The translations under genes were made by a program, and so were the position numbers. The notes under the pieces are model-generated. The model worked only from the letters and a program-made list of their open reading frames with translations. It was not told the origin of the DNA and did not search any database. This document shows positions 1 to 64,000 of a stretch of 64,000 bases of DNA, piece by piece. Origin of the DNA: a virus. Each line of letters starts with the position of its first letter. Positions within the stretch are counted from its first letter, which is position 1. The stretch spans positions 1 through 64,000 of IMG/VR virus record IMGVR_UViG_3300037467_001931, one strand, 5' to 3'.

Positions 1-1
1 T

Positions 2-889
2 GGTGATAGCGGCAAAGATTCTGCAGATAATAGAGCAAAATCATTTGGTAAGGCCAGGAAAAGAATTAGAGGTGTTACCGCTGCAACCAAGCGCCTAACA
101 AAAGAACAAAAAGAACTAATTGGTTCTGTGCTTGAAGAACTCGAACAAGAAGAAAATAAAATCATGGTTGACGTTACAGAAGATGTAAACGCGCTTCTAA
201 ACGGAGAAGATCTTACCGAAGAATTTAAAACAAAGGCAGCAACAATTTTCGAAGCTGCAGTTGTTACACGAGTTAAGGAAGAAGTTTCCAGACTCGAAGA
301 AGATTATGAGACAAGACTAGATGAACAAGTTGAGTCGATTAAAGAGGAGCTTGCTGAAAAAGTTGATGGATATCTCAACTATATTGTTGAGAAGTGGATT
401 GAAGATAATGAAATTGCTCTGACAAATGGTATCAAACTTGAAATGATGGAAAAGTTTGTTTCTGGTATTAAAAATGTATTTGAAGAAAATTACATTGAAG
501 TTCCAGAAGAAAAATTTGATGTTCTTGCTTCAATGGAAGAAAAGCTTCAAGAGTTAGAAACAAAATTAGATGAGTCTCTACAAAAGAATGTTGAACTTCA
601 CACAGAAATTAATAGCTTCAACCGTAAGGAAATTGTTACAGAAGCTTGTGATGGTTTAACAGATACCCAAGTAGAAAAGTTTAAAACTCTTGCAGAAGAA
701 CTCTCCTATGAAGATGAAGAATCATTCAAAGGTAAACTTAAAACCATTAGAGAAAATTATTTCTCAAATAAAAAATCATTAACAGAAACCAAAGGAACTT
801 TCATTACTGACGATCCAATTGTAGAAGAAGTAGAAACTGTTAAACTGGATCCAAAGATGAGTGCATACGTTTCAGCATTAGGTAAATAA
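2..889 (+). CDS. gp22: prohead core scaffold protein (T4 gp22-like); 5' end may lie outside the window
   Basis: Acidic coiled-coil ORF directly upstream of gp23. LLNGEDLTEEFKTKAATIFEAAV aligns with the T4 gp22 N-terminal region. The frame stays open back to position 2; internal candidate starts are GTG 128 and ATG 164. Confidence 0.75.
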   Translation, partial: GDSGKDSADNRAKSFGKARKRIRGVTAATKRLTKEQKELIGSVLEELEQEENKIMVDVTEDVNALLNGEDLTEEFKTKAATIFEAAVVTRVKEEVSRLEEDYETRLDEQVESIKEELAEKVDGYLNYIVEKWIEDNEIALTNGIKLEMMEKFVSGIKNVFEENYIEVPEEKFDVLASMEEKLQELETKLDESLQKNVELHTEINSFNRKEIVTEACDGLTDTQVEKFKTLAEELSYEDEESFKGKLKTIRENYFSNKKSLTETKGTFITDDPIVEEVETVKLDPKMSAYVSALGK

Positions 890-925
890 AACCAAATAAC
901 TCTTTAATTTAAAAGGAAAAAAGAA

Positions 926-2206
926 ATGGCTTACAATAGACAGCAATTACTGGAAAAGTGGGCTCCAGTATTAAATCATGATGGCGCTCCAGAAATCAAA
1001 GATACATACCGTAGAGAAGTTACTGCAATTCTTCTAGAAAACCAAGAACGTGCTCTTCAAGAAGAAAAGCAAGCTCTATTCGAAACAACCCATTCTAACG
1101 CTGCAGGTTCTTTACCTGATACCGGTGGTGTTGCTAAGTACGATCCCGTACTTATCAGTTTAGTAAGACGTGCAATGCCACAACTTATTGCATACGACAT
1201 TTGCGGTGTTCAGCCAATGAATCTCCCAACCGGCTTGATTTTCGCAATGAAATCCAAGTATGCATCACAAGGTGGAACCGAAGCTCTTTATAACGAAGCA
1301 GATACCGATTTCGGTGGAACAGGAACTCATGCTGGATCAAACCCTGTTGATGGTAATGCCTACACCACTGGTACCGGTATGTCAACAGCTACTGCTGAAG
1401 GCTTAGGAAGTGGTTCAACTTTCAACGAAATGGCATTCTCAATCGAGAAAGTATCAGTAGTTGCTAAGAGCCGTGCTCTAAAAGCAGAATACACTCTTGA
1501 ACTTGCTCAAGACTTAAAGGCTGTACATGGTCTAGATGCAGAACAAGAACTAAGCAATATTCTTTCAACCGAAATTCTTGCTGAAATCAACCGTGAAGTT
1601 GTTCGTACAATTTACACTGCAGCAAAGACCGGTGCTCAAGCTGGTGTTGCTACCGCAGGAACTTTCGACTTAGACGTTGATTCAAATGGTCGTTGGTCTG
1701 TTGAAAAATTCAAGGGTCTAATGTTCCAAATCGAACGTGACGCAAACGTCATCGCTCAATTAACCCGTAGAGGCAAGGGTAACTTCATTGTTTGCTCAAG
1801 TGATGTTGCTTCCGCTCTAGCAATGGCTGGTGTTCTTGATTACGCTCCTGCTCTTTCAACAAATCTAAATGTTGACGAAGCAAGCACTACATTCGCCGGT
1901 ATTCTTAATGGTAAATACAAAGTATACGTTGATCCATTTACTGCCAACGGTGGTGTAAATCCACAATTTGCTCTAGTTGGTTACAAGGGAACCAGTGCTT
2001 ATGATGCAGGTCTTTTCTACTGCCCATACGTTCCTCTTCAAATGGTTCGTGCTGTTGATCCTTCAACCTTCCAACCAAAGATCGCCTTCAAGACCCGTTA
2101 TGGTATGGTTGCAAATCCATTTACAACTCTTGATGCTGGCGCCGATGGTCTTGCTGCTGGTAACAACTACTACTACAGAAAATTCAAAGTTCAGAATTTA
2201 ATGTAA
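926..2206 (+). CDS. gp23: major capsid protein (T4 gp23-like)
   Basis: 426-aa ORF after the scaffold gene. The N-terminus QQLLEKWAPVL...ILLENQ and overall pattern are typical of T4-type gp23. RBS AAAGGAAAAAAG; strong terminator downstream. Confidence 0.93.
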   Translation: MAYNRQQLLEKWAPVLNHDGAPEIKDTYRREVTAILLENQERALQEEKQALFETTHSNAAGSLPDTGGVAKYDPVLISLVRRAMPQLIAYDICGVQPMNLPTGLIFAMKSKYASQGGTEALYNEADTDFGGTGTHAGSNPVDGNAYTTGTGMSTATAEGLGSGSTFNEMAFSIEKVSVVAKSRALKAEYTLELAQDLKAVHGLDAEQELSNILSTEILAEINREVVRTIYTAAKTGAQAGVATAGTFDLDVDSNGRWSVEKFKGLMFQIERDANVIAQLTRRGKGNFIVCSSDVASALAMAGVLDYAPALSTNLNVDEASTTFAGILNGKYKVYVDPFTANGGVNPQFALVGYKGTSAYDAGLFYCPYVPLQMVRAVDPSTFQPKIAFKTRYGMVANPFTTLDAGADGLAAGNNYYYRKFKVQNLM

Positions 2207-2240
2207 GAATTACAATTATAACATTTTAAAATAACAAATT

Positions 2241-2268
2241 AGAGGAGTCATTTGACTCCTCTTTTTTA
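2241..2268. terminator. intrinsic terminator hairpin between convergent genes
   Basis: AGAGGAGTC-ATTT-GACTCCTCT followed by TTTTTATA. It sits between the gp23 stop and the stop of the minus-strand ORF at 2273. Confidence 0.8.
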
Positions 2269-2272
2269 TACT

Positions 2273-2608
2273 CTAATTATTAATCTTTCTATAAAACAAT
2301 TCAATCATCTGAACTCGTTCTGGTCGATCACTAATAAACTTCCTTGCATTTTCCTTCTCAACTTCAACTATTACTTTTGATAAATCTTTCCCTTTATATA
2401 AAGGCCAATCCCATAATGGATCTATATATCCATAACCTCCATGAGTTAATTCTGGGCTTATAGAAGCGTTACTAGATTTAGAAGATAATTTTTTCTCACA
2501 CATTTGTAACTTATTTGCTGAACTCCAGTCACTAATTGCGAAACCACCAGTAAAAGAAAGAGCAGCAAATATAGAAATTGCGATTGCAAGAAATACTGGG
2601 TGCATCAT
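2273..2608 (-). CDS. hypothetical membrane/secreted protein
   Basis: 111-aa ORF with hydrophobic N-terminus MMHPVFLAIAISIFAALSF. Last gene of the minus-strand array. Confidence 0.55.
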   Translation of the reverse strand: MMHPVFLAIAISIFAALSFTGGFAISDWSSANKLQMCEKKLSSKSSNASISPELTHGGYGYIDPLWDWPLYKGKDLSKVIVEVEKENARKFISDRPERVQMIELFYRKINN

Positions 2609-2859
2609 AATTCATCATCCTTATGAAGTTGTACTCTAAATACCCAATCATCCTCAGAAAACCTAATTGAAAAGATATTTACAATATCATTATACTTGAG
2701 TTTGAATTCCAGAATATCTTCAAGTGGAGCCGAATCTTGTCCTGTTAAATATAATTCATTTTCATTAGTATTAATATATCTTAACAAATAATCACAAACA
2801 CCCTTGAAGGTAGCAAAAACCTTCACACCACAATCACGATCAATTATTGTATAAACCAT
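2605..2859 (-). CDS. hypothetical protein
   Basis: 84-aa ORF. Its stop overlaps the downstream start by 4 nt. Confidence 0.5.
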   Translation of the reverse strand: MVYTIIDRDCGVKVFATFKGVCDYLLRYINTNENELYLTGQDSAPLEDILEFKLKYNDIVNIFSIRFSEDDWVFRVQLHKDDEL

Positions 2860-2923
2860 TACTCAATTACCTCATTAAATGAACAGAAATAATTATAATA
2901 CAATTTTTATTTAAAGTAAAGGA

Positions 2924-3133
2924 TTATTTATTAAAGTGAACTTCGTAATAGTTATCTTTATCTCTTGGATCATTAATGTACAAATTCTTTGGAATATCAA
3001 AGCACCAATATTCATAACAACGTAATTTTCTACTAATTTCAAATAATAATTTATTCTTCATGAAGAATCCTTCAATTAGTAACACTAATATAGCAATTGG
3101 TAGAAATGAAATCCAAAATAACAAAGCTTTCAT
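2924..3133 (-). CDS. small membrane protein
   Basis: 69-aa ORF with TM segment LLFWISFLPIAILVLLIEGFF. Confidence 0.5.
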   Translation of the reverse strand: MKALLFWISFLPIAILVLLIEGFFMKNKLLFEISRKLRCYEYWCFDIPKNLYINDPRDKDNYYEVHFNK

Positions 3134-3135
3134 AA

Positions 3136-3333
3136 TTACTTTATTACCGTTAGAAATTTTTCAACAATAAATCGACAATAATTAAACTTTGGTTTATGAT
3201 TAGGTCCACCAAACTTAACAATCACATTGTTTTCTAATTTCTCAATTACTGTTCCTAAACCATATAATGGATAATGCGCGTCACTTATTATTGATCCAAT
3301 TCTTAACGAATCAAACTTGGATTCTTCCATCAA
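3136..3333 (-). CDS. hypothetical protein
   Basis: 65-aa ORF, co-directional and tightly packed. Confidence 0.45.
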   Translation of the reverse strand: MMEESKFDSLRIGSIISDAHYPLYGLGTVIEKLENNVIVKFGGPNHKPKFNYCRFIVEKFLTVIK

Positions 3334-3590
3334 TCTTTTATTTCCATTAAAATGAATGCACCATCTTCATAACCATAATAATCCTCGTTTACTTGGTCAC
3401 CTTCATATGGATTAGTCGTTGGGCAAGAATCATCCCAAGAAGCAGATTCATGACACTTTGGACAAAACCAACCATCATTATAGGAATTCATTTGAAGCTT
3501 ATATTCTTCCTCTGATAGACAAACTATTCCCTTACTACAAACAACAGCGTAAGGAGTTGCATATTCTACACCATTAGCATTCTTTACCAC
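3330..3590 (-). CDS. hypothetical Cys-containing protein
   Basis: 86-aa ORF with CPKCH...C cluster. 4-nt overlap with the downstream ORF. Confidence 0.5.
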   Translation of the reverse strand: MVKNANGVEYATPYAVVCSKGIVCLSEEEYKLQMNSYNDGWFCPKCHESASWDDSCPTTNPYEGDQVNEDYYGYEDGAFILMEIKD

Positions 3591-3789
3591 GATTATTTCC
3601 TTTGAGTCTATTTAAAATAATTTTGATGTTTTTATTCCATTTATCAATTTCTTTTTGGTTTATCACACCAACACCTTCTTTAAATAATCTTGGTGGAGGC
3701 ATTGGTATTATTCCTTTTGGAATTCTCTTATTCAAATCCTTGTTCCAAATGGATTCTTGATAATGCTTTTTGAGCATCTCTGAAGGCAT
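3574..3789 (-). CDS. hypothetical protein (start uncertain)
   Basis: 71-aa ORF that overlaps the upstream ORF by 62 nt. An internal ATG at 3702 preceded by AAAGGA is an alternative start. Confidence 0.3.
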   Translation of the reverse strand: MPSEMLKKHYQESIWNKDLNKRIPKGIIPMPPPRLFKEGVGVINQKEIDKWNKNIKIILNRLKGNNRGKEC

Positions 3790-3934
3790 CTTCTAAAAAA
3801 GCATATTTATGAGGTCCTTGTTCCCAAACAGCCCATACACAATCAGGCTGACAGATACACCAATTATACCCACCATATTTTGCTGGTTCTAATACTATTT
3901 CAGCAGGAACTTCCCAGAAGATGTCTTCTTTCAT
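3728..3934 (-). CDS. hypothetical protein
   Basis: 68-aa ORF. Its start overlaps the NAMPT-like stop by 4 nt. Confidence 0.45.
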   Translation of the reverse strand: MKEDIFWEVPAEIVLEPAKYGGYNWCICQPDCVWAVWEQGPHKYAFLEDAFRDAQKALSRIHLEQGFE

Positions 3935-5658
3935 AGAGAGTTAGATAATCTTTCTTTTATACCACTAAAGGATTCATGGAAAATCGCACCCTCATCATAA
4001 ACAACTCTTAATTCACCTTGCTCAGATTGCTCAAGAGTTTGATTATCATAGAGAACAAATTCACCATTTTCATTTTCAACTCGAAGTAATCCTACTGCAG
4101 ATTTCTTTGTTCCCGAATCAGTTTTTGGATTTTTAGAAATATTAACTGGTTTGCCATTTACCAAACCCCATGTGGCCTTCATGGCGAATCCAAATGTATC
4201 CCTGGTATTATAAGTATATGTGTAAGAACCAACACCAAACACGATATTATCTGAAGCGAATCCCTTTTCTTTTAACCTCTTTAGAATTTCATTTGCTCTT
4301 TCTAAAGTAATAGAATCACCATAAATGAGCCCTACTTTTTGATTTAGAGTTTTATATCCTTTTTCATTTACAGTTCCACCAAAAATATTCCATAGACATT
4401 CAACAGCACCAAGATGATGTGGTTCTGGTTCGACTTCTTCGAATGAAACTAAATGTGAACCATCTATGTAATAATATTGTTTATCATATCTATTCCACGA
4501 TATTTCTACATGAGCTTTATAATATTTCCCATGCGATTTAAATATTTCTACAACTTCTTCTGGGCCACATTCACCATGTGGTGTTTCACTTCCAACTGCA
4601 TTAACAATTAACTCTTCTGCATATAATTTTACTTTTTCGATACTTTCAATTGAACCGAAATCGTGAATATTATTTCCACAAATAATATCAACAGGATCAC
4701 CAGAATCAGGGCGAAATACTACTTTAGCCAATCCTTGTGAATCTGGTTGTCTGCTTATAATAACATCCTTTAACTCAGAAGCAATATTTGTGATGACGTT
4801 CCAAAAATCCCAGGAATCAGAAACAATAGAAACAACTCCTGTTGGATAAACATCTTGAATTATTCTTCGAATCGTTTCTTTTTCGTTTGATTCTTCCCCG
4901 ATACACATAACACTATGTTCGGTTGCAGGAACAGAATATCCATGAATTTTGGTTTTATCTTGATAATAATAATTAATGAAATCTACTGCTGGAAGTGTAT
5001 CAGTCCCTAAGAAGGATAATAAATGCCCTGCTCCTGTCTTGCAGGAATCCAACATATTTGTTGAACCACGCATCGAAAAATCATGCGCTTGGAATTGAAC
5101 GAAATCTTTATTACCTCCAGTAACATCTGACCAATAATTTAGTATTTTCTTATACGCGTCAGAAATAGTTGCAGCAGTGCTCATCTTCCAAAGTTCTGCT
5201 GAAAGATATGTTTCCAGGAAATTTGTTATCCAATAAAACCTTGGGTCAGTATTTGCTATAGTTAACACTGGAACTTTTATATTAACTCTTGATCCCTCTG
5301 GAAGAGCTTTTACAACAATAGGTAATGCGCCGTATTCCCACAATTCTTTCAATTTTTCTCTACTGAAAGTGTGGTCTCCGGTGAATGGTTTAATCTTTTC
5401 TAGAAATCTATCAGCAACAACATCGAATTTCTTTAAGAAAAAATTCTCTTGCCAATTTTGATTCATTTCCATCAGAACAGATTGCAAACCAAAAAATATG
5501 ACTTTATCACATTTAATTGGTAAGTTGGCTGGCACTTTAAAATGTGAATTACTTCTTGGGGTAAAGTTTGAATATATAAATTGCGTTCCTTCTGGATACT
5601 GACTTAGATGCCCTAATTTATAAGCGTCTGTTGCTACTAATGGATCAACTTTAAACAT
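3931..5658 (-). CDS. nadV: nicotinamide phosphoribosyltransferase-like protein (Nampt/NadV family; possibly NARP1 Namat)
   Basis: 575 aa. The N-terminus DPLVATDAYKLGHLSQYPEGTQFIYSNFTPRS matches the Nampt signature (human LLATDSYKVTHYKQYP...). Paired with a Prs-like gene. Confidence 0.88.
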   Translation of the reverse strand: MFKVDPLVATDAYKLGHLSQYPEGTQFIYSNFTPRSNSHFKVPANLPIKCDKVIFFGLQSVLMEMNQNWQENFFLKKFDVVADRFLEKIKPFTGDHTFSREKLKELWEYGALPIVVKALPEGSRVNIKVPVLTIANTDPRFYWITNFLETYLSAELWKMSTAATISDAYKKILNYWSDVTGGNKDFVQFQAHDFSMRGSTNMLDSCKTGAGHLLSFLGTDTLPAVDFINYYYQDKTKIHGYSVPATEHSVMCIGEESNEKETIRRIIQDVYPTGVVSIVSDSWDFWNVITNIASELKDVIISRQPDSQGLAKVVFRPDSGDPVDIICGNNIHDFGSIESIEKVKLYAEELIVNAVGSETPHGECGPEEVVEIFKSHGKYYKAHVEISWNRYDKQYYYIDGSHLVSFEEVEPEPHHLGAVECLWNIFGGTVNEKGYKTLNQKVGLIYGDSITLERANEILKRLKEKGFASDNIVFGVGSYTYTYNTRDTFGFAMKATWGLVNGKPVNISKNPKTDSGTKKSAVGLLRVENENGEFVLYDNQTLEQSEQGELRVVYDEGAIFHESFSGIKERLSNSL

Positions 5659-5685
5659 TATTTTCCTTTCACAAATCTCTTCTAA

Positions 5686-6474
5686 TTAAAATAACTCAAA
5701 TCCGTTAATATTCTTTCTTAGGCTTCTTGTTGTATAGAATTCCCTAATTCCACCATCAATAAGATGATCAAATCCCTTAGAAAAAATTCCATGAGTAACA
5801 TAAAGTGATAAATAATCAATCTCATATTGATAAAGTAATCTTGCTGCTCCCAAGAATGTTGCACCACCATCACAAATATCATCGACGATCAATAATCTCT
5901 TTCCATCAATTTCAACATCTTCTGTTTCTTTGGAAAATTTAATTCCAGTAATTGCACCAGTTTCTTGATTTCTTTCTTTATCTAAAATAACATATGGCAT
6001 ACAAGGAACTTCATATCTTGCTGCTGCTCCAGCATCCGGAAAGACAAGTACATTCGATTGTGATTCTTTAATTGCTCTTCTTATATAATTTGTTGCTGGA
6101 TAGCTTAAAATTCCTTTTTGTTCACTATGAATATCTAATGTTGAAATAATCCTACCACATCTGATATAATTTAATAGAGATAAGAACGGTTTCAATGCAA
6201 ATGTATTTTCATTTGATATTTCTTTATCTTGCCTTGCATATGGTAAGAAAGGAATAAAAATTTCAGGATTGACAATGTTATGAGCGTCTAATAATTCCAT
6301 CACTTGGTAGAGATGCATAAGTTCTGCTTCAGATTCAAAATGCCAAATGATTTTACAGGCATCTCGATTAAAGCGTTCTAAGGGTAATTTCCATACCTGA
6401 GAAGTTCCATCTGGAAAAATGGTTGGACTAATTCCCAACATTTCAGATGTATACATGTTTTTAAGAAATATCAT
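5686..6474 (-). CDS. prs: ribose-phosphate pyrophosphokinase-like protein (Prs family; possibly NARP1 Adps)
   Basis: Prs signature FLPYARQDKE and PRPP-binding loop LLIVDDICDGGATF. 262 aa, shorter than cellular Prs. Confidence 0.8.
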   Translation of the reverse strand: MIFLKNMYTSEMLGISPTIFPDGTSQVWKLPLERFNRDACKIIWHFESEAELMHLYQVMELLDAHNIVNPEIFIPFLPYARQDKEISNENTFALKPFLSLLNYIRCGRIISTLDIHSEQKGILSYPATNYIRRAIKESQSNVLVFPDAGAAARYEVPCMPYVILDKERNQETGAITGIKFSKETEDVEIDGKRLLIVDDICDGGATFLGAARLLYQYEIDYLSLYVTHGIFSKGFDHLIDGGIREFYTTRSLRKNINGFELF

Positions 6475-6476
6475 TT

Positions 6477-6701
6477 TTACTCCGATTTATTTACATTCTC
6501 TGCTGGACGATTCACACACATAAAAATTTCATTACGATCCATAATTCCAACTGAACATCCAGCTGCTATAGGATCTATTCCATTTTTAACCATTTCCGAA
6601 ACCGTATTCACTTTATTTACACTAACTGCTGCTACACTCAAAGTGATGGTCGCAATTAATAAAACTATAAGAGCAGTTACCTTTAAAATTATATTATTCA
6701 C
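6477..6701 (-). CDS. small membrane protein
   Basis: 74-aa ORF with TM ILKVTALIVLLIATITLSVAAV. Confidence 0.5.
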   Translation of the reverse strand: MNNIILKVTALIVLLIATITLSVAAVSVNKVNTVSEMVKNGIDPIAAGCSVGIMDRNEIFMCVNRPAENVNKSE

Positions 6702-6709
6702 AATTTAAC

Positions 6710-7066
6710 CTATTTTAGAAATTTAAATAATCCAGATTCATAATTTCCGTAATTTCCCATCCATTTCCATTCTGTATTTACAGCATCAAAGAAATCCTTT
6801 GAAGTTACATTTTCATCAATAATTACCCTTACAGATGGAGAATTTAATCTGCCACGACTCTTATCTCGACCAATCTTTCTTTCGAAATTATCTTTTGTGC
6901 TACAAATTGCAATAGCATATGCTTTAACGAATCCTTCATGTTCTATGTAAGCGATAGTAACTCCACCCATGTTGTGTGGGGTGAAGTCGTGACAATAATT
7001 TCGAAGATGAATATATTTCACAGGATAATCACCGATCATATCCCGCTGTTCTGGTGCTTGTTTCAT
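6710..7066 (-). CDS. hypothetical protein
   Basis: 118-aa ORF with RBS GGAGGATATAAA upstream on the minus strand. Confidence 0.55.
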   Translation of the reverse strand: MKQAPEQRDMIGDYPVKYIHLRNYCHDFTPHNMGGVTIAYIEHEGFVKAYAIAICSTKDNFERKIGRDKSRGRLNSPSVRVIIDENVTSKDFFDAVNTEWKWMGNYGNYESGLFKFLK

Positions 7067-7077
7067 TTTATATCCTC

Positions 7078-8148
7078 CTATTGGTTCTTTAATAAATAAG
7101 AATTAGAAATTGCCTTAAATGTGAAATCAGAATTGTATGACTTAAAAACTAATCCTTCTCTTACAGGATTATTCAAACTCTTTCCATCAGCGAATTTTAA
7201 TAAATCTTCGATACTTGTAATATTTCCATCAACAGAAAGATTGAAGAAATCATGAACTATTGGAACATGTTTGATATTTGCACCATAATCCAATAACTTA
7301 CTAAAAATCATTCGGCGTGTTAGAGGATCGAGATATTCACCTTGATCAATATCAAAGATATCAAAAACATAAAATTCATGCTCTTTAAGATTTTCTCTAT
7401 TGCCTTGAACTCTTGGGCCCATCAGTTCACCTTGAATGGCATAATTTCCTTCGATTTTTTCAATCGCTTTTAGTATTCCGGTCTTCTTTGACAAATCAAC
7501 AAAAGCATTACCTTCTTGTTCAAGTTTCAATTGTTGATTTCGTGAGCAAACCCCAATAGGATCATAGTCAGCTTTATCAAACTTGAAAACTGTCATTGAT
7601 GATCCATCAAGTTTCAATGTAACTTCAAATTCCTCATTGTGGTGATGATTAAAGATTTCATTAACTAAATTTTGACAACGTTCTTGATCAGTTTTTCTGA
7701 TGAAATAAGGAAACCTTCCTTTAATTTCTCCAGCAAGCTGAGCTTCTACAGGAGGTTCCCATTTCTTAATTCCTAATGCTTCTGTTAAATCTTGACCTTC
7801 ATACCAATTTTCATCATAAACCCAACCAATAATTGTTTCTGTAATGGTTGATAATGGAAGAAGTAAGCCTTGACTAAGTTTACCACGAAGTTTAATTGTT
7901 TTTAGACGTTGTCCTTCCACTCCATCATAAACCTTCGTATTATGACCCGGTTTGGTCAAGAATGGTGCCAAAGTATGAGGAACCCAAGAATCAATTTCAA
8001 AATATATGGCAAATTCACCAATTTTGAATTCATCTTTCTTTACTACAACTTGCCAACCACCAATTATAGCAAGTTCTATAGCATCTGCACCAACAATTGG
8101 TTTTATATTATCAATTTTTCTTATTGTTGCTAAAGATCGTTCAGTCAT
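7078..8148 (-). CDS. ATP-dependent RNA ligase (DraRnl/DRB0094-like, Rnl5-type)
   Basis: Adenylyltransferase motif I VTLKLDGSS. The N-terminal segment ATIRKIDNIKPIVGADAIELAIIGGWQVVVKKDEFKIGE is typical of the DRB0094-family N-terminal OB module. Confidence 0.68.
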   Translation of the reverse strand: MTERSLATIRKIDNIKPIVGADAIELAIIGGWQVVVKKDEFKIGEFAIYFEIDSWVPHTLAPFLTKPGHNTKVYDGVEGQRLKTIKLRGKLSQGLLLPLSTITETIIGWVYDENWYEGQDLTEALGIKKWEPPVEAQLAGEIKGRFPYFIRKTDQERCQNLVNEIFNHHHNEEFEVTLKLDGSSMTVFKFDKADYDPIGVCSRNQQLKLEQEGNAFVDLSKKTGILKAIEKIEGNYAIQGELMGPRVQGNRENLKEHEFYVFDIFDIDQGEYLDPLTRRMIFSKLLDYGANIKHVPIVHDFFNLSVDGNITSIEDLLKFADGKSLNNPVREGLVFKSYNSDFTFKAISNSYLLKNQ

Positions 8149-8407
8149 TTTTAAAGTGCTCTACAATGTTTATATTCATATACCCTTCAACTCTATAGAA
8201 GAACTTATCACGCCAGCATTCTTCGAATGCGCATTCTAATATTTTACCAGTTAAATATAAAACAACATTTCCTTTACCGTATTCCCCACACATTGAAATG
8301 ATAAAAGTATCATCAGTGGCATCAACTGGCTTATATATTCCTTCCCCATTTTTAACAAAAACCCAACCAAGTTTTACTTTTTCTGATCGTTGTAAATTGA
8401 TGTTCAT
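8141..8407 (-). CDS. hypothetical protein
   Basis: 88-aa ORF. Its stop overlaps the RNA ligase start by 8 nt. Confidence 0.5.
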   Translation of the reverse strand: MNINLQRSEKVKLGWVFVKNGEGIYKPVDATDDTFIISMCGEYGKGNVVLYLTGKILECAFEECWRDKFFYRVEGYMNINIVEHFKND

Positions 8408-8408
8408 A

Positions 8409-8528
8409 TTAAAATCCTACTATCATTCGATAGATAACTGATAGAACAGCAATTCCTTGTATGATTGGCCAAGCTAAACACATTATTATAATGATTATTA
8501 AAACCAACAACGCGCCTTTCTCAGACAT
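8409..8528 (-). CDS. small hydrophobic protein (39 aa, below ORF-track cutoff)
   Basis: ATG at 8528 preceded by AAGGAGATAATTA. MSEKGALLVLIIIIIMCLAWPIIQGIAVLSVIYRMIVGF; its stop abuts the next start. Confidence 0.45.
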   Translation of the reverse strand: MSEKGALLVLIIIIIMCLAWPIIQGIAVLSVIYRMIVGF

Positions 8529-8557
8529 TAATTATCTCCTTCAAATTTAAGGGTAAG

Positions 8558-8565
8558 TATAAATT
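8558..8565 (+). promoter_or_regulatory. candidate T4-type late promoter TATAAATT
   Basis: 7/8 match to T4 late consensus TATAAATA, 38 nt upstream of the structural-like ORF at 8603. The same octamer lies upstream of ORF 46677. Confidence 0.35.
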
Positions 8566-8602
8566 AATAAATAGATAAAGTAAACTAATATTTTATAAGA
8601 TT

Positions 8603-9133
8603 ATGCCAAATTTAACCTGCCCATACCCATCAAACGTGAATCCTCTATATTCAAATGGATTTATGTTTTCTATACAAAAATTACCAGAGCTAAAGTATTT
8701 TTGCCAAACAGCAAATATACCATCATTGTCTTTAGGAATTTCTACACAATCTAGTCCATTTTCTGATTCTAGAATTCCTGGAGATAAATTAGAATTCGAA
8801 AGTTTAAATATCGAATTCATAGTTGATGAAGGAATGGATAATTATATGGGAATTCATGCATGGATAAAAGGATTAGGATTTCCAAAAAGTTATGATCAGT
8901 ACATCGAACTTTTGTCAACAGTTCAACAACAAAATATCTCTGAATTAGAAAAGAATTATTCAGACGCAACTCTTACTATTTTAAACTCAAATTTCAATCC
9001 TGTAAAGTCACTAAGTTTCATTAATTTGTTTCCTATCTCAATAAACACTATTCCATTCACATCAACAAATACAGATGCTCAACCAATTATAGCTTCGGCA
9101 ACATTCATATACACATATTACGAATTCATTTAA
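8603..9133 (+). CDS. tail tube/baseplate tube family protein (T4 gp19/gp54-like fold family)
   Basis: NGFMFSIQKLPELKYFCQTANIPSLSLG...IPGDKLEFESLNIEFIVDEGMDNYMGIHAWI parallels T4 gp19 NLFQVEI..FTFQCKATALPAG...AGDRTFDDWTVTVMNDE...W. Confidence 0.45.
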   Translation: MPNLTCPYPSNVNPLYSNGFMFSIQKLPELKYFCQTANIPSLSLGISTQSSPFSDSRIPGDKLEFESLNIEFIVDEGMDNYMGIHAWIKGLGFPKSYDQYIELLSTVQQQNISELEKNYSDATLTILNSNFNPVKSLSFINLFPISINTIPFTSTNTDAQPIIASATFIYTYYEFI

Positions 9134-9167
9134 AAAATTATACTTCTTCTAAAAATTAATGTATAAT
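9132..9167 (+). promoter_or_regulatory. class-B promoter: A-tract + ATTATAC-N17-GTATAAT
   Basis: ATTATAC 9137-9143, GTATAAT 9161-9167. Upstream of uvsY. Confidence 0.6.
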
Positions 9168-9210
9168 TGAAAGTGATTACCATTTTCATAAATATATTAT
9201 AGGATCGTAA

Positions 9211-9648
9211 ATGAATTTAGAATTTTTGAAGGAAGAATGGAGTAAAGATTGTGTAATAGATGAAACAAAAATAACTCAAGCTTCCCTCGGAACCGCAAAG
9301 TTACATAGTAAATACCTCAATATCCTTGTTGAAACAAAACAAAAAATAACCTTAGAAAAGCACAATTTAAATAAAATAAAAAAGTTAAAGACTCGTTATT
9401 ATAAGGGTGAATTAACAAAACCAGAATTAGAAAAATATGGTTGGGATCAATATCAATATAACAAACCATTAAAATCTGAACTCAATGATATTTTAGATGG
9501 TGATGATGATGTGATTCAGAAAAAAGAACAGATAGAATATCTAGAAACAAAGTTATATTTTCTAGAGTCTGTATTAGGATCTCTGAGAAACAGAGGATTT
9601 GATATCAAAAATGCAATAGAATGGGGTAAGTACTTATTAGGAAATTAA
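9211..9648 (+). CDS. uvsY: recombination mediator UvsY
   Basis: LKEEWSKDCVIDETKI...HSKYLN and the C-terminal SLRNRGFDIKNAIEW are colinear with T4 UvsY (LQEELKKDVFIDSTKL...YSKWLN...SRGFAIKHIQD). Confidence 0.85.
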   Translation: MNLEFLKEEWSKDCVIDETKITQASLGTAKLHSKYLNILVETKQKITLEKHNLNKIKKLKTRYYKGELTKPELEKYGWDQYQYNKPLKSELNDILDGDDDVIQKKEQIEYLETKLYFLESVLGSLRNRGFDIKNAIEWGKYLLGN

Positions 9649-9671
9649 ACTTTAAATAACACAAAAAATAA

Positions 9672-10409
9672 ATGAAAACTTACGAGTATGAAATAAGAGT
9701 TGCAGAAACGGAAAAGGATTTCAGGGAAGCAGCGGACTTAGTTTCAGAAATGTACGGAACCAAAGGTTATAAAGTCGATCCTGAAAACTTATATGATAAT
9801 GCAGAAAATAAAATAACACTAATATCAAAGTTTGAAGATGTTACAATAGGAACCATATCATTGATATTTGATAATGGTTCTAAAAATCTTAATGTTGATC
9901 AAAGTTATCCAGAAAGAATATCTGAACTTAGAAATGCTGGGTATAAGGTTTGTGAAATAACTAAGTTTGCAGTATCTGATAAAATCAGATCAACAAAACA
10001 TTTAGCTTCGTTATATTCTTTATTATCTCTTTACGCATATATAAATGATTCTACACATTTATTAATTGAAGTAAATCCAAGACATGAAAATTACTACAAA
10101 AAAACTCTTGGGTTTGAAAAAATTGATGAATATAAAATATGTGAAAGAGTAAATGCTCCAGGAGTACTATTGTTAGCAACAATGTTTTATTGGCACGAAC
10201 AAATAAGATTAAATGCAGGAAACAGAAGTAAAAATAGAAATATATTCAATCAGTTCTTTACTATAGAAGAATTGTGTAAAATCAAGCAATCTATATTATC
10301 CGGAAATAAAAAGTTGACAGTTGAAGAAGATAATTTCTCCTTTCAAATTATTAATAAATATCCATATATTACTTGTTTTATGGATATATTTTGTCAACAA
10401 TCTACATAG
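9672..10409 (+). CDS. GNAT-fold acyltransferase, FeeM/N-acyl amino acid synthase-like
   Basis: CEITKFAVS...LLIEVNPRHENYYKKTLGFEKIDEYKICERVNAPGVLLL matches the E-[IV]-[ST]-[RK]-[FL]-A and NP[RK]H..[FY]Y..LGFE pattern I associate with FeeM/exosortase-associated N-acyl amino acid synthases. A paralog lies at 61647. Confidence 0.45.
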   Translation: MKTYEYEIRVAETEKDFREAADLVSEMYGTKGYKVDPENLYDNAENKITLISKFEDVTIGTISLIFDNGSKNLNVDQSYPERISELRNAGYKVCEITKFAVSDKIRSTKHLASLYSLLSLYAYINDSTHLLIEVNPRHENYYKKTLGFEKIDEYKICERVNAPGVLLLATMFYWHEQIRLNAGNRSKNRNIFNQFFTIEELCKIKQSILSGNKKLTVEEDNFSFQIINKYPYITCFMDIFCQQST

Positions 10410-11893
10410 AAAAAATCTCAGAAACCTATATCAAGATAAATTCAACTAAAGATATAGAAACAGAGCTTTCACAGTATTTCACGTTCGAATCACCTGGAGC
10501 AAAGTATACTCCTCTCTATAAGGCAAAGAGATGGGATGGGATGATTCGACTTTATAATCGCTCAACTAAACTACTATATGCTGGATTATATGATATGGTA
10601 GTTAGTTGGGCTGAAAATAATGGTTATGAAATAGAAATTATTCAAAATGAATATTATACCATATTCTCCAAAGAAAAAGAAGTTGATAGAGAAAAAGTTG
10701 AAGCTTGGATAAATTCTCTAGACGTTCATGATGGATATGGAAATCCAATTGAAGTTAGAGAATATCAAATAGATGCATTTATCCAAGCAATAAAAACAAA
10801 GAGAATTATTCTCCTTTCACCGACAGCTTCTGGTAAATCACTGATCATTTATCTATTGGTTAGATTTTTCCAGATGATCAATAAAAAGATGTTACTGGTT
10901 GTTCCTTCTGTAGCATTAGTTCAACAAATGTTCAATGATTTTAATGATTATGCATTAACTCAGGAATGGAAATCGGAGGATAACTGTCAGGAAATATATG
11001 CTGGTAAAACTAAGGAAATAACAAAATCCGTTACCATTTCAACATGGCAATCACTTTATGATTTAAAGAATAAAAGTTTCTTTGAACAGTTCGATGTAGT
11101 GTTTGGTGACGAGGCACACCAGTTTAAATCTAAATCTCTATGTACTATAATGGAGAAATTATCTAATGCCAAATATAGAGTAGCAACAACTGGAACAATA
11201 GACGAAAAATCCAGTGTTAATATTTTAACCTTAACTGGATTATTTGGTAAACAATTTACCGTTTCAACTCTTAGAGAATTAATGGATGATGGATTTATTT
11301 CTCAGTTGAAAATTAAAGTATTAGTTCTAAAACATAGTGATGAGGTGAGAAAAGTAGTATCTAAATATGATTATAAAAATGAAATAAATTATATTTGTTG
11401 TGATCAAGAACGAAATGAATTCATTGCTAAATTGGCATTATCATGTGATGGAAATACATTAATACTTGTTAATTATGTAGAAAAACATGCAAAACCATTA
11501 ATTGAAATGATCAGTGAAATGGTTAAAGGAACTGATAGAAAGGTTTTTGGAATATTTGGTTCAGCTTCTATAGAAGATTTAAAAGGACCAATAGAGAAAG
11601 AAAATAACTGTACAATTATTGCTTCTTATTCTAAATTCTCTACAGGAGCTAATGTTCCATCAATAAGGAATATTATTTTTGGTTCTCCTAATAAATCATA
11701 TATTAGAATTTTTCAATCACTTGGTAGAGGATTAAGATTACATAAAAATAAAGATTATTGCACATTATATGATATTATTGATAATCTTTCATGGAAGAAG
11801 AAAAGAAATACAACTATAGAACATGGAACTGAGAGAATTAAGATGTATAATGATCAAGAATTTAATTATGATATAGAAGAGATAGATTTATGA
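10373..11893 (+). CDS. uvsW: ATP-dependent DNA helicase UvsW
   Basis: Walker A SPTASGKS, DEAH box FGDEAHQF, motif VI QSLGRGLR. The C-terminus ERIKMYNDQEFNYDIEEIDL is colinear with the T4 UvsW end. No ATG is available; the start is a non-ATG codon (TTG 10373 or 10391). Confidence 0.9.
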   Translation: MFYGYILSTIYIEKISETYIKINSTKDIETELSQYFTFESPGAKYTPLYKAKRWDGMIRLYNRSTKLLYAGLYDMVVSWAENNGYEIEIIQNEYYTIFSKEKEVDREKVEAWINSLDVHDGYGNPIEVREYQIDAFIQAIKTKRIILLSPTASGKSLIIYLLVRFFQMINKKMLLVVPSVALVQQMFNDFNDYALTQEWKSEDNCQEIYAGKTKEITKSVTISTWQSLYDLKNKSFFEQFDVVFGDEAHQFKSKSLCTIMEKLSNAKYRVATTGTIDEKSSVNILTLTGLFGKQFTVSTLRELMDDGFISQLKIKVLVLKHSDEVRKVVSKYDYKNEINYICCDQERNEFIAKLALSCDGNTLILVNYVEKHAKPLIEMISEMVKGTDRKVFGIFGSASIEDLKGPIEKENNCTIIASYSKFSTGANVPSIRNIIFGSPNKSYIRIFQSLGRGLRLHKNKDYCTLYDIIDNLSWKKKRNTTIEHGTERIKMYNDQEFNYDIEEIDL

Positions 11894-11963
11894 GGTCTTA
11901 CCCCGAAGGGTACCTACGAACGTAGTGAGGAGGTAAAGGATCTAGAAGGCCCAGGAGGTTACT

Positions 11964-12008
11964 GATATCGCCTTCGGCGATCGGCTTCGCCGAGATATTA
12001 TTTTTTAT
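11964..12008 (+). terminator. tandem GC hairpins plus T-run after uvsW
   Basis: ATCGCC-TTC-GGCGAT and TCGGC-TTC-GCCGA, followed by ATATTATTTTTTA. Confidence 0.7.
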
Positions 12009-12029
12009 TATTAATGATTTTTCTTTAAT

Positions 12030-12390
12030 CCAGAGCCTGACCTCCCAAACGACGTTTCAGAGTTTACTGAAACTAAATAGGTCTTAATCGATGTGTATAA
12101 AAGTGTTTATAACGTAAGATACTATTCCATCTTACTAGGAACGGATGCATTCCAGCCAAACACAAATATGGTTTCTTCTCTATGGAGATTGGTTATAGTC
12201 CATAGATACTGCTCCATACAATGGTTGCTTTTTAAAACTCCGCTGGCCGTGATTCTTAGACGAAGCCAGTAAATCCCTTATATGTCTGGCACCCACATAA
12301 TTATCCAGACGGTCCGAGGTTCAGACCCACTCCTGCTCATCCTACGTAATCTCTACGATGGTTTCAAATTACATAACAAATTGGGTAAAT
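12030..12390. ncRNA. candidate structured non-coding RNA (strand and class undetermined)
   Basis: No ORF of 60 aa or more in any frame, and GC visibly above the flanks. Perfect 6-8-bp stems: GTTTCAG/CTGAAAC (12054-12073), GTAAGAT/ATCTTAC (12114-12135), TCTATGGA/TCCATAGA (12179-12206), CTGGC/GCCAG (12243-12269), GTCTGG/CCAGAC (12284-12310). Confidence 0.35.
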
Positions 12391-12424
12391 CTAGTATATT
12401 TTAATATAAGTAGTATGTGTAATA

Positions 12425-12700
12425 TTATTTTATATAACGTTTCGATTCTTCTTTTTTAGCTTGTTTTATTTTCTCAATTTTTAATGATTTTATTTTCTTT
12501 TTATCAGTTTGTTCAGCTCTAATTATATTATTTTCATATTTAGAAAGTTTATGTGGATTGCGTAGGTCTTTAGGTATCCACTTTAAAAATGGATATAAAT
12601 CTTCTTTATCTTCCACATACCAAGTTTTTCCATCCCACTTCGCTCCAAGTGATTTGGCAACACTTTTTTCTTTGAATGGAACTGTTAGGTTTACTCTCAT
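12425..12700 (-). CDS. DUF5710-like small DNA-associated protein with Lys-rich tail
   Basis: LTVPFKEKSVAKSLGAKWDGKTWYV matches the VPFxEKDxAKxLGAxWDxxxKxWY motif seen on primase/topoisomerase accessory domains. The ATG lies 6 nt after a -10 box. Confidence 0.5.
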   Translation of the reverse strand: MRVNLTVPFKEKSVAKSLGAKWDGKTWYVEDKEDLYPFLKWIPKDLRNPHKLSKYENNIIRAEQTDKKKIKSLKIEKIKQAKKEESKRYIK

Positions 12701-12706
12701 ACTGTA

Positions 12707-12745
12707 ATGATACTATAAAATTTAAACAAAGTATAATTTATTTTT
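12707..12745 (-). promoter_or_regulatory. class-B promoter (minus orientation)
   Basis: On the minus strand: AAAAATAA-ATTATAC-N17-GTATCAT. The -10 ends 6 nt before ATG 12700. Confidence 0.55.
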
Positions 12746-12770
12746 CATATTTCTCTACTCAACAATAACT

Positions 12771-12803
12771 AAATTATACTATGATAACTCAAAGTAGTAT
12801 AAT
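12771..12803 (+). promoter_or_regulatory. class-B promoter
   Basis: ATTATAC 12773-12779, N17, GTATAAT 12797-12803. Divergent from the promoter at 12707-12745. Confidence 0.55.
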
Positions 12804-12809
12804 TATGAT

Positions 12810-13082
12810 ATGAGAAAGTATATACCTTGCAAATATTGCGAAACGCTAATATTCTTCCATAAAAGACAAGATGGAAAATGGGATACCGTTGAAGAAACTG
12901 GTGAACTTCATAGATGTCTTACCAAGAAAGAATATAAATCCGCAAAACAAGGAAATGAAATAAAGAAATGGAAAATGGATTCTAATACTGAGGTAAAACC
13001 TGTCAAGAATCCTAACAAGCAAAATAAATTAGGAACACTTACTCCAAGAAAGATAGTTCGTGTTCAACCGTTTGGAAGATAA
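12810..13082 (+). CDS. hypothetical zinc-ribbon-like protein
   Basis: 90-aa ORF with CKYC...HRC. Confidence 0.5.
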   Translation: MRKYIPCKYCETLIFFHKRQDGKWDTVEETGELHRCLTKKEYKSAKQGNEIKKWKMDSNTEVKPVKNPNKQNKLGTLTPRKIVRVQPFGR

Positions 13083-13088
13083 GGAGCA

Positions 13089-13631
13089 ATGGAAAATTAT
13101 TACGTAAGTAACGAAGATTTGTTAAAGGCAATTACAGAGTATCAAAAAGGGTTGCATGAATCTGTTGAAAATGGAACTGAAGAACCTCAAATGTCGAATT
13201 ACATAGGAGAATGTATAATCAAGATTGCTTCTAAGTTCGCATATAGAAACAATTTCATTAATTATTCATATAGAGATGAAATGATATCTGACGGAATAGA
13301 AGCTTGTGTCACTGGTGTAAAGAAATTTGATACAGCATACAGCAACCCATTTGCATATCTAACACAGTGCTGTTTTTATGCGTTTATATCTCGAATTAAA
13401 AGAGAAAAGACGCAGCAGTATGTAAGATCAGAAATGATAAAGAATTTTGGAATAGAAACTTTTAACATTCAAGATCAAGATTTAGATGAAGATTTCAGAA
13501 TGTCGTTTGAAGAATTTATGAATTCCAATATGAATATTGATGGAGCATTTTTAAATAAAAAGAAGAAACCTACAGTAAAAAAGGTTGGACCTCTTGAAGA
13601 TTTTATGGAAGAAGATACTGTAAATGTCTAA
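13089..13631 (+). CDS. gp55: late-transcription sigma factor gp55
   Basis: NNFINYSYRDEMISDGIEACVTGVKKFDTAYSNPFAYLTQCCFYAFISRIKREK is colinear with T4 gp55 ([57 protein letters not shown]). Confidence 0.93.
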   Translation: MENYYVSNEDLLKAITEYQKGLHESVENGTEEPQMSNYIGECIIKIASKFAYRNNFINYSYRDEMISDGIEACVTGVKKFDTAYSNPFAYLTQCCFYAFISRIKREKTQQYVRSEMIKNFGIETFNIQDQDLDEDFRMSFEEFMNSNMNIDGAFLNKKKKPTVKKVGPLEDFMEEDTVNV

Positions 13632-14679
13632 AACAGCTTTACTTGGTGACACACATTTTGGTGGCAAGTCTGATTCTGTTGATTTTATAGAATTTCAGAG
13701 AAAGTTTTTTGAAAATCAATTTATTCCTTATTTAATTGAAAATAACATTAAGAGGGTGATTCAAGTTGGTGATGTTAATGATAGAAGAACATATATAAAT
13801 TTTCGATCATTATATCATTCAAAGAAAAACTTTTTTGATCCTCTAAGGGATAATGGAATTTCCTTGGAAATATTGTTGGGAAATCATGATTTATTTTATC
13901 TCGAAACGCTTGAAATAAATTCCCCAGAACTTCTTCTTAGAGAATATTCTAATATAATTATTCATAGAAATCCTACAACTTTACAATATGGAATATATTT
14001 GTTTGACATTATTCCGTGGATTTGTAAAGAAAATGTTCAAGAGATAGATGAATTTATCAAAAAATCTCAGTCTGATTTTTGTCTTGGACATTTCTCTATA
14101 TCTGGTTTCTCAATGTACAAGGGACACATTGCAGAAGAAGGATTAAATCCAAAAGTATTCTCTAATTACAAACATGTGTGGACAGGACATTTTCACACAA
14201 GATCAACGAACGGAAATATAACATATCTTGGAACTCCTTATGAAATAACTTGGCAGGATTGTGATGATCCAAGAGGATTTTATGTTTTTGATGATGAAGA
14301 AGGAACAATTGAGTTCATTAAGAATAATTATACTTTGTTTACTAAGATAGAGTATAATGAAGATTTATTTGACATTAAAGAATTTGATTTTAATTCAATT
14401 AAAGATAAATATGTCAAGGTAATAGTAACTAAGAAATCTAATGTTGTAAAGTTTGAAAATTTCATCCAGAGAATTTATGAATCTGGATGTCATGATTTGT
14501 CTATAGATGAAAATTTTGAAGAATATTCAAATGGGACAATTGATGAAGAAATTAAAATTAACGATACGTTGAGTGTTGTTAATTCATATATAGATTCAAT
14601 AGAAATAGAAACAGATAAAGATACGTTAAAAAAACTGATGCAGAGACTTTATGTTGAAGCAATAAATATGGAGAAATAG
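13624..14679 (+). CDS. gp47: recombination endonuclease subunit gp47 (Mre11-like)
   Basis: Phosphoesterase motifs LLGDTHFG, GDVNDRR, GNHD and GHFH, in the T4 gene order 55-47-46. Confidence 0.9.
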   Translation: MSKTALLGDTHFGGKSDSVDFIEFQRKFFENQFIPYLIENNIKRVIQVGDVNDRRTYINFRSLYHSKKNFFDPLRDNGISLEILLGNHDLFYLETLEINSPELLLREYSNIIIHRNPTTLQYGIYLFDIIPWICKENVQEIDEFIKKSQSDFCLGHFSISGFSMYKGHIAEEGLNPKVFSNYKHVWTGHFHTRSTNGNITYLGTPYEITWQDCDDPRGFYVFDDEEGTIEFIKNNYTLFTKIEYNEDLFDIKEFDFNSIKDKYVKVIVTKKSNVVKFENFIQRIYESGCHDLSIDENFEEYSNGTIDEEIKINDTLSVVNSYIDSIEIETDKDTLKKLMQRLYVEAINMEK

Positions 14680-14682
14680 GAA

Positions 14683-14865
14683 ATGGTTGTTCGTATGAAA
14701 ACTTTTGGTTGGGTAGCTTTTATTATTGCAGTTATTATCTATACAATTTGTTTTCCGTTTGTTACTGTGTTCTTATGGGCCAAAGAAGTTTTTATGACCC
14801 CATACGGAATTATTAAAGGGTATAAAATTATTTGGGATGAAGTTTCAAGAAAGTATTGGTATTAA
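14683..14865 (+). CDS. small membrane protein
   Basis: 60-aa ORF with TM FGWVAFIIAVIIYTICFPFVTVFLW. Confidence 0.5.
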   Translation: MVVRMKTFGWVAFIIAVIIYTICFPFVTVFLWAKEVFMTPYGIIKGYKIIWDEVSRKYWY

Positions 14866-16590
14866 ATGATTAATTTTGAAAGTATCCGGTGGGTGAATTT
14901 TTTATCTACCGGATCTGGTGGAAATGAGATTCAACTCAATGCCACCAAAACTACGTTAATAACTGGCAAAAATGGTTCTGGTAAAAGCGCTGGTGTAACT
15001 GACGCGCTTTGCTTTGTTTTATTCAACAAACCATTTAGAAATGTCAATCGTGGTCAACTAATAAATTCAATCAACAATAAGAATTGTTTAGTAACAGTCA
15101 AATTCACTTCTGGAGGAAATCGTTATGTAGTTTCCAGAGGGATGAAGCCAAATATATTTGAAATATACGAAAACGATACCTTATTCACAAAAGAATCTTC
15201 TTCAAAAGATTATCAAAAAATACTAGAGGAACAAATCCTCAGATATAATTTCAAAACCTTTACCCAAGTTGTTTTGTTAGGTTCAGCTTCCTTTGTTCCG
15301 TTCATGGAATTACCAAAGGCATCTAGAAGGGAAGTCATTGAAGATGTTTTGGATATTGGTGTTTTCTCCAGTATGAACGAAATTCTTAAGAAAGAATTAT
15401 CAGTAACTAAAGATGAATTAAATATTGCTGAATCTAATATTTTAATTTTTAAAGAAAAAGTTGATGCTCAAAGAAAGATTATATCTCTTATTGAATCATC
15501 TAATGAAACTCAGATAAAAGAGATAAATGATCAGATTCAAGATTTGATAAATCATTTAATTGATTTATCAAAATCGAAAGGTAATCTTGAATCTGATAAA
15601 AATTCTTTAGGTGATGGATTAGATGAGATTGTTGATCTAGAAAATCGTAAGAGTATTGGATCAAATTTAAGGTTAAGAATTGAAGAAAGAATAAGCAAGA
15701 TAGAAAAAGAGTTGGAATTTTTTCATGATAATGAAACTTGCCCTGTCTGTTCACAGAACATAAGCAGTGATCATAAAGAAAGTATTGTAGATAGTCTACA
15801 TGAAAGAAAGAACAAACAGGAAGATAAATTATCTGACACTAAAACAACTTTAGAATCTATTGAATCGGAATTACTGATTTTAAAGAAAAAGAAGAAGCAG
15901 TTAGAAGGTATTGAAAATAAAGTTTCTCAAATTGATGAACAGATAAGATTCATCACAAACCAAATAACAAAATTAAATAAAAGTCTAGAACAAAAACAAC
16001 AAGTAAATGATGTAGAAAAAGAAAAAATAGAATTAGAAAAAATTACAGAACAGGCGATATCTCTTGTAAAAACCAAAAAAGAACTTCAAAAAAATAAAGC
16101 GTTGCAGGAACAAGCTCTCCTGCTGCTTAAAGACAATGGAATAAAAACATCCATTATTCGAGAGTATTTACCAGTTATAAATATTAAAATAAATCAGTAT
16201 TTAGCTTCAATGGATTTCTTCTGTAATTTTGAGATAGATGAAGAATTCAATGAAGTAATAAAGTCTCGTCACCGCGACGATTTTTCTTACGCCAGCTTTT
16301 CTCAGGGACAAAAACAAAGAATTGATATTGCTATAATGTTCACTTTTCGTGAAATAGCGAAAATGAAAAATAGCCTCAATACCAATATCTTGGTTCTAGA
16401 TGAAATTTTCAGTTCATCATTAGATAAAACTGCTGTAACGTTTTTGGTGGATATGTTAAATTCTTTAAAAGACACTAATACCTTTGTGGTAACTCATCAT
16501 CCAGATGAATTTGAAGATGTATTTGATAGACATATCCAGTTCAAAGAAGTAAATAACTTTTCCATAATGAAGGATTTAAGTAATGTTTGA
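14866..16590 (+). CDS. gp46: recombination endonuclease subunit gp46 (Rad50-like)
   Basis: Walker A GKNGSGKS, central coiled coil with CPVC zinc hook, ABC signature SFSQGQKQR, Walker B ILVLDE. Confidence 0.9.
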   Translation: MINFESIRWVNFLSTGSGGNEIQLNATKTTLITGKNGSGKSAGVTDALCFVLFNKPFRNVNRGQLINSINNKNCLVTVKFTSGGNRYVVSRGMKPNIFEIYENDTLFTKESSSKDYQKILEEQILRYNFKTFTQVVLLGSASFVPFMELPKASRREVIEDVLDIGVFSSMNEILKKELSVTKDELNIAESNILIFKEKVDAQRKIISLIESSNETQIKEINDQIQDLINHLIDLSKSKGNLESDKNSLGDGLDEIVDLENRKSIGSNLRLRIEERISKIEKELEFFHDNETCPVCSQNISSDHKESIVDSLHERKNKQEDKLSDTKTTLESIESELLILKKKKKQLEGIENKVSQIDEQIRFITNQITKLNKSLEQKQQVNDVEKEKIELEKITEQAISLVKTKKELQKNKALQEQALLLLKDNGIKTSIIREYLPVINIKINQYLASMDFFCNFEIDEEFNEVIKSRHRDDFSYASFSQGQKQRIDIAIMFTFREIAKMKNSLNTNILVLDEIFSSSLDKTAVTFLVDMLNSLKDTNTFVVTHHPDEFEDVFDRHIQFKEVNNFSIMKDLSNV

Positions 16591-18127
16591 TTGTGTAAAT
16601 TGTGGTTCAAAGAATTTGAAATATGGTGGTATTTTAATGCGTGGTAGAGAAAAGATGACGAAACTATGTTGTCTTGATTGTGGAACAAATAGTTACGTTG
16701 GTGTTGATGTTTATGAAGAATTAGTTGGTGAAAGTGTTGAAAAAATAATAAAGCAACAGGAATTACCAAGCAATTGTGAACGATTAGTTATCACTAGCGC
16801 AATCATAGGAAGTCCTGTAGATGATGTATTTTTAGAAACCCTTGAAACTTATTGTGCTTCCAGAAATGCAAGATTAGTTGTCATTCCAATTAAATACAAA
16901 AATAGAGATTGGGATGAAGATGTGGAAGGACCTCATCCAGCAAGTGAATATTTTACTTATGATAATTTTTACTTCGGAAACGAATTCAAAGTCATGGGTG
17001 GATTGAGACTTAATGCTTCTATGGAACATCCTCTTTCAGGACTAGAATCTCTATCTAAAGGATATTCTGTTATTTTTGGTCATCCACAAGTAGCTTTAAA
17101 AACTGTTCCTTCTGAAGGTAGTTACCCTTCAATAATAACAACTACTGGTTGCATAACAAATAAAATTATTTATACAGATACCAAACAAGGATTGAAAGCA
17201 ACATTTAATCATAGCAACTCTGCAGTTGTCCTGGAAATTGATGAAGATTCAAACACTCACATGAGACATTTGAATTTTGATGGTATTGGGTTCTTCGATT
17301 TAAGTATTTATTATTCTCGTGACACAATTACATATAAAGAAGATCCTGTTATTGCCTTAGTTACTGGTGATGAACATGTTATTTTTCGCGACGAATTTGT
17401 TTCTGCCGCAACATATACAGATAAAGATTCTATCGTAAATGTTCTAAAACCAAAATTAATTGTTCGTCATGACGTGATGGATTCATACAGTGTTTCTCAT
17501 CATCATAAACATAATGTATTTACTCAATATGCAAAGTATAAAGAAGGATATTCATCCTTGGCAGATGAATTGGATGAAACTATAGATTATATTGTAGCAA
17601 CCACACCACCTTGGGCAAAATCTTTAATTGTATCAAGTAATCATAACGATCATATCCTTAGATGGTTAAATGAATGTGATCCAAAAGAAGAACCATGGAA
17701 TGCTGAATTGTATCATTGGTTTATGTATGAAATGCTTAAAAAAACAAGGATGGGAGAATCAGGTGCAGAATACCCGAATCCTTTTGAATTATATGTAAAA
17801 GAATTTTATGATTCATCTAATATGGAATTTTTGAAAAGAACTGAATCATATATGATAGATGAAGTTTCTGTGAATTATCATGGAGACATTTCCACGAATG
17901 GAACAAGAGGTAATAGGAGTTCATTTAGTAAATTACCAACCAAAACAATAATTGGCCATTCTCACAGCCCAGGAATCGATAAGGGAGCATACCAAGTAGG
18001 AACAAGTTCTAAACGAAGACTTGAGTATAATTCTGGACCAAGCTCTTGGGATCATTGTCATTGCCTCATTTATAAGAACTCTAAGAGGCAATTAATTTTT
18101 ATCCGAAACCGAAAATGGAGAGCGTAA
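16583..18127 (+). CDS. zinc-ribbon + calcineurin-like metallophosphoesterase protein
   Basis: N-terminal CVNCGS...CLDCG. C-terminal motifs LVTGDEHV, SSNHNDH, YHGD, IGHSHSPG. Confidence 0.6.
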   Translation: MFDCVNCGSKNLKYGGILMRGREKMTKLCCLDCGTNSYVGVDVYEELVGESVEKIIKQQELPSNCERLVITSAIIGSPVDDVFLETLETYCASRNARLVVIPIKYKNRDWDEDVEGPHPASEYFTYDNFYFGNEFKVMGGLRLNASMEHPLSGLESLSKGYSVIFGHPQVALKTVPSEGSYPSIITTTGCITNKIIYTDTKQGLKATFNHSNSAVVLEIDEDSNTHMRHLNFDGIGFFDLSIYYSRDTITYKEDPVIALVTGDEHVIFRDEFVSAATYTDKDSIVNVLKPKLIVRHDVMDSYSVSHHHKHNVFTQYAKYKEGYSSLADELDETIDYIVATTPPWAKSLIVSSNHNDHILRWLNECDPKEEPWNAELYHWFMYEMLKKTRMGESGAEYPNPFELYVKEFYDSSNMEFLKRTESYMIDEVSVNYHGDISTNGTRGNRSSFSKLPTKTIIGHSHSPGIDKGAYQVGTSSKRRLEYNSGPSSWDHCHCLIYKNSKRQLIFIRNRKWRA

Positions 18128-19177
18128 ATGGGAAACCGAGTTTTATTTATTTTAAAGCGAAGAGAGGATTATGCTCTCGACGTTAGTTACAGCAAAAATG
18201 GTTTATCAACAGGACTATTAAATTCAGCAACATTCGTTAATGATATGCTGAATAAAGATGGGATAGAATCAAAAATAGTTGTTGTCATAGATAATAATGA
18301 TATTGATCGTGAAGTTACAAAATATAAACCAACCCACGTTATTATTGAGGCATTATGGGTTGTTCCTGAGAAGTTTGATATTTTAACTAAGCTTCACCCA
18401 AATGTAAAGTGGATTGTTCGTTTCCATTCTGAAATTCCTTTTCTTTCTAACGAAGGAATTGCAATGGAATGGCTGTTCCAATATATCACCAAGAAGAATG
18501 TATATATTGGAGTAAACAGCACAAGATTTCTAAAAGAATCAAAAAATCTCTTAAATAAAATTGTTGATCAGAATTATATTGATGAGCATGTAATTTTCCT
18601 TCCAAACTATTATCCAACTGGTGAAATCAACTTCCCTTTACCTGATATGTTCACCAGAACGTTTGAAATTGGTTGCTTTGGAGCTATTAGGCCGTTGAAG
18701 AACCATTTAATGCAAGCGGTTGCAGCAATTAAGTTTGCTGATATGCATAGAAGGAAACTTAATTTCCACATCAACGTTGGACGAGTGGAAATGAAAGGTA
18801 AAAACATTTTAAATAATCTTCATTCACTTTTTGCTAATATACAAGATTCTGGTCATCAGTTGGTAGTTCATGATTGGTTAGAACATGATGATTTCCTTGA
18901 ATTGATCTCCTGTATGGACATCTGTATGCAGATTAGCTTCTCAGAAACCTTTAATATTGTTGCTGCGGATTCTATTTCAGTAGGGGTCCCAACTGTTATG
19001 TCTAAAGAAATTCCATGGGCAAGATTTGGAGTTGCAGACCCTACAGATCTCGATGATATCGTCCAAACAATGAATAGAACATGGAAGTATAGGTTCGCGA
19101 ATTCTATCATAAATCAATTGAGCCTCAATTCATACGTCAAAAATTCTGAGAAGGTTTGGCTCAGATATTTTCGATAA
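18128..19177 (+). CDS. GT-B (GT4-like) glycosyltransferase
   Basis: C-terminal sugar-donor motif ISFSETFNIVAADSISVGVPTV (E-x7-E-like). Its start abuts the stop of the preceding ORF. Confidence 0.5.
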   Translation: MGNRVLFILKRREDYALDVSYSKNGLSTGLLNSATFVNDMLNKDGIESKIVVVIDNNDIDREVTKYKPTHVIIEALWVVPEKFDILTKLHPNVKWIVRFHSEIPFLSNEGIAMEWLFQYITKKNVYIGVNSTRFLKESKNLLNKIVDQNYIDEHVIFLPNYYPTGEINFPLPDMFTRTFEIGCFGAIRPLKNHLMQAVAAIKFADMHRRKLNFHINVGRVEMKGKNILNNLHSLFANIQDSGHQLVVHDWLEHDDFLELISCMDICMQISFSETFNIVAADSISVGVPTVMSKEIPWARFGVADPTDLDDIVQTMNRTWKYRFANSIINQLSLNSYVKNSEKVWLRYFR

Positions 19178-19214
19178 AAATAAATTATACTTTTGAAAAA
19201 TGAGGAGGTATAAT
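19176..19214 (+). promoter_or_regulatory. class-B promoter
   Basis: AAAAATAA-ATTATAC (19184-19190)-N17-GTATAAT (19208-19214). Confidence 0.6.
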
Positions 19215-19283
19215 TACAAAATCAATTACCTCTCATCAAAGAAAATTGATAACTAATTTAATAATATTTTGGAGAAATCATAA

Positions 19284-19493
19284 ATGGTAAGTGCAACAAG
19301 TAAGGTACTGAAAGCTCTATTAAGTGGTAAAGTATTAACCCCTGCTCAAATTTCAAAGAAGTTTGGTTTAGACAATCCTCATAATCCAGTTTATCAACTA
19401 TCAGAACGCGGATATTATATCGTACGTCAATATAAGAAGACAAAGCAAGGATATTATACAGTTAAGTATTCAATGCCTCACGCAACAGCTTAA
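19284..19493 (+). CDS. small putative winged-helix DNA-binding protein
   Basis: 69-aa ORF with RBS GGAGA. LTPAQISKKFGLDNPHNPVYQLSERGY is HTH-like. Followed by a strong terminator. Confidence 0.5.
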   Translation: MVSATSKVLKALLSGKVLTPAQISKKFGLDNPHNPVYQLSERGYYIVRQYKKTKQGYYTVKYSMPHATA

Positions 19494-19508
19494 TTTTTTA
19501 TTTTTTCA

Positions 19509-19543
19509 ACAAAGAGGATCCATAATGGATCCTCTTTGTTTTT
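19509..19543 (+). terminator. intrinsic terminator
   Basis: 13-bp stem ACAAAGAGGATCC-ATAAT-GGATCCTCTTTGT followed by TTTTT. Confidence 0.85.
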
Positions 19544-19547
19544 ATGC

Positions 19548-19576
19548 TTTACATTATATAGATTATAAAATATAAT
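19548..19576 (+). promoter_or_regulatory. sigma70-like early promoter TTTACA-N17-TATAAT
   Basis: TTTACA 19548-19553, TATAAT 19571-19576. Leader CCTCC (19578-19582) can pair with SD GGAGG (19603-19607). Confidence 0.65.
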
Positions 19577-19612
19577 GCCTCCATCGATTTTATATAACAA
19601 CGGGAGGTCATT

Positions 19613-20368
19613 ATGAAAGAAATTATTATATCTTTATCTGTGCCATTAGTATTTTTTGTATGTGGTGGAGCTTTTGCTAATAATGTCGATCAAAAATTAT
19701 TGACCAATCTTAAGTACCAAACAAGTTCTAATTCTAGTAGTTGGCACGGTAATGGCCATGGTGGAAATACAGGAGTTAATCCATCAGTAAATAAAGTTCC
19801 AGTTCCCAATGCATTGTTTCTAACTCTTATTGGATTTGTTGGGTTAATTTTTGTTAGGACTAAGAAAAGAATTATTACATTTTTAGCCATCTTACTACTA
19901 ATCGGTGGAACGAGCGTAGCCTTCGCACAAAGCATTCCTCTTATTCCTACTTTAGTTGATCAGGGAATTAACTTATCTGGATCTAATCAGGCTGCTTCAT
20001 CTTCATGGAGTTGGTCAAATTCTAATTCTAATGCAACTGGTGGGGACGCGGTTGCCACCAATATGGGAAACAACCAAAATGTCAATTTCCAATATGGGGG
20101 AGGAACTCATGAAAGAAACGCTCCAGCTGTTTTCATGGGATCATTGTTTCCAACTGCTCCTTGCCAGGGGACCGCTAATGGATTTCTATCAGCATTTGTT
20201 TTTGGTGGAGTTGGTGGTGGTATGTCCTTCACCCTAGAGCAATGTGAAATCAGAGAAGAAGCAAGAGTTGCTTATGGCATTGGTCAACCAGAAATCGCAA
20301 AGGAAATATTATGTATGGCTAAGTATGCCAGCCAAACTAAATTTTGTAAAAAAGAAGAAAGTATTTAA
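19613..20368 (+). CDS. secreted protein with internal PEP-CTERM-like motif and a second signal-like segment
   Basis: Signal peptide MKEIIISLSVPLVFFVCGGAFA, then a G/S/N-rich segment, then VPVPNALFLTLIGFVGLIFVRTKKR (PEP-CTERM-like). Next comes IITFLAILLLIGGTSVAFAQ and a 165-aa Cys-containing domain. Confidence 0.55.
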   Translation: MKEIIISLSVPLVFFVCGGAFANNVDQKLLTNLKYQTSSNSSSWHGNGHGGNTGVNPSVNKVPVPNALFLTLIGFVGLIFVRTKKRIITFLAILLLIGGTSVAFAQSIPLIPTLVDQGINLSGSNQAASSSWSWSNSNSNATGGDAVATNMGNNQNVNFQYGGGTHERNAPAVFMGSLFPTAPCQGTANGFLSAFVFGGVGGGMSFTLEQCEIREEARVAYGIGQPEIAKEILCMAKYASQTKFCKKEESI

Positions 20369-20377
20369 ATAAATCTA

Positions 20378-20406
20378 TTTACTTTAAATAAAATTACCTG
20401 TATAAT
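20378..20406 (+). promoter_or_regulatory. PeSL-type early promoter TTTACT-N17-TATAAT
   Basis: TTTACT 20378-20383, TATAAT 20401-20406. Leader arm TTCTTAAGT (20409-20417) pairs with ACTTAGGAG (20436-20444), which covers the SD. Confidence 0.65.
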
Positions 20407-20451
20407 TATTCTTAAGTTGGTTAATATTTAATTTTACTTAGGAGAAATGAA

Positions 20452-20655
20452 ATGGCAAAGTTAATCAAGTTCGAAGCTACCAAAACCTACGCAACCGCTG
20501 CAAATGCAGTTAAGGCTGTTGAGAAAAAAGGCTGGCCCAATGACTATCGCTACTTCATTTACCGCGACGAAGCCACCGGTCGTTACTATCCGATATTCGT
20601 TGGAGAAAAGGCTCTTCATGCCGGGATTCACTTTCACTTTCACGTTGTTGCTTAA
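20452..20655 (+). CDS. hypothetical protein
   Basis: 67-aa ORF with SD AGGAG. GC visibly higher than surrounding phage DNA. Confidence 0.55.
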   Translation: MAKLIKFEATKTYATAANAVKAVEKKGWPNDYRYFIYRDEATGRYYPIFVGEKALHAGIHFHFHVVA

Positions 20656-20683
20656 TTCTAAAATTTAACCAGGAGATAAAGAA

Positions 20684-21097
20684 ATGGGATTCAATTATTA
20701 TGAAAAAAGAAAGGAACTGAATGCTGAAATTTTGGCTAATATTGGAGATTGTCCAGAACGTGAAGTGGTTTACTATGGGTATAAGGATGGTAAGGCCGCA
20801 GCGTATGCTTCACGTATAGAAGCTGAATCTTATGGTAGTAAATTTATTGAATCGGTGTTGGAAAACAAAGCTGAAATTGATGATTACTGGAAACAGTATC
20901 ATTCGCTCGTGAGCGTTTTGGATAAACAATTTCATGATTATTTGCGAGAAGAATATAGTAACTTAAACGACGAAACATATGCTATTTGTTACTCACAAGC
21001 GTATGAAGATGGTCATTCATCAGGATATGATGAAGTAGAAAACTACATGTCTACTTATGTAGACATGGCAGAAAGAATTATCAAAGCCAACAAGTAA
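20684..21097 (+). CDS. hypothetical protein
   Basis: 137-aa ORF with RBS AGGAGATAAAGAA. Confidence 0.55.
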   Translation: MGFNYYEKRKELNAEILANIGDCPEREVVYYGYKDGKAAAYASRIEAESYGSKFIESVLENKAEIDDYWKQYHSLVSVLDKQFHDYLREEYSNLNDETYAICYSQAYEDGHSSGYDEVENYMSTYVDMAERIIKANK

Positions 21098-21125
21098 TTT
21101 CATTTATAATTAAGGAGAAAACATT

Positions 21126-21248
21126 ATGATATTTTTCAAGGCTCGTTGGGTAGCTCGTAATTTTGCAAATGGTCGTAAAGTAATCGATCTTGGGGTTGGT
21201 GCTAAGTCCCGTTGGGGTGTTAAGGTTTTACAACATAAAATTAATTAA
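21126..21248 (+). CDS. small basic protein (40 aa)
   Basis: ATG preceded by TAAGGAGAAAACATT. MIFFKARWVARNFANGRKVIDLGVGAKSRWGVKVLQHKIN. Confidence 0.45.
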   Translation: MIFFKARWVARNFANGRKVIDLGVGAKSRWGVKVLQHKIN

Positions 21249-21254
21249 AATAGC

Positions 21255-21283
21255 TTTACTTTAATTAAAAATTAGCCTATAAT
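21255..21283 (+). promoter_or_regulatory. PeSL-type early promoter TTTACT-N17-TATAAT
   Basis: TTTACT 21255-21260, TATAAT 21278-21283. Leader ATTCCT (21285-21290) can pair, with a bulge, to GAGGAGAAT (21316-21324). Confidence 0.6.
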
Positions 21284-21327
21284 TATTCCTGTGGTTTAAT
21301 ATTAATTAATTTTTTGAGGAGAATTTT

Positions 21328-22296
21328 ATGGCACATCAGATAGATTTCAGTAATGGTCGGGCAAATATGGCGTTCGTCGGTGATCGGGCAAATATTTGGC
21401 ACGGTCTTGGTCAACAACTCACAGATGAAGCTTCGATAGATGTTTGGAAGGTTGAAGCTGGGATGAACTGGGTGATCGAGAGCTCCCCCATCATCTATGA
21501 CAACGGTGTTCGAGATGGGAATCCATTTCCAATCTATTCTGGGAAGCGAGTACTTTTCAGGTCTGACACGAAAGAAGCTCTTTCCATCGTTTCCAACAAG
21601 TACAATGTAGTTCAACCAGAGGAAGTTCTCGAATTCTTCCGTGATCTTACTGAAGATTTAGGGATGAAAATGAGCACTGCTGGATGCCTCTTCGGTGGTC
21701 GCAAGTTCTGGGCCTTGGCTGACACAGGTCTGGCAGGGAAGGTTCTTGGGGATGATGAAGTTAAGGGATACACTCTTCTCACTTCATCCTGTGATGGTTC
21801 CTCCCCAACGATTGCTCAGTTCACTTCCATTCGGGTGGTGTGCAATAACACTCTGGAGTGGTCTCTTCAAGGATCTTCCAGCAAGAGAGCTTCGGTTCGT
21901 CATCGTCGGGTGTTTTCACCAAGAGACATCAAGGCTTCTCTCGGATTGGTTCATTCTTCTTGGGATGCGTTTATGGATTCCATCACTGTTCTTTCTGAAA
22001 AGAAGGTTACAGATAAAATGGCGAGAAAATTCATCGAAAATCTTCTGGTCAACAAAGGATCAGAAATCACCGATGCTCAGGTGAGAAAGACTGATGCAAT
22101 TTTCGATCTTTTCAAGAACGGAATGGGAGCTGATATGTCTCGGGGAACTCTCTGGGGTGTTGTAAATGGCGTTACCGAATTCGTTGATCATCACTCAGGT
22201 GGTCGAATTGGTGACACGAAACTCTGGAACTCCTGGTATGGGAACGGAGCCACCTTAAAGAATAAGGCATTCGAGAACGCTCTGGCCTTACTCTAA
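21328..22296 (+). CDS. DUF932 / phage-plasmid-like protein (TIGR03299-type)
   Basis: The N-terminus MAHQIDFSNGRANMAFVGDRANIWHGLGQQL and the length fit the DUF932 family as I recall it. The gene is a GC-enriched island. Confidence 0.65.
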   Translation: MAHQIDFSNGRANMAFVGDRANIWHGLGQQLTDEASIDVWKVEAGMNWVIESSPIIYDNGVRDGNPFPIYSGKRVLFRSDTKEALSIVSNKYNVVQPEEVLEFFRDLTEDLGMKMSTAGCLFGGRKFWALADTGLAGKVLGDDEVKGYTLLTSSCDGSSPTIAQFTSIRVVCNNTLEWSLQGSSSKRASVRHRRVFSPRDIKASLGLVHSSWDAFMDSITVLSEKKVTDKMARKFIENLLVNKGSEITDAQVRKTDAIFDLFKNGMGADMSRGTLWGVVNGVTEFVDHHSGGRIGDTKLWNSWYGNGATLKNKAFENALALL

Positions 22297-22304
22297 ACCC
22301 AAAT

Positions 22305-22361
22305 GGGCTTTGAAAGTTATAGTGATATTTCTTTCAAAGTCCATTAATCTTTGAAAGAAAT
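22305..22361 (+). promoter_or_regulatory. mutually exclusive hairpins built from three copies of CTTTGAAAG/CTTTCAAAG
   Basis: GGGCTTTGAAAG (22305-22316) pairs with CTTTCAAAGTCC (22331-22342). Alternatively ATTTCTTTCAAAG (22327-22339) pairs with CTTTGAAAGAAAT (22349-22361). Confidence 0.45.
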
Positions 22362-22364
22362 CTT

Positions 22365-22520
22365 ATGGTTAAAGTAATTAAAAAAGATGGCAACGATTTT
22401 ATAGAATATGTTTGGGAAATAGACGAAACCAAACCAAAGTGTTATAAAGAAGGGAATTCGTATAAATTCAATTCTGTTCTTCTACAAAGAATTAAATTTC
22501 CAAGTAACAATCAAAAATAA
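22365..22520 (+). CDS. possible small ORF (51 aa)
   Basis: ATG directly after the hairpin with no clear SD. MVKVIKKDGNDFIEYVWEIDETKPKCYKEG... Confidence 0.3.
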   Translation: MVKVIKKDGNDFIEYVWEIDETKPKCYKEGNSYKFNSVLLQRIKFPSNNQK

Positions 22521-22551
22521 ATTATACTTCTGATTTTCTTTCCGGTATAAT
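22514..22551 (+). promoter_or_regulatory. class-B promoter
   Basis: AAAAATAA-ATTATAC (22521-22527)-N17-GTATAAT (22545-22551). Upstream of the gp45 operon. Confidence 0.6.
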
Positions 22552-22575
22552 TATTCTTTTAATGAGGATGATTAT

Positions 22576-22803
22576 ATGGAAGAAAATCAAAAGAACTGGG
22601 TTGATCCAAACGTAGAACAAGTCTCGAATATGATGTATTCGAGAATGCTTCATGGATTCAAAAAATATGGTGTTACCACCATGAGGGAAGATATCGACCT
22701 CTTTGGGTGGTTGCAACATCTTCAAGAAGAATTATTGGACGCCGCTATATATATTCAGGCAGCAAAAAACAAAATTATACGTGATCAAATTAAAGAAGTA
22801 TAA
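22576..22803 (+). CDS. hypothetical helical protein
   Basis: 75-aa ORF with RBS GAGGATGATTAT. WLQHLQEELLDAAIYI resembles all-alpha NTP-pyrophosphohydrolase helices (weak). Confidence 0.5.
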   Translation: MEENQKNWVDPNVEQVSNMMYSRMLHGFKKYGVTTMREDIDLFGWLQHLQEELLDAAIYIQAAKNKIIRDQIKEV

Positions 22804-22833
22804 TATAACTTTTAATATTAAGGAAAGGTAATA

Positions 22834-23487
22834 ATGAAAATCAGTAAGGAAACAGTTGGTGTACTAAAGAATTTCGCCTCAATCAATTCAAATTTAATGC
22901 TGAAAGAAGGAAATTATATTTCTTCTATTTCCGTTGGTAAATCACTCGTTGGAAGAGCAAGAATTACAGAAACAATTCCTCAAGATTTTGGCATTTATGA
23001 TGTTCAGGAATTTCTTGGAGTTCTTTCATTATTCGAAGATCCTGAAATTACATTTGAAGATAAATATGTAATTATCAAGCAAGGAAATAGCAGCATTAAG
23101 TATTTTGCTGCTGATGAATCAGTTTTAACCTACCCAAAGAAGTTTCCTCCTCTTGGTGATTCAGAGATTGAATTCAATCTAACTGCAAATGATATTACCG
23201 CAATTCTAAAGACTGCATCAGTTCTAAAGACTTCAGATGTTCGTTTCGTTGGTGATGGTTCTTCATTAAGTGTTGTTGTTGGTAGCAAGAAAACTAATAC
23301 ATCAAATAACTTCACACAAGAACTTGGTGAAACTGATAAGACATTCTGTGTATCAATCAATACTGACAATCTAAAGGTAATTCCACAGGATTTCACAGCG
23401 AGTGTAATTAATCGTCGAATGATCCAATTGAAGTCAGAATCATTAACATATATTATTGCCATTGAAACTGATTCTTCATTTGAGTAA
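22834..23487 (+). CDS. gp45: sliding clamp gp45
   Basis: MKISKETVGVLKNFASINSNLMLKEG versus T4 MKLSKDTTALLKNFATINSGIMLKSG. The C-terminus YIIAIETDSSFE matches T4 YVVALEADSTHDF. Confidence 0.94.
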   Translation: MKISKETVGVLKNFASINSNLMLKEGNYISSISVGKSLVGRARITETIPQDFGIYDVQEFLGVLSLFEDPEITFEDKYVIIKQGNSSIKYFAADESVLTYPKKFPPLGDSEIEFNLTANDITAILKTASVLKTSDVRFVGDGSSLSVVVGSKKTNTSNNFTQELGETDKTFCVSINTDNLKVIPQDFTASVINRRMIQLKSESLTYIIAIETDSSFE

Positions 23488-23488
23488 A

Positions 23489-24436
23489 ATGGATATTAAC
23501 GCAAAAGAATATTTGTGGGTTCAGAAATACAGACCAAGGAAGATATCTGATTGTATTCTCCCAAAAGAAATAAAGAAGATTTTCAATGACTTTGTTTCTT
23601 CTGGGGAGATTCCAAATTTTCTATTGGCTGGAACTGCTGGAACTGGTAAAACAACAATAGCATATGCTCTTTGTGAAGAAATTAAAGCAGACGTTCTTTA
23701 TATAAACGCTTCTTTAGAAAATGGTATTGATATCTTACGTTATAAGATATCACAATTTGCCTCAACAGTTTCTTTTGGTGAAGGTATCAAAGTTGTTATA
23801 CTTGATGAGGCTGATCATCTTAATGCTAATTCAACTCAACCAGCATTAAGAGGGTTCATTGAAGAGTTTTCTTCAAATTGTAGATTTATCTTTACATGTA
23901 ACACACCATCAAGAATTATCGAACCATTACATTCTCGCTGTTGTGTTGTCACTTTTAAAATTCCAAAGGAAGAATCTCAGAAACTTCAAGTACAAATTTT
24001 TAAAAGAATAAATGAAATTCTAGAAAATGAAGGTGTGGAATATGACAAGGCTGTTGTTGCAGAACTTATTCAAAAACATTTTCCAGATTTCCGTAGAACG
24101 ATAAATGAATTACAAAGATACTCAGTTTCGGGAAAAATTGATGAGGGTATTTTTGCAAATTTATCCGAAGATAGTTATGATAAATTAAATTCATATCTAA
24201 AAGAAAAGAAATTTACAGATATGAGAAATTGGGTATCACAGAATATTTCTGGAAATGGTTTAGATATTATTGACAGGTTGTATCAAACTTCATCTGAGGT
24301 TATGATTCCAAATAGTATCCCACAATTAATTATGATCTTAAATGAAGCCCAAAAGAACGCTGCTTTTTGTGCAAACGCAGAGTTAAATATTACAGCTTGT
24401 CTAACAGAAATTATGTCTTCTTGTCAATATAAATAA
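23489..24436 (+). CDS. gp44: clamp loader large subunit gp44
   Basis: Walker A GTAGTGKTT, VVILDEAD, SRC motif HSRC. ATG 23489 lies 1 nt after the gp45 stop; the ORF-track start 23456 overlaps gp45. Confidence 0.93.
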   Translation: MDINAKEYLWVQKYRPRKISDCILPKEIKKIFNDFVSSGEIPNFLLAGTAGTGKTTIAYALCEEIKADVLYINASLENGIDILRYKISQFASTVSFGEGIKVVILDEADHLNANSTQPALRGFIEEFSSNCRFIFTCNTPSRIIEPLHSRCCVVTFKIPKEESQKLQVQIFKRINEILENEGVEYDKAVVAELIQKHFPDFRRTINELQRYSVSGKIDEGIFANLSEDSYDKLNSYLKEKKFTDMRNWVSQNISGNGLDIIDRLYQTSSEVMIPNSIPQLIMILNEAQKNAAFCANAELNITACLTEIMSSCQYK

Positions 24437-24438
24437 TC

Positions 24439-24759
24439 ATGGATATTCAAATTTTTTCAATTCTTTTGTCTTTTATTGCGTTTGGTGTTGGATATTATTA
24501 TGGTTATATCAAAGGTAAAATGTTCGTTATCCAACAAACGAATTATTACTATTCATACGCTGATGACCCAAACGCGATAGAATTTTATATAGAAAAGGTT
24601 AGTGAAGAGTTACTTCTATATGAAAAATTAACAAATAATTTTATAGTAAAATTTACAACATTAGAAGAAACCAAAGAATTTCTTCAGAATAAATATCCTG
24701 GAAAGATTGTTTGGATTAAAAAAGAAAATTTACAAAGTGTAGGATTGGATTTATCATGA
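24439..24759 (+). CDS. hypothetical membrane-anchored protein
   Basis: 106-aa ORF with N-terminal TM IFSILLSFIAFGVGYYYGYI. Confidence 0.5.
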   Translation: MDIQIFSILLSFIAFGVGYYYGYIKGKMFVIQQTNYYYSYADDPNAIEFYIEKVSEELLLYEKLTNNFIVKFTTLEETKEFLQNKYPGKIVWIKKENLQSVGLDLS

Positions 24760-25211
24760 CTGTTATTGCTTGGGATGGAAGAATTTTAGCCGCAGATAAA
24801 CGTATGTCAAATGGTGGCCTCATCAATACCATTACTAAAATATTTCGTTTTGGTGATATTGTTGTTGCTACTTGTGGAAGAGTCGATCAAGGATTATCCA
24901 TGGTTGACTGGGTAAAGAATGGAAGGATCATTGAAAAATTTCCAACCACACAACAACTCAGTAATTTTTCCCCTGCTGCAGTTGTTGAAAATGGAAGATT
25001 GTATGTTTATGAAAGTGCACCATACCCATATTTAATAGAAGATCAATTTTGGGCTGCAGGATCAGGAAGAGATTTTGCTTTAGCTGCCATGTTTCTTGGT
25101 AAAACTGCTATTGAAGCAGTGCAGGTGGCCAGCGCTTTTCAGAACGATTGTGGGAATGGATGTGATTGGTTCGATTTTTCTGGAGTGTTAAATAATGTCG
25201 AATCCGTTTGA
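24756..25211 (+). CDS. proteasome/HslV-like Ntn-hydrolase
   Basis: Thr2 follows the initiator Met (MTVIAWDGRILAADKR...KIFRFGD...), plus AAGSGRDFALAAM. This parallels HslV TTIV...AGDGQ... and IAIGSGGPYAQAAA. Confidence 0.55.
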   Translation: MTVIAWDGRILAADKRMSNGGLINTITKIFRFGDIVVATCGRVDQGLSMVDWVKNGRIIEKFPTTQQLSNFSPAAVVENGRLYVYESAPYPYLIEDQFWAAGSGRDFALAAMFLGKTAIEAVQVASAFQNDCGNGCDWFDFSGVLNNVESV

Positions 25212-25572
25212 TTATATCAATGGAATTAATAATAAGAGTTATAACTTTGATGATTTATCAGTAAAAGATTATAACCCGTTCATGGTTAATATGGGATTTT
25301 CATATTTTCAGGATACAGTTTTATTGGCAAATGTTCTAAATATTTATCCTGAGTGTCCTTATAAGATGCAATATGATTTTCTATATTATTCAGTAACGAA
25401 GAAGAAGAGATTTAGTAAGTGGAGTAAGAAAGAAGAAATTAATGAAGATATCGAAATAATAATGAATTATTTTAATTGTTCGTATGATCGAGCTAAGGAA
25501 ATTAAAGGAATTCTAACGGAAGAACAAATTAAGGAAATTAAAGAAACTCAATTTAAAGGTGGTAAGAAATGA
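25195..25572 (+). CDS. gp62: clamp loader small subunit gp62
   Basis: INGINNKSY...KDYNPFMVNMGFSYFQDTVL...YPEC...KKRFSKWSKK is colinear with T4 gp62 (IGAINNKTK...KDYSKFMVENALSQFPEC...GKRYGKWAK). Confidence 0.8.
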   Translation: MSNPFDYINGINNKSYNFDDLSVKDYNPFMVNMGFSYFQDTVLLANVLNIYPECPYKMQYDFLYYSVTKKKRFSKWSKKEEINEDIEIIMNYFNCSYDRAKEIKGILTEEQIKEIKETQFKGGKK

Positions 25573-25979
25573 ATCATGTTTTATATAATTGGACTCCAGA
25601 ATCTATGGTTGAGGTTTATTTAGATCAACCAGAAGATTTTTTGAAAGTGAAGGAAACCTTAACAAGAATAGGAATTGCATCAAGGAAGGAGAACAAACTT
25701 TATCAAAGTTGCTTTATTCTTCACAAGCAGTCAAAGTATTTTATAGTTCATTTCAAGGAATTATTTATACTTGATGGGAAATACTCTGATATTTCCCTAG
25801 ATGATGTTGAACGTAGAAACACAATCGCTGCACTTTTACATGATTGGGGATTGGTTACTATTATTAATCTTACAAAAGTGGAAAAGAAAGCTCCAATGAC
25901 AAACATTAAGATTGTTCCTTATAGGGAACGTGATGATTGGACATTTGTTGCTAAGTATACCATAGGTAATAAGAATTAA
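25569..25979 (+). CDS. regA: translational repressor RegA
   Basis: PEDFLKVKETLTRIGIA, YQSCFILHKQSKYFIVHFKELF, LLHDWGL and KYTIGN are near-identical in order to T4 RegA. Confidence 0.96.
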   Translation: MNHVLYNWTPESMVEVYLDQPEDFLKVKETLTRIGIASRKENKLYQSCFILHKQSKYFIVHFKELFILDGKYSDISLDDVERRNTIAALLHDWGLVTIINLTKVEKKAPMTNIKIVPYRERDDWTFVAKYTIGNKN

Positions 25980-26035
25980 CGCTTAGGGACCGTTGATATT
26001 CCTTGGTAAGAATTAAAACTGCCAATTTAAAATAG

Positions 26036-26063
26036 TTTACTTTATATTAATTTTGAGGTATAA
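26036..26063 (+). promoter_or_regulatory. sigma70-like promoter TTTACT-N16-TATAAT
   Basis: TTTACT 26036-26041, TATAAT 26058-26063. ATG 26070 follows after exactly 6 nt. Confidence 0.55.
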
Positions 26064-26069
26064 TTTTAT

Positions 26070-26147
26070 TATGGTTGAGTTGTTCATAATTTCGGCGATG
26101 GTTCTTTCAGTCACTATTGTTCTGCTTGGAGTAAAAATATAATATGA
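26070..26147 (+). CDS. possible leaderless 25-aa leader ORF coupled to DNA ligase
   Basis: MVELFIISAMGSFSHYCSAWSKNII. Its stop overlaps the ligase ATG (ATGA at 26144-26147). Confidence 0.3.
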
Positions 26148-27472
26148 AAGGTATATATAGCATTGTTCAGGAACTCCGTTCCAACAATTCTAGGTTGTTC
26201 AAAGAATCTGTTCTCGAATCACAAAAAGAAAATGATGTTCTAAAGTGGACATTTAAATTGGCGTTAGATCCTCTGACTCAGTTTCATATTCGTAAAATTC
26301 CAGCATATACTCCATCTTCCCAACAAGATTTACCATGGGCTTTTTATCAGCTCGGTAAACTCTCACGCAGGGAATTGACCGGCCATGCTGGAATAGCTCA
26401 TCTGAAACAAGTTTTATCTTCCCTTTATGAAGATGACGCAAAGATTATCGAATTGATAATTGCCAAGGATTTGGACTGCGGCGTATCCGTTGAAACTGTG
26501 AATAAAACATGGCCAGGATTAATTTCTAAATTTCCTTATATGCGTTGTTCTCAGTTCAAGGATATTAAGAAAGCTAAGATTAATTGGAAGTCTGGTATTT
26601 ATTCACAGATCAAGTCTGATGGAATGTATGCTTCTATTTCAGTAAGAAATGACGGCGTTGAAATTTCCACTCGTGGTGGTAGACTTTTTGATTCTGATCA
26701 ATTCTCAGGAATTGTTAATGAAATAAAGGATAGAGTTGGATTTCAGTATCATGGCGAACTCTTAGTTGAGGAAGATGGCGTAATTCTAGAGCGCAAAACT
26801 GGGAATGGCGTTCTAACTTCTGTTCTGAAAGGTGGAAGCTTCGGGTTAAATCAACAACCAGTTTTTGTTTGTTGGGATGTGATTCCATTGGAAAAAGCAG
26901 TTCCAGGTGGTGAATACGCAGAATCTTATTCAATTAGATTCAGAAATGTTGGTGTGGCATTTTCTGGTTGCGAACATATTAAGGTTGCTGAAAATCGCAT
27001 GGTGTATTCATTAGAAGAAGCAATGGATCACTACGAAGAATTACTTAGCCAGGGTCATGAAGGATCGATTATTAAATGCCCAGATGCTATTTGGGAGCAT
27101 GGAACTTCTAAAAAGCAATTCAAGGTTAAAGTTGATTTTAATGTTGATCTTAAGGTAATTTCGGTAAAACCTGGTAATGGTAAGAACGCAGCAACCTTTG
27201 GTTCGTTACGTTGCGCTTCTGGAGACGATCTTTTAGAAGTTAGTGTTTCTGGAATGAGTGATAAACTTCGTAAGGAAATTCATGAACTTGGTGATAAAAT
27301 AATTGATAAAATTGTTGAGGTAAAATCCAATTGTATTATGAAACCAAAAAAAGAAGGTGGGAAATATTCATTGTTCCTTCCACGGTTCGTTGAAATTCGT
27401 GATGACAAAGAAGTAGCTGATACATTACCACAAATATTTGATCAATTTGAATCTATAGTTAAAGATAAATGA
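26144..27472 (+). CDS. gp30: ATP-dependent DNA ligase (T4 gp30-like)
   Basis: Motif I QIKSDGMYA. LTGHAG..., DLDCGVSVETVNKTWPGLI and the C-terminal FLPRFVEIRDDK are colinear with T4 ligase (LTGNAA, DLECGASVSIANKVWPGLI, FLPIAIRLREDK). Confidence 0.9.
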   Translation: MKGIYSIVQELRSNNSRLFKESVLESQKENDVLKWTFKLALDPLTQFHIRKIPAYTPSSQQDLPWAFYQLGKLSRRELTGHAGIAHLKQVLSSLYEDDAKIIELIIAKDLDCGVSVETVNKTWPGLISKFPYMRCSQFKDIKKAKINWKSGIYSQIKSDGMYASISVRNDGVEISTRGGRLFDSDQFSGIVNEIKDRVGFQYHGELLVEEDGVILERKTGNGVLTSVLKGGSFGLNQQPVFVCWDVIPLEKAVPGGEYAESYSIRFRNVGVAFSGCEHIKVAENRMVYSLEEAMDHYEELLSQGHEGSIIKCPDAIWEHGTSKKQFKVKVDFNVDLKVISVKPGNGKNAATFGSLRCASGDDLLEVSVSGMSDKLRKEIHELGDKIIDKIVEVKSNCIMKPKKEGGKYSLFLPRFVEIRDDKEVADTLPQIFDQFESIVKDK

Positions 27473-27621
27473 TGTCAACAACTTTCAATACATGGTGGGA
27501 TAGTTTTGTTTGGATGTCTTTCATGTATGGAATATTTGTATTTGGTGTATTTTTCATAGCTATACCTACATTTGTTATAATTACTTCAACAATAGAATAC
27601 TTCCTTAAAATTAAAAGATAA
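27472..27621 (+). CDS. small membrane protein (49 aa)
   Basis: ATG overlaps the ligase stop. WMSFMYGIFVFGVFFIAIPTFVIITS is hydrophobic. Confidence 0.4.
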   Translation: MSTTFNTWWDSFVWMSFMYGIFVFGVFFIAIPTFVIITSTIEYFLKIKR

Positions 27622-27627
27622 ATTAAT

Positions 27628-27891
27628 ATGGCTTACTCAAATGATTTGAATATTCAGAAATGTATTTACGATCCAAGTAATAAAAAACATAGAGAAGAAT
27701 ATTTTAAAATGGCTGATTCAGAAAGATATTCTGGATTAAATTCTTGGAGGCTTGAACCAGGATATTCCAGTGTGTTTGATATGATGCAAGAAAAAACTAT
27801 TCAATATTATCTATATAAAGAGTTCGGAAAAAAGTCTCAAAGAAAAAATGTAATATATGATGCGCCTTTTGGTTTAGAAAGAATAGGATAA
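27628..27891 (+). CDS. hypothetical protein
   Basis: 87-aa ORF, co-directional. Confidence 0.5.
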   Translation: MAYSNDLNIQKCIYDPSNKKHREEYFKMADSERYSGLNSWRLEPGYSSVFDMMQEKTIQYYLYKEFGKKSQRKNVIYDAPFGLERIG

Positions 27892-27897
27892 GAATAA

Positions 27898-28026
27898 ATG
27901 AAAACGAAATTATATAGCTTTTTTGTTGTAACCACTTTCCCAATATTTTTTGCTGGGAATATTTTGTTGTTAGTTGTTGCATCAATTGTTGATTTTTTCC
28001 AAAGAATCTATCAGAGCCTAAAATAA
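27898..28026 (+). CDS. small membrane protein (42 aa)
   Basis: RBS AGGATAAGAATAA. MKTKLYSFFVVTTFPIFFAGNILLLVVASIVDFF... Confidence 0.4.
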   Translation: MKTKLYSFFVVTTFPIFFAGNILLLVVASIVDFFQRIYQSLK

Positions 28027-28069
28027 ATTATAGCGTCAGGAAATTCTATATTTTACCTGACGCTATAAT
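28021..28069 (+). promoter_or_regulatory. class-B-like element expanded into a 14-bp perfect inverted repeat
   Basis: AAATAA-ATTATAGCGTCAGG (28027-28040), 15-nt loop, CCTGACGCTATAAT (28056-69). It may act as a hairpin/terminator and/or a promoter. Confidence 0.5.
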
Positions 28070-28077
28070 CTTTCTCT

Positions 28078-28113
28078 AAAATATTATACTTAGTTGTTTC
28101 GTTAGAGTATAAT
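28078..28113 (+). promoter_or_regulatory. class-B promoter upstream of DNA polymerase
   Basis: ATTATAC 28083-28089, N17, GTATAAT 28107-28113. Confidence 0.6.
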
Positions 28114-28142
28114 ATATCTAATTTTAACACCAAAGGATTCAA

Positions 28143-30629
28143 ATGAAGTTTTATTCATCCATTGTTCAGTGGGGAAATAGCATACTTGTTCGCGGATATG
28201 AAAAAAATGGCCCGTTCAAGAAGAAAGAAGAATTCAACCCAACGATGTATGTTTCATCAAAGAAAGGCAATTCCAAGTTTAAATTATTTAATGGTGGTAT
28301 GGTTGATGAAATATCACCAGGATCCATTAAAGAAACAAAAGAATTTATTGAACGATATGATGAAGTTGAAGGATTCGCTGTTCATGGGCAAACAAATTTT
28401 TCATATCAATATATCTCTGAGAATTTTCCAGGAGAAATTCAGTATGATTCAACATTAATTAGAGTTCATTTTTTAGATATTGAAACTGAAAATGAACATG
28501 GGTGGCCTAATCTTGCTGACGCTAATGAAAAAATAAATCTAATAACAATATATGATTCGATAAAAAAGCATCCAGTGACATTTGGTTGGGGTGAATTTAC
28601 TCCAAAGAATAATGAAATTTATTTCAAATTTTCCAGTGAATTTGAAATGCTCAGTAAATATGTTGAGTGGCATTCTCAAGATTATCCAGATGTTATGACA
28701 GGATGGTTTTCTAATGGATTTGATATTCCTTATATATGTAGGAGAATAGAAAAGATCTGTGGAGTGCATACTCTAAATAGACTTTCTCCATGGAGTTATG
28801 TTAGAAATGATGAAAAAATGTTTCAGGGTGAAAAAGAATATACCTCAATGATATTAGGTATTGCTCTTATTGATTACCTTGATCTTTATAAAAAGTTTAT
28901 TCTAAAACCTAGAGAAAATTACAAATTAGATTATATCGCTGAGGTAGAACTTGGTGAGAAGAAAGTCGATTATTCCGAATATAATTCATTTAAAGAATTC
29001 TATGAAAACAATTTTCAAAAGTTCACAGAATATAATATTCATGATACAGTTCTTGTCTATAAATTAGAACAAAAATTAAAACTTCTCGACATTCTATTCA
29101 CTGTTGCTTATTACGCAAAGATTAACTATGAAGATGTGTTTTCCCCTGTTAAAACTTGGGATACAATCATTTATAATTATCTCAGGGAAAGAAATGTTGT
29201 AATTCCTAAACAAAAATTTCATAGGAAAGAAGAATACCCTGGAGGATTTGTAAAGGAACCAATCAAGGGGATGCATAAATGGGTTGTTTCTTTTGACTTG
29301 CAATCTCTATATCCACACCTGATTATGCAATATGGAATTTCCCCAGAGAATTTTGTTGGGCTGCGTATGGATGTTGTTATGGAAGATTTGGTAAATAAGA
29401 AAACTGATCTTTCAGAATTATTGGAAAATGATTATTGTATGACTGCAAATGGTTGGCTTTATCGAAGAGAAGAAGCCATGCTACCAAATCTGATGCAAGA
29501 AATGTATAACCTCAGAGCAAAAGCAAAAAAAGAAATGATTGAGGTAAAAAAACAATATGAGGATTCACCAAGTAATGCGTTAAAGAATAAAATATCCAGT
29601 CTTGACAATCTTCAACATGCTGCTAAAATTCTACTGAACAGCTGCTACGGAGCTGTTGGTAACGAATTTTTCAGATATTATGATAGTCGAATGGCAGAAG
29701 GTATAACGTTATCTGGACAGCTTTCTATCATGTGGATGGAGAGAAAGTTTAATGCTTATTTAAATAAAGTTCTTAAAACAACCAATGTTGATTATGTCAT
29801 TGCAATTGATACAGATTCTTGTTATTTAAATCTAGAACCATTAGTAAATGAATATTGTGATGAAGGTGATTCGATTATTTCTAAAATCGATTTCATGGAT
29901 AAGATATGTAAGGAAGCCATTCAACCATTCATAAATAAATGCTTTGAGGAGTTGGCAAAATACATGAACGCTTATCAACAAAAGATGTTCATGAAAAGAG
30001 AATCACTTGCAGACACAGGAATTTGGGTTGCGAAAAAGAAATATGTGCTTAATGTTTATGACAATGAAGGCGTTCGATACAAAGAACCGGAAGTAAAGGT
30101 CACTGGATTACAGATGATTCAATCATCAACTCCACAGGTTATTAAGAAAAACCTGAAAGATTCCCTTGATATAATTATTTCTGGCGATCAAGAAAAACTT
30201 CAAGAATATGTATTAAAACTTGAAGGTGCATTTAGGAATTATAAAGTTGAGGAAATTTCAAAACCATCTGGTGTTAATGGTTTAAAGAAATATGATGATT
30301 CAAAAACTATTTATACCAAAGGAACTCCTATACATGTTAGAGGGAGTTTGCTATATAATCATTTGGTGAAGGAACTAAATTTAACTAATAGATATCAATT
30401 TATCAAGGACAACGATAAAATAAAGTTTGTCTATTTGATGATGCCTAATCATATAAAAGAAGACGTTATTGCGTTTCCATCTGAACTTCCTGTAGAATTT
30501 GAATTACATAAATATGTAGATTATGAAACACAATTTCAAAAGATTTATATTTCTCCTCTTGAGGCAATTTTAGATGTTATTGGTTGGTCAGCATATAAAT
30601 CAAATTCGATGGGAGATCTTTTTGGGTAA
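28143..30629 (+). CDS. gp43: DNA polymerase gp43 (family B)
   Basis: Exo I FLDIETE; pol motifs FDLQSLYPH, KILLNSCYG and IAIDTDS. 828 aa. Confidence 0.97.
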   Translation: MKFYSSIVQWGNSILVRGYEKNGPFKKKEEFNPTMYVSSKKGNSKFKLFNGGMVDEISPGSIKETKEFIERYDEVEGFAVHGQTNFSYQYISENFPGEIQYDSTLIRVHFLDIETENEHGWPNLADANEKINLITIYDSIKKHPVTFGWGEFTPKNNEIYFKFSSEFEMLSKYVEWHSQDYPDVMTGWFSNGFDIPYICRRIEKICGVHTLNRLSPWSYVRNDEKMFQGEKEYTSMILGIALIDYLDLYKKFILKPRENYKLDYIAEVELGEKKVDYSEYNSFKEFYENNFQKFTEYNIHDTVLVYKLEQKLKLLDILFTVAYYAKINYEDVFSPVKTWDTIIYNYLRERNVVIPKQKFHRKEEYPGGFVKEPIKGMHKWVVSFDLQSLYPHLIMQYGISPENFVGLRMDVVMEDLVNKKTDLSELLENDYCMTANGWLYRREEAMLPNLMQEMYNLRAKAKKEMIEVKKQYEDSPSNALKNKISSLDNLQHAAKILLNSCYGAVGNEFFRYYDSRMAEGITLSGQLSIMWMERKFNAYLNKVLKTTNVDYVIAIDTDSCYLNLEPLVNEYCDEGDSIISKIDFMDKICKEAIQPFINKCFEELAKYMNAYQQKMFMKRESLADTGIWVAKKKYVLNVYDNEGVRYKEPEVKVTGLQMIQSSTPQVIKKNLKDSLDIIISGDQEKLQEYVLKLEGAFRNYKVEEISKPSGVNGLKKYDDSKTIYTKGTPIHVRGSLLYNHLVKELNLTNRYQFIKDNDKIKFVYLMMPNHIKEDVIAFPSELPVEFELHKYVDYETQFQKIYISPLEAILDVIGWSAYKSNSMGDLFG

Positions 30630-30632
30630 AAT

Positions 30633-31169
30633 ATGAAACCTGTAGAATATAGACATGCAGTGAATCCAGACTTCTGTCAAGAGATCATTAATAATTTTGA
30701 TAAATGTGAAATAACATATAGAAAGAAAAAAGAATATTCTTTCAAAGAAATTTCCATGATCGAAAATGAACATATGAGTAAATTAATGGAAGGATTAGTT
30801 CGAAAAGCAGATTATTTTACAACTCTTTTCAAATCCCAAAATAATTTAAAAGTTTTTCCTGATAGATATGGTTATGAAGCAGTTAGAGTTAAGAGGTATG
30901 ATGCAGCAGATCAAGATGAGTTTCCTTGGCACGCCGATGTTATGGATTGGCAATCTGCAAAAAGATTTTTAGTTTGTATGTTTTATCTTAATGATAATTT
31001 TATTGGTGGTGAAACTGATTTTGGTTCAGAAGAAAAAATAAATTATATTATCACACCAGAACAAGGTAAAATTGTTTTATTCACCCCATTCTGGGATAAT
31101 CCCCACCGTGGAAGAAAGGTAATATCAGGTTCAAAATATATTGCAAATGTTTATTTACATCTATTGTAA
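30633..31169 (+). CDS. 2OG-Fe(II) oxygenase (prolyl 4-hydroxylase-like)
   Basis: HxD in FPWHADVMD, distal His in NPHRGRKV, and a Lys/Arg-x-Ser region GSKYIANVY. Confidence 0.68.
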   Translation: MKPVEYRHAVNPDFCQEIINNFDKCEITYRKKKEYSFKEISMIENEHMSKLMEGLVRKADYFTTLFKSQNNLKVFPDRYGYEAVRVKRYDAADQDEFPWHADVMDWQSAKRFLVCMFYLNDNFIGGETDFGSEEKINYIITPEQGKIVLFTPFWDNPHRGRKVISGSKYIANVYLHLL

Positions 31170-31184
31170 AAAGGAATAAAGTAA

Positions 31185-32318
31185 ATGAGTTTAATGGATA
31201 AGATTAGAAAGAATAGCACGATTAAAGAATCATCAATTTTAACAAAGTCAAAGTTTTTCACAACAAAGGATTTAATTCCAACACCAGTGCCAGCTTTAAA
31301 TATTGCTCTATCCGGATCCCTTAATGGAGGATTTAGTCCTGGATTAACAATGTGGGCTGGTCCTTCAAAGCATTTTAAGACTGCGTTTTCTCTACTAATG
31401 GCAAAGTCTTACATGGACAAATATCCAGATTCAGTATTGGTATTTTATGATTCTGAATTCGGAACACCTAAATCATACTTTGATTCTTTTCAAATTGATA
31501 TGGATAGAGTTCTCCATACACCATTAACAAACATTGAACAATTTAAGTTTGATTCTGTTGCTCAATTGGAAGGTGTTGAGCGTGGTGATAAGATAATTTT
31601 CGTTGTTGATTCTGTTGGTAATATGGCTTCTAAGAAAGAATTAGAAGATGCTATAGCAGAGAAGGGAACAACTGACATGTCTCGAGCTAAGCAAATTAAG
31701 AGTTGCTTCCGTATGATTACACCATACCTTAACATCAAGGATATTCCGATGATTGTGGTAAATCATATTTATATGACTCAAGAAATGTATAGCAAGCCAG
31801 TTGTGAGTGGAGGAACAGGTCCTTATTATAGTGCAGATAATATTTATATTATTGGTCGTCAACAAACAAAAGATGGTAATGATCTTGATGGATATAACTT
31901 TATTATCAATGTTGAAAAGTCAAGATATGTAAGAGAAAAATCAAAGATTCCTGTTACTGTGAAGTTTGATGGTGGAATTTCTAAGTTCTCTGGTTTACTT
32001 GAAATTGCCTTAGAATCAGGTCATGTTATTAAACCAAAGAATGGTTGGTATCAAAAGGTTGATCTTGAAACTGGAGAGGTTGATCCAAAATCATATAGAG
32101 AAAAGAATACTTCTACAAATGATTTCTGGAATTCTATTCTAAAATCAACATCATTCAATGAGTATGTTGAGAAGACATATAAAATTTCAAACGGAAATAT
32201 TATCAGCGAAGAAGATTCTGATCCTATCGTTGATGAAGAATTAAATGATAGTGATGATATTTCCCTCACAAATGACTATGAGTTTTCCACTGGTGATATG
32301 CTATTTAAGAGAGATTAA
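31185..32318 (+). CDS. uvsX: RecA-like recombinase UvsX
   Basis: Colinear with T4 UvsX throughout (PALNIALSG..., GPSKHFKT, FYDSEFG, VVDSVGNMASKKE, MSRAKQIKS, VKPKNGWY). Confidence 0.96.
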   Translation: MSLMDKIRKNSTIKESSILTKSKFFTTKDLIPTPVPALNIALSGSLNGGFSPGLTMWAGPSKHFKTAFSLLMAKSYMDKYPDSVLVFYDSEFGTPKSYFDSFQIDMDRVLHTPLTNIEQFKFDSVAQLEGVERGDKIIFVVDSVGNMASKKELEDAIAEKGTTDMSRAKQIKSCFRMITPYLNIKDIPMIVVNHIYMTQEMYSKPVVSGGTGPYYSADNIYIIGRQQTKDGNDLDGYNFIINVEKSRYVREKSKIPVTVKFDGGISKFSGLLEIALESGHVIKPKNGWYQKVDLETGEVDPKSYREKNTSTNDFWNSILKSTSFNEYVEKTYKISNGNIISEEDSDPIVDEELNDSDDISLTNDYEFSTGDMLFKRD

Positions 32319-32320
32319 TT

Positions 32321-32674
32321 ATGGATGATGAATTAGGACAAAATATCTTAAGACCTCATCGAAAATTAGAGAAAAATTCTGGTGGTCAACAGTTATATGC
32401 TTTTAATTTTAAAAATTCTGAATTTGATGATATAATATTCAGTTACGATAGAGTTGAGTTTATTGAAGATACGGCAAACGATAAGTTGATCACGAAATTC
32501 AATTATATTGTTCATGAACATAAACGAGAGTATGATAAAATTAAGTTTGAAAAAGAATTAGGTGATTTTCTGATTGAGTTGGTTGTTCAAGGAGCATTGG
32601 AAAATAATCTAATTTTCACGGGTGGAGTTGATGAGCAGGATAGAGCAAACGATAATTCATCATCTAATAACTGA
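32321..32674 (+). CDS. hypothetical acidic protein
   Basis: 117-aa ORF. Its 3' end overlaps the gp41 start. Confidence 0.5.
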   Translation: MDDELGQNILRPHRKLEKNSGGQQLYAFNFKNSEFDDIIFSYDRVEFIEDTANDKLITKFNYIVHEHKREYDKIKFEKELGDFLIELVVQGALENNLIFTGGVDEQDRANDNSSSNN

Positions 32675-34019
32675 TGAGCAATATGCAAGAAAAGTACTTC
32701 CATTTATTACAAAAGAATATTTCTCAGATACTAACGAAAATGTCTTAATTCAAGAAATTGTTAAATTTTTTGGGAAATATAATTCCTTACCTTCAAAAGA
32801 AGTTCTACTTATATGCACCGCTAAACGTGATGATCTTACGGAAGTAGAAAATAAAGAAGTTCAAAAATATATAAAGGAATTGGATTCTGAACGAGTTAAT
32901 GAAGATTGGCTTCTTGATGAAACTGAAAAATTCTGTAAGGATAGAGCAGTATATAATGCAATTCTTGATTCAATCAATATAATTGATGGGAAGGATAAAA
33001 AAAGAAGTAAAGATTCTATCCCATCAATTTTATCAGAAGCGTTGGCAATAAGTTTCGATACCAATATAGGACATGATTATTTGGAAAATGCAGAAGAACG
33101 TTGGGAATATTATCATGTTGATGGAGGGCATAGAATAGCATTTGGTCTTGAAATGCTAAATAAAATTACCAAAGGAGGAATGAAGAAAAAGACTTTAAAT
33201 TGTGTAATGGCTGGAACTGGTATTGGTAAAACCATTCTTATGTGTGATGAGGCTGGATATGCTCTTTCTCAGGGGCATAATGTTTTATATATCACACTAG
33301 AAATGGCCGCAGAAGATATTTCCCACAGAATAGATGCTAAGCTCATGAATATTACAATGGATGATGTGGAAGCCATTGATAAAAAAATGTTCATGGATAA
33401 AATAGGTAAGATTAAATCTAAAACTAATGGGAAATTAATTGTAAAGGAATATCCTACTGGTGTTCATGCTGGTCATTTCAGAGCACTCATTGAAGAATTA
33501 AAGCAAAAAAAGGATTTCATTCCTGATTTAATCATTATAGATTATTTGGGTATTTGTGGTTCCCAGAGGTTAAGAGGAAATAGCTCAGTTAACACAAATA
33601 CATATTATAGATCTGTTTCCGAGGAATTGCGTGATCTCGGTAAAGAATACGATGTTCCCATTTTTACCGGAGTTCAGCCAAACCGTGATGGACAAGATAA
33701 TTCTGATACTTCTATCACAAATATTGCAGAAGCAATTGGAATTACCAGCACTCTCGATTTTTTCATTGTTTTAATGGCACCTGAGGAATTGATAGAAATT
33801 GGTCAGGTGCTTGTTAAACAGTTGAAGAATAGATATAGAGATATTAATTATTACAAAAAGTTCGTAATAGGATTGGATAAATCTAGAATGACGTTTTATG
33901 ATGTAGATAATGAAGGTAAATATTTAGATGATTCTGGAACAAAGGAAGAGCCAAAAAGTTTACTGCTTGATATAAAGAATAATGGATCAAAGGTAAAGGT
34001 TGATTCTTTTACATTTTAA
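32631..34019 (+). CDS. gp41: replicative DNA helicase gp41 (DnaB-like)
   Basis: Colinear with T4 gp41 (LNKITKGG, Walker A AGTGIGKT, GHNVLYITLEMAAE, VKEYPTG, IIDYLGIC). ATG 32631 is preferred over GTG 32622. Confidence 0.95.
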   Translation: MSRIEQTIIHHLITDEQYARKVLPFITKEYFSDTNENVLIQEIVKFFGKYNSLPSKEVLLICTAKRDDLTEVENKEVQKYIKELDSERVNEDWLLDETEKFCKDRAVYNAILDSINIIDGKDKKRSKDSIPSILSEALAISFDTNIGHDYLENAEERWEYYHVDGGHRIAFGLEMLNKITKGGMKKKTLNCVMAGTGIGKTILMCDEAGYALSQGHNVLYITLEMAAEDISHRIDAKLMNITMDDVEAIDKKMFMDKIGKIKSKTNGKLIVKEYPTGVHAGHFRALIEELKQKKDFIPDLIIIDYLGICGSQRLRGNSSVNTNTYYRSVSEELRDLGKEYDVPIFTGVQPNRDGQDNSDTSITNIAEAIGITSTLDFFIVLMAPEELIEIGQVLVKQLKNRYRDINYYKKFVIGLDKSRMTFYDVDNEGKYLDDSGTKEEPKSLLLDIKNNGSKVKVDSFTF

Positions 34020-34027
34020 GGAAATGT

Positions 34028-34276
34028 ATGTTAAAAAGTATTGCGTTTGAGCAAATTATAAATAATCTCTTTTCTAGTATTGGTGATGTCCTTAAACAAA
34101 GATTAATCGAAGGGATAAAAGAGAAAGTTCAACCAGAAGTTGATAAGATTATTGAAGAAACTGCGGAAGGAATTTTAAATGACATTCGCGTAAAAATTAT
34201 TGGGTATAGTGATTTTGGAAGTGACAATTTTGTCACGAAATTGGTGATAAACGATAAAGAAAAGGAAATAAAATAA
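34028..34276 (+). CDS. hypothetical protein
   Basis: 82-aa ORF. Confidence 0.5.
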   Translation: MLKSIAFEQIINNLFSSIGDVLKQRLIEGIKEKVQPEVDKIIEETAEGILNDIRVKIIGYSDFGSDNFVTKLVINDKEKEIK

Positions 34277-34277
34277 A

Positions 34278-34748
34278 ATGGAATTCGTAGAAAAGGTAAA
34301 GTTGTTCAACGGTATCGCAGGGACTAAAGAAGAATTTAATGTAAAGATGATTTCTCTTTACACAGGATTAGTTCTTGAAGAAGTTGCAGAAATGCTAGAA
34401 GCTCTTCATATAGATGATCCTGAGGTCGAAGATCTAATTGAATCATTAAATGAATCTTCTCATAGTTTTAAAATAAATGATTTTGAAGCAACAATTGGTT
34501 GTTGTGTAGATAGAAAAGAATTCCTGGATGGTGCTGTTGACGTGGCAGTAGTTGCTTTGGGTGCAGGAGTTTCAATTGGTGCAGATGTTTTGGGTGCCTG
34601 CCATGAAGTTGCTGATTCTAATTTATCCAAATTCCCAATTGTAAATGGTGAACATGTTGTTCTTAAGGATGAAAATGGTAAGATTATGAAACCAGAATCA
34701 TTTCGCAGACCTGAGCTTGGGAAATTCTTGCATCAAATAGAACAATAA
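34278..34748 (+). CDS. mazG: MazG-like nucleoside triphosphate pyrophosphohydrolase
   Basis: All-alpha ORF with metal-binding helix LVLEEVAEMLEAL and LDGAVDVAVVALG...EVADSNLSKF, as in phage MazG proteins. Confidence 0.65.
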   Translation: MEFVEKVKLFNGIAGTKEEFNVKMISLYTGLVLEEVAEMLEALHIDDPEVEDLIESLNESSHSFKINDFEATIGCCVDRKEFLDGAVDVAVVALGAGVSIGADVLGACHEVADSNLSKFPIVNGEHVVLKDENGKIMKPESFRRPELGKFLHQIEQ

Positions 34749-34778
34749 ATATACATATCATTTTAATACAGGTATAAT
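34744..34778 (+). promoter_or_regulatory. class-B-variant promoter; ATG follows the -10 by 6 nt
   Basis: AATAA-ATATAC (34749-54)-N17-GTATAAT (34772-78), then TATTTC, then ATG 34785. Confidence 0.5.
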
Positions 34779-34784
34779 TATTTC

Positions 34785-36113
34785 ATGGTTAAAAAAATTG
34801 TTGCAACAGAAAAATTAAATTGTGAACACCTTCTAGGGATGTTCCTTGACGAAAGTCACTATGATTTACTTGTAGAATCGGATATGGATTTCTACACGCC
34901 ACAGAATATAAATGGTGAAAGTGAAATTCTATTTTCCTTCAGGAAGAATTATTTTACTGAAGAAGAACAAAAGGGTGCTTATGATGGTCTTTTTGCCGCT
35001 GCAACAATTTCTGAAAATCGTGGAATGGCTGCAGGGACTAAGGAAGGATACACAAATACAAATGTGGCTGGTGAACGTCAATTCGTTACCAATTACGAAA
35101 GAGAAATGATGGATGCCATAATGGCTGATGTCAATGCAAAATTAGTTGAAGAAGAAGATTGCATCACCAAAGTTCGTAACAAGTATCCCACTGTTGAATC
35201 TAGAAGGAGATGTGAAGGTAGTTCCATGAATCTCACTTGGGTAATCAATAGAATCAGGAATGGTAAAAAATTATTTGTTTTTGATGATTGGGTTGATTCT
35301 ATAATTCCCCTATCGAAAAAGGAACGTGCAGAAGCGGTTGAGGATGTCAGCACGATGATGTCGCAATCTCATTATGGTAATAAAGTTTTCTCTGGTGTGG
35401 CTGGATTTTATGATCGTTATCCAAGAATTCCATATGGAAGAGCAACTTCCTACACCGAACATAATCCAGAAAAATGGAAGTTGGCATTTCCCTATCTTCA
35501 AAAACTGAGTGCTGCGTATAAGGAACTCATTCCTCTGAAATGGGCAAATCAAAATGAAGCAATTCAAAAACTCGATCCTGAATTTGTTGTGCCTGGAACA
35601 GTATTCACAACAATTACAGTTAATAAAACTTTCAGGACTGCTGCTCATAGGGATGCAGGTGATCTTTCCACAGGGTTCTCCAATCTTTGCGTAATTACTA
35701 ACGGGAAGAAATTTTCCGGTGGGTATTTGATATTCCCTGAGTTCAACGTAGCTATTAATATTCGTCCTGGTGATTTGCTTTTGGTTAACAATCATGAGGG
35801 AATTCATGGAAACACACCAATAGTTCTTGAAGAAGAAGGTGCAGAAAGAATTTCTTTAGTTTGCTATTTCCGTGAAGGAATGTTGGAACTTGGTGAAAAG
35901 AAGTATGAAGACATTCGTAGACAATTTATAAGAGATAGAAAAAATAATGAGAATCATCCATTCTGGAAATTTGGGTGGAATGGTGTTTCTGCTGGTTGGG
36001 AAAGCAGTCAAGAATGGTATGATTATCTTTCCTCAAAAGAAAATGGTGAAAGATATTTAAAAATGTATCATCCAGAAGCAGAAAAGGTTTCTCTAGAGGA
36101 TTTATTTGCGTGA
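34785..36113 (+). CDS. 2OG-Fe(II) dioxygenase, TET/JBP-like (candidate nucleic-acid base hydroxylase)
   Basis: Catalytic core FRTAAHRDAGD (HxD in the AHRD context seen in TET), ...GDLLLVNNHEGIHGNTP (distal His), ...ERISLVCYF (2OG-binding Arg). Confidence 0.55.
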   Translation: MVKKIVATEKLNCEHLLGMFLDESHYDLLVESDMDFYTPQNINGESEILFSFRKNYFTEEEQKGAYDGLFAAATISENRGMAAGTKEGYTNTNVAGERQFVTNYEREMMDAIMADVNAKLVEEEDCITKVRNKYPTVESRRRCEGSSMNLTWVINRIRNGKKLFVFDDWVDSIIPLSKKERAEAVEDVSTMMSQSHYGNKVFSGVAGFYDRYPRIPYGRATSYTEHNPEKWKLAFPYLQKLSAAYKELIPLKWANQNEAIQKLDPEFVVPGTVFTTITVNKTFRTAAHRDAGDLSTGFSNLCVITNGKKFSGGYLIFPEFNVAINIRPGDLLLVNNHEGIHGNTPIVLEEEGAERISLVCYFREGMLELGEKKYEDIRRQFIRDRKNNENHPFWKFGWNGVSAGWESSQEWYDYLSSKENGERYLKMYHPEAEKVSLEDLFA

Positions 36114-37261
36114 GAATTTTAAATATTCATTCCTACCCATTCGGATTGGTTAATAAGGAAGGATCACCGAATGGTGGTGGTGAAAAAGTTCATTTGGATA
36201 TTCATCATTTATTGGAAGAAAATGGTATTGACATTTATTCTTTTTGTTCGGAATCTGATCCTCTTCATGGTGATCGCTGGGTAAAAGTATTACCCAGCGG
36301 TGGGTTGGATCCTTGGAAAAAGAATAAAACACAAATCTATGCTGATATCACAAAGGCAATTAATAAACTCAAACCCGATATTATCATAAATAATGGTTCT
36401 GACAAGTTACTTCGATTAACGAATCATTTGAGGATTCCATCATTATTTGTTGATCATAGAAGCAATGATATCCATAAACTTTACCATGCCGATTTCTTTA
36501 CCAATTCAGCATTTAAAAATCGTGAACTTGGTGGCAAATCTGTGACAGTTTCTTTATATTCTCAACTTACAAAAAATAATGTAATTAAGAAATATTGGGG
36601 AGATAAAGGTTACGAACTTGATGGGTATCTTCAATTTCAATATGTTACTCCTGAACTGGAAAGTTATGAGGTGGCAAAATATAAAACAAAAAACTGTATA
36701 ACAATTGGTAGGCCAGAAACAAATAAGAATCCTCATAGAATTAAGAAATTTGCAGAAAAATATAAACTCGATTATAGGATTATTACGCAACTGCCGGATA
36801 AACCCAAACCAGATACTGAAAAATATTTCAACGAAAAAATAGTGGCGAATCCTGGAGTTTTAAAAAGAACTCATGTAAATATTGGCAGGAAATTCACTAT
36901 GACCATGTTGAAGAATTCCATGTTATATTATTCCACGAGTGAAATAGAATCAGCAGGTATTACAGCATTTGAAAGTCTTTGTCTTGGCGTTCCTCTTGTT
37001 TTATATTCTCCATTGAGATATCATGCTTCACAGATGTTCGCTCCAGATGGAGAAAAGTACTGTTGGGATTATGATAACAAGACAGCGAATCTCGAAGAAT
37101 ATGTTGAACATTGTAAATCTCTTAATTTTGATCAAAGAAGAGAAATCGCAAATTATACCAGAAGTCATAGCAGTAAGAGAATTATTGCCATGAAGATTAT
37201 CCAGCAATTAGATTCGATATATAACAATAAGAAACCAGTAGGATTAGAAGATTATGTGTGA
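36110..37261 (+). CDS. GT-B (GT4-like) glycosyltransferase
   Basis: STSEIESAGITAFESLCLGVPLVL is an E-x7-E donor-binding motif. The GTG start overlaps the dioxygenase stop (GTGA). Confidence 0.6.
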   Translation: MRILNIHSYPFGLVNKEGSPNGGGEKVHLDIHHLLEENGIDIYSFCSESDPLHGDRWVKVLPSGGLDPWKKNKTQIYADITKAINKLKPDIIINNGSDKLLRLTNHLRIPSLFVDHRSNDIHKLYHADFFTNSAFKNRELGGKSVTVSLYSQLTKNNVIKKYWGDKGYELDGYLQFQYVTPELESYEVAKYKTKNCITIGRPETNKNPHRIKKFAEKYKLDYRIITQLPDKPKPDTEKYFNEKIVANPGVLKRTHVNIGRKFTMTMLKNSMLYYSTSEIESAGITAFESLCLGVPLVLYSPLRYHASQMFAPDGEKYCWDYDNKTANLEEYVEHCKSLNFDQRREIANYTRSHSSKRIIAMKIIQQLDSIYNNKKPVGLEDYV

Positions 37262-37379
37262 TGGCCCTCATTCTGGATTTAAAGCTTTAATGTCAGAAAA
37301 AGTTAAGAAGCTTTTAAAAAGTACCGAGGGATTAGAAAAATTAAAAAAGATAATTCGTGATGTATCCAAAAGGAAATGA
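37254..37379 (+). CDS. small coupled ORF (41 aa)
   Basis: It overlaps the glycosyltransferase stop, and its own stop overlaps the next ATG (ATGA at 37376). Confidence 0.35.
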   Translation: MCDGPHSGFKALMSEKVKKLLKSTEGLEKLKKIIRDVSKRK

Positions 37380-38473
37380 AATTGTATAAGCATCTAGAGA
37401 ATAAAGATAAACCATATATAGATTGGCGATTACCAAAAAATCGCATGAAGGGATTTTTGATGTGGCTTGATTGGCGATTGACCTATGGTGATCTTGATCA
37501 TTATGTCTGTAATAATGCTTATCGAGATACAAAATTTTCCCCAACTGGAAAATCAATGACCATAGAACAAGCCATTTGGTTTTCATTGATTTTTGGAATG
37601 ACTTATCAATCAGAAATGGCTTGGGTTATCTATTGGCATTTTCCTAATTTATTGAGTATTAACCTCAAGGAATTAGAAGAATGGAATCTGGAAAACATGG
37701 ATAAGCAAAAGTATGCCAGGGATACCAAATATAATAAGGGAAGAATTGTTGAGCAGGTAAAATCCATTCAGGAAAATGTAGGAAGACATGGCTCTTGTGT
37801 CGGTTGGGTAAATTCATTTCTTGAAGAAAAGGAATCCGATTCTTTTTACTCTGCATATAATTCTGTTATGGAGTTCTATAAATTTGGCAGGATGACTTCA
37901 TGGATTGCCTGTCAAGTTTTATTTGAAACTGCTGATGTCCCTATAAGACCAGATACTCTATTGGCTCATGATCAATCCAGTTGGTCTGTTCGTTCTGGAC
38001 TAATGTTTTTATATAATCGTGATGACAGAGTGGAATCAACTGGAGCAGTTTTCGATAAGAACGATATTCCTTGGATACTGAGTACTGAAAAAGAATTATA
38101 TAAAATTTGTGAAGATTATATAAAGCCAGAAAACCGGAAAATATTTTCAAATTATCTTTTAGAATCACATCTTTGCCAATATAAAAAATTGATGCTGGGT
38201 GGTGATTTTCCAGGACATTCTTCTGGTGATCATGTTTCACGGGCAAATTGGTTATCTTCCAGATGGAAAAATGTTGATTTCTCTGCATTCTATAAAGAAG
38301 CAATTCAGCATCATCACCCATTAGTTAGAGGAAAAGAAGAAAATAAAGAATTGCGCAATATTTGTTGTGATACTGGTCAAATTATAAACATGCATCAAGA
38401 TTATGATTTTATGCCAAATCTATATCTTGAAATGCAAGCAGAAAGTAATAATCTCTCGAATATTTTTGGTTAA
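37376..38473 (+). CDS. uncharacterised Trp-rich helical protein; tentative aGPT-pyrophosphorylase-like DNA-base transferase
   Basis: 365-aa ORF translationally coupled to the dioxygenase-glycosyltransferase genes. The functional guess rests only on gene context and composition. Confidence 0.4.
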   Translation: MKLYKHLENKDKPYIDWRLPKNRMKGFLMWLDWRLTYGDLDHYVCNNAYRDTKFSPTGKSMTIEQAIWFSLIFGMTYQSEMAWVIYWHFPNLLSINLKELEEWNLENMDKQKYARDTKYNKGRIVEQVKSIQENVGRHGSCVGWVNSFLEEKESDSFYSAYNSVMEFYKFGRMTSWIACQVLFETADVPIRPDTLLAHDQSSWSVRSGLMFLYNRDDRVESTGAVFDKNDIPWILSTEKELYKICEDYIKPENRKIFSNYLLESHLCQYKKLMLGGDFPGHSSGDHVSRANWLSSRWKNVDFSAFYKEAIQHHHPLVRGKEENKELRNICCDTGQIINMHQDYDFMPNLYLEMQAESNNLSNIFG

Positions 38474-38508
38474 ATAAATTATACAAAGAGAAATATTTTA
38501 TGTATAAT
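38472..38508 (+). promoter_or_regulatory. class-B promoter driving tRNA-Gln
   Basis: AAATAA-ATTATAC (38478-84)-N17-GTATAAT (38502-08). The tRNA 5' end is at 38520. Confidence 0.6.
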
Positions 38509-38519
38509 TTTCTTTTAGT

Positions 38520-38593
38520 TGGGGAATGGTCTAATGGTATGACTCCGGAATTTGACTCCGGCAATGTAGGTTCGATTCCTGCTTCCTCTGCCA
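38520..38593 (+). tRNA. tRNA-Gln (anticodon UUG)
   Basis: Manual cloverleaf: acceptor TGGGGAA/TTCCTCT (position 1:72 is U:U), D arm GTCT..TGAC. Anticodon stem CCGGA/TCCGG with loop ATTTGAC. T arm GTAGG-TTCGATT-CCTGC, discriminator G, encoded CCA. Confidence 0.85.
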
Positions 38594-38689
38594 AATAGAG
38601 TTTTGGGCAGCTACTCTGAAATCCTCAGACAAATTCCTGCCTTTCGTCTCATTAAAACGATAAAACAACTGATATAATAAAGGAAAGAA

Positions 38690-39925
38690 ATGAAAGACGA
38701 AATACGTGTTTGTGTTGTTGGTGTTGGTAATTGCGCTAAATCCCTAATTGAAGGAGTTGCATTATATAATAGAACTGGAAGAACAGATGGTCTTGCTTTT
38801 TCAGAAATTGGTGGATATACACCAAGCCATATAAAATTCGTAATGGCATTAGACGTTGATGGTCGCAAAGTTGGTCATAGACTAAGAAGTGCAATTTATT
38901 CAAAACCAAATTGTGCAATGGATATGCAAGTTACTGATTTCGATTTAGAATTAGTTTGTGGTGATACCCGAGTTCTTCATGGTAAGCAGCTTGATGGAAT
39001 TGCTCCTCATATGGAACTTTTACCAGAGGATGAAGCATTTCTCCCAGTTAAAGGAGTTGAAATTACCAAGGAAGAATTCATCAATGAGTTACGTAAAAAT
39101 AAAGTAGACATCGTTGTTAATTATCTTCCTGTTGGTTCACAAGAAGCTACAGAGTTTTATCTAGATGCCTGCATAGAAGCTAAAATTCCATTTGTTAATT
39201 GCATTCCTGTATTTATTGTCTCTGATCCTGTTTGGGGGCAGAAACTAATTGATGCACAAATCCCTGCAATTGGAGATGACATGAGAAGCCAATTAGGAGC
39301 TTCTGTATTATCTCAAGCTCTTCAAGAATTATTCTTCAATCGCGGTATGAATATCAAATTCCATGAACAAACAAATCATGGTGGAAATACTGACTTTGCC
39401 AATATGATGGATCAAAGTCGTCTGGCATCCAAGAAAATTTCCAAGGAAAATGTTATTCGTTCACAAAACGATATTCGAGGAATTCCTGTTCCAAAGAATG
39501 GAATTTATGCAGGACCATCATCCTACATTCCTTATCACGGTGACAACAAGGTTGCTCATTTTAGGATTGAAGCTGAGGGGTTTGGTGGAGCACCAGTTAC
39601 TTTTGATGCACGTCTTTCTGTTCAAGATTCACCAAATTCAGCTGGTGTTGTTATAGATGCAATTCGTTATCTTCAAGTTGCCGTGGAAATGGGAATGATT
39701 GGCCCTCTTTTTGGGCCGAGCGCTGCTACTCAAAAGACTCCCCCAAAACAAATGATGATTCAAGATGCACATGAAGAGTGTGTTGCTTTATCTCAACGTA
39801 GATGGACTAAAATTACAAAAGAAAAGAATAATATTTTTAACTATATTGATTTTGAAGTTAGAAACGAACCATATCAACCTATAGATGTAAAAACTCTTGC
39901 AGATATTATCGAAAGGTCTAAGTGA
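38690..39925 (+). CDS. ino1: myo-inositol-1-phosphate synthase (Ino1 family)
   Basis: IRVCVVGVGNCAKSLIEGV, KFVMALDVDGRKVG, VDIVVNYLPVGSQEATEFY, PFVNCIPVFIVSDPVWGQK, PAIGDDMRSQLGAS, GGNTDFANM...RLASKKISK and DSPNSAGVVIDAIR are colinear with mycobacterial Ino1 as I recall it. Confidence 0.9.
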   Translation: MKDEIRVCVVGVGNCAKSLIEGVALYNRTGRTDGLAFSEIGGYTPSHIKFVMALDVDGRKVGHRLRSAIYSKPNCAMDMQVTDFDLELVCGDTRVLHGKQLDGIAPHMELLPEDEAFLPVKGVEITKEEFINELRKNKVDIVVNYLPVGSQEATEFYLDACIEAKIPFVNCIPVFIVSDPVWGQKLIDAQIPAIGDDMRSQLGASVLSQALQELFFNRGMNIKFHEQTNHGGNTDFANMMDQSRLASKKISKENVIRSQNDIRGIPVPKNGIYAGPSSYIPYHGDNKVAHFRIEAEGFGGAPVTFDARLSVQDSPNSAGVVIDAIRYLQVAVEMGMIGPLFGPSAATQKTPPKQMMIQDAHEECVALSQRRWTKITKEKNNIFNYIDFEVRNEPYQPIDVKTLADIIERSK

Positions 39926-40089
39926 TGATTACAATTAGAACTTGTAGTGATTGGATTAGAATTTATAAAGATGATTCCCGAATTTTTGAAGGTCATAGTG
40001 TAAAATCAAGTGATCTTTATGGAATCTTAAATTGTTTTGAAGAAACCGATTATAAAGAAATTTCAGATGAAGAAATGGAGAATTATTAA
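39925..40089 (+). CDS. small coupled ORF (54 aa)
   Basis: Its ATG shares the A of the ino1 TGA, and its TAA shares an A with the next ATG. Confidence 0.45.
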   Translation: MITIRTCSDWIRIYKDDSRIFEGHSVKSSDLYGILNCFEETDYKEISDEEMENY

Positions 40090-40436
40090 TGGGAGTTGAT
40101 CATTCCACAATATTTGGTATTGGTAAGTTGTTTGAAAATTCACATAAAGCAGAAGAATATTTTAGAGAAAAGTATAAATTAACTGAAGAACAAGAAGAAG
40201 AACTGGATAAGATTGGATTAGAAGAATTTTTGTCGTGTGCCGGACCGGGTGAAGATGATTTACCATTTGGTGAAACCATAAATTGCTATTCCGGTGATGG
40301 GTTTTGGATAGGATATTCATTAAACACATATGATGAAATTGTTGATCTAAAGTTATCCATTGAATATGGTGAATCACAGTGGAGAAAGGTATTTGGTGAT
40401 GAACCTGAAATAATTGATCAAGTGAGAGTTTGGTGA
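40089..40436 (+). CDS. hypothetical acidic protein
   Basis: 115-aa ORF in the coupled chain. Confidence 0.55.
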   Translation: MGVDHSTIFGIGKLFENSHKAEEYFREKYKLTEEQEEELDKIGLEEFLSCAGPGEDDLPFGETINCYSGDGFWIGYSLNTYDEIVDLKLSIEYGESQWRKVFGDEPEIIDQVRVW

Positions 40437-40759
40437 TGGATAGAGAAATTAAAGTATATGCCAGATTCGATATGTTAAATAACACTATCGATATGTTTGT
40501 TCGTTCTAAGGAAGATGGGATTTTAAGAATAGCTCCATCTTTACTTCCTGAAACATTTTCACCGGCAGAACCTGGTAAAACGCAATCTCCTACATTAACC
40601 ATAGCTCCTGAATGCGGACAGGAATTAATGGATCAATTGTGGTCTTGTGGATTGAGACCAAAAGCAGGTAGTGGATCAGCTGGTTCATTGGCTGCAACAG
40701 AAAATCATTTGAAAGATTTACGAAAAATTACATTTAATTTACTTAAGATTGAAAACTAA
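40436..40759 (+). CDS. hypothetical protein
   Basis: ATG 40436 overlaps the upstream TGA (TGATG). The ORF track lists TTG 40430. Confidence 0.55.
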   Translation: MDREIKVYARFDMLNNTIDMFVRSKEDGILRIAPSLLPETFSPAEPGKTQSPTLTIAPECGQELMDQLWSCGLRPKAGSGSAGSLAATENHLKDLRKITFNLLKIEN

Positions 40760-41139
40760 TGAAGATAAATACATATGATATAGATGGCGTGATTTTTATG
40801 GGGAAGGAATTGACTGGAGTTTATCCTGGCCCATTTGACATTATCATTACTGGTCGCTCCTATGAAGAACGCCCAGAGACAGAAAAGATGTTAGCTGAAC
40901 GTGGAATTGATAATGTTGTATATTTCAATTTAACAAAATTCGATGATAAAACAAGGGAGGATTCGGGATATCATAAAGGTATAACTATTGCTCATCTAAA
41001 GACTGTTGGTTACGAAATTGGTATACATTTTGAAGATGATCCAATTCAGGCAGGAGTAATAAAAATTATACATCCAGAATTAAATATTGTATTATTACAA
41101 CATAACTTAATGACCATGGAGAATGTAAGGCATCTATGA
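40759..41139 (+). CDS. HAD-superfamily phosphatase (small, capless)
   Basis: Motif I YDIDGVI, motif II ITGRS, motif IV HFEDDP. The layout resembles the T4 Pnkp phosphatase domain (DVDGTL, VSGRES, IDDR). Confidence 0.6.
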   Translation: MKINTYDIDGVIFMGKELTGVYPGPFDIIITGRSYEERPETEKMLAERGIDNVVYFNLTKFDDKTREDSGYHKGITIAHLKTVGYEIGIHFEDDPIQAGVIKIIHPELNIVLLQHNLMTMENVRHL

Positions 41140-41375
41140 AAAGTGTTAGAGCAAGAATACAATCTGAAATTCGAATAGATGTTAAAGGGATTTCGGATGA
41201 AGAGGCACTCAGAATCACCACGGCAATTCAAAAAATGGTGCTTTGTGGTATAGAAGTTGTTGATTCAACTATTAACAAGGAATATAAAATTTTCATCATT
41301 ACACCTGTCGTGTATAGAGATATAGATACAATTTTAATGGAATTTTCTTTAGTTACGGGATTACAAATTATATGA
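41136..41375 (+). CDS. hypothetical protein
   Basis: 79-aa ORF with an ATGA overlap upstream. Confidence 0.5.
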   Translation: MKSVRARIQSEIRIDVKGISDEEALRITTAIQKMVLCGIEVVDSTINKEYKIFIITPVVYRDIDTILMEFSLVTGLQII

Positions 41376-41455
41376 GAAATATCGTAGGTATTATCTCTGT
41401 TACTCAAGGGAATTTTTTTTGGTTTATTTCTTATTTTATGTTTAGGGGATTATGA
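41372..41455 (+). CDS. possible 27-aa coupling ORF
   Basis: ATGA overlaps at both ends keep the coupling chain unbroken. Confidence 0.25.
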   Translation: MRNIVGIISVTQGNFFWFISYFMFRGL

Positions 41456-41652
41456 TGAGCACAGAAAGAAAGATAGTTAGAAGGGGAGATATTTTCAAAT
41501 CCAGTAGATTTGGTTGGGTTAAATTCGTTGGGTTTGATTATTATCATGGTCAAAAGACTGCTGAATTATATAGTTCCGAATATAGGGATAGATATTATCC
41601 ATGGCCAGCTGATATTGAAAAAGAAAATAATGTGGAGCTTGTTGATCTATGA
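41452..41652 (+). CDS. hypothetical protein
   Basis: 66-aa ORF in the coupled chain. Confidence 0.5.
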   Translation: MMSTERKIVRRGDIFKSSRFGWVKFVGFDYYHGQKTAELYSSEYRDRYYPWPADIEKENNVELVDL

Positions 41653-42203
41653 GAAAAATTGTTGCAATATCAGGAAGACCAGGAACAGGTAAATCGACTT
41701 TAATTAATATTTTCTTGAATAAATGGTGTTGGGAAAACGTTAGCCCTCTTCCTCTAGTTAATGGGTTATACTGCAAAGAATTAGATTTATATGTGTTAGG
41801 AAAGTATGAAGCTGGGGAAGTATTTCCTGGAACAGATAAACTTTCCATGGCTGTTCAACCAGCTGTTGAACAATTCATTAAATCAAATTCTTCAAATGTT
41901 TTATTTGAAGGTGATCGCTTAACGAATATGAAGTTCTATGACTTTCTTTTATCCCTCCCAGATACAGAAGTTGAACTCGTTGTTATTAAAGCAAAGGAAG
42001 ACATTCTCACAGAAAGATATTCCGAAAGGGGATCAGATCAGTCAGAAACTTTCCTGAAAGGAAGAGAAACAAAAATAAAGAATATTGAAAATAATATGGA
42101 TTATTGGGACAACATTACTACTCTCTGGAATAATAACAAAGATGATCAACAAAAGATACTGAGCCATCTTGATCTTTGGTTGTGTGATAAGGTGAATGTA
42201 TAA
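41649..42203 (+). CDS. P-loop kinase of polynucleotide-kinase type
   Basis: Walker A ISGRPGTGKST, Walker B-like VLFEGDR. Lid motif LTERYSERGS resembles T4 Pnkp LVKRNSKRGT. Confidence 0.55.
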   Translation: MRKIVAISGRPGTGKSTLINIFLNKWCWENVSPLPLVNGLYCKELDLYVLGKYEAGEVFPGTDKLSMAVQPAVEQFIKSNSSNVLFEGDRLTNMKFYDFLLSLPDTEVELVVIKAKEDILTERYSERGSDQSETFLKGRETKIKNIENNMDYWDNITTLWNNNKDDQQKILSHLDLWLCDKVNV

Positions 42204-42778
42204 TGATTAGTGATAATAATCCAGATAGTGTTCCTGATTGGGTAAAAAATTCAAAATATCCATCAACACCACCAACTCCGGAAGAATGGGGTAGGGCATT
42301 TCCTAATTTAATATTTGTTGATAAAGAAAAATTAGCAAGGGATCAAAAGTGGCACGATCGTTGGTTTAAAAGAGCAGAAGAAGTTTCAACTTGGTCAAAA
42401 GACCCCTCCACAAAGGTTGGTGCTGTTTTTGTAAACGAAGAAAAACATAGAGAATTATCTGCAGGATATAATGGATTCCCCCGAGGTATCAAGGATGATG
42501 ATCGATTAAATAATCGTGAGATAAAGTATAAGCTTGTTGTCCATGCTGAAATGAATGGAATTTTTAATGCTGTGAATAATGGTGTAACTCTTGACGGATG
42601 TTCCTTATATGTTTGGGGATTACCAATTTGTTCAGAATGTGCCAAAGGAATTATTCAAGTTGGTGTTAAGAAAATTTATGTAAAGAAACAATTTGTTGAT
42701 AATGAAAGGTGGAAAGAATCATGGAAACTGACTCAACAGATATTTAGTGAAGCAGAAATAAAAGTTATTGTAATATAA
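42203..42778 (+). CDS. cd: dCMP deaminase
   Basis: Zinc motifs VVHAEMN and PICSECAK, with an approximately 60-aa N-terminal extension. Confidence 0.9.
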   Translation: MISDNNPDSVPDWVKNSKYPSTPPTPEEWGRAFPNLIFVDKEKLARDQKWHDRWFKRAEEVSTWSKDPSTKVGAVFVNEEKHRELSAGYNGFPRGIKDDDRLNNREIKYKLVVHAEMNGIFNAVNNGVTLDGCSLYVWGLPICSECAKGIIQVGVKKIYVKKQFVDNERWKESWKLTQQIFSEAEIKVIVI

Positions 42779-42784
42779 TATTGC

Positions 42785-42813
42785 TTTACTTTATTTAAAG
42801 TTTAGACTATAAT
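42785..42813 (+). promoter_or_regulatory. PeSL-type early promoter TTTACT-N17-TATAAT
   Basis: TTTACT 42785-90, TATAAT 42808-13. The perfect 8-bp leader hairpin TTCCTAAG (42816-23)/CTTAGGAA (42834-41) covers the SD. Confidence 0.7.
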
Positions 42814-42846
42814 TATTCCTAAGTTAGTTAATTCTTAGGAAAGAAA

Positions 42847-43056
42847 ATGTTAACATTAAAGAAAGTAAACAAAGAGATCAAAGCTCGTGGTATCGATGCT
42901 GAGCTTGCAAGGGCGAATGGTTATTTTTACTTCTTTGGGGTGTCGGTTGAAAGATGTTATTCAACAATGATTTATTGTAATTCTCTGAATCGACTTACCT
43001 TGGAACAATGGATGAATGATTTAGATTATTTTGTTAGGGAACATGACGCAAGATGA
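42847..43056 (+). CDS. hypothetical protein
   Basis: 69-aa ORF after the PeSL cassette. Confidence 0.5.
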   Translation: MLTLKKVNKEIKARGIDAELARANGYFYFFGVSVERCYSTMIYCNSLNRLTLEQWMNDLDYFVREHDAR

Positions 43057-43271
43057 TTAATCAAGATCCGAAACCAAATTGTCCAGCATGTGGAGAAGGG
43101 TATCTTCTCCCTAGGCAAATGTTTGAAAGAGTAACGCATAATGGAGTTGAAGGAAGTATTACATTGTATTACTCCGAATGCAATCATTGTGGTTCAGAAT
43201 TGGCTGGTAAGGAAGAATCAAACCGCAATAAAGTTTCAATGTTAATTTTTAAGGCAATAGCCGAATCATAG
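43053..43271 (+). CDS. YgiT/MqsA-type zinc-ribbon protein (no HTH domain)
   Basis: CPACGEGYL...(29 aa)...CNHCGSEL. The spacing and length fit the MqsA N-terminal zinc ribbon. Confidence 0.45.
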   Translation: MINQDPKPNCPACGEGYLLPRQMFERVTHNGVEGSITLYYSECNHCGSELAGKEESNRNKVSMLIFKAIAES

Positions 43272-43322
43272 AAATCCATTTAAAGCTAAATAATATATAT
43301 TAACTTAGCTGATGGATTTCTA
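43269..43322 (+). promoter_or_regulatory. long two-tier hairpin spanning an upstream stop and a downstream start
   Basis: TAGAAATCCAT (43269-79) pairs with ATGGATTTCTA (43312-22). The inner stem is AGCTAA (43284-89)/TTAGCT (43305-10). Confidence 0.5.
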
Positions 43323-45238
43323 TGAAAGGTTTTTCTGGTTCCACACAACAACACCCAAAAATTGTATTTTCAGTTCTTGAAGGAGAAATACCTTCTTTAA
43401 CAGAAGAATTAATTGTAAGAACTGGAAATAAACTTTCTGTGGAAAATGAAGTAGATCACATCGTTCTTCTTCCACACTCTCCAATAAACGAGTCTGAAGT
43501 AATAAAGAATTACCTTAGCCAGTTCTCTACAGGATTGGTTTATTACTCTTCGAAAGAAGAAGTAAAATCAGCAATTTCAAGTTATAATCCTCTGCATGTT
43601 GTTTGTGAAGAAATCAATTCACGAACTTTCAAGAATTCATTCCCAGTAAAGAGTTACAATTTTCCCATCAAAGAATCTATTATTGATGGTAAATTAGATC
43701 AATTTTCAAAGTGTTCATTTAATGGACTCAGGGAGATTGATTGTAAATTTTTATTTAATTTAATGAGGGAACATTTTAATCTAGAACCATTAATAGAAAA
43801 AATAGATTTACCAAAGAATGATTTAAGAGAACAATACTTCAAGGGTGATATATTTAAAATTGGTCAAACTGTGGAAACCAAAGGAGAATTGTATGAAATT
43901 ATTAATCGCGGTAGTAATTATTTGGTCCTAGTTGATTCTGTTGGTGATATACATAAATCTTGGATTAATGATACAAATACCACTACAGAAACTATTGTTT
44001 GGAATCCATTAATTTCTGAAGGAGAAGTGTTCTTCAAGGGATATTCTTCAAAGAACTTTCATATTGCAAATAAAGAATTAAAAGAAAAAATAGAAAGGGT
44101 AATTGAAGAAAACGTTGATCCCTTCATTATTCTTAATTTGGTTAAAATGATTGATGATTTCATTATTTCTAATGATGAAACAACTTTAAATAAAATAAAC
44201 GAAAACCTCTCTAAGCTAGAGAAGCAGAAACCCATTTCCGAAGATGTTATGTCATCTGACTTTAAATTATCTTCAGATGGAAGAAGAATTAGAGCACATA
44301 GAATAACCTTCAAGAACAAGGTAAACGGTAAAAAAGATCAGTCTGAAGAAGATGATCAAGAACAAGTAAAAGAAGAACTTGATACTAAATTAGAATACCA
44401 TGATGAACTTAATCCTAAACTCTGGAAGGATGATAAATTAATTCCAATTGTTAGGAACAAGTTATTAAAGATTGCTGATAAATTCGAGGACTTCCTGGAT
44501 AAGGATGGAAAAATACTTGATATCGTAGATGTTATAATTACCGGATCAAATTGTAATTACAATTATACTCCTCAATCAGATATTGATTTACATTTAATTG
44601 TTGATCTTTCTGACATTGAAGATAAAGAATTAATGGCTGCGTTCTTAACAGCAAAGAAAACTTTATGGAAAGATCAGCACGATATTACCATAAAAGGATA
44701 TGATGTTGAATTATATGCTCAAGATAAAGATGATAAACTTGTTGCAACAGGAATGTATTCTATTCGTAAAGATAAATGGATAGAAAAACCTCAACATCTT
44801 GAATTAAAAGTTGACAATTTCTCTGTTCAAGCAAAGGCTTGTGACATTATTAATCAAATAGATCAAATACTTGATAATGGTGGAACAGTTGAAAGAATAG
44901 ATGCTGTTAAAGCTAAGATAAAGAAATTGAGATCAGCAGGTCTTTCAACAGGTGGAGAATTTTCTGTAGAGAATCTTGCGTTCAAAGCCATTAGGAATAA
45001 TGGATATTTTGAAAAACTAAATAATTTAAAGAAAGCAATTACAGATAAAGAATTGTCTTTAGAAAGCACAGTGGTCGTTGATAAAAATAGAACCGATAAC
45101 GCTTCTAAAGATATAATGTCTTATGACGATTTTAAAACTCTAGTAAAGAAATTAAAAACTTCAGTAAATTATCCAGGCCATTCATTGGGTGATAGAGAAG
45201 ACTTAAGAAAACTAAAAATAAAGTACGGATACGAATAA
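43322..45238 (+). CDS. large protein with Pol-beta-type nucleotidyltransferase domain
   Basis: VIITGSNCNYNYTPQSDIDLHLIVD is a GS-x(n)-DxD NTase motif. The rest of the 638 aa is unassigned. Confidence 0.5.
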   Translation: MKGFSGSTQQHPKIVFSVLEGEIPSLTEELIVRTGNKLSVENEVDHIVLLPHSPINESEVIKNYLSQFSTGLVYYSSKEEVKSAISSYNPLHVVCEEINSRTFKNSFPVKSYNFPIKESIIDGKLDQFSKCSFNGLREIDCKFLFNLMREHFNLEPLIEKIDLPKNDLREQYFKGDIFKIGQTVETKGELYEIINRGSNYLVLVDSVGDIHKSWINDTNTTTETIVWNPLISEGEVFFKGYSSKNFHIANKELKEKIERVIEENVDPFIILNLVKMIDDFIISNDETTLNKINENLSKLEKQKPISEDVMSSDFKLSSDGRRIRAHRITFKNKVNGKKDQSEEDDQEQVKEELDTKLEYHDELNPKLWKDDKLIPIVRNKLLKIADKFEDFLDKDGKILDIVDVIITGSNCNYNYTPQSDIDLHLIVDLSDIEDKELMAAFLTAKKTLWKDQHDITIKGYDVELYAQDKDDKLVATGMYSIRKDKWIEKPQHLELKVDNFSVQAKACDIINQIDQILDNGGTVERIDAVKAKIKKLRSAGLSTGGEFSVENLAFKAIRNNGYFEKLNNLKKAITDKELSLESTVVVDKNRTDNASKDIMSYDDFKTLVKKLKTSVNYPGHSLGDREDLRKLKIKYGYE

Positions 45239-46642
45239 ATGAAAAATTTTAAAGAATTTTTAGAAGAATCAAAGGCAAATAATGTTCTTTCTGATAAATT
45301 GAAGAATATGAATTCACTTAAGAAATTCAGTTACCCTACTCCTGAGGAAAGACGAGCACAATTAGCAAAAGAAAAAGAAAAGAAAGATGTTAAGGAATCA
45401 GAAGATCTTGATGAGTCAGATGGCGTTAAATCAGGTGGTGTAGGTGGATATGCTAAGGCAACTACTTCAAAAGGAATTAAAAGAGACACAACAGATTCTT
45501 CGAAATTTGATAAAAGAACCGATGAATTAGTTCTTTCTGGTGACCACGAAAGCTTATTAAAGCATCTATCGACTCATGTCAATGGGAAAAGTAGAAAAAG
45601 AGATGCTTATATTGCTAAATTAAAGAATTCTATCACCAGTAAGATGAAAAAAGAATCATTGGAATATCTCGATGAAAGAACAAATCAAGAGCACGAATTC
45701 ATAATGCAATCACTTGCTGATAAAGATATCAATTCCCATATTAAAGATGGCAAAGTGGTTGTTCATAAAGATAATGTAGCAAAAGCTAAATCACAATTGA
45801 AGAAGATGGGTCATGAAATGCAAGTTGTCCATGAAGGATTCGAAGAATTAGAAGAAGCAATGGTTGGGCATACAACAAAAAGTTTATCAAAGTATGTAAA
45901 ATCACTTGGGTGGACTCTTGTCAGAACTGATGGTGGCCACGATGTTTACAAGCACCCAAAATCAGTTAAAAATCTCCCAATCCCAAGACATGCCGGAGAA
46001 CTATCTAGGCCCACAGTAGCGAAGATGTTAAAAAGAGCAGAATTTAGAGAAGGGGAAGAAATGTTATCGTTTAAGGAATTTATTACAGAAGATCAAGAAT
46101 GTCAAATTGATGAATCATATAAGAAAAAATATGAAACGGCTCCAGATCGTGTCAAGAGAGTTGCTGACGAAATGGCCAGATTAAGAAAGATGAGCAAATC
46201 TGATCTAATTAGGACATTTCCATCAAGGTTAAATACAAACCATTTAAAGAGTGAGCCAAAGGATATTATTATAGGTGGGCATTTGGAGACAAAATTTTCT
46301 CACAAAGATCTGCGAGCTCACGATAAACATTTCTTTGGTGAATCAACCGAAGTCGTTGAAGATCAAGAGGATTTAATGGAAGATCTTCATGATAGACTTT
46401 CAACTCATATTCGTAATATGCGTAATGATGGTCATCACGTTGTAATTACCGACAGAGGCAGTGATGGTCGTTCTGCAAAATTTGTTTCTACCAAGGGTGG
46501 TATAAAGAGATTACATACTATAACAATGAATAGTATTAAACAAGAAAGAATTGGTGGGAAAGATAAAGAAGAAGAATCTCAGGAAACAGAAAAGAGAGGT
46601 AGAGGTCGTCCAGCCGGAAGTAAGTCTGGAGCAAGAGCTTAA
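45239..46642 (+). CDS. Lys/Glu-rich protein with embedded HicA-like domain and C-terminal AT-hook
   Basis: YVKSLGWTLVRTDGGHDVYKHPKSVKNLPIPRHAGELSRPTVAKMLKRA matches the HicA pattern (G-[GS]-H ... PRH ... ILKQ). The C-terminus KRGRGRPAGSK is an AT-hook. Confidence 0.55.
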   Translation: MKNFKEFLEESKANNVLSDKLKNMNSLKKFSYPTPEERRAQLAKEKEKKDVKESEDLDESDGVKSGGVGGYAKATTSKGIKRDTTDSSKFDKRTDELVLSGDHESLLKHLSTHVNGKSRKRDAYIAKLKNSITSKMKKESLEYLDERTNQEHEFIMQSLADKDINSHIKDGKVVVHKDNVAKAKSQLKKMGHEMQVVHEGFEELEEAMVGHTTKSLSKYVKSLGWTLVRTDGGHDVYKHPKSVKNLPIPRHAGELSRPTVAKMLKRAEFREGEEMLSFKEFITEDQECQIDESYKKKYETAPDRVKRVADEMARLRKMSKSDLIRTFPSRLNTNHLKSEPKDIIIGGHLETKFSHKDLRAHDKHFFGESTEVVEDQEDLMEDLHDRLSTHIRNMRNDGHHVVITDRGSDGRSAKFVSTKGGIKRLHTITMNSIKQERIGGKDKEEESQETEKRGRGRPAGSKSGARA

Positions 46643-46650
46643 ATAGTTAA

Positions 46651-46658
46651 TATAAATT
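46651..46658 (+). promoter_or_regulatory. candidate T4-type late promoter TATAAATT
   Basis: 7/8 match to TATAAATA, 19 nt upstream of ATG 46677 of a structural-like gene. Confidence 0.35.
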
Positions 46659-46676
46659 TTTTAAAAGAGGAATAAT

Positions 46677-47705
46677 ATGCCATTATGGAGTGACCAGGAC
46701 GCTTCCGGACAATATCCAAAGTACGTCCCAGTAGGAAGAGTTTTAATGATCAGAGTTACTGATGGTGGCTCTGGATACACTGATGGTGCATCAGTTGCAT
46801 GCACCATCGCAACACCAAGCGCAGGTGGAGTAGCCGCAACAGCAACTGCTAATGTTTCTGGTGGTGTTGTTCAATCTATCACAATTACAAATAGTGGAAG
46901 TAAGTATACTTCTACCCCATCTGTAACTGTTCCTGGCGGCACAGGTCTTACAGTTTCTGTTGTTCTTGAACCAAATGTTTATGATCCATCAAGAATTTTC
47001 TTTGTTGATGAAACAGAGGCTGCTCAAGCCTCAAACAGAGCGAAAGGGATTCATGGGGCAGGTTGGTGGTATTTTCATACATATAATGATTGCGAAGGAA
47101 ATACTAGATATAAGACAGAAAATCTTGTAGCAATGACTACACCAAATTCTGTTTCTGGTGACTTAGAAAATACTACTATTGTTAATACTTCAACTACTAT
47201 TGCTTTCTCATTACAACCAGTTTCACAGTCAATTGCTCTAGGAACAATTCTTTCCATCGCAGTAAGCAACGGTGGTTCTGGATATACAAATGGATCAGCA
47301 GTTGCGGTAACATTAACTGGTGGTGGTGGAACTGGAGCAGTTGCAACTGCTAATGTTTCTGGTGGTGTTGTTCAATCAATTACTGTAACAGATCCTGGAT
47401 CTGGTTACACATCAGCTCCAACAGTTTCTATGGCTACTGGAACTGGATTAGTCGCTACCGCGAAAGTTGATGAAGTTACATTTAGTGCTACTGCTGTAGT
47501 ATCACCTTCTGGATCAGCTACATATCAATGGCAAACTGCTGCAATTGGATCAACAAAATATGTTGATATGGCTGGTAAAACTACAAGCTCACTTACTATT
47601 ACTGCTCTTGATTCTACATATAATGGTAAGAGATACAGAGTTAAAGCATCATACACTGGTGCTCCAGTCGCGACTTCAAATCCTGTTACATTAACTATTT
47701 CTTAA
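46677..47705 (+). CDS. virion surface/decoration-type protein with GSGYT repeats and C-terminal Ig-like domain
   Basis: Two about 66-aa repeats (GGSGYT..G.AV....[16 protein letters not shown]..GS.YTS.P.V). The C-terminal segment ATYQWQ...[21 protein letters not shown]...VTLTI is Ig-like. Confidence 0.55.
46755..46958 (+). repeat. intragenic repeat copy 1
   Basis: Repeats with 47262-47459. It includes a 35-nt identical core at 46842-46876, equal to 47343-47377. Confidence 0.8.
47262..47459 (+). repeat. intragenic repeat copy 2
   Basis: See copy 1. The shared core is GCAACTGCTAATGTTTCTGGTGGTGTTGTTCAATC. Confidence 0.8.
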
Positions 47706-47709
47706 TTAA

Positions 47710-47731
47710 AGAGGGAGATTAATCTCCCTCT
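47710..47731 (+). terminator. GC-rich hairpin after the structural gene (weak T-tract)
   Basis: AGAGGGAG-ATTAAT-CTCCCTCT. No clear U-run follows. Confidence 0.4.
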
Positions 47732-47737
47732 ACTTAT

Positions 47738-48109
47738 ATGAAGTTGACAGACGAAACGTTTTTACAGTTTGCATTTAAAAATTATGATAACATTCAATGT
47801 TTAACTGTAGAAGAATTTGAAGAGGATTTAAAAAGATTCACATATGTAAAGAAATTATTTTACAGATATAAATATAATAACGATTTGTGTGAAAGAATTA
47901 TACTTAACCATTTGATTGTTCTTTTTAATGTTTTTGGTTCAGAAGCAACAAAGATGCTATTTTTTAAAATGGAAACGGAGTTGTGGAATTATCTTGCGAC
48001 ATTTTTGATTTATCTTCAAAGAATGCCTGATAGTATTCCAGAATTCAATATAATTTCCTCAGAGATATCTTTAGATAAAATGATAATAGACAAGTTGAGG
48101 TTATTATAA
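47738..48109 (+). CDS. hypothetical protein
   Basis: 123-aa ORF. Confidence 0.55.
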   Translation: MKLTDETFLQFAFKNYDNIQCLTVEEFEEDLKRFTYVKKLFYRYKYNNDLCERIILNHLIVLFNVFGSEATKMLFFKMETELWNYLATFLIYLQRMPDSIPEFNIISSEISLDKMIIDKLRLL

Positions 48110-48261
48110 TGAGTTTAAAAAAGAGAGAAAATTTTAAAATTCGTGAGGAAGTCGCAACAAATAACACAGCTGGTGTTGAAGTTAAGAATCCCGATGCTAT
48201 ACCAAAGAAAAAGAGAACTTTTAAAGAATTACTAAAGAGGATATCAAATGTTCCTAATTGA
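48109..48261 (+). CDS. small basic ORF (50 aa)
   Basis: TAATG overlap with the upstream ORF. MSLKKRENFKIREEVATNNTAGVEVKNPDAIPKKKRTFKELLKR... Confidence 0.4.
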   Translation: MSLKKRENFKIREEVATNNTAGVEVKNPDAIPKKKRTFKELLKRISNVPN

Positions 48262-48847
48262 ATTGCTTCCAGAGTATCTTATACATTTGATAGCTCTTAT
48301 TTCCTTTCTTGGTTCATTGTTAATGCCAATAATATCTGCTATACCATTTATAGTTCAGTATAGAATGGCAGTTCAGTATGGATTGTTTATCGTTCTAGTT
48401 ATTAGTATGTTTGTTGAAGGAGTTATTCACACAAATGATATCTGGAAAAATAAGAGTTTGAAACAGGAAATAGTGGTGGCTAAAACGGAACAAAAATCTG
48501 CCGAAAAGACCACCGAGATTGTGGAAAAAGTTGTTATAAAGAAAGTTCTTATTAAAGGAGATACAATTGAAATTCGTACACAAGTTCCTGTCTTTATTCC
48601 AAAAGAAGCTGATTCTAAGTGTGATATTCCTAACTCTTTTGTCCAGTTGTGGAACGCTGCCATCGACGGCAAAATTCCCGAATCCGCCAGAATCCCTGAT
48701 GGAACCACTTCCGAAATTAAATTATCTGAAGTCGAAGAAAACGCCATCGAAAATTTCGGCACCTACAGGGAAGTAGTCAATCAGTGTCAAGGATTACAAG
48801 ATTGGGTGCGAGAACAGAAGAAAATAATTAATAACGAACATGAATAA
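48248..48847 (+). CDS. membrane protein (two N-terminal TM segments)
   Basis: LIALISFLGSLLMPIISAIPFIV and YGLFIVLVISMFVEGVI. Confidence 0.55.
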   Translation: MFLIELLPEYLIHLIALISFLGSLLMPIISAIPFIVQYRMAVQYGLFIVLVISMFVEGVIHTNDIWKNKSLKQEIVVAKTEQKSAEKTTEIVEKVVIKKVLIKGDTIEIRTQVPVFIPKEADSKCDIPNSFVQLWNAAIDGKIPESARIPDGTTSEIKLSEVEENAIENFGTYREVVNQCQGLQDWVREQKKIINNEHE

Positions 48848-49391
48848 TAACGATACAACAATTCAAGAAATAGAAACTTCAATTGCGCTAGTAAAAAAAG
48901 ATGTTGAAAATTTCTCGCACCTTTTCAACAAGCTTGAAGCTGTAGTTGGCAAAATGGGAGAAGTTTCTAATAACATAAATAGATTATTATCTGTTCATGA
49001 TCAGAAATTAGAAACCCTTGACGATAAAATGGAGAAAAGTTCAGGACTTTTTCAAACAGAACTGAAAGAGCTCCATAACCATATTCGCTCTAACAATAGA
49101 GATATTATGGAAAAGTTGAGGTCTTCTGAAGAATCGATCAACAATAATTTAAAATATGTCAGGGAAACTTTAGATAGAGAAAATAAAATTCTTAGAGAAT
49201 CTATTGACAGTGACAATAAATTATTTAAAGAGTCTATTGATAGAGAAAACACAATCATCAGGAATTCTATTATTTCCAACAATCAAAGAATAAGTGCATT
49301 AGAAAGGTGGAGATGGATTGTTATTGGTGGCGCAGCAGTATTATATTTCGTTGTAAACAAAACTCCATTTTCATTGGCAATAGTAAGTTAA
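48840..49391 (+). CDS. coiled-coil protein with C-terminal TM anchor
   Basis: Repeated DRENKILRESID / DSDNKLFKESID / DRENTIIRNSI units. C-terminal WRWIVIGGAAVLYFVV. Confidence 0.55.
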   Translation: MNNNDTTIQEIETSIALVKKDVENFSHLFNKLEAVVGKMGEVSNNINRLLSVHDQKLETLDDKMEKSSGLFQTELKELHNHIRSNNRDIMEKLRSSEESINNNLKYVRETLDRENKILRESIDSDNKLFKESIDRENTIIRNSIISNNQRISALERWRWIVIGGAAVLYFVVNKTPFSLAIVS

Positions 49392-49392
49392 G

Positions 49393-49430
49393 AAAATAAA
49401 TTATACTTAGACACTCGTTTAAAGTATAAT
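49393..49430 (+). promoter_or_regulatory. class-B promoter; the primase ATG follows the -10 by 6 nt
   Basis: AAAATAA-ATTATAC (49400-06)-N17-GTATAAT (49424-30), then TTCGCT, then ATG 49437. Confidence 0.55.
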
Positions 49431-49436
49431 TTCGCT

Positions 49437-50438
49437 ATGCTTTATATTGATCTTAAGTACGTAAGACTTCTTGCGCCAAAATTATCCAACTTCAAACAGG
49501 TGGATACACACGCATATAGATTTCGATGCCCAATTTGTGGTGATTCTAAAAAAAGCCAAACGAAATCCAGAGGTAACATTTTTCCAAGTAAAGGGAAGCT
49601 TCATTATAAATGTTTCAACTGCCATACCCCAATAGGATACCTGGGATTAATAAAACAAGTTGACCCAAATTTATATAAAGAATATCTTTTAGAAAAATAT
49701 AAAAATCCTTCTATTAAAGAAGAATACCTTTTCAAGAAAGAAGAACCAATAGAATTACTTAAAGATTCTATTCTTGATGATTTGATAGAAATTAATGATT
49801 TACGAAAAGATCATCCAGTTATAGAAATTATAGAACATAGGAAGATTCCAAAAGATAAATGGAATAGAATTTATTACACAAAGAAGTTCAAAACTTGGGT
49901 CAACTCTATTCTTCCTGATAAATTTAATGTAGCTAGAGATGATAATCCAAGATTGGTTTTTCCATATTTCAATAAACATGGGAAAGTTTTCGCGGCAAAT
50001 TCTAGAGCATTTGGTGATGAGGAACCTAAATATATTATTACGAAGTTTGATAATAGTTATGAAACGGTTTATGGTTTAGATACAGTTGATTGGGGAAGGC
50101 ACGTGTTTGTTGTGGAAGGACAAATAGATTCTTTGTTTCTTCCAAATTGTCTGGCAGTTTCTGGATCTTCTTTTGATATTGATACAATTAGAAAAATAAA
50201 ATCTAATTGCACATTGATTTTTGATAATGAACCAAGAAATAAACAAATTGTAAAAATAATATCTAATTGTATAGATAAAGGATATAATATATGTTTATTT
50301 CCAAGAACCTTTGAATTTAAAGATATTAATGAAGCAATTATAGGAGGATTAACTGTGGATCAAATTGTTTCAATTATTCGAAAGAATACGTTTAGTGGAA
50401 TTAAAGCAAAATTAATTTTTAGTGATTGGAGAACCTAA
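49437..50438 (+). CDS. gp61: DNA primase gp61
   Basis: LLAPKLSNFKQVDTHAYRFRCPICGDSKKSQTKSRG is colinear with T4 gp61 (LAHLPKFTQVNNSSTFKLRFRCPVCGDSKTDQNKARG). TOPRIM motifs VVEGQIDS and FDNE. Confidence 0.9.
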   Translation: MLYIDLKYVRLLAPKLSNFKQVDTHAYRFRCPICGDSKKSQTKSRGNIFPSKGKLHYKCFNCHTPIGYLGLIKQVDPNLYKEYLLEKYKNPSIKEEYLFKKEEPIELLKDSILDDLIEINDLRKDHPVIEIIEHRKIPKDKWNRIYYTKKFKTWVNSILPDKFNVARDDNPRLVFPYFNKHGKVFAANSRAFGDEEPKYIITKFDNSYETVYGLDTVDWGRHVFVVEGQIDSLFLPNCLAVSGSSFDIDTIRKIKSNCTLIFDNEPRNKQIVKIISNCIDKGYNICLFPRTFEFKDINEAIIGGLTVDQIVSIIRKNTFSGIKAKLIFSDWRT

Positions 50439-50812
50439 TGTTTGAAGACTTTCCTTATATAGATTTTGATGATTTCAATTCATTAGGAATTGATGTTGTA
50501 TTAGAAGATGGAACATATAATGTTCAATTAGTTTTTTTGAATGTTTTAGAGAATAAAGATCCAAGGGAAGGAATGGTTTTTAGAACTCCATTTTTCTGCA
50601 AAAGTCTTGAGGAAGTTGGTGCAAAAATTAAACAACTTCATGATGTAGGAATTTTTTATCATCTAAATATTTTCGCTGCCGGAAATATTATTTCCATAAC
50701 AGAAGATGATGAAGAAGAAGTATTGGAAATAGTAGACTGGAACCAATATTGTGACTTCTCTAAAATAACAGCATTTATTCCAAAATATCAACAATCACAC
50801 ACTATACACTAA
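50438..50812 (+). CDS. hypothetical acidic protein
   Basis: ATG 50438 overlaps the primase TAA (TAATG). The ORF track lists TTG 50426. Confidence 0.5.
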   Translation: MFEDFPYIDFDDFNSLGIDVVLEDGTYNVQLVFLNVLENKDPREGMVFRTPFFCKSLEEVGAKIKQLHDVGIFYHLNIFAAGNIISITEDDEEEVLEIVDWNQYCDFSKITAFIPKYQQSHTIH

Positions 50813-50813
50813 A

Positions 50814-51749
50814 ATGACAGGAATTAAAGCAAAAGTTGTCGCAGACAGCATTTCCAAGAAATTCAAGATTAGATTAATTACACTACAACTAAGATACCCA
50901 AGATTTATCCATGCAGAACTTATGACTCACAGAGTCTTTTCAAGAAATGCTTCTAGTTCGAGAGCAATCCCTGTGATGAAAATGTTAAAACAAGTTTGGA
51001 ATGATCCTGCAATGCCTGTTTATTGGGGAGAGAATAAGGTAGGTATGCAAGCAACTAAGGATGTCAAAGGAATAAAGTTGTGGATGAATAAATTCCTTTG
51101 GAAAACTGCATCAAAGGTAGCGGTTTGTTTTTCCTTTTTGATGCATAAATTTAATCTCCATAAGCAACTTGCAAATAGAATTACCGAACCATGGCAATAT
51201 ATTTCTGTAATTTTAACCTCTACAGAATGGGATAATTTCTTTGAATTAAGAGACCATCCAGCAGCCCAACCAGAAATACAAGAATTGGCTGGAGAAATAA
51301 AAGATGCTATTGAATACTCTTCAACCCCTAAAGAATTAATGGAAGGTGAATGGCATCTCCCATATATCAATGACGAAGAAAGAAAAATATATTCTCTAGA
51401 AACTTTGAAAAAACTTTCGACAGCAAGGAATGCGAGAGTTTCGTATTTAACCCATGATGGTAATTCACCAGATCCATTTAAAGATATTAAACTCCATGAT
51501 GATTTGGTTGTTTCGGTGCCAATACATGCTTCACCTACAGAACATGTAGCTACTCCAGCCGATGATGATAAATTCCATAAGAATTTCAGGGGATGGATTC
51601 AATATAGAGAAGAAGTTGAACGCAATGCTTATTTTTCAAAATGTTTACGTGAAGGTAAAACTTTAACTGTTTCCACATCTTCTCCCAACCAGGTATTTGT
51701 TACCAATGTTACATACACCACAAAGGAAATAGAATGCTTTTTAAAATAA
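50814..51749 (+). CDS. thyX: flavin-dependent thymidylate synthase ThyX
   Basis: ThyX motif region LMTHRVFSRNASSSRAIP, with a C-terminal extension. Confidence 0.8.
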   Translation: MTGIKAKVVADSISKKFKIRLITLQLRYPRFIHAELMTHRVFSRNASSSRAIPVMKMLKQVWNDPAMPVYWGENKVGMQATKDVKGIKLWMNKFLWKTASKVAVCFSFLMHKFNLHKQLANRITEPWQYISVILTSTEWDNFFELRDHPAAQPEIQELAGEIKDAIEYSSTPKELMEGEWHLPYINDEERKIYSLETLKKLSTARNARVSYLTHDGNSPDPFKDIKLHDDLVVSVPIHASPTEHVATPADDDKFHKNFRGWIQYREEVERNAYFSKCLREGKTLTVSTSSPNQVFVTNVTYTTKEIECFLK

Positions 51750-51913
51750 TTCAAAAAATGCTTTCACCAAACACAATTGAAATATCTCTTTATGTTTCGC
51801 ACGAAGATAATAAATGGGAATATATTCCCGTTCAATTTCGAACTATAGAAGAATCTAGGAAATATGCAACGTTATATAAGAAAAACTATGTAGTATCGGA
51901 ATTCGAGCTATGA
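51734..51913 (+). CDS. small ORF (59 aa) coupled to nrdB
   Basis: RBS AAGGAAATAGA. Its stop overlaps the nrdB ATG (ATGA at 51910). Confidence 0.45.
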   Translation: MLFKIIQKMLSPNTIEISLYVSHEDNKWEYIPVQFRTIEESRKYATLYKKNYVVSEFEL

Positions 51914-52854
51914 TTAGTCCAGTAGCAAAATATAAGGAACCATTATGGTTCGAAGAAGAACAATTGAAGGTCTTTTGGACTGCAACCGAGATTAAGGTAG
52001 AGAAGGATGTGCAGGACATGTTGGTAAACATGACTGATGCAGAAAAGCATGGAGTAATCACTACATTAAAATTGTTCACTCTCTATGAATTAAAGGCAGG
52101 TGAGGAATATTGGGGAAGCCGATTTAAACAAATATTCCCAAAGGTAGAATTCCTCAGAATGGCATCTGCGTTTTCCATGTTTGAAAATTGCGTGCATATG
52201 CCATTCTATTCTAAGATTAATGAGTTACTACATATTCACACTGATGAATTTTATGATTCTTATGTCAAGGATAAAACTCTTGAGGCAAGAATGCATTTCA
52301 TTGATGAAATAGTTGGTTCAGAAAACGATTTAATCTCTCTTGCTGGATTTTCCATGGTAGAAGGAGTTATTCTATATTCTTCATTTGCATTTTTAAAGCA
52401 TTTCCAGTCAGAAGGGAAGAACAAATTAATGAATATTGTCAGAGGAATTAATTTCTCTGTTAGAGATGAGAATCTTCATTCAATGGCTGGAGCATGGGCA
52501 TTCAAGATGGAACGGGAAAAAAGAAATCCGTCTGTGGAGGAATTAGAAGAATTGGAGTTTAAAATTATTACTCTAGCGAATGATTTATACCATCATGAAT
52601 CAAGAATTGTTGATATGATTTTTGAGAAGGGAAACATTGACGGAATTACTCCTGTTCAAATGAAACATTTTATTGAATCTAGGATTAATAATTGTTTAAT
52701 TAATCTTGGATATAAGAAATTCTTTGATGTTAAGTACAATCCCATAGCGGAATGGTTTTATAAGGGAATAAATAACTTCACTTATAATGATTTCTTTAGT
52801 GGTCAGGGTAGGGAATATACAAGAAATTGGGATGAATCGAGGTTTATATGGTAA
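51910..52854 (+). CDS. nrdB: ribonucleotide reductase beta subunit
   Basis: The N-terminal EEQLKVFWTATEI pattern and length (314 aa) fit R2. It lies immediately upstream of and overlaps nrdA. Confidence 0.88.
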   Translation: MISPVAKYKEPLWFEEEQLKVFWTATEIKVEKDVQDMLVNMTDAEKHGVITTLKLFTLYELKAGEEYWGSRFKQIFPKVEFLRMASAFSMFENCVHMPFYSKINELLHIHTDEFYDSYVKDKTLEARMHFIDEIVGSENDLISLAGFSMVEGVILYSSFAFLKHFQSEGKNKLMNIVRGINFSVRDENLHSMAGAWAFKMEREKRNPSVEELEELEFKIITLANDLYHHESRIVDMIFEKGNIDGITPVQMKHFIESRINNCLINLGYKKFFDVKYNPIAEWFYKGINNFTYNDFFSGQGREYTRNWDESRFIW

Positions 52855-54572
52855 AACACGTAGAAAATATTTACAAAAATCTTTCTGAAAGAAGAAAAAC
52901 ATTACAGGAAGAAGGATTAATACCAGAGTGGTATACCACTGCAGGTATGCAAATGTTTGAAGAAAGATACCTTTATGGTTGTAATAATGTTAGGGAACAA
53001 TTTGAAAGAATTGCATCAACAGCTGCAAAACATTTTTCTAATGTGTCTGATGGGTATAATTTGTTTAGTTTGGCACAAAAAAAATTCTTTAATCTATTAT
53101 GGAAAGGTTGGTTATCCCCTTCTACCCCAGTGTTAGCAAATATGGGAACCGATCGTGGAATGCCTGTTTCTTGTTCTGGTGGCTATGTCAGGGATTCTAT
53201 AGACGGATTTTATTCTGCCAGAAAAGAAGTTGCCATATTAACCAAACATGGATTCGGAACATCCGCATATCTGGGAGATATTCGCGCAAGAGGCACATCA
53301 ATTAGAGTTGGTGGGAAAGCTTCTGGAGTAGTTCCTGTGTTTAAAGGATTTGTTCAAGATATGCGTGATGTTGCTCAGGGAACTGCAAGAAGAGGAGCAT
53401 GGGCTGGATATTTACCAATAGAACATGGTGATTTCTATCAATTAGCTGATCATATTATGGCAGAACCAGATGACGCTAATGTTGGTTGGATTGTCCCAAA
53501 TTCATTTATTGAAAAATTAGATTCTGGAGACCAGGAAGCAATTAGAAGGTACCAAAAGGCACTTAAATTAAAGATGGTCACTGGAAAGGGTTATTTTTTA
53601 TTCATTGATAAAGCGAATGAAAAAAGACCTGAAATGTATAAAGCTCGTGGATTAGAAATTAAAGCATCTAATTTATGTTCTGAGATCATGCTTCATTCTG
53701 ATAGAGAACATACCTTTACCTGCGTTCTTTCTTCTATGAATGTTGCAAAATATGATGAATGGAAGTTTAGTGATGCGGTTTATTGGGCAACAATATTTCT
53801 CGATTGCGTTGCTGAAGAATTTATTCAAAGAGGAATTGAGGTTCCTGGATTAGAAAATGCTGTAAGATTCACACAAAAAGGAAGAGCTCTTGGGTTAGGA
53901 GTTTGTGGATTTCATACATATTTACAACAAAATATGATTCCATTTGAATCTCTTGATGCAATGTATAAAAACAATGAAATCTTTAATCATATTTGGGTTC
54001 AATCTGAAAAGGCATCAAGAGATTTAGCTAAAGAACTTGGTGAACCAGAATGGTGTAAAGGATCAAGATTAAGAAATACTCATAGAATTGCTATTGCTCC
54101 AACAAAAAGTACTGCGGTAATGATGGGTGGTGTTTCTGAAGGAATTAATCCCGATCCAGCCATGACATACACACAAACCACTGCGGCTGGCGAGGTTGAT
54201 AGAATTAATCCAGTTTTACTTAAATTAATGAAAGAAAGAAATGTTTATACTAAGAAAACTCTTTCTGGAATTACCGATAAGATGGGATCAATTCAACATG
54301 TTGATTGGTTAAGTGATTTTGAAAAACAGGTTTTCAGAACTGCCTTCGAAATTAACCAAGAGGTTGTAATTAGACTTGCTTCACAGAGGGCTAAATATAT
54401 TGATCAGTGGCAATCTTTGAATTTATTCTTTTCATCTGATGAAGATGAGGAATTGATTAGTCAAGTGCATAAGCAAGCATTCAAAGATCCTAATATACTT
54501 GCCTTGTATTATGTTTATAGTATGAGTGGAGTTCAAGGTAGTAAAGAAATGGAATGTGTAGCATGTCAATAA
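52848..54572 (+). CDS. nrdA: ribonucleotide reductase alpha subunit (short form, no ATP-cone)
   Basis: Active-site NLCSEI, IAIAPTKST, and C-terminal redox pair CVAC. 574 aa. Confidence 0.9.
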   Translation: MVKHVENIYKNLSERRKTLQEEGLIPEWYTTAGMQMFEERYLYGCNNVREQFERIASTAAKHFSNVSDGYNLFSLAQKKFFNLLWKGWLSPSTPVLANMGTDRGMPVSCSGGYVRDSIDGFYSARKEVAILTKHGFGTSAYLGDIRARGTSIRVGGKASGVVPVFKGFVQDMRDVAQGTARRGAWAGYLPIEHGDFYQLADHIMAEPDDANVGWIVPNSFIEKLDSGDQEAIRRYQKALKLKMVTGKGYFLFIDKANEKRPEMYKARGLEIKASNLCSEIMLHSDREHTFTCVLSSMNVAKYDEWKFSDAVYWATIFLDCVAEEFIQRGIEVPGLENAVRFTQKGRALGLGVCGFHTYLQQNMIPFESLDAMYKNNEIFNHIWVQSEKASRDLAKELGEPEWCKGSRLRNTHRIAIAPTKSTAVMMGGVSEGINPDPAMTYTQTTAAGEVDRINPVLLKLMKERNVYTKKTLSGITDKMGSIQHVDWLSDFEKQVFRTAFEINQEVVIRLASQRAKYIDQWQSLNLFFSSDEDEELISQVHKQAFKDPNILALYYVYSMSGVQGSKEMECVACQ

Positions 54573-54730
54573 ATAAAACTATTGATGGCTTATCACCACT
54601 GAAAGAATGTTTGGGGATAAAGGAGGGGAACGTTTCTTACACTTGTGCTGGTTGTTTTATAAGGTATGAAAACGTTCCAAAACATCATAATTGTAAATGT
54701 CCATATAGTAGAGAATTAAAAGGAAAGTAA
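54563..54730 (+). CDS. small Cys-rich ORF (55 aa)
   Basis: It overlaps the nrdA 3' end and carries CAGC...CKC. Confidence 0.35.
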   Translation: MSINKTIDGLSPLKECLGIKEGNVSYTCAGCFIRYENVPKHHNCKCPYSRELKGK

Positions 54731-54883
54731 ATGGCGAAGGAAAAATTTAGATGCAGCGAATGCGATGGAGAGGGGACTGTATCATTTAAACAAACTGATA
54801 CAAGATTTCCCTTGGAGGTTGTATTTTGCCCATTTTGTTCGGCTGATTTAGATACTGGTGTAGAAGAAGACGAAGAAGATTAA
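54731..54883 (+). CDS. small zinc-ribbon ORF (50 aa) with acidic tail
   Basis: RBS AAGGAAAG. CSEC...CPFC, then EEDEED. Confidence 0.45.
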   Translation: MAKEKFRCSECDGEGTVSFKQTDTRFPLEVVFCPFCSADLDTGVEEDEED

Positions 54884-55275
54884 ATCTTCACGTGACTGTG
54901 ATGAATTCTACAAGATATTTGTTTATTGTAGAATTTGTTTGGAATTTCTAAAACTTCATGTTGGAATTGGAGCTTCGCCTCCAAGTATCCCATCATACCT
55001 TTATTTTTGCAGAGAAATAGAATTTCTCTCTTGAAGTTTTCTTTACCTAATTTCAGAACGTCTTGTTTTAATTCTTCTGAAGAACTGTAATATTCTTTCC
55101 AGTCTGATTCTTCTTTAATCTTTTTTTTCTTTTTCTTGATTATTTTTGTCTTAGTGAACCAAAATAATTTCTTTCCGAAGTATTCCCTTCCATCAACAAG
55201 GTTGGTTATTTTATACACGAATCCAGTAAAACCTGCTGGAATTTCTGTAAATTCTTTATTTTCATATATCCACAT
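54880..55275 (-). CDS. GIY-YIG endonuclease-like protein (free-standing homing-endonuclease type, catalytic domain only)
   Basis: GFVYKITNLVDGREYFGKK is a GIY-(10)-YIG-like motif, with a downstream conserved Glu in GYLEAKL. It lies on the opposite strand, inserted after the nrd genes. Confidence 0.6.
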   Translation of the reverse strand: MWIYENKEFTEIPAGFTGFVYKITNLVDGREYFGKKLFWFTKTKIIKKKKKKIKEESDWKEYYSSSEELKQDVLKLGKENFKREILFLCKNKGMMGYLEAKLQFQHEVLEIPNKFYNKQISCRIHHSHVKI

Positions 55276-55283
55276 AATGAACT

Positions 55284-55320
55284 ATTTAGATGAAAAATAA
55301 ATTATACTTTTCATCTAAAT
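55284..55320. repeat. 13-bp perfect inverted repeat whose loop carries the class-B box
   Basis: ATTTAGATGAAAA (55284-96), loop ATAAATTATAC, TTTTCATCTAAAT (55308-20). On the minus strand the loop reads GTATAAT, 25 nt upstream of the GIY-YIG ATG. Confidence 0.7.
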
Positions 55321-55331
55321 TGGTTTAAAAT
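55295..55331 (+). promoter_or_regulatory. class-B promoter (-10 = TAAAAT)
   Basis: AAATAA-ATTATAC (55301-07)-N17-TTAAAAT (55325-31). Confidence 0.45.
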
Positions 55332-55354
55332 TATTGTTTTTGAGGGTTATAATA

Positions 55355-55681
55355 ATGACTGACACATGGGATGATGAGTTTATAGGGAATTATCAAGCAA
55401 GTGTTTTATCTGGTAATAAAGATTATCATCTAACAGTTTCTCACATATATAGTATCGGGGATGTTTTTGTTTACACTGGTGATGCATTTAAAAATTCCAG
55501 ATATTTATTGTGTCAAGTTTCAAGAAGAAAAGTTGCATTAATTCATTTGGAATATGCAAGGTATTGGAAATCTGCTGTTAAAGTTAAGGATGTAAATTCC
55601 ATAACTATGAAAGAATTTAAAGAAATTGTAGGTGGTGAAGCAATGTTTAATAATTTTTATTTACTTTTAGGAGAGCAATAG
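55355..55681 (+). CDS. hypothetical protein
   Basis: ATG 55355 preceded by GAGGG. The ORF track lists TTG 55334. Confidence 0.5.
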   Translation: MTDTWDDEFIGNYQASVLSGNKDYHLTVSHIYSIGDVFVYTGDAFKNSRYLLCQVSRRKVALIHLEYARYWKSAVKVKDVNSITMKEFKEIVGGEAMFNNFYLLLGEQ

Positions 55682-55682
55682 A

Positions 55683-55943
55683 ATGATATCAAATCCAGCA
55701 GATAGAGAGAAAATTAGAAAGGGTCTTCAAGAAATCTCTGATTCAAAGACAAGGCAAGCTGCAGAAACAGCATTAATCAAGGATATTATTGTTGATTTAC
55801 ATGAACAATTCAAAGATCATCTAACTAAAAAGCAAATTAGGAAAATGGCGAATGTGTTTCATAAGCGATCATTCAATGAAGAAGTTGCTGCTCATGAGGA
55901 ATTTGAAACTCTTTACGAAACTGTTATTGGTAATAAAGAATAA
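55683..55943 (+). CDS. hypothetical helical protein
   Basis: 86-aa ORF with RBS GGAGAGCAATAGA. Confidence 0.5.
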   Translation: MISNPADREKIRKGLQEISDSKTRQAAETALIKDIIVDLHEQFKDHLTKKQIRKMANVFHKRSFNEEVAAHEEFETLYETVIGNKE

Positions 55944-55979
55944 ATAAAGTTATACATTTTATCATTTTTGAGTTATAAT
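55942..55979 (+). promoter_or_regulatory. class-B-variant promoter
   Basis: AAATAAA-GTTATAC (55949-55)-N17-TTATAAT (55973-79). Confidence 0.5.
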
Positions 55980-56013
55980 TAACTATTCATCAATAATAAC
56001 CTTAGGAGTTCTT

Positions 56014-57120
56014 GTGTCAACCTCTTCAGCAGAGAAGATCAAAGAAAAACGCGAAAGAATCATTAATTTTGCTAAAGGTACTTCTGGAGAACCATTAGTT
56101 ACAGAAGAAAATTACAAATTAATGATGTGTGAAGCTCTTAATTATTACAACATCTTTGAAGATAATAAAACAAAAAGGAAGTGGGTAAGGAATTACTGTC
56201 TTAAGAACGGATTGGTTGAGGAATTAAGTTTAGTCGATAGTGATATCGGTGATTACCATTTTTCTCAGATAGGGACTGTTGTTAGGTTGTTAGATAGAGG
56301 ACAATATGTTTCGGAGTCTCACAAAAAAGCTATTTTTAATAAGTTTTCTCTGTTGAAACAAGAATCAATTAAGGTTAAGAAATCTGAAGAAGTTGAGAAG
56401 AAGAAAGCAACTATCGTTGATAGAACTCAAGTAATAGTTGATCAATGTATGGATAAGATTAATGGTGAAATTGACCACTTCATAATTAATAGAAGTTCAG
56501 ATTTTGACATGGTCTCTTATCTGAAAGCCAATGATATTCCTACCTCAGCCAAAAAAATCATAGCAGAAGAATTATCTAAGACTTCTCGAGAGTTGGCAAG
56601 TATCAACCCTGATGACGAAGATGATCAGATGTTTGAGGGTTATTCTAACTATTCCAAAAAGGATCTAAAGAAGTATCGAGAAATCATTGATGGAATAATT
56701 AGCGCATGTAGCCACCAAGTAAGGAAAACAACTAGGAAGACACAAAAGGTAAAAGTAAAACCCACAAGCATCAAAGTTGGTAAATTACAATACGCAGAAA
56801 GCACAAATGTTGGTGGTGTGGAAATAAAAAGTGTTAAACCTGAAAGTTTGATTGGTGCCAAAGAAGCATGGTTTTATCATATTAAATATAAGATAGTCCA
56901 TGTGTATAAGTCTGAGAAGGGGATTAGTGTAAAGGGATCAAAATTAACTGATTTTATTCCTGAAATATCCCTAGGTAAGAGAATAAAGAATCCTGAAAAA
57001 TTCTTATCTGGGAATCTTGCTCAGAAAACATTGAATGAATCTTTCAGTAATTTATTGAATAAATCATGGGAAGCTAATGGTAGAATTAGTTCTGATATGA
57101 TAATATTAAAGGTATTTTGA
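56014..57120 (+). CDS. hypothetical protein (368 aa)
   Basis: GTG start preceded by TAGGAG. Its stop overlaps the rnh start. Confidence 0.55.
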   Translation: MSTSSAEKIKEKRERIINFAKGTSGEPLVTEENYKLMMCEALNYYNIFEDNKTKRKWVRNYCLKNGLVEELSLVDSDIGDYHFSQIGTVVRLLDRGQYVSESHKKAIFNKFSLLKQESIKVKKSEEVEKKKATIVDRTQVIVDQCMDKINGEIDHFIINRSSDFDMVSYLKANDIPTSAKKIIAEELSKTSRELASINPDDEDDQMFEGYSNYSKKDLKKYREIIDGIISACSHQVRKTTRKTQKVKVKPTSIKVGKLQYAESTNVGGVEIKSVKPESLIGAKEAWFYHIKYKIVHVYKSEKGISVKGSKLTDFIPEISLGKRIKNPEKFLSGNLAQKTLNESFSNLLNKSWEANGRISSDMIILKVF

Positions 57121-58115
57121 TGGCGATATTAGTTGATTACAACCAAATTGTTTTGGCCAATGTTTATCAGGTTTCCAAGGATTTAAAATCATCTGATCCA
57201 AGTGAATCAAAGAATATTATTCGCCATTCAATTATAACCAGTTTACTGAGTTATAAAAAGAAATTCCAATCTGATTATGGTGAAATGATAATTTGTTGTG
57301 ATTCCAGGAATTATTGGAGGGAAGATATATTCCCTGAGTATAAGGCAGGAAGAAAGAAGTCTAGAGAAGAATCTGATTTACCTTGGGATATCATTTTTGA
57401 AATTTTAAATGAAGTTAGGGAAAGTATTAAAAAATATTTTCCTTGGCGAGTGGTTCATGTAGATAGATGTGAATCTGATGATATTCGTGCAGTATTAACT
57501 AAGTATTTAACATTTAATGAAACTAGTAAAGTTGGGTTATATGATGATCCTTCCCCAATTTTGATAATTTCTTCAGATGGTGATGATACTCAATTAACAG
57601 AAAATGATAATGTAAGGCAGTGGTGTCCAAAACAGAAGAAATATTTACCAAAACTTAGCAAGGAAGATTTAAGAAAGTTTAAAATTGAGCATATTGTAAA
57701 GGGTGATGCTGGCGACGGAATTCCAAATATATTTATGCCATCAGATTTCTTCGTAACTAAAGAAAGTGGTAAAAGACAAAAATCTGTAACTCAAAGTACT
57801 TTAGATTTATTTTACATGTATCAAAGGAATGCGATTGGGCATCTTCCAAAAGAAAAAATTGTTGTTGAAGTAAATGGTAAAAAGAAAAAGATAGATGAAA
57901 GTGATGAGGATTATAAGGAAAGACTACAACTCATTGAAGAAAGATATGTGCAGAATATGCATTTAGTTCTTTATGCAAACATTCCAGATTCTATCGAAGA
58001 TTCTATTATTGATCATTTCAAAAATAACAAACCTGTAGGAAAGAAGATTGATGTATATAATTACTTAAATCTTCATCGCTGTAGATTACTTTTAAACGAT
58101 ATTGACGATTTCTAA
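57117..58115 (+). CDS. rnh: RNase H / 5'-3' flap exonuclease (T4 rnh)
   Basis: FEN-type acidic clusters VDYNQI, CESDD, SSDGDDTQL and GDAGDGIPN. Confidence 0.9.
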   Translation: MMAILVDYNQIVLANVYQVSKDLKSSDPSESKNIIRHSIITSLLSYKKKFQSDYGEMIICCDSRNYWREDIFPEYKAGRKKSREESDLPWDIIFEILNEVRESIKKYFPWRVVHVDRCESDDIRAVLTKYLTFNETSKVGLYDDPSPILIISSDGDDTQLTENDNVRQWCPKQKKYLPKLSKEDLRKFKIEHIVKGDAGDGIPNIFMPSDFFVTKESGKRQKSVTQSTLDLFYMYQRNAIGHLPKEKIVVEVNGKKKKIDESDEDYKERLQLIEERYVQNMHLVLYANIPDSIEDSIIDHFKNNKPVGKKIDVYNYLNLHRCRLLLNDIDDF

Positions 58116-58116
58116 T

Positions 58117-58296
58117 ATGAAAAAAATTTTATTTGGGTTACTGTTAATTATTAGTAGTTTCAGTATTTTGGCTGACGATGATATTGATTGCGTAGTGGTT
58201 GACGATATCGAAGTTTATTCTTATGTTGATGAAAATGGAAATCTTTCAAAAACAATGATATCTCACCCAATCTCGATTTGTTCTACGCAAGTTTAG
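58117..58296 (+). CDS. small secreted protein
   Basis: ATG 58117 gives signal peptide MKKILFGLLLIISSFSILA. The ORF track lists 58102. Confidence 0.5.
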   Translation: MKKILFGLLLIISSFSILADDDIDCVVVDDIEVYSYVDENGNLSKTMISHPISICSTQV

Positions 58297-58307
58297 AAGA
58301 GGATAAA

Positions 58308-58694
58308 ATGGTACAATTTGTAAACGAATTACTACAAGAAGTAAATGACAATATTGGTAACTTGAACAAGTATAAAGGAAACGCCGTTTTAAAAAATATA
58401 TTCACCCACGCTTTCTTACCAGAAAGTAAATTCATTCTACCAGAAGGTGATCCTCCTTATAGAAAAGATGATGCTCCTCAAGGAATGACTCCATCGAACA
58501 TGATGCAGGAAATTCGAAGATTTTATATTTTTCTTCGAAAGGATCTAACTCCTATAAAAAGAGAAGGATTATTTATTTCCATGTTAGAAGGATTACATCC
58601 AAAAGAAGCTGAAGTTCTTCTCCTAATCAAAGACCAAAATCTTACAAGTAAATATCCAAATATCACAAGAGAATCTGTAGCTTCTCTTTTATAA
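58308..58694 (+). CDS. hypothetical protein
   Basis: ATG 58308 preceded by GAGGATAAA. The ORF track lists 58278. Confidence 0.5.
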   Translation: MVQFVNELLQEVNDNIGNLNKYKGNAVLKNIFTHAFLPESKFILPEGDPPYRKDDAPQGMTPSNMMQEIRRFYIFLRKDLTPIKREGLFISMLEGLHPKEAEVLLLIKDQNLTSKYPNITRESVASLL

Positions 58695-58704
58695 GGTTTT
58701 AATA

Positions 58705-59142
58705 ATGAACAAAGCGATAGAAAACCCAAAGGATATTATTTCCGGAGGGAAGTTACCATTGGGATTGGTTCCAGATACAATAATGATAGAAGCTGCAATT
58801 CCCTTCCTAGAAGGTGCGTTGAAGTACGGAAGATATAATTGGAGGTTGTGTGGAGTAAAGGCCAGCATTTATCGTGACGCATTACAACGTCATCTAGATG
58901 ATTGGTGGAATGGAGAAGATGTTGACCCTGTTACAAAAGTTAAGAATTTGGCAAGTGTTATAGCATGTGCGGGAATTATTCTAGATGCTGAACTTTGTGG
59001 AATGTTAACAGATGATCGACCTCCAAGAGCACCAATCAGTGAATTAATAGAACAGTACGAAGAACAGGTAAAATTTCTTAAGGAAATGTTCAAAGATAAG
59101 AATCCTTACCATTACACAATTGAAGATAGTGAGGTAAAATAA
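58705..59142 (+). CDS. DUF5664/MazZ-like all-alpha dNTP pyrophosphohydrolase family protein
   Basis: GKLPLGLVPDTIMIEAAIPFLEGALKYGRYNWR...YRDALQRHLDDWWNGEDVD...NLASVIACAGIIL matches the family pattern GK.....P..AL...A.VL..GA.KYG..NW...RHL.....GE..D..SG..HLAH. Confidence 0.55.
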   Translation: MNKAIENPKDIISGGKLPLGLVPDTIMIEAAIPFLEGALKYGRYNWRLCGVKASIYRDALQRHLDDWWNGEDVDPVTKVKNLASVIACAGIILDAELCGMLTDDRPPRAPISELIEQYEEQVKFLKEMFKDKNPYHYTIEDSEVK

Positions 59143-59144
59143 TA

Positions 59145-59666
59145 ATGGATACCGTTTTTGTAGATATGGATGGTGTGTTGGCAGACTTTTCTACTGAATA
59201 TTTATCTTGGCTTAATGGAAGAAAGGAACGCACCAGAGATTTATTCATCGAAGCTACGGAAGAATATAGAATATTTTCAAAGTTGAAACCAATGCCAAAT
59301 AGTCATATTCTCATTAATAAATTATTAAAGTTGGAAGAATATGGTTATAATATAGAAATATTATCCAGTTTAAATCGTGATGATATTGATCAAGCAAAGA
59401 ATTCAGCAAAAGATAAAGATAATTGGTTACTTGAAAGAAATATTCATTGGAAAAGAAATTTCGTTAAATCTGGTAAAGAAAAGTCAAAATACGCAACAAC
59501 AAAATCTATTTTAATCGATGATGATATGTTTAATGTTTGTGATTTCAGAAATTTTGGAGGAAGAGCAATACTCCATTACGACGCTTTGCCGCAAGTGACA
59601 ATAGATTTATTGGATTTAAATATAGAAGAAATACTAAAGGAATCAGATGAAGATAACAGGCACTAG
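59145..59666 (+). CDS. 5'(3')-deoxyribonucleotidase (HAD, NT5C-like)
   Basis: Motif I VFVDMDGVLADF, distal LIDDD. Confidence 0.65.
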   Translation: MDTVFVDMDGVLADFSTEYLSWLNGRKERTRDLFIEATEEYRIFSKLKPMPNSHILINKLLKLEEYGYNIEILSSLNRDDIDQAKNSAKDKDNWLLERNIHWKRNFVKSGKEKSKYATTKSILIDDDMFNVCDFRNFGGRAILHYDALPQVTIDLLDLNIEEILKESDEDNRH

Positions 59667-59922
59667 AACAGAAATAGAACGTGTAGATGTCGAAATTGAT
59701 CCAATGAAAGCTCTTGAGTCTTTGGATGACCTCATTAGACAAAAGTTAAGTATTCCTTGGGGATCTTATCTAAAAACTGATAAAAACAATAAATATCTTC
59801 TCGTTGAAGATTATAGAGGCGGTGATTCTGTAATTTCTGAAAATCCTTCTCAAGAAACCATTGATTACTTATTAACGTATAATCAATTTTATAAAACATT
59901 ACAGAGATGTGTATATGCCTAA
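59647..59922 (+). CDS. hypothetical protein
   Basis: 91-aa ORF. Confidence 0.45.
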   Translation: MKITGTRTEIERVDVEIDPMKALESLDDLIRQKLSIPWGSYLKTDKNNKYLLVEDYRGGDSVISENPSQETIDYLLTYNQFYKTLQRCVYA

Positions 59923-60163
59923 TTACCAATACCAGTGTGCCCATTGTTGCCATGAATTTGAACGACAATTAAAAATCGAAGAAAGAAATTTCCCAACTTA
60001 CGATTCTTGCCCAAATTGTGATCTTATCGGATATATAAATAAAAAAATAGGAAGTCCAATGATGGTTAGGGATACTCCTAGATTAGATAATGGATTCAGA
60101 GAAGTTCTTTCTAAAATACATGAAAAAACTCCTGGATCTGTTTTGAAGGACAACATCAGATAA
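59915..60163 (+). CDS. FmdB-type zinc-ribbon protein
   Basis: MPNYQYQCAHCCHEFE...CPNCD matches the CxxC_CxxC_SSSS ribbon pattern. ATG 59915 is preferred over GTG 59909. Confidence 0.55.
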   Translation: MPNYQYQCAHCCHEFERQLKIEERNFPTYDSCPNCDLIGYINKKIGSPMMVRDTPRLDNGFREVLSKIHEKTPGSVLKDNIR

Positions 60164-60178
60164 ATAACAAGGAGCAGC

Positions 60179-60931
60179 ATGGCAAGAACTCCTAGAAGTA
60201 AACAACCGCAGGAAACTCAAAGTAAGCCCACCAATCAAAAAGGTAATTCTTTAAAGATGAAATTGGATTATTTGGTTACCATTGATCCATTAACAGAACA
60301 TCAAAAAGAATTCTTTAATTCATATAAGAGACAAGATTATTTTATTATTCTTCATGGATGTGCTGGAACAGGCAAAACTTTCATCGCATTATATAAAACA
60401 TTAGAAGAAGTTTTAGAACCTGGTAATTCATTTGAAAGAATAATTATTGTTAGGTCAGCAGTTCAGGGGAGAGAAATTGGGCACACTCCTGGTAGTGTTG
60501 AAGAAAAGATGGCTCTATATGAATCTCCATACATACAGATTTGTTCAAGACTTTTTGAAAGAAAAGATGCTTATGAAAGATTGACTGAACAAGGTTATAT
60601 TGAATTTCTTAGCACATCATTTTCTAGAGGAACTACTTTTGATAATTCCATAGTAATTGTTGATGAAATGCAAAACCTGACTTTTGAGGAATTGGATACT
60701 ATAATTACTAGAGTTGGTAATGAATCTAAGATTATATTCTGTGGCGATTATAGGCAAACTGATTTAAGGAAAAGTAACGATAAATCTGGAATTAACAAAT
60801 TTCTTGCTATTGCTGAAAGAATGAAATCATTTACAAAGATAGAATTTACGGTTGATGATATCGTCAGAAGCTCATTAGTTAAAGAATATATCGTAGCTAA
60901 GACAGAATACGAAGACGAAAGGAATCCTTGA
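60179..60931 (+). CDS. phoH: PhoH-like ATPase
   Basis: Walker A GCAGTGKTF, Walker B IVIVDEMQN. The length and layout are typical of marine-phage PhoH. Confidence 0.9.
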   Translation: MARTPRSKQPQETQSKPTNQKGNSLKMKLDYLVTIDPLTEHQKEFFNSYKRQDYFIILHGCAGTGKTFIALYKTLEEVLEPGNSFERIIIVRSAVQGREIGHTPGSVEEKMALYESPYIQICSRLFERKDAYERLTEQGYIEFLSTSFSRGTTFDNSIVIVDEMQNLTFEELDTIITRVGNESKIIFCGDYRQTDLRKSNDKSGINKFLAIAERMKSFTKIEFTVDDIVRSSLVKEYIVAKTEYEDERNP

Positions 60932-61548
60932 TGTTAGAATTTTTAGACGAAGAAAAACTTTATAAGATTATTCCCAGGGCACCAGGGATTCCAGAATGGT
61001 TCGATTTAATTCAAGTTCATCTAGAACCTGCTTTCATCAATGTTCCAGAAAGAGTTGGGATGTTTTTGGCACAAACATCCCATGAGTCTAATGGGTTTAC
61101 TGTAATTGAAGAAAATCTTAATTACTCCGCTAATGGGTTGCTGAAGATATTTCGTAAATACTTCAATGCTGATTCTGCTGCTAGGTATCATAGAAGACCA
61201 CAAGATATTGCTAATATCGTATATGCGAATAGGATGGGTAATGGTCCAGAATCATCTGGTGATGGTTGGAAATTTCGTGGAAGAGGTTTAATTCAAGTCA
61301 CTGGAAGTAATAATTATCATGCATTCGCCTCCTTTCTTCAAATATCAATAGATGAATGTGTTGAATATATGGGAACAAAGGAAGGAGCTTTACATTCTGC
61401 AGTTTGGTATTGGAATGTAAACGGATTAAATAAAGTTGCAGATGCTGGTGATGTAGAAAGATCGACAAGAATTATCAATGGGGGATTAATAGGCATTGAA
61501 GAAAGAAAATCAGAATATAACAGAATAATGAGAATTCTGACTAAATAA
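60931..61548 (+). CDS. GH19 (chitinase-like) endolysin
   Basis: FLAQTSHESNGF and WKFRGRGLIQVTGSNNY motifs. The ATG overlaps the phoH TGA. Confidence 0.85.
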   Translation: MLEFLDEEKLYKIIPRAPGIPEWFDLIQVHLEPAFINVPERVGMFLAQTSHESNGFTVIEENLNYSANGLLKIFRKYFNADSAARYHRRPQDIANIVYANRMGNGPESSGDGWKFRGRGLIQVTGSNNYHAFASFLQISIDECVEYMGTKEGALHSAVWYWNVNGLNKVADAGDVERSTRIINGGLIGIEERKSEYNRIMRILTK

Positions 61549-61551
61549 GTA

Positions 61552-61580
61552 TTTACTTTAATTAAACAAAATATTATACT
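61552..61580 (+). promoter_or_regulatory. sigma70-like promoter TTTACT-N17-TATACT
   Basis: TTTACT 61552-57, TATACT 61575-80. Confidence 0.5.
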
Positions 61581-61646
61581 AATCTTAAATAAATGGTGAT
61601 AAATATCTAAAACAATTTTTAAATAATAAGTGAGAATAAAAATATT

Positions 61647-62156
61647 ATGATGTCACTGAATTTTGGGGAATATTCGGTTAGAATTAGTAACAATAGACCA
61701 GATCTTGTCAAAAAAAGATATGACGAAAGTGGGCTGAAAATAAAAGATTCAATAACTAGCAGTTCTTTAGTCATTGAATGTTTGAGAAACTCTAAAATAA
61801 TTGGATCAGTGACAGTTGATTTGGGTAACTATCAAGATTTTTTCGCATATGATAGTTACCCAGAAAAATTAAAAGAATTTCAAGAAAAAAACTCCAGGAT
61901 GGCTGAAATAACTAAATTGGCCATTGAACAAGGAGAAGAAACCAGAATGGTAATGGGCCTAATGTTCAATATGATCTATAGGCTATGCGTGATCAAAAAT
62001 GGGATTACCCATTTCATAGTAGAATGCAAAAAGAATCATGTTGCAGGTTATAAAAGATTATTGAAATTTGAATTGGCCGATGGGCCAAAGTATAATCCTA
62101 TTGCTCAAGGGGAGGCATGTCTATTGGTATTAGACATTAATAAAGTTACTAATTAG
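61647..62156 (+). CDS. GNAT-fold acyltransferase, FeeM/N-acyl amino acid synthase-like (paralog of 9672)
   Basis: AEITKLAIE...HFIVECKKNHVAGYKRLLKFE...ACLLVLD has the same motif order as ORF 9672 (CEITKFAVS...LIEVNPRHENYYKKTLGFE...GVLLLA). Confidence 0.4.
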   Translation: MMSLNFGEYSVRISNNRPDLVKKRYDESGLKIKDSITSSSLVIECLRNSKIIGSVTVDLGNYQDFFAYDSYPEKLKEFQEKNSRMAEITKLAIEQGEETRMVMGLMFNMIYRLCVIKNGITHFIVECKKNHVAGYKRLLKFELADGPKYNPIAQGEACLLVLDINKVTN

Positions 62157-62164
62157 GAGGAGAT

Positions 62165-62476
62165 ATGGAAATACACGTTGTTTATAATCCAAAGAGTTCT
62201 CAAGAATTTCTTGGGAAAATTGGAGTTGAAAAAATTATCTCTTCTAATAAAGAAAATCCAAAAAGTGTTTGGGTTTCCGTTAATAATCATTCTGATATAA
62301 CTGAATTTAGAAAGGCAGTTATTACTGGATTGATAGCTGCGCAACAAATAATTTTCTGGTGCAGTGGAATAAGATCATTTTTGGATAATTCTGGAAACTT
62401 TATTGATTCGGTTCCATGTGACTGCTTTGAATGGCAAATTAATCCTAATTGTATCCATAAAAATCCTTTACTTTAA
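62165..62476 (+). CDS. hypothetical protein
   Basis: 103-aa ORF with strong RBS TAGGAGGAGAT. Confidence 0.55.
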   Translation: MEIHVVYNPKSSQEFLGKIGVEKIISSNKENPKSVWVSVNNHSDITEFRKAVITGLIAAQQIIFWCSGIRSFLDNSGNFIDSVPCDCFEWQINPNCIHKNPLL

Positions 62477-62495
62477 ATAAAGATTCGTGTATAAT
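62467..62495 (+). promoter_or_regulatory. PeSL-type early promoter TTTACT-N17-TATAAT
   Basis: TTTACT 62467-72, TATAAT 62490-95. Leader TATTCCT (62496-502) pairs with AGGAATA (62521-27), covering the SD. Confidence 0.65.
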
Positions 62496-62533
62496 TATTC
62501 CTAGTTAAATTAATTACTTGAGGAATATTCATA

Positions 62534-62827
62534 ATGAATCATTATAAATTTCTTGAAGCGAATATCGAAACATTTTTCAAGAGTGTTGGTTTGGATAAAC
62601 ATCAACATATTGGATTGATTGTTGCGGCAGGTGATAAGTGTTATGGATATAAGAGCAAATGGGAAACTGCAGGAATTCCATTTGAACATGGTGTTATGTT
62701 ATATCTTTTAACTTACACTAATCTTTACGAGAAAGAAGTTAGAGAAACATCTGATGGATGGGTGGATGTATCTAAATGGGTTATAGATAATTATATGAGA
62801 TTTAAACCGCATCTAGATTTACTTTAG
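62534..62827 (+). CDS. hypothetical protein
   Basis: 97-aa ORF after the PeSL cassette. Confidence 0.5.
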   Translation: MNHYKFLEANIETFFKSVGLDKHQHIGLIVAAGDKCYGYKSKWETAGIPFEHGVMLYLLTYTNLYEKEVRETSDGWVDVSKWVIDNYMRFKPHLDLL

Positions 62828-62839
62828 GGAGTATATATT

Positions 62840-63100
62840 ATGAAAAAATTTGATCTTAGAGAATTCCAAGGGATGGATGGGCGTAACTTTATTCAAGATA
62901 ATGTTGAAAAGAAGATTGTTAAGCTTGATGAAGATGAACATGAATCTGACTCTATTGATTATGTAATAGCATTAGTGAAGAAACAATCCAACTCATACCG
63001 TGAAATGGATATCATGATGCAATACATAATTAAAGAATTGATTATCTTTCATAAGAATATCAAAAAATTGTCTGACGAGGAGGATGGTGTAAATGTTTAA
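62840..63100 (+). CDS. hypothetical protein
   Basis: 86-aa ORF with RBS TAGGGAG. Confidence 0.5.
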   Translation: MKKFDLREFQGMDGRNFIQDNVEKKIVKLDEDEHESDSIDYVIALVKKQSNSYREMDIMMQYIIKELIIFHKNIKKLSDEEDGVNV

Positions 63101-63401
63101 CGAAGAAAAAATTATCAATGGTATTCTTCATTGGAGAGGAGTTCCTGGTGGTGAATGGCATGCCTATTCTTTGGAACAATTGACCAGAAAGATCACCGAC
63201 ATGAAATCGTATTTTAATGAGCAAAATGAAGACTTAGATTACAACTACTTCAAAAGTGTTCTTAAATCAGATCGCATTGCAAGAATAATTGAAAGAAGTG
63301 TATCCAAAAATTCTGCGATTCATGATCTCATGATGGTTTATTGCTTGAATCATAATGAGGCAATCTTTATGTATGATCAACATTGTGGAGCAACATGCTA
63401 A
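63093..63401 (+). CDS. hypothetical protein
   Basis: 102-aa ORF that overlaps the upstream stop. Confidence 0.5.
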   Translation: MFNEEKIINGILHWRGVPGGEWHAYSLEQLTRKITDMKSYFNEQNEDLDYNYFKSVLKSDRIARIIERSVSKNSAIHDLMMVYCLNHNEAIFMYDQHCGATC

Positions 63402-63796
63402 TTCCTGCCAAGAAACTTGTAGTTACCGGAACAACAAAACATGATGTTCTGGTAAGTGCGGGATTGCGCCCTAATGGTAAGTTGAGTTACAAGTCAGCTC
63501 ATCTTTCATATATTCCTGCCAACAAAGAAAATTATTATGCATTTGTAAATTTCGAAAAGAGGAATACAAAAGTAAGAGTTTCCCATAAATACAATCAAGA
63601 AAGTAATGAATTAATTAAACAAAGGGAATTAATTAGTCCAGCTTATTGGGTTGGATATGTTTATTTCTTTGAAAAGTATGAATTAGATAATCAATATGAT
63701 ATTGAACTTATACAAGGGGACAGAACATTCAAAATCCGCGTAAAAGTTGCAATTTCCCTTCGATCTTTTAGTAAACTTTCTGGAGATATAAAATGA
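63395..63796 (+). CDS. hypothetical protein
   Basis: ATG 63395. The ORF track lists TTG 63383. Confidence 0.5.
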   Translation: MLIPAKKLVVTGTTKHDVLVSAGLRPNGKLSYKSAHLSYIPANKENYYAFVNFEKRNTKVRVSHKYNQESNELIKQRELISPAYWVGYVYFFEKYELDNQYDIELIQGDRTFKIRVKVAISLRSFSKLSGDIK

Positions 63797-64000
63797 GATC
63801 ACCACAAGTTAAAAACGTTGTTTCTGCAGCAGAAGAACGTTTATACACTGATTTGATGGTTCTAAAATCAGCAGCTGGATATTATATTGGAACTTTATAT
63901 AATAATCCAGATGGATATCAAGAACCAGGATCAAGAGATAGTGAGTATTTCCCAACAAAAGAACGCGCAGATGAAGCATTAAAAAATTGTTCTTGGTATC
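63793..64000 (+). CDS. hypothetical protein, 3' end outside the window
   Basis: ATGA overlap with the upstream ORF. The frame is open to the window end (MRSPQVKNVVSAAEERLYTDLMVLKSAAGYYIGTLYNNPDGYQEPGSRDSEYF...). Confidence 0.5.
   Translation, partial: MRSPQVKNVVSAAEERLYTDLMVLKSAAGYYIGTLYNNPDGYQEPGSRDSEYFPTKERADEALKNCSWY

Follow-up and report, generated by a model that had tools for sequence, protein, structure and literature searches.

A predicted FeeM-family N-acyl amino acid synthase at the uvsY-uvsW junction of a T4-like phage

The window analysed here is the whole 64,000-nt stretch shown above and comes from an aquatic, T4-like myophage in the pelagimyophage/Melnitz group. On its plus strand, at 9672–10409 (ATG start, stop codon included), lies an ORF of 245 aa, termed FeeM1 below. 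Directly upstream, after a 23-nt spacer, is uvsY (9211–9648, plus strand; PF11056 at 88.6 bits, phrog_231). Directly downstream is the uvsW helicase gene (10391–11893, plus strand), which matches UvsW_N (PF21241), ResIII, DEAD and phrog_16. uvsW has no usable ATG, and its candidate TTG starts at 10373 or 10391 give an overlap with FeeM1 of 37 or 19 nt, respectively; homology to cyanophage UvsW begins at residue 6–8 of the longer ORF. The initial annotation had described just such an ORF, wedged between uvsY and uvsW with its 3′ end running into a non-ATG uvsW start, and this arrangement holds at exactly those coordinates.

A terminator-like hairpin is found 3′ of uvsW (11973–11994, plus strand), with none between uvsY, FeeM1 and uvsW. 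Sites returned by a sigma-70-type promoter scan are no commoner than in shuffled sequence, and the T4 late-promoter motif TATAAATA is neither enriched nor present upstream of FeeM1. FeeM1 is probably co-transcribed with uvsY and uvsW and therefore would be made during phage replication.

The catalytic FeeM/GNAT-like domain of FeeM1 covers residues 20–168 (9729–10175, plus strand, Pfam envelope) and holds three motifs in the order first noted, KVCEITKFAVS (residues 92–102), LLIEVNPRHENYYKKTLGFEKI (130–151) and NAPGVLLL (161–168). The Pfam profile PF21926 scores 134.2 bits (E 4.5e-39), its curated gathering cutoff being 27 bits. A PDB sequence search with FeeM1 returns a sole match, FeeM (2G0B), at E 5.5e-13 over residues 9–178. 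Because both the Pfam and PDB E-values are this low, the motif resemblance is far beyond chance. FeeM is an acyl-ACP-dependent synthase of N-acyl tyrosine that comes from soil eDNA and belongs to family PF21926, the N-acyl amino acid synthases (NAS) of type I. An AF2 model of FeeM1 (pLDDT 87.6, pTM 0.85) has the same fold, with 2G0B as the best PDB match in Foldseek (E 4e-14, TM 0.86, rmsd 2.1 Å). Profile, sequence and predicted structure together strongly indicate a FeeM/NAS-family enzyme, the branch proposed from the motif order alone.

The putative active site is also retained. E95, N135, P136 and H138 are invariant in 39 homologues, the last three within an IEVNPRHxxYY motif (residues 132–142) of the catalytic domain. 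E95 (codon at 9954–9956, plus strand) aligns with the active-site Glu of FeeM (FeeM Glu95; Nas354 Glu103), whose equivalent is an essential residue of Nas354 (PMC4897644). H138 and Y141 align with the sole HxxF motif of FeeM (His145/Phe148), a correspondence made by motif as the PDB chain and the published numbering are offset by 1–2; this HxxF motif is implicated in carrier-protein/Ppant binding (PMC11685415). The Glu and the HxxF/Y carrier-binding motif are thus shared with FeeM, while a motif search finds no [QR]xxGx[GA] CoA P-loop of the GNAT type in the phage protein. The two proteins differ in that they are only 26–28% identical, the phage protein carries the ~60-residue C-terminal extension of a different subfamily, and FeeM1 is found in a lytic-type T4-like phage with no adjoining ACP (FeeL-like) gene.

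It is hardly credible that FeeM1 is instead a conventional GNAT N-acetyltransferase with a protein, antibiotic or polyamine as its substrate, or else a non-functional relic undergoing decay. It does have a GNAT-type fold, and many generic GNATs follow in the structural ranking at E ~1e-6, the next after FeeM at ~3e-7. However, no GNAT family in Pfam matches at E ≤ 1, the acetyl-CoA P-loop is missing, and both the FeeM-specific profile and the FeeM structure give far stronger matches. The profile and structure-prediction checks suggested at the outset hence point to the FeeM/NAS family and away from a common acetyltransferase. Decay is argued against by the syntenic phage orthologues described below, which keep every family-invariant residue at only 31–40% identity.

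A LuxI-like AHL synthase, by which the phage would emit or mimic a quorum-sensing signal, shares the fold superfamily and is only slightly less improbable. LasI is among the structural matches (E 5e-7, TM 0.49), and the best viral match in BFVD (E 2.5e-6) is to a protein of Roseobacter phage RDJL Phi 2 that is annotated as an AHL synthase. The latter, like phage-encoded communication genes in general, offers a parallel, since here too a phage encodes an enzyme of this acyltransferase superfamily with a candidate acylated small-molecule signal, but it is of the LuxI-type family with another product and shares 13% identity with FeeM1 (TM 0.47–0.59). Matches to LasI and RDJL Phi 2 are at superfamily level (TM 0.47–0.59, 12–13% identity), against TM 0.86 and 26% identity for FeeM. 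Likewise, neither Pfam nor NCBIfam gives a LuxI/autoinducer synthase match to FeeM1.

Beyond the catalytic domain, alignments define a C-terminal helical extension at residues ~169–231 (10176–10364, plus strand), followed by a tail of ~15 residues and the stop codon (10365–10409, plus strand) that overlaps the start of uvsW. The extension is common to cellular and phage homologues, many of which align as far as FeeM1 residues 200–228, and its NIFNQFF segment (residues 189–195) corresponds to a SLYPYFF-type motif of these proteins. It is predicted with a pLDDT of 81–93 up to residue ~220, falling to 42–50 across the tail. The tail has no counterpart in the orthologues P0002, P0003 and P0070, and sister phages have a gap of 42–86 nt before uvsW in place of the overlap. 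The C-terminal extension of ~70 aa reported for FeeM1 is therefore present, but it is mostly a feature of the subfamily and only the last ~15 residues are unique to this lineage.

A second gene of the family, FeeM2, is located at 61647–62156 (plus strand), downstream of PhoH and GH19-like genes. It encodes 169 aa and has no C-terminal extension. A shorter paralog had been suspected at this position, and FeeM2 does match PF21926 above the gathering cutoff (75.5 bits), though it is only 22–25% identical to FeeM1. The putative catalytic Glu and His are kept, with the Glu conserved throughout the FeeM2 clade. On sequence grounds FeeM2 is a divergent second FeeM-family gene. Orthologues with 60% and 49% identity occupy the same position in two other phage contigs. 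The 154-kb contig of this phage (JGI 3300037418, Ga0395900_0000100) stops ~2.7 kb beyond FeeM2.

FeeM1 also has syntenic relatives. In three other T4-like phage contigs an orthologue (31–40% identity) lies directly upstream of uvsW, with uvsY also visible upstream in two of the three. The phage FeeM1-type proteins form one clade in a simple NJ tree drawn without support values. The GC3 of FeeM1 (18%) is the same as that of neighbouring genes. Since the orthologues share the slot upstream of uvsW and GC3 fits the neighbours, FeeM1 was acquired long ago, not picked up recently, and has been conserved at the uvsY-uvsW junction across a small phage clade. By the same sequence comparisons, both FeeM1 and FeeM2, the latter with syntenic orthologues of its own, appear to be retained under selection.

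The homologues come from an exhaustive HMMER search; a word-indexed protein search with FeeM1 returned only FeeM1 itself. Metagenome copies L001–L003 are nucleotide-identical to the window. Megablast and tblastn against GenBank phages gave no match to FeeM1 or FeeM2, IMG/VR yielded no relative when scanned with FeeM1, with the phage-clade profile or with the FeeM2 clade, and searches of PHROGs and BFVD turned up no FeeM1 homologue. In JGI metagenomes the phage-clade profile recovered 34 high-GC loci, all cellular and none with UvsW, UvsY or gp23. An ORF in the uvsY-uvsW slot of HTVC008M was considered as a possible FeeM relative and rejected as unrelated to FeeM. PADLOC defence models gave no meaningful match.

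Cellular relatives of FeeM1 are far more numerous, being encoded at no fewer than 589 genome loci. The best 80 are nearly all from Betaproteobacteria, and FeeM1 derives from this betaproteobacterial-type lineage of the family. The closest are inside XrtA/PEP-CTERM exopolysaccharide (EPS) loci, where they have PrsT and the XrtA EPS exporter as neighbours. Among the 80 best-matching loci, the exporter is present in 18 and an adjoining ThiF-nitroreductase in 37. Explicit clusters include PrsT-FeeM-ThiF/NTR, XrtA exporter-FeeM, and FeeM-FDO-MTase-ThiF-PEP-CTERM protein-PrsT-PrsT.

These surroundings recall the exosortase-associated NAS enzymes (Craig, Cherry & Brady 2011; TIGR03694; ExoAT of Methylomonas LW13). 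As Craig 2011 is reported in PMC7293339 and PMC11072679, NAS genes are linked to PEP-CTERM/exosortase systems, and an NAS knockout in Methylomonas LW13 abolishes polysaccharide band formation (PMC11072679). The resemblance lies in the XrtA/PEP-CTERM loci of the cellular relatives, with PrsT, exporter and PEP-CTERM proteins, and in the PEP-CTERM cargo encoded by phages of the FeeM1 clade. In contrast, the phage proteins and their betaproteobacterial relatives have no TIGR03694 match and the window has no exosortase. FeeM1 and FeeM2 gave no TIGR03694 match at E ≤ 1 in an NCBIfam library run without a positive control, nor did the cellular relatives sitting in XrtA loci at E ≤ 0.01. The proposed placement in the exosortase-associated branch is consequently right as to the genomic company of the closest relatives, but TIGR03694 membership of FeeM1 or FeeM2 is not supported.

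The second system with which the relatives invite comparison is acyl-oxazolone biosynthesis by OxzA/OxzB of Pseudoalteromonas rubra and other proteobacteria and by TyzA/TyzB/TyzC of M. tuberculosis. OxzA and TyzA make N-acyl-Tyr/Phe (bioRxiv 10.1101/2020.06.11.147165; PMC10404671), the same N-acylation step as that proposed for the phage enzyme. The nearest cellular relatives of the phage gene share the acyltransferase, ThiF and nitroreductase arrangement, and sister phages carry ThiF. This likeness is one of gene arrangement and chemistry, not of direct sequence comparison with OxzA or TyzA. FeeM1 differs in standing alone between recombination genes, with no FDO in the phage DNA examined. 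The partner genes of the relatives point to acyl-oxazolone chemistry besides plain N-acyl amino acids.

Taken further, FeeM1 and/or FeeM2 could catalyse the first step of a complete acyl-oxazolone pathway encoded by the phage, of the OxzA/TyzA kind, with a ThiF cyclase and a flavin desaturase encoded in the ~90 kb of this genome beyond the window or supplied by the host, and an oxazolone lipid as end product. Besides the ThiF-nitroreductase next to 37 of the 80 best cellular relatives, this draws on PRK14852, a FeeM-ThiF-NTR fusion model that is the only NCBIfam model to match more than half the length of FeeM1 (residues 8–184, 46 bits, far under the full-length cutoff). It also draws on sister phage L091, which has an Oxz/Tyz-type ThiF ~4.5 kb downstream of its FeeM2 orthologue. 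This ThiF is 41–54% identical to those of the cellular clusters and passes PRK08223, and a second phage contig, L096, carries the same gene. However, several searches speak against it. No nitroreductase/FDO occurs in any phage DNA examined, and no ThiF or nitroreductase adjoins FeeM1 or its orthologues in any phage contig. The FeeM2-bearing contig L089 has no ThiF within 8 kb, and the 154,404-bp contig has none among the best 120 ThiF homologues. Within the 64-kb window, tblastn detects no ThiF, nitroreductase, methyltransferase, PrsT or EPS exporter, a motif search detects no ACP, and no exosortase or other lipid gene is present. A complete pathway is thus unlikely, although it is the most credible of the alternatives considered here.

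The same chemistry, in which an acyl thioester gives up its acyl group to the nitrogen of an amino acid, could instead produce a membrane aminolipid in the manner of OlsB/GlsB, with ornithine, glycine or similar head groups. Its role would then be membrane remodelling of the infected cell, for example sparing phosphorus, and not a signal. Aminolipids are known in aquatic low-nutrient hosts (PMC11631085), and NCBIfam OlsB gives a weak match to FeeM1 (E 0.029). This match reaches 14 bits where the cutoff is 350 and covers residues 3–123 only, there is no Acetyltransf_5/OlsB-type Pfam match, and no OlsA-like second acyltransferase is found in the window. Moreover, the closest relatives are of the NAS/OxzA type and reside in EPS loci, not lipid-synthesis loci. 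An aminolipid product is accordingly a very unlikely reading, if a little less so than an AHL.

The preferred reading is that of an old phage FeeM-family synthase with an N-acyl amino acid product and an exosortase/EPS-linked role, which as a whole we regard as the likely explanation. With the conserved Glu95 as catalytic base, FeeM1 would acylate a free amino acid at its α-amino group with a fatty acyl chain of medium or long length. It would take this chain from a thioester of the host, which could be acyl-ACP, the donor for FeeM, or acyl-CoA, the donor for OxzA/TyzA. Judging from all the relatives that have been characterised, an aromatic amino acid is the most likely acceptor, and the product would be an N-acyl amino acid. 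As the relatives form a ThiF/nitroreductase module in XrtA loci and sister phages carry ThiF and PEP-CTERM cargo, the phage enzyme most likely supplies or mimics a lipid used by a putative host ThiF/nitroreductase-XrtA system. Such a lipid may change the envelope, EPS or aggregation of the infected cell, or support the sorting of phage PEP-CTERM proteins. We infer that the role of FeeM1 is to manipulate host exosortase/EPS-linked lipid chemistry. Derivation of these genes from a bacterial lipid module of exopolysaccharide/exosortase loci suggests that the phage makes a lipid effector during infection.

Among the sister phages, L004 has a gene for a canonical PEP-CTERM protein of the VPEP...SRRK type. 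In the window itself, the ORF at 19613–20368 (plus strand) has a signal peptide, an internal PEP-CTERM-like motif and a second signal-peptide-like segment. The motif consists of VPVP, a hydrophobic helix and RTKKR (nt 19796–19870, plus strand, residues 62–86). It had been noted as a possible coincidence and does exist, but it is internal and marginal by profile, with TIGR02595 scoring 16.9 against a cutoff of 16 solely when the N-terminal 87 aa are scanned alone. The full ORF has no Pfam match. This ORF may be linked to the FeeM genes.

Known auxiliary genes of phages serve photosynthesis and the metabolism of nucleotides, phosphate and NAD. No description of lipoamino-acid or oxazolone lipid synthesis by a phage was found in the searchable literature, and neither GenBank phages nor IMG/VR, PHROGs or BFVD yielded a homologue, which is consistent with the initial expectation that this would be new biology. 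As to the role of NAS and oxazolones in bacteria, the only clues are that the genes are linked in genomes to PEP-CTERM/exosortase EPS systems and that a single knockout has a phenotype. That a phage lineage has long kept two NAS genes, with relatives adding ThiF and PEP-CTERM proteins, argues for a strong selectable effect of the lipid on the infected cell. The lineage is also a compact system for learning what an NAS lipid does.

A bolder proposal is that the T4-like clade has captured part of a host lipid toolkit linked to exosortases, namely its pair of NAS paralogs, the ThiF cyclase seen in some members and the PEP-CTERM cargo, and that during infection it makes an effector, either an N-acyl amino acid or an oxazolone, to take over the XrtA/PEP-CTERM exopolysaccharide programme. 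This is tentative and rather improbable. If true, EPS or floc formation could be switched, receptors could be masked so that superinfection is hindered, or phage PEP-CTERM proteins could be licensed for sorting to the surface of the cell. The effector would then be the first lipid of its kind made by a phage, and could help to work out what exosortase-associated NAS and oxazolone lipids do.

Separately, the Oxz/Tyz-like clusters observed here sit inside betaproteobacterial XrtA/PEP-CTERM loci. This location joins the oxazolone and exosortase literatures, which do not cite each other in the literature examined.

FeeM1, a 245-aa ORF at 9672-10409 (+ strand, ATG start), clearly belongs to a known enzyme family. 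Its position is exactly that claimed in the initial annotation, and the three motifs quoted there are all present in the order given. Residues 20-168 match the Pfam FeeM family, PF21926, at 134.2 bits (E 4.5e-39; cutoff 27), with no other Pfam family at E <= 1, and a sequence search of the PDB returns FeeM (2G0B) as the sole match (E 5.5e-13, residues 9-178). The AlphaFold2 model, built from an alignment of 23 homologues, is confident (pLDDT 87.6, pTM 0.85) and its best PDB match is again FeeM (E 4e-14, TM 0.86, rmsd 2.1 Å), which generic GNATs trail by seven orders of magnitude. A LuxI-type AHL synthase was also considered, and the AHL synthase LasI matches the model at E 5e-7. Profile, PDB sequence search and predicted structure thus agree on the FeeM-type assignment first proposed.

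Glu95 of FeeM1 aligns to the active-site glutamate of FeeM, which is proposed to be catalytic in that enzyme and whose equivalent is proven essential in Nas354 (PMC4897644). It is invariant across 39 homologues. H138 and Y141 correspond to the sole HxxF motif of FeeM, implicated in carrier-protein and phosphopantetheine binding (PMC11685415), and the acetyl-CoA P-loop typical of ordinary GNATs is absent from the FeeM1 sequence. Two further readings are an ordinary GNAT and a relic. Because the Pfam, PDB and structural matches lead to FeeM, with Glu95 and the HxxY motif present and the P-loop missing, FeeM1 does not fall within an ordinary acetyltransferase family, the outcome that the initial annotation had set against its proposal. 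The gene is intact, retains its catalytic residues and is conserved within a phage clade. Membership of the FeeM family, as a bare enzymatic assignment, is held with high confidence.

The extension of ~70 aa ascribed to the C-terminus stands in length, with 77 residues beyond the Pfam domain, but only the final ~15 are unique to FeeM1. Residues ~169-231 can be aligned to cellular and phage homologues, are modelled as helical (pLDDT 81-93), and include the family motif SLYPYFF as NIFNQFF at residues 189-195. The last ~15 residues, which have low model confidence, result from read-through into the start of uvsW, where sister phages show a 42-86 nt gap in place of the overlap.

Domain matches on both sides place FeeM1 between uvsY and uvsW, as proposed. 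A tail-tube gene (8603-9133) precedes uvsY (9211-9648; PF11056 at 88.6 bits, phrog_231), which ends 23 nt upstream of FeeM1. Downstream, uvsW (UvsW_N, ResIII and DEAD domains; phrog_16) has no usable ATG, and the predicted overlap of its non-ATG start with the 3' end of FeeM1 is 37 nt from TTG 10373 or 19 nt from TTG 10391. No terminator-like hairpin was found between the three genes and one lies 3' of uvsW (11973-11994), so uvsY, FeeM1 and uvsW are probably a single transcription unit.

The window comes from a T4-like myophage and spans its structural and replication region, encoding gp22/gp23, UvsX/Y/W, gp41, gp43, gp44, gp45, RegA, ligase, and NAMPT/PRPP-type NAD salvage genes. Its gp23 is 66-68% identical to that of Pelagibacter phage HTVC008M and Methylophilales (OM43) phage Melnitz, and the best UvsW identity among GenBank phages is <=45%. 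The window has a GC content of 32.8% and is part of a 154,404-bp JGI contig, with nucleotide-identical copies in other metagenome and SRA assemblies. In cyanophage relatives uvsY directly abuts uvsW. The slot in HTVC008M (L006:4490-5320; 77489-78319) contains a 276-aa hypothetical gene unrelated to FeeM1, also overlapping the uvsW start. As the slot is empty in cyanophages and holds an unrelated ORF in HTVC008M, the junction looks like a hot spot at which accessory genes have repeatedly inserted in this group of phages.

An exhaustive HMMER search with FeeM1 gave 1,797 representative homologues. The three most phage-like (P0002, P0003, P0070) are 31-40% identical to FeeM1; all three are encoded on T4-like phage contigs immediately before uvsW, with uvsY also upstream in two of them. 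In a neighbour-joining tree the four phage FeeM1-type proteins form one clade (31-46% pairwise identity), sister to betaproteobacterial sequences. The GC3 of FeeM1, 18%, equals that of neighbouring genes. A shorter paralog had been reported at 61647-62156, and this 169-aa product, FeeM2, does pass PF21926, at 75.5 bits. FeeM2 is only 22-25% identical to FeeM1, has no C-terminal extension and carries a modified NPRH motif. It retains the catalytic Glu and the His. Its orthologues in two other phage contigs (60% and 49% identity) occupy the same post-PhoH/GH19 position. The syntenic orthologues, single phage clade, matching GC3 and FeeM2 orthologues indicate that the genes were acquired long ago in one or two events and have since been maintained by purifying selection over a long period, neither being a recent stray.

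Cellular relatives were scanned using one genome per species, with neighbours counted within 6 kb at the best 80 loci. At least 589 loci were found, and the best 80 are nearly all from Betaproteobacteria, such as Thiobacillus, Sulfuricella, Nitrosospira, Duganella, Massilia, Janthinobacterium, Methyloversatilis, and Rubrivivax. A ThiF-nitroreductase gene is nearby at 37 of these 80, an XrtA/PEP-CTERM EPS exporter at 18, and a PrsT-like TPR protein at 33, TPR matches being promiscuous. The Nitrosospira multiformis locus reads PrsT (TIGR02917, 953 bits), FeeM, ThiF/nitroreductase fusion, GMC oxidoreductase, SDR; that of Duganella reads XrtA-system EPS exporter (TIGR03027, 239 bits), FeeM, trypsin-like protease, Wzy_C-like protein. 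In the cellular contigs L094/L095 (L094:4052-14646), FeeM is followed by an FDO-type nitroreductase, an O-methyltransferase, ThiF (PRK08223, 343 bits), a PEP-CTERM protein, two PrsT paralogs, and sigma-54 response regulators.

This trio of acyltransferase, ThiF and nitroreductase is the published design of OxzA/OxzB and TyzA/B/C, in which N-acyl-Tyr/Phe from the acyltransferase is cyclised and desaturated by its two partner enzymes to give an acyl-oxazolone (PMC10404671; bioRxiv 10.1101/2020.06.11.147165; PMC12856293). PEP-CTERM/exosortase loci have been linked to NAS genes (Craig et al. 2011, as cited in PMC7293339 and PMC11072679), and deletion of an exosortase-linked NAS in Methylomonas LW13 abolishes polysaccharide band formation (PMC11072679). 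In betaproteobacterial contigs L094, L095, L072 and L024, an Oxz/Tyz-like cluster adjoins a PEP-CTERM protein, a pair of PrsT paralogs and XrtA-system sigma-54 regulators. The oxazolone papers cited here mention neither exosortase/PEP-CTERM systems nor phages, so the link of oxazolone lipids to the exosortase/EPS system may be previously undescribed.

By family, FeeM1 would N-acylate a free amino acid using a host acyl thioester. The HxxY motif and missing P-loop resemble ACP-dependent FeeM, whereas OxzA and TyzA use acyl-CoA, and either donor could apply; the acceptor may be aromatic, as favoured by characterised relatives. Genomic context suggests that the product feeds or mimics lipid chemistry tied to the XrtA/PEP-CTERM EPS system of betaproteobacterial hosts. 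This reading as a whole is judged likely from sequence and context, while a specific role in exosortase takeover is rather doubtful. Synthesis of membrane aminolipids by an OlsB-like enzyme was weighed as well, but the OlsB match reaches only 14 bits.

A complete phage-encoded oxazolone pathway was also considered. L091, a sister phage contig from the same sample with a FeeM2 orthologue, encodes a 280-aa ThiF ~4.5 kb downstream of that orthologue. This ThiF passes PRK08223 (283 bits, cutoff 266) and shares 41% identity (E 1e-62) with the ThiF domain encoded in the Nitrosospira cluster and 54% with the ThiF of the L094 cluster; a LolA-like gene (PF17131) comes next in this region (L091:6666-8239). 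Another T4-like contig carries a second ThiF, 56% identical (L096:615-1454). Oxz/Tyz-type ThiF adenylyltransferases are unusual on phage contigs. The window contains no ThiF, nitroreductase, methyltransferase, ACP motif, or multi-pass exosortase-like protein, and none of the best 120 ThiF homologues lies on the 154,404-bp contig. The predicted N-acyl amino acid product may undergo further processing in the ThiF-carrying phages.

The contig of orthologue P0002, L004, encodes a 151-aa protein adjoining the major capsid gene gp23 (L004:2497-2952, - strand) with a canonical C-terminal PEP-CTERM signal of VPEP, TM helix and SRRK (C-terminus VVPEPGILALLGIGILGMCLSRRK). It passes PF07589 (28.3 bits, cutoff 20.7) and TIGR02595 (25.1 bits, cutoff 16), which implies a host possessing exosortase. 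The PEP-CTERM-like motif noted in the window ORF at 19613-20368 (+) fares less well. Its product combines a signal peptide with a Gly/Ser/Asn-rich stretch and, at residues 62-86, VPVP, a hydrophobic helix and RTKKR. Scanned alone the motif just passes TIGR02595 (16.9 vs cutoff 16), but it is internal, followed by a second signal-peptide-like segment and a 145-aa Cys-containing domain, and is suggestive only. A gene fusion, loss of a stop codon, or a secreted protein in two parts could each account for the ORF. The basic cluster of the motif doubles as the n-region of the second segment (IITFLAILLLIGGTSVAFA|Q). Directly upstream, a 349-aa ORF (18128-19177, +) has weak similarity to group-1 glycosyltransferases (Pfam E 2e-4) and to the NCBIfam 'XrtY-associated glycosyltransferase' (E 0.01).

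What is novel is the setting: lytic-type T4-like phages carry it as an auxiliary gene that is conserved and duplicated, and that derives from an exosortase-linked lipid module. No FeeM homologue was detected in 50,697 GenBank phage records, IMG/VR, PHROGs, BFVD (at family level), or JGI metagenome contigs with phage context, and no precedent was found in phage databases and the available literature. The nearest viral analogue is the annotated LuxI-type synthase of Roseobacter phage RDJL Phi 2, related to FeeM1 at superfamily level only. FeeM1 would represent a phage function that is specific, open to testing and so far unreported, and that could illuminate the role of NAS and oxazolone lipids.

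The window has several other features. A 442-aa protein with a Tet/JBP 2OG-Fe(II) dioxygenase domain (34785-36113, +; PF12851, 90.8 bits) is a candidate DNA base hydroxylation or hypermodification enzyme. NAMPT (3931-5658, -; NAMPT_N and NAPRTase) and a PRPP-synthetase-like phosphoribosyltransferase (5686-6474, -) form an NAD-salvage auxiliary pair that is also kept in L004. Amid the replication genes lie an RNA ligase (7078-8148, -; PF09414/PF21189) and a DUF932 protein (21328-22296, +; 184 bits). Between the clamp-loader genes and regA, a 151-aa ORF (24756-25211, +) matches the Pfam Proteasome subunit family over residues 6-54 only (25.6 bits, cutoff 22.4). A SegE-type GIY-YIG homing endonuclease gene (54880-55275, -; annotated via L092) sits on the opposite strand just past the ribonucleotide reductase genes, and a single tRNA-Gln (anticodon TTG) is encoded at 38520-38593 (+).

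Follow-up and report, generated by a model that had tools for sequence, protein, structure and literature searches.

A probable cassette for post-replicative thymidine hypermodification in a T4-like phage, linked to genes for an inositol-3-phosphate synthase and a HAD-fold phosphatase

Viral gene clusters that combine a TET-family dioxygenase, a P-loop kinase and an amino-acid:DNA transferase (ADDT or AADT) have already been published (Burke 2021, Lee 2021, O'Toole 2026). Among phage 5mYOX enzymes, the clades that associate with P-loop kinases and AADTs have been established as T-dioxygenases, and just 6% of the contigs with such clades carry a C5-MT (PMC13229309). The aGPT-Pplases of clade 2 attach Gly or Ser to 5-PmdU, a Glu/Cys pair of the ADDT family is essential by mutagenesis, and in some contigs the dUMP hydroxymethylase is replaceable by TET_JBP (PMC8989533). 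Here we describe a related locus in a 64-kb stretch (the window) of a genome of roughly 154 kb (154,404 bp). The phage is T4-like, and its cassette comprises a TET/JBP dioxygenase, a sugar transferase, an amino-acid:DNA-type transferase and a kinase. It is probably a post-replicative thymidine hypermodification cassette, in which thymine decoration is unusually tied to inositol-making genes; the kind of pathway itself has been described before.

A preliminary description of this DNA had reported a four-gene unit at 34744-38473, placed directly after mazG and provided with its own promoter. The four ORFs are present, as are the quoted peptides (FRTAAHRDAGD, HEGIHGNTP, ERISLVCYF and SEIESAGITAFESLCLGVPLV) and the overlapping stop and start codons: GTGA joins the dioxygenase and glycosyltransferase genes, the 41-aa ORF overlaps the latter by 8 nt at its stop, and a direct reading of the sequence gives ATGA at the junction of this ORF with the 365-aa ORF. 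The upstream position of mazG was also borne out. The extent of the unit has to be revised, as the cassette runs on to the genes of an inositol-3-phosphate synthase (MIPS), a HAD-fold phosphatase and a P-loop kinase (Table 1). In contig L057, the TET, GT-B, ADDT, MIPS, HAD and kinase genes form one compact plus-strand island with minus-strand genes on either side, and this six-gene set recurs in Cr30, L008, L009 and L082. Counting against a single cassette, the ADDT and kinase genes of the window lie 3.2 kb apart, with several small unrelated ORFs in the gap; the tRNA gene that follows the ADDT gene is not regarded as belonging to the pathway. As for the promoter, the TATACA-N17-TATAAT motif after mazG scores 10/12 against the sigma-70 consensus and belongs to a recurrent palindromic intergenic family (21 matches versus 1.5 expected, 0/100 shuffles). 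The promoter is partly borne out, but its function is putative because the -10 element ends just 7 nt before the ATG.

Table 1. Features of the locus and of its surroundings (positions in the window).
Feature	Position	Strand	Basis or remark
mazG	34278-34748		immediately 5' of dioxygenase gene; PHROG nucleotide pyrophosphohydrolase, 2.7e-31
Promoter-like motif, (ATTA)TACA-N17-TATAAT	34750..34778	+	in 36-nt gap between mazG and dioxygenase gene
TET/JBP-family Fe(II)/2OG 5-methylpyrimidine dioxygenase (putative), 442 aa	34785..36113	+	ATG start; Pfam PF12851
GT-B fold, GT4-like glycosyltransferase, 383 aa	36110..37261	+	GTG start; EX7E motif E280...E288
Lys-rich ORF3, 41 aa	37254..37379	+	bridges GT stop and ADDT start
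Amino-acid:DNA transferase ADDT/AADT (formerly aGPT-Pplase clade 2), 365 aa	37376..38473	+	Pfam PF18724
Second promoter-like palindromic motif copy	38480..38508	+	just 3' of the ADDT gene (ORF4); marks end of four-gene unit
tRNA-Gln (UUG)	38520..38593	+	ARAGORN; between ADDT and MIPS genes
Bacterial-type inositol-3-phosphate synthase (MIPS/Ino1), 411 aa	38690..39925	+	1GR0, TIGR03450, PF01658
Phosphatase-like protein of the capless HAD fold (DxDxV), 126 aa	40759..41139	+	fold and conserved residues
P-loop nucleotide kinase, 184 aa	41649..42203	+	Walker A GRPGTGKST; Pfam PF18751
dCMP deaminase	42203..42778	+	Pfam PF00383, 4.3e-19; start-stop coupled to kinase gene
thyX	50814-51749		thymidylate synthesis

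Profile and fold comparisons identify the 442-aa protein as a TET/JBP dioxygenase. It matches the Pfam Tet_JBP family at 7.2e-26 (90.8 bits, cut-off 34.9) and TauD at just 0.039, and H288, D290, H341 and R355 are invariant across 32 homologues. Human TET2 is the best match of its profile in the PDB, with the AHRD and RISLV segments aligned, and in Foldseek the best 26 matches all fall among the TET-family DNA dioxygenases (NgTET1, CcTet, TET2 and CMD1; E 1e-7 to 3e-5). Both kinds of search put TET enzymes above FTO/AlkB and every small-molecule oxygenase. Since all three lines of evidence point to TET, the TET/JBP assignment made earlier from motifs holds, and the protein falls outside the P4H, PhyH and TauD hydroxylase clades. 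The search returned 2603 homologues, more than 120 of them full-length. In GenBank the Cr30 and DLP_6 homologues bear the label 'SNF2 DNA repair protein', an annotation carry-over; the SNF2 domain is absent here.

The second gene encodes a GT-B/GT4 glycosyltransferase. Its Pfam matches are sub-threshold (Glycos_transf_1, 4.7e-5; Glyco_transf_4, 1.5e-4); a six-sequence profile finds GT4 structures in the PDB at 8e-8 and 8e-7, plus BshA, and E280 and E288 are invariant, in agreement with the GT-B assignment first proposed. Only 4 homologues were found among 5.8 billion proteins, and L057 has an orthologue in the equivalent position with 42% identity. ORF3 is a putative gene. It is an orphan, with no homologue but itself among 1.84 billion representative proteins, and it has no counterpart in L057, whose GT and ADDT genes overlap each other; yet its codon usage is gene-like (0.28 per codon, the other frames scoring -0.81 and -0.66).

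The 365-aa protein, in which no motif had been placed, in fact belongs to the ADDT family by Pfam (5.5e-18, 66 bits, cut-off 26.2), and tblastn with it gives matches in ViI-like phages that carry the annotation aGPT-Pplase2. In its alignment with M6 gp51 and ViI gp247, E263 and C267 do not vary. The family match and the retention of this essential pair make good the earlier guess, drawn from context, of an aGPT-Pplase-like transferase. The kinase matches Ploopntkinase3 (2.4e-9, 37.4 bits, cut-off 27); membership in the proven 5-HMUDK family PF18748 (M6 gp54) was ruled out. In a survey of 42 loci with at least 6 kb of downstream sequence, ADDT was always accompanied by the kinase (19/19), frequently as its neighbour. 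The junction between the kinase and deaminase genes is repeated in L008, and the deaminase serves thymidylate supply, as context rather than as a core part. Family membership, the conservation of catalytic residues and gene linkage are all direct observations.

MIPS and the HAD protein constitute a new element with respect to the published TET, kinase and ADDT clusters. MIPS matches M. tuberculosis Ino1 at 1.8e-77 over residues 3-356, the NCBIfam profile at 2e-85, under its equivalog cut-off, and the Pfam profile at 3e-26; its gene is syntenic with the ADDT and kinase genes in Cr30, L008, L009, L057 and L082. The HAD protein has no match in Pfam or NCBIfam. Its AF2 model (pLDDT 92.5) best matches the T4 PNK 3'-phosphatase domain, Pnkp1 and lipin/Pah phosphatases (probability 1.0, E 2e-3 to 1e-2), and all 35 homologues compared share D7, D9, T31, K64/K73, D93 and D94. 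The gene accompanies MIPS in 11/11 loci. The presence of MIPS is predicted exactly by ADDT clade (6/6 vs 0/27), and the TET tree lacks this split. This match to the ADDT clade hints at a cyclitol-bearing thymidine as a possible modified product, with MIPS as a candidate supplier of the cyclitol.

From these data we infer substrates, an order of steps and a chemical identity for the product. Ordinary dTTP would be made with the help of dCMP deaminase and ThyX, and the genome replicated with T. The dioxygenase would then act on DNA, hydroxylating thymine to 5-hydroxymethyluracil (5hmU), whose hydroxymethyl group would be phosphorylated by the P-loop kinase acting as a 5hmU-DNA kinase analogue. 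ADDT is predicted to displace the phosphate of the resulting 5-phosphomethyl-dU: Cys267 would attack C6, with Glu263 as general acid, the phosphate would be expelled to leave an exocyclic methylene, and a nucleophile would be added at the C5 methyl. The conserved MIPS/HAD pair probably feeds myo-inositol (phosphate) into the pathway, which is the least certain step. Finally, the glycosyltransferase may sugar either the remaining 5hmU, as in base J, or the appended group.

A thymine-directed route had been judged at least as plausible as one through 5mC, and it is now favoured. Neither a C5-MTase nor a dUMP/dCMP hydroxymethylase was found in the 64-kb window. For the C5-MTase this agrees with the initial reading and holds for Pfam/PHROG scans of window ORFs of at least 100 aa outside the T4 core genes (DNA polymerase, UvsX, gp41 helicase) and for a six-frame motif scan; none was found in the flanks of 89 related TET loci (as far as 10 kb on either side), the complete Cr30 genome has no annotated methyltransferase, and the related phage enzymes are T-dioxygenases (PMC13229309). 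Against thymine count the length of the dioxygenase, about 140 aa above that of characterised 5mYOXs, the lack of activity of some ParB-less clade C1 enzymes on T or 5mC in E. coli, the placement of the kinase in PF18751 and outside the proven 5-HMUDK family, and the fact that no ParB was found in the window. In a cytosine route, a C5-MTase supplied by the host or encoded outside the window, as could be the case because this covers less than half of the genome, would provide 5mC; the dioxygenase would convert it into 5hmC, to be glycosylated and/or phosphorylated and substituted. Phage TET clades A/B work on 5mC, characterised T-dioxygenases oxidise it too in vitro, and the contigs listed by Burke et al. 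include some that combine C5-MT/TET with P-loop kinases and aGPT-Pplases (PMC8256090). Moreover, in the marine contigs L093-95 the trio of MIPS, HAD and HMUDK_hel kinase adjoins a DNA_methylase-family gene. Nevertheless, a C5-MT normally adjoins a phage 5mC-dioxygenase, ADDT chemistry has been demonstrated on 5hmU derivatives alone, and the phage invests in dTMP synthesis through ThyX and a deaminase coupled to the kinase gene, both encoded in the window as initially noted, so that we consider cytosine an unlikely substrate. Far less probable still is a hydroxylase of proteins, RNA or small molecules that leaves DNA bases alone, its neighbouring transferases serving another purpose. Such a reading could draw on the modest TM-scores to TET structures (0.3-0.48), on a single-sequence PDB search that finds clavaminate-synthase-type enzymes only, and weakly, and on some 200 N-terminal residues without an assigned domain; it conflicts with a Pfam score far over the cut-off, with the first rank of TET enzymes in profile and fold searches, and with the linkage to ADDT, a family known from DNA modification alone.

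A more serious contender concerns the MIPS/HAD pair, which might be an auxiliary module providing inositol for the infected cell and merely sharing a hyperplastic region of T4-like replication modules with genes (TET and GT, with ADDT and kinase) that modify DNA. Neither TET nor ADDT accompanies the pair in Stenotrophomonas phage Moby, where it lies among 7-deazaguanine genes, or in Ralstonia phage RP13; MIPS is missing from most TET, ADDT and kinase loci; and in the window the pair is parted from ADDT by a tRNA gene and a promoter-like motif, and from the kinase by small ORFs. By contrast, ADDT and its obligate kinase partner have the pair between them in L057, L009, L082, L008 and the window, the ADDT clade and not the TET tree predicts MIPS, and the pair adjoins DNA-modification genes in every known context, including a nucleobase kinase in L093-95. 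We regard two unrelated neighbours as quite possible, though somewhat short of an even chance.

Among known systems, kinetoplastid base J (JBP1/2 and JGT) shares with the cassette a predicted hydroxylation of T in DNA by a TET/JBP enzyme and a glycosyltransferase encoded alongside. The earlier label 'base-J-like' suits this half only, since the ADDT/kinase branch, which base J lacks, resembles thymidine hypermodification of the ViI/M6 type. Besides, the glycosyltransferase is GT-B/GT4-like rather than a GT-A enzyme of the JGT/TAGT type (no PF20691 match at E up to 0.1), and the cassette has no SNF2 or J-binding domain. In the phage cytosine systems composed of TET, C5-MT and GT (Burke 2021; 'Virus-encoded glycosyltransferases' preprint 2023), a TET-family enzyme is likewise followed by a glycosyltransferase, and their GT-B enzymes also resemble MshA/BshA-type GT4 structures; here, no C5-MT was found in the window, and T is a likelier substrate than 5mC. 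The early steps of mycothiol synthesis (Ino1, MshA GT4 and a phosphatase) involve the same trio of enzyme types, with M. tuberculosis Ino1 as the closest structure to MIPS, but this is a resemblance only: the NCBIfam and PDB matches of the glycosyltransferase are generic GT4 and not MshA equivalogs, and in relatives a TAGT-like enzyme stands in for it.

Salmonella phage ViI and Pseudomonas phage M6 (5-NeOmdU and 5-NedU) have homologous transferases (gp247 and gp51) with the same Glu/Cys pair, likewise partnered with a P-loop kinase. Identity to the ADDT of the cassette is only about 19%, their kinase is in a different Pfam family, and their PLP decarboxylase and radical-SAM partners were not found here. 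In these phages 5hmdU is incorporated pre-replication via dUMP hydroxymethylase, whereas here the dioxygenase is expected to make 5hmU post-replication. The metavirome clusters (Lee et al. NAR 2021/22, Fig. 2 sequences 22-25; Burke et al. PNAS 2021, contigs 72/80/86; O'Toole et al. PNAS 2026, clade C1) differ in that the cassette has a dioxygenase of 442 aa whose N-terminal region is long, a GT-B gene of the GT4 type in the same operon, a PF18751 kinase, no ParB found in the window, and the embedded MIPS/HAD pair, of which we found no mention in the literature on such clusters. ParB-like genes adjoin ADDT in relatives of this TET, as in clade C1. The clusters and the cassette link the same three families (TET_JBP, P-loop kinase and AADT or aGPT-Pplase2), both lack a dUMP hydroxymethylase and an adjacent C5-MT, and in both a predicted in-situ T-to-5hmU step would feed the kinase/transferase chemistry.

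The window represents the replication and nucleotide-metabolism arm of a T4-like myovirus. It carries T4-type genes for gp23, a capsid scaffold protein, UvsY, UvsW, gp46/47, gp55, gp45, gp44/62 and RegA, together with genes for a DNA ligase, a DNA polymerase, UvsX, the gp41 helicase, RNase H, RNR, ThyX and PhoH. A nucleotide search yielded no close phage relative of the window in GenBank, only short patches of 66-84% identity. The four ORFs put forward in the preliminary description as a DNA hypermodification operon (a TET/JBP-type dioxygenase, a GT-B glycosyltransferase, hereafter GT, and two ORFs of 41 and 365 aa, here ORF3 and ORF4) are all found at their proposed positions, with overlaps that read GTGA, 8 nt and ATGA in the sequence, and every peptide motif cited for them is present. 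The mazG gene also lies directly 5′ of the dioxygenase gene, as described, but the claim that the unit possesses its own promoter after mazG holds in part: the 36-nt gap does contain TATACA-N17-TATAAT, but just 7 nt separate its -10 hexamer from the ATG, so that the element is a candidate promoter. It is one copy of an ATTATAC-N15-GTATAAT palindrome that recurs in intergenic gaps of the window (21 strand-hits against 1.5 expected). Three of the copies stop just 7 nt short of a start codon (at 12810, 34785 and 49437), which suggests either that early transcripts without leaders begin there or that a dimeric regulator binds the palindrome. The next copy is located directly 3′ of ORF4, at ~38480, thus bracketing the four genes as a unit. 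ORF3 has gene-like codon usage, although no homologue was found anywhere and the related locus L057 does not contain it. The possibility that ORF3 and ORF4 form one frameshifted, longer transferase was discarded, since the N-terminus of the L057 protein can be aligned with ORF4 from residue 3 of the latter onward and does not resemble ORF3.

Coordinates of the cassette, of other genes in the window and of features in related loci (L-numbers)
Feature	Sequence	Coordinates	Remark
Dioxygenase	window	34785-36113	442 aa
GT	window	36110-37261	383 aa
ORF3	window	37254-37379	41 aa
ORF4 (ADDT)	window	37376-38473	365 aa
MIPS	window	38690-39925	
HAD-fold protein	window	40759-41139	126 aa
P-loop kinase	window	41649-42203	
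ATTATAC-N15-GTATAAT palindrome	window	9137, 12773, 19184, 22521, 22774, 28083, 34750, 38478, 41065, 49400, 55951	
NAD-salvage genes (NAMPT, PRPP-synthetase-like) and two FeeM-like N-acyl amino acid synthase genes	window	3931-6474 (-), 9672-10409 (+), 61647-62156 (+)	
phrog_1745 protein ('DNA transfer protein', 514 aa), then 349-aa protein	window	16583-19177	349-aa protein with weak GT-B/GT1 matches
Second small 2OG-Fe(II) oxygenase (PF13640)	window	30633-31169	178 aa; between DNA polymerase and UvsX; same place in L008
638-aa ORF	window	43322-45238	weak 'cytidyltransferase' PHROG
467-aa protein	window	45239-46642	HicA-toxin domain at residues 218-268 (7e-10)
dATP/dGTP diphosphohydrolase N-domain protein, then NT5C-type 5′-nucleotidase	window	58705-59666	Cr30 homologue of the pyrophosphohydrolase is gp125, inside the TET-ADDT cluster
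ParB/Srx-like ORF	L022	4094-5458	
ParB/Srx-like ORF	L030, L060, L065, L069, L071, L084, L090		
TET gene, 344-aa unknown, UDP-galactopyranose mutase	L003 (phage C48C1)	9323-11355	
Heptose-nucleotide pathway (isomerase, kinase, GT, epimerase)	Cr30 (L098/L100)		gp006-010, gp178
FolE, MIPS, HAD, QueC, DpdA-like, QueE	L096 (Stenotrophomonas phage Moby)	7201-12615	7-deazaguanine cluster
MIPS/HAD pair	L097 (Ralstonia phage RP13)		
ThyA homologue, dCMP deaminase, MIPS-like (432 aa), HAD-fold protein, HMUDK_hel kinase (PF18723), 346-aa unknown, DNA_methylase-family protein	L093-L095 (marine T4-like)	about 4545-10740	

The 442-aa protein had been read as a TET/JBP-type dioxygenase rather than a member of a P4H, PhyH or TauD clade, and this placement stands, as Pfam, profile and Foldseek searches all point to TET. 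Its Tet_JBP match (PF12851) scores 90.8 bits (E 7.2e-26), the gathering score being 34.9, and spans positions 10-164 of the 164-position profile; TauD reaches just E 0.039. H288, D290 and H341, which form the iron triad, and the 2OG-binding R355 are invariant across 32 aligned sequences. A single-sequence PDB search was uninformative, and profile and fold searches were therefore needed. Human TET2 is the best solved relative of the family profile, which lines up with it at the AHRD and RISLV motifs, and the top 26 Foldseek hits of the AlphaFold model (pLDDT 75) are to NgTET1, CcTet, TET2 and CMD1, at TM-scores of 0.3-0.48; FTO/AlkB rank next and small-molecule oxygenases lower. Among 2603 homologues, the best 120 are all near-full-length (about 432-471 aa), and many of them lie on 100-175 kb contigs. 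The C360 of the VCYF motif is followed by 82 residues predicted to be helical, a candidate for the C-terminal extension that comes after the last conserved Cys in the ParB-dependent subclass of 5mYOX (5mYOX being the published name for phage TET/JBP dioxygenases). Many homologues in alignment A2 carry an N-terminal Cys4 insertion (C..C..C..C) near dioxygenase residues 40-60, which recalls the Cys-rich part of TET2; neither the window protein nor the homologues closest to it have this insertion. The GenBank label 'SNF2 DNA repair protein' on the homologues from DLP_6 and the Caulobacter phage Cr30 is a JBP2 carry-over, the SNF2 domain being absent.

The cassette is larger than originally described, as three further genes, encoding a bacterial-type inositol-3-phosphate synthase (MIPS), an HAD-fold protein and a P-loop kinase, are located downstream. 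In the metagenomic contig L057 the genes for TET, GT-B, ADDT (the family of ORF4), MIPS, HAD and kinase constitute a single plus-strand island between minus-strand genes, an arrangement that delimits the module; Cr30, L008, L009 and L082 carry this set too, with another GT. The window proteins were compared with 89 loci carrying this dioxygenase, and counts were taken from the 42 of them whose downstream sequence extends for 6 kb or more. ADDT is present in 19 of the 42, all 19 of which also encode the kinase; a large GT1 enzyme takes the place of ADDT in another 13, and seven contain none of the ADDT, kinase or GT1 genes. Since ADDT-kinase loci and GT1 loci share the same dioxygenase, one dioxygenase appears to supply more than one kind of downstream chemistry. 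Glycosylation and kinase/transferase substitution, the two known fates of 5hmU, are brought together in the window. In at least eight relatives, a clade-2 ADDT is immediately preceded by a ParB/Srx-like ORF with the motif DGNHRLRAA and a length of 414-454 aa, as in the published setting of ParB-dependent T-dioxygenases. The mutase of C48C1 and the heptose pathway of Cr30 may point to unusual sugars on DNA.

The preliminary description had guessed from context alone that the 365-aa protein is an aGPT-Pplase-like transferase, and the guess is now confirmed by a Pfam ADDT match and a conserved residue pair. The protein scores 66 bits on ADDT (PF18724; E 5.5e-18), above the cut-off of 26.2, and this family ('amino acid:DNA transferase') is the renamed aGPT-Pplase clade 2. 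The protein is homologous to ViI-type phage proteins, and its E263 and C267 (ESHLCQYK) are kept in alignment with M6 gp51 (ETVLCKWK) and ViI gp247 (ETSGACWLK). In characterised transferases of the M6 gp51/ViI gp247 type, mutation of this Glu/Cys pair abolishes activity (PMC8989533). The window clade shares about 19% identity with the characterised transferases, and a free amino acid as nucleophile on 5-PmdU is a candidate use for it. Regarding the kinase, membership of the 5-HMUDK family PF18748 (M6 gp54, ViI gp67 and phiW-14 gp37) was rejected, as the protein matches PF18751 (Ploopntkinase3) and not PF18748, which M6 gp54 does match, and BLASTP against M6 gp54 aligns the P-loop alone (E 0.1). 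Although outside that family, the kinase is probably 5-HMUDK-like, judging from its constant linkage with ADDT.

The two Rossmann-like halves of the GT match Glyco_transf_4 (residues 22-125, 22.2 bits) and Glycos_transf_1 (residues 193-351, 23.4 bits) below the Pfam cut-offs, and a profile of its few homologues retrieves GT4 structures at 8e-8 and 8e-7. Its EX7E motif, a mark of retaining GT4 enzymes (E280-SAGITAF-E288), is invariant in six homologues, and a search of 5.8 billion proteins returned just four GT homologues. Assignment to the JGT/TAGT family was dismissed, because the window GT has no PF20691 match at E up to 0.1; weak TAGT-like proteins occur instead in relatives (Cr30 gp122 and a 282-aa protein of L008, both about 8e-4). 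The 349-aa protein encoded within 16583-19177 may, from its sequence matches, be a second glycosyltransferase.

The MIPS aligns with M. tuberculosis Ino1 (1GR0; E 1.8e-77, residues 3-356 against 14-353) and with 6K96 (1e-43). It scores 287 bits on TIGR03450, under the equivalog cut-off of 638, and its product may thus be a different cyclitol from inositol phosphate. The 126-aa HAD-fold protein obtained no identification from Pfam, NCBIfam or a sequence profile against the PDB; its identity came solely from its AF2 model (pLDDT 92.5), which Foldseek matches to the T4 PNK 3′-phosphatase domain, Pnkp1 and lipin-type capless HAD phosphatases with probability 1.0 and E values of just 2e-3 to 1e-2. 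The HAD motifs, a DxDx(T/V) nucleophile motif with Thr/Ser, Lys and DD motifs, are present as D7-I-D9-G-V, T31, K64/K73 and D93-D94, which are invariant. Both proteins occur together in 11 of 11 loci. MIPS is found in 0 of the 27 loci with ADDT clade 2 (about 338 aa) and always accompanies clade 3 (Cr30, L008, L009) and clade 4 (window, L057, L082), a split that is not mirrored in the dioxygenase tree; clade 4 pairs with the GT-B enzyme and clade 3 with a TAGT-like GT. The 638-aa ORF was considered as a CDP-inositol enzyme and set aside, as it has no Pfam/NCBIfam support and is kept in loci without MIPS.

Inositol is glycosylated by members of GT4, MshA and PimA among them. Together with the use of hydroxyl nucleophiles by ADDT, serine O being accepted in ViI (PMC8989533), this makes a cyclitol-bearing thymidine chemically plausible. 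The MIPS-linked ADDTs of clades 3 and 4 could then attach phage-made myo-inositol or its phosphate instead of an amino acid, with the capless HAD trimming on DNA and the GT4/TAGT-like enzyme glycosylating, a scheme that we consider rather unlikely as a whole. If it is true, the phage would end up with a hypermodified thymidine that contains inositol, of a class so far undescribed among DNA base modifications; our literature search found no paper linking inositol synthesis to DNA modification. Against the scheme, the MIPS/HAD pair is also found without ADDT: it lies inside a 7-deazaguanine cluster in Moby, is present in RP13, and in L093-L095 belongs to what looks like another pyrimidine-modification cassette, whose DNA_methylase-family protein has an atypical motif IV (VCPCAGLS). 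The two genes may therefore be an accessory that DNA-modification systems share in general, or else have an unrelated metabolic role and merely lie in a hyperplastic region. Were the cyclitol scheme correct, the occurrence of the pair beside deazaguanine and ThyA/HMUDK clusters would make cyclitol decoration a general accessory of phage DNA modification.

As for the substrate of the dioxygenase, the preliminary description had held a thymine-directed route to be at least as plausible as a 5mC route, having recognised no C5-cytosine methyltransferase. Neither a C5-methyltransferase nor a thymidylate-synthase-type hydroxymethylase was detected by Pfam/PHROG among the window ORFs of at least 100 aa outside recognisable T4 core genes, and motif and tblastn checks agreed with this. 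The L093 DNA_methylase is a weak probe for C5-methyltransferases because it is atypical, so that for the window this conclusion is carried by the Pfam scans. The complete Cr30 genome contains no annotated methyltransferase. It has been reported that TET_JBP stands in for the dUMP hydroxymethylase in some kinase/AADT clusters (PMC8989533), that phage 5mYOX enzymes of clades C1 and C2 oxidise T, that P-loop kinase and AADT genes accompany C1, and that a C5-MT occurs in just 6% of phage 5mYOX contigs (PMC13229309). The published enzymes prefer YTY or NTR sequences. The scans, these published T-dioxygenases and the C1-like context lead us to favour thymine over 5mC as the more probable substrate; the scans cover the window, which is under half of the genome. 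Weighing against thymine, some ParB-less C1 enzymes are inactive in E. coli (PMC13229309), and the kinase falls outside the proven 5-HMUDK family. The thymine-directed route has the support of both the scans and the T-dioxygenases of related clades.

The cassette is thus real, and its overall interpretation as a DNA hypermodification system is supported. Post-replicative thymine oxidation by phage TET/JBP enzymes has been demonstrated just in 2021-2026, and to our knowledge the end products of most phage TET/JBP clusters are still undescribed. Modifications of this sort determine how far phage DNA withstands restriction and CRISPR systems, and they influence its sequencing. The value of the present locus lies in its full cassette anatomy, in the inositol hypothesis and in its cultured relatives for direct chemistry, Cr30 and, for the MIPS/HAD pair, Stenotrophomonas phages. 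That certain transferase clades are strictly accompanied by an inositol-phosphate synthase and a PNK-like phosphatase offers a lead to new DNA base chemistry and could also provide new enzymes for site-specific DNA derivatisation. The core system, TET/JBP with kinase and AADT (another name for ADDT), with or without a GT, belongs to a published class. Unlike the ParB-dependent 5mYOX subclass (O'Toole 2026), the window has no cognate ParB-like gene: the scanned ORFs yielded no ParBc Pfam match, a GxxRxxA-type motif was absent, and tblastn with the L022 ParB-like ORF matched nothing. The ParB-like gene beside ADDT in several relatives fits clade C1 (O'Toole 2026) by gene context.
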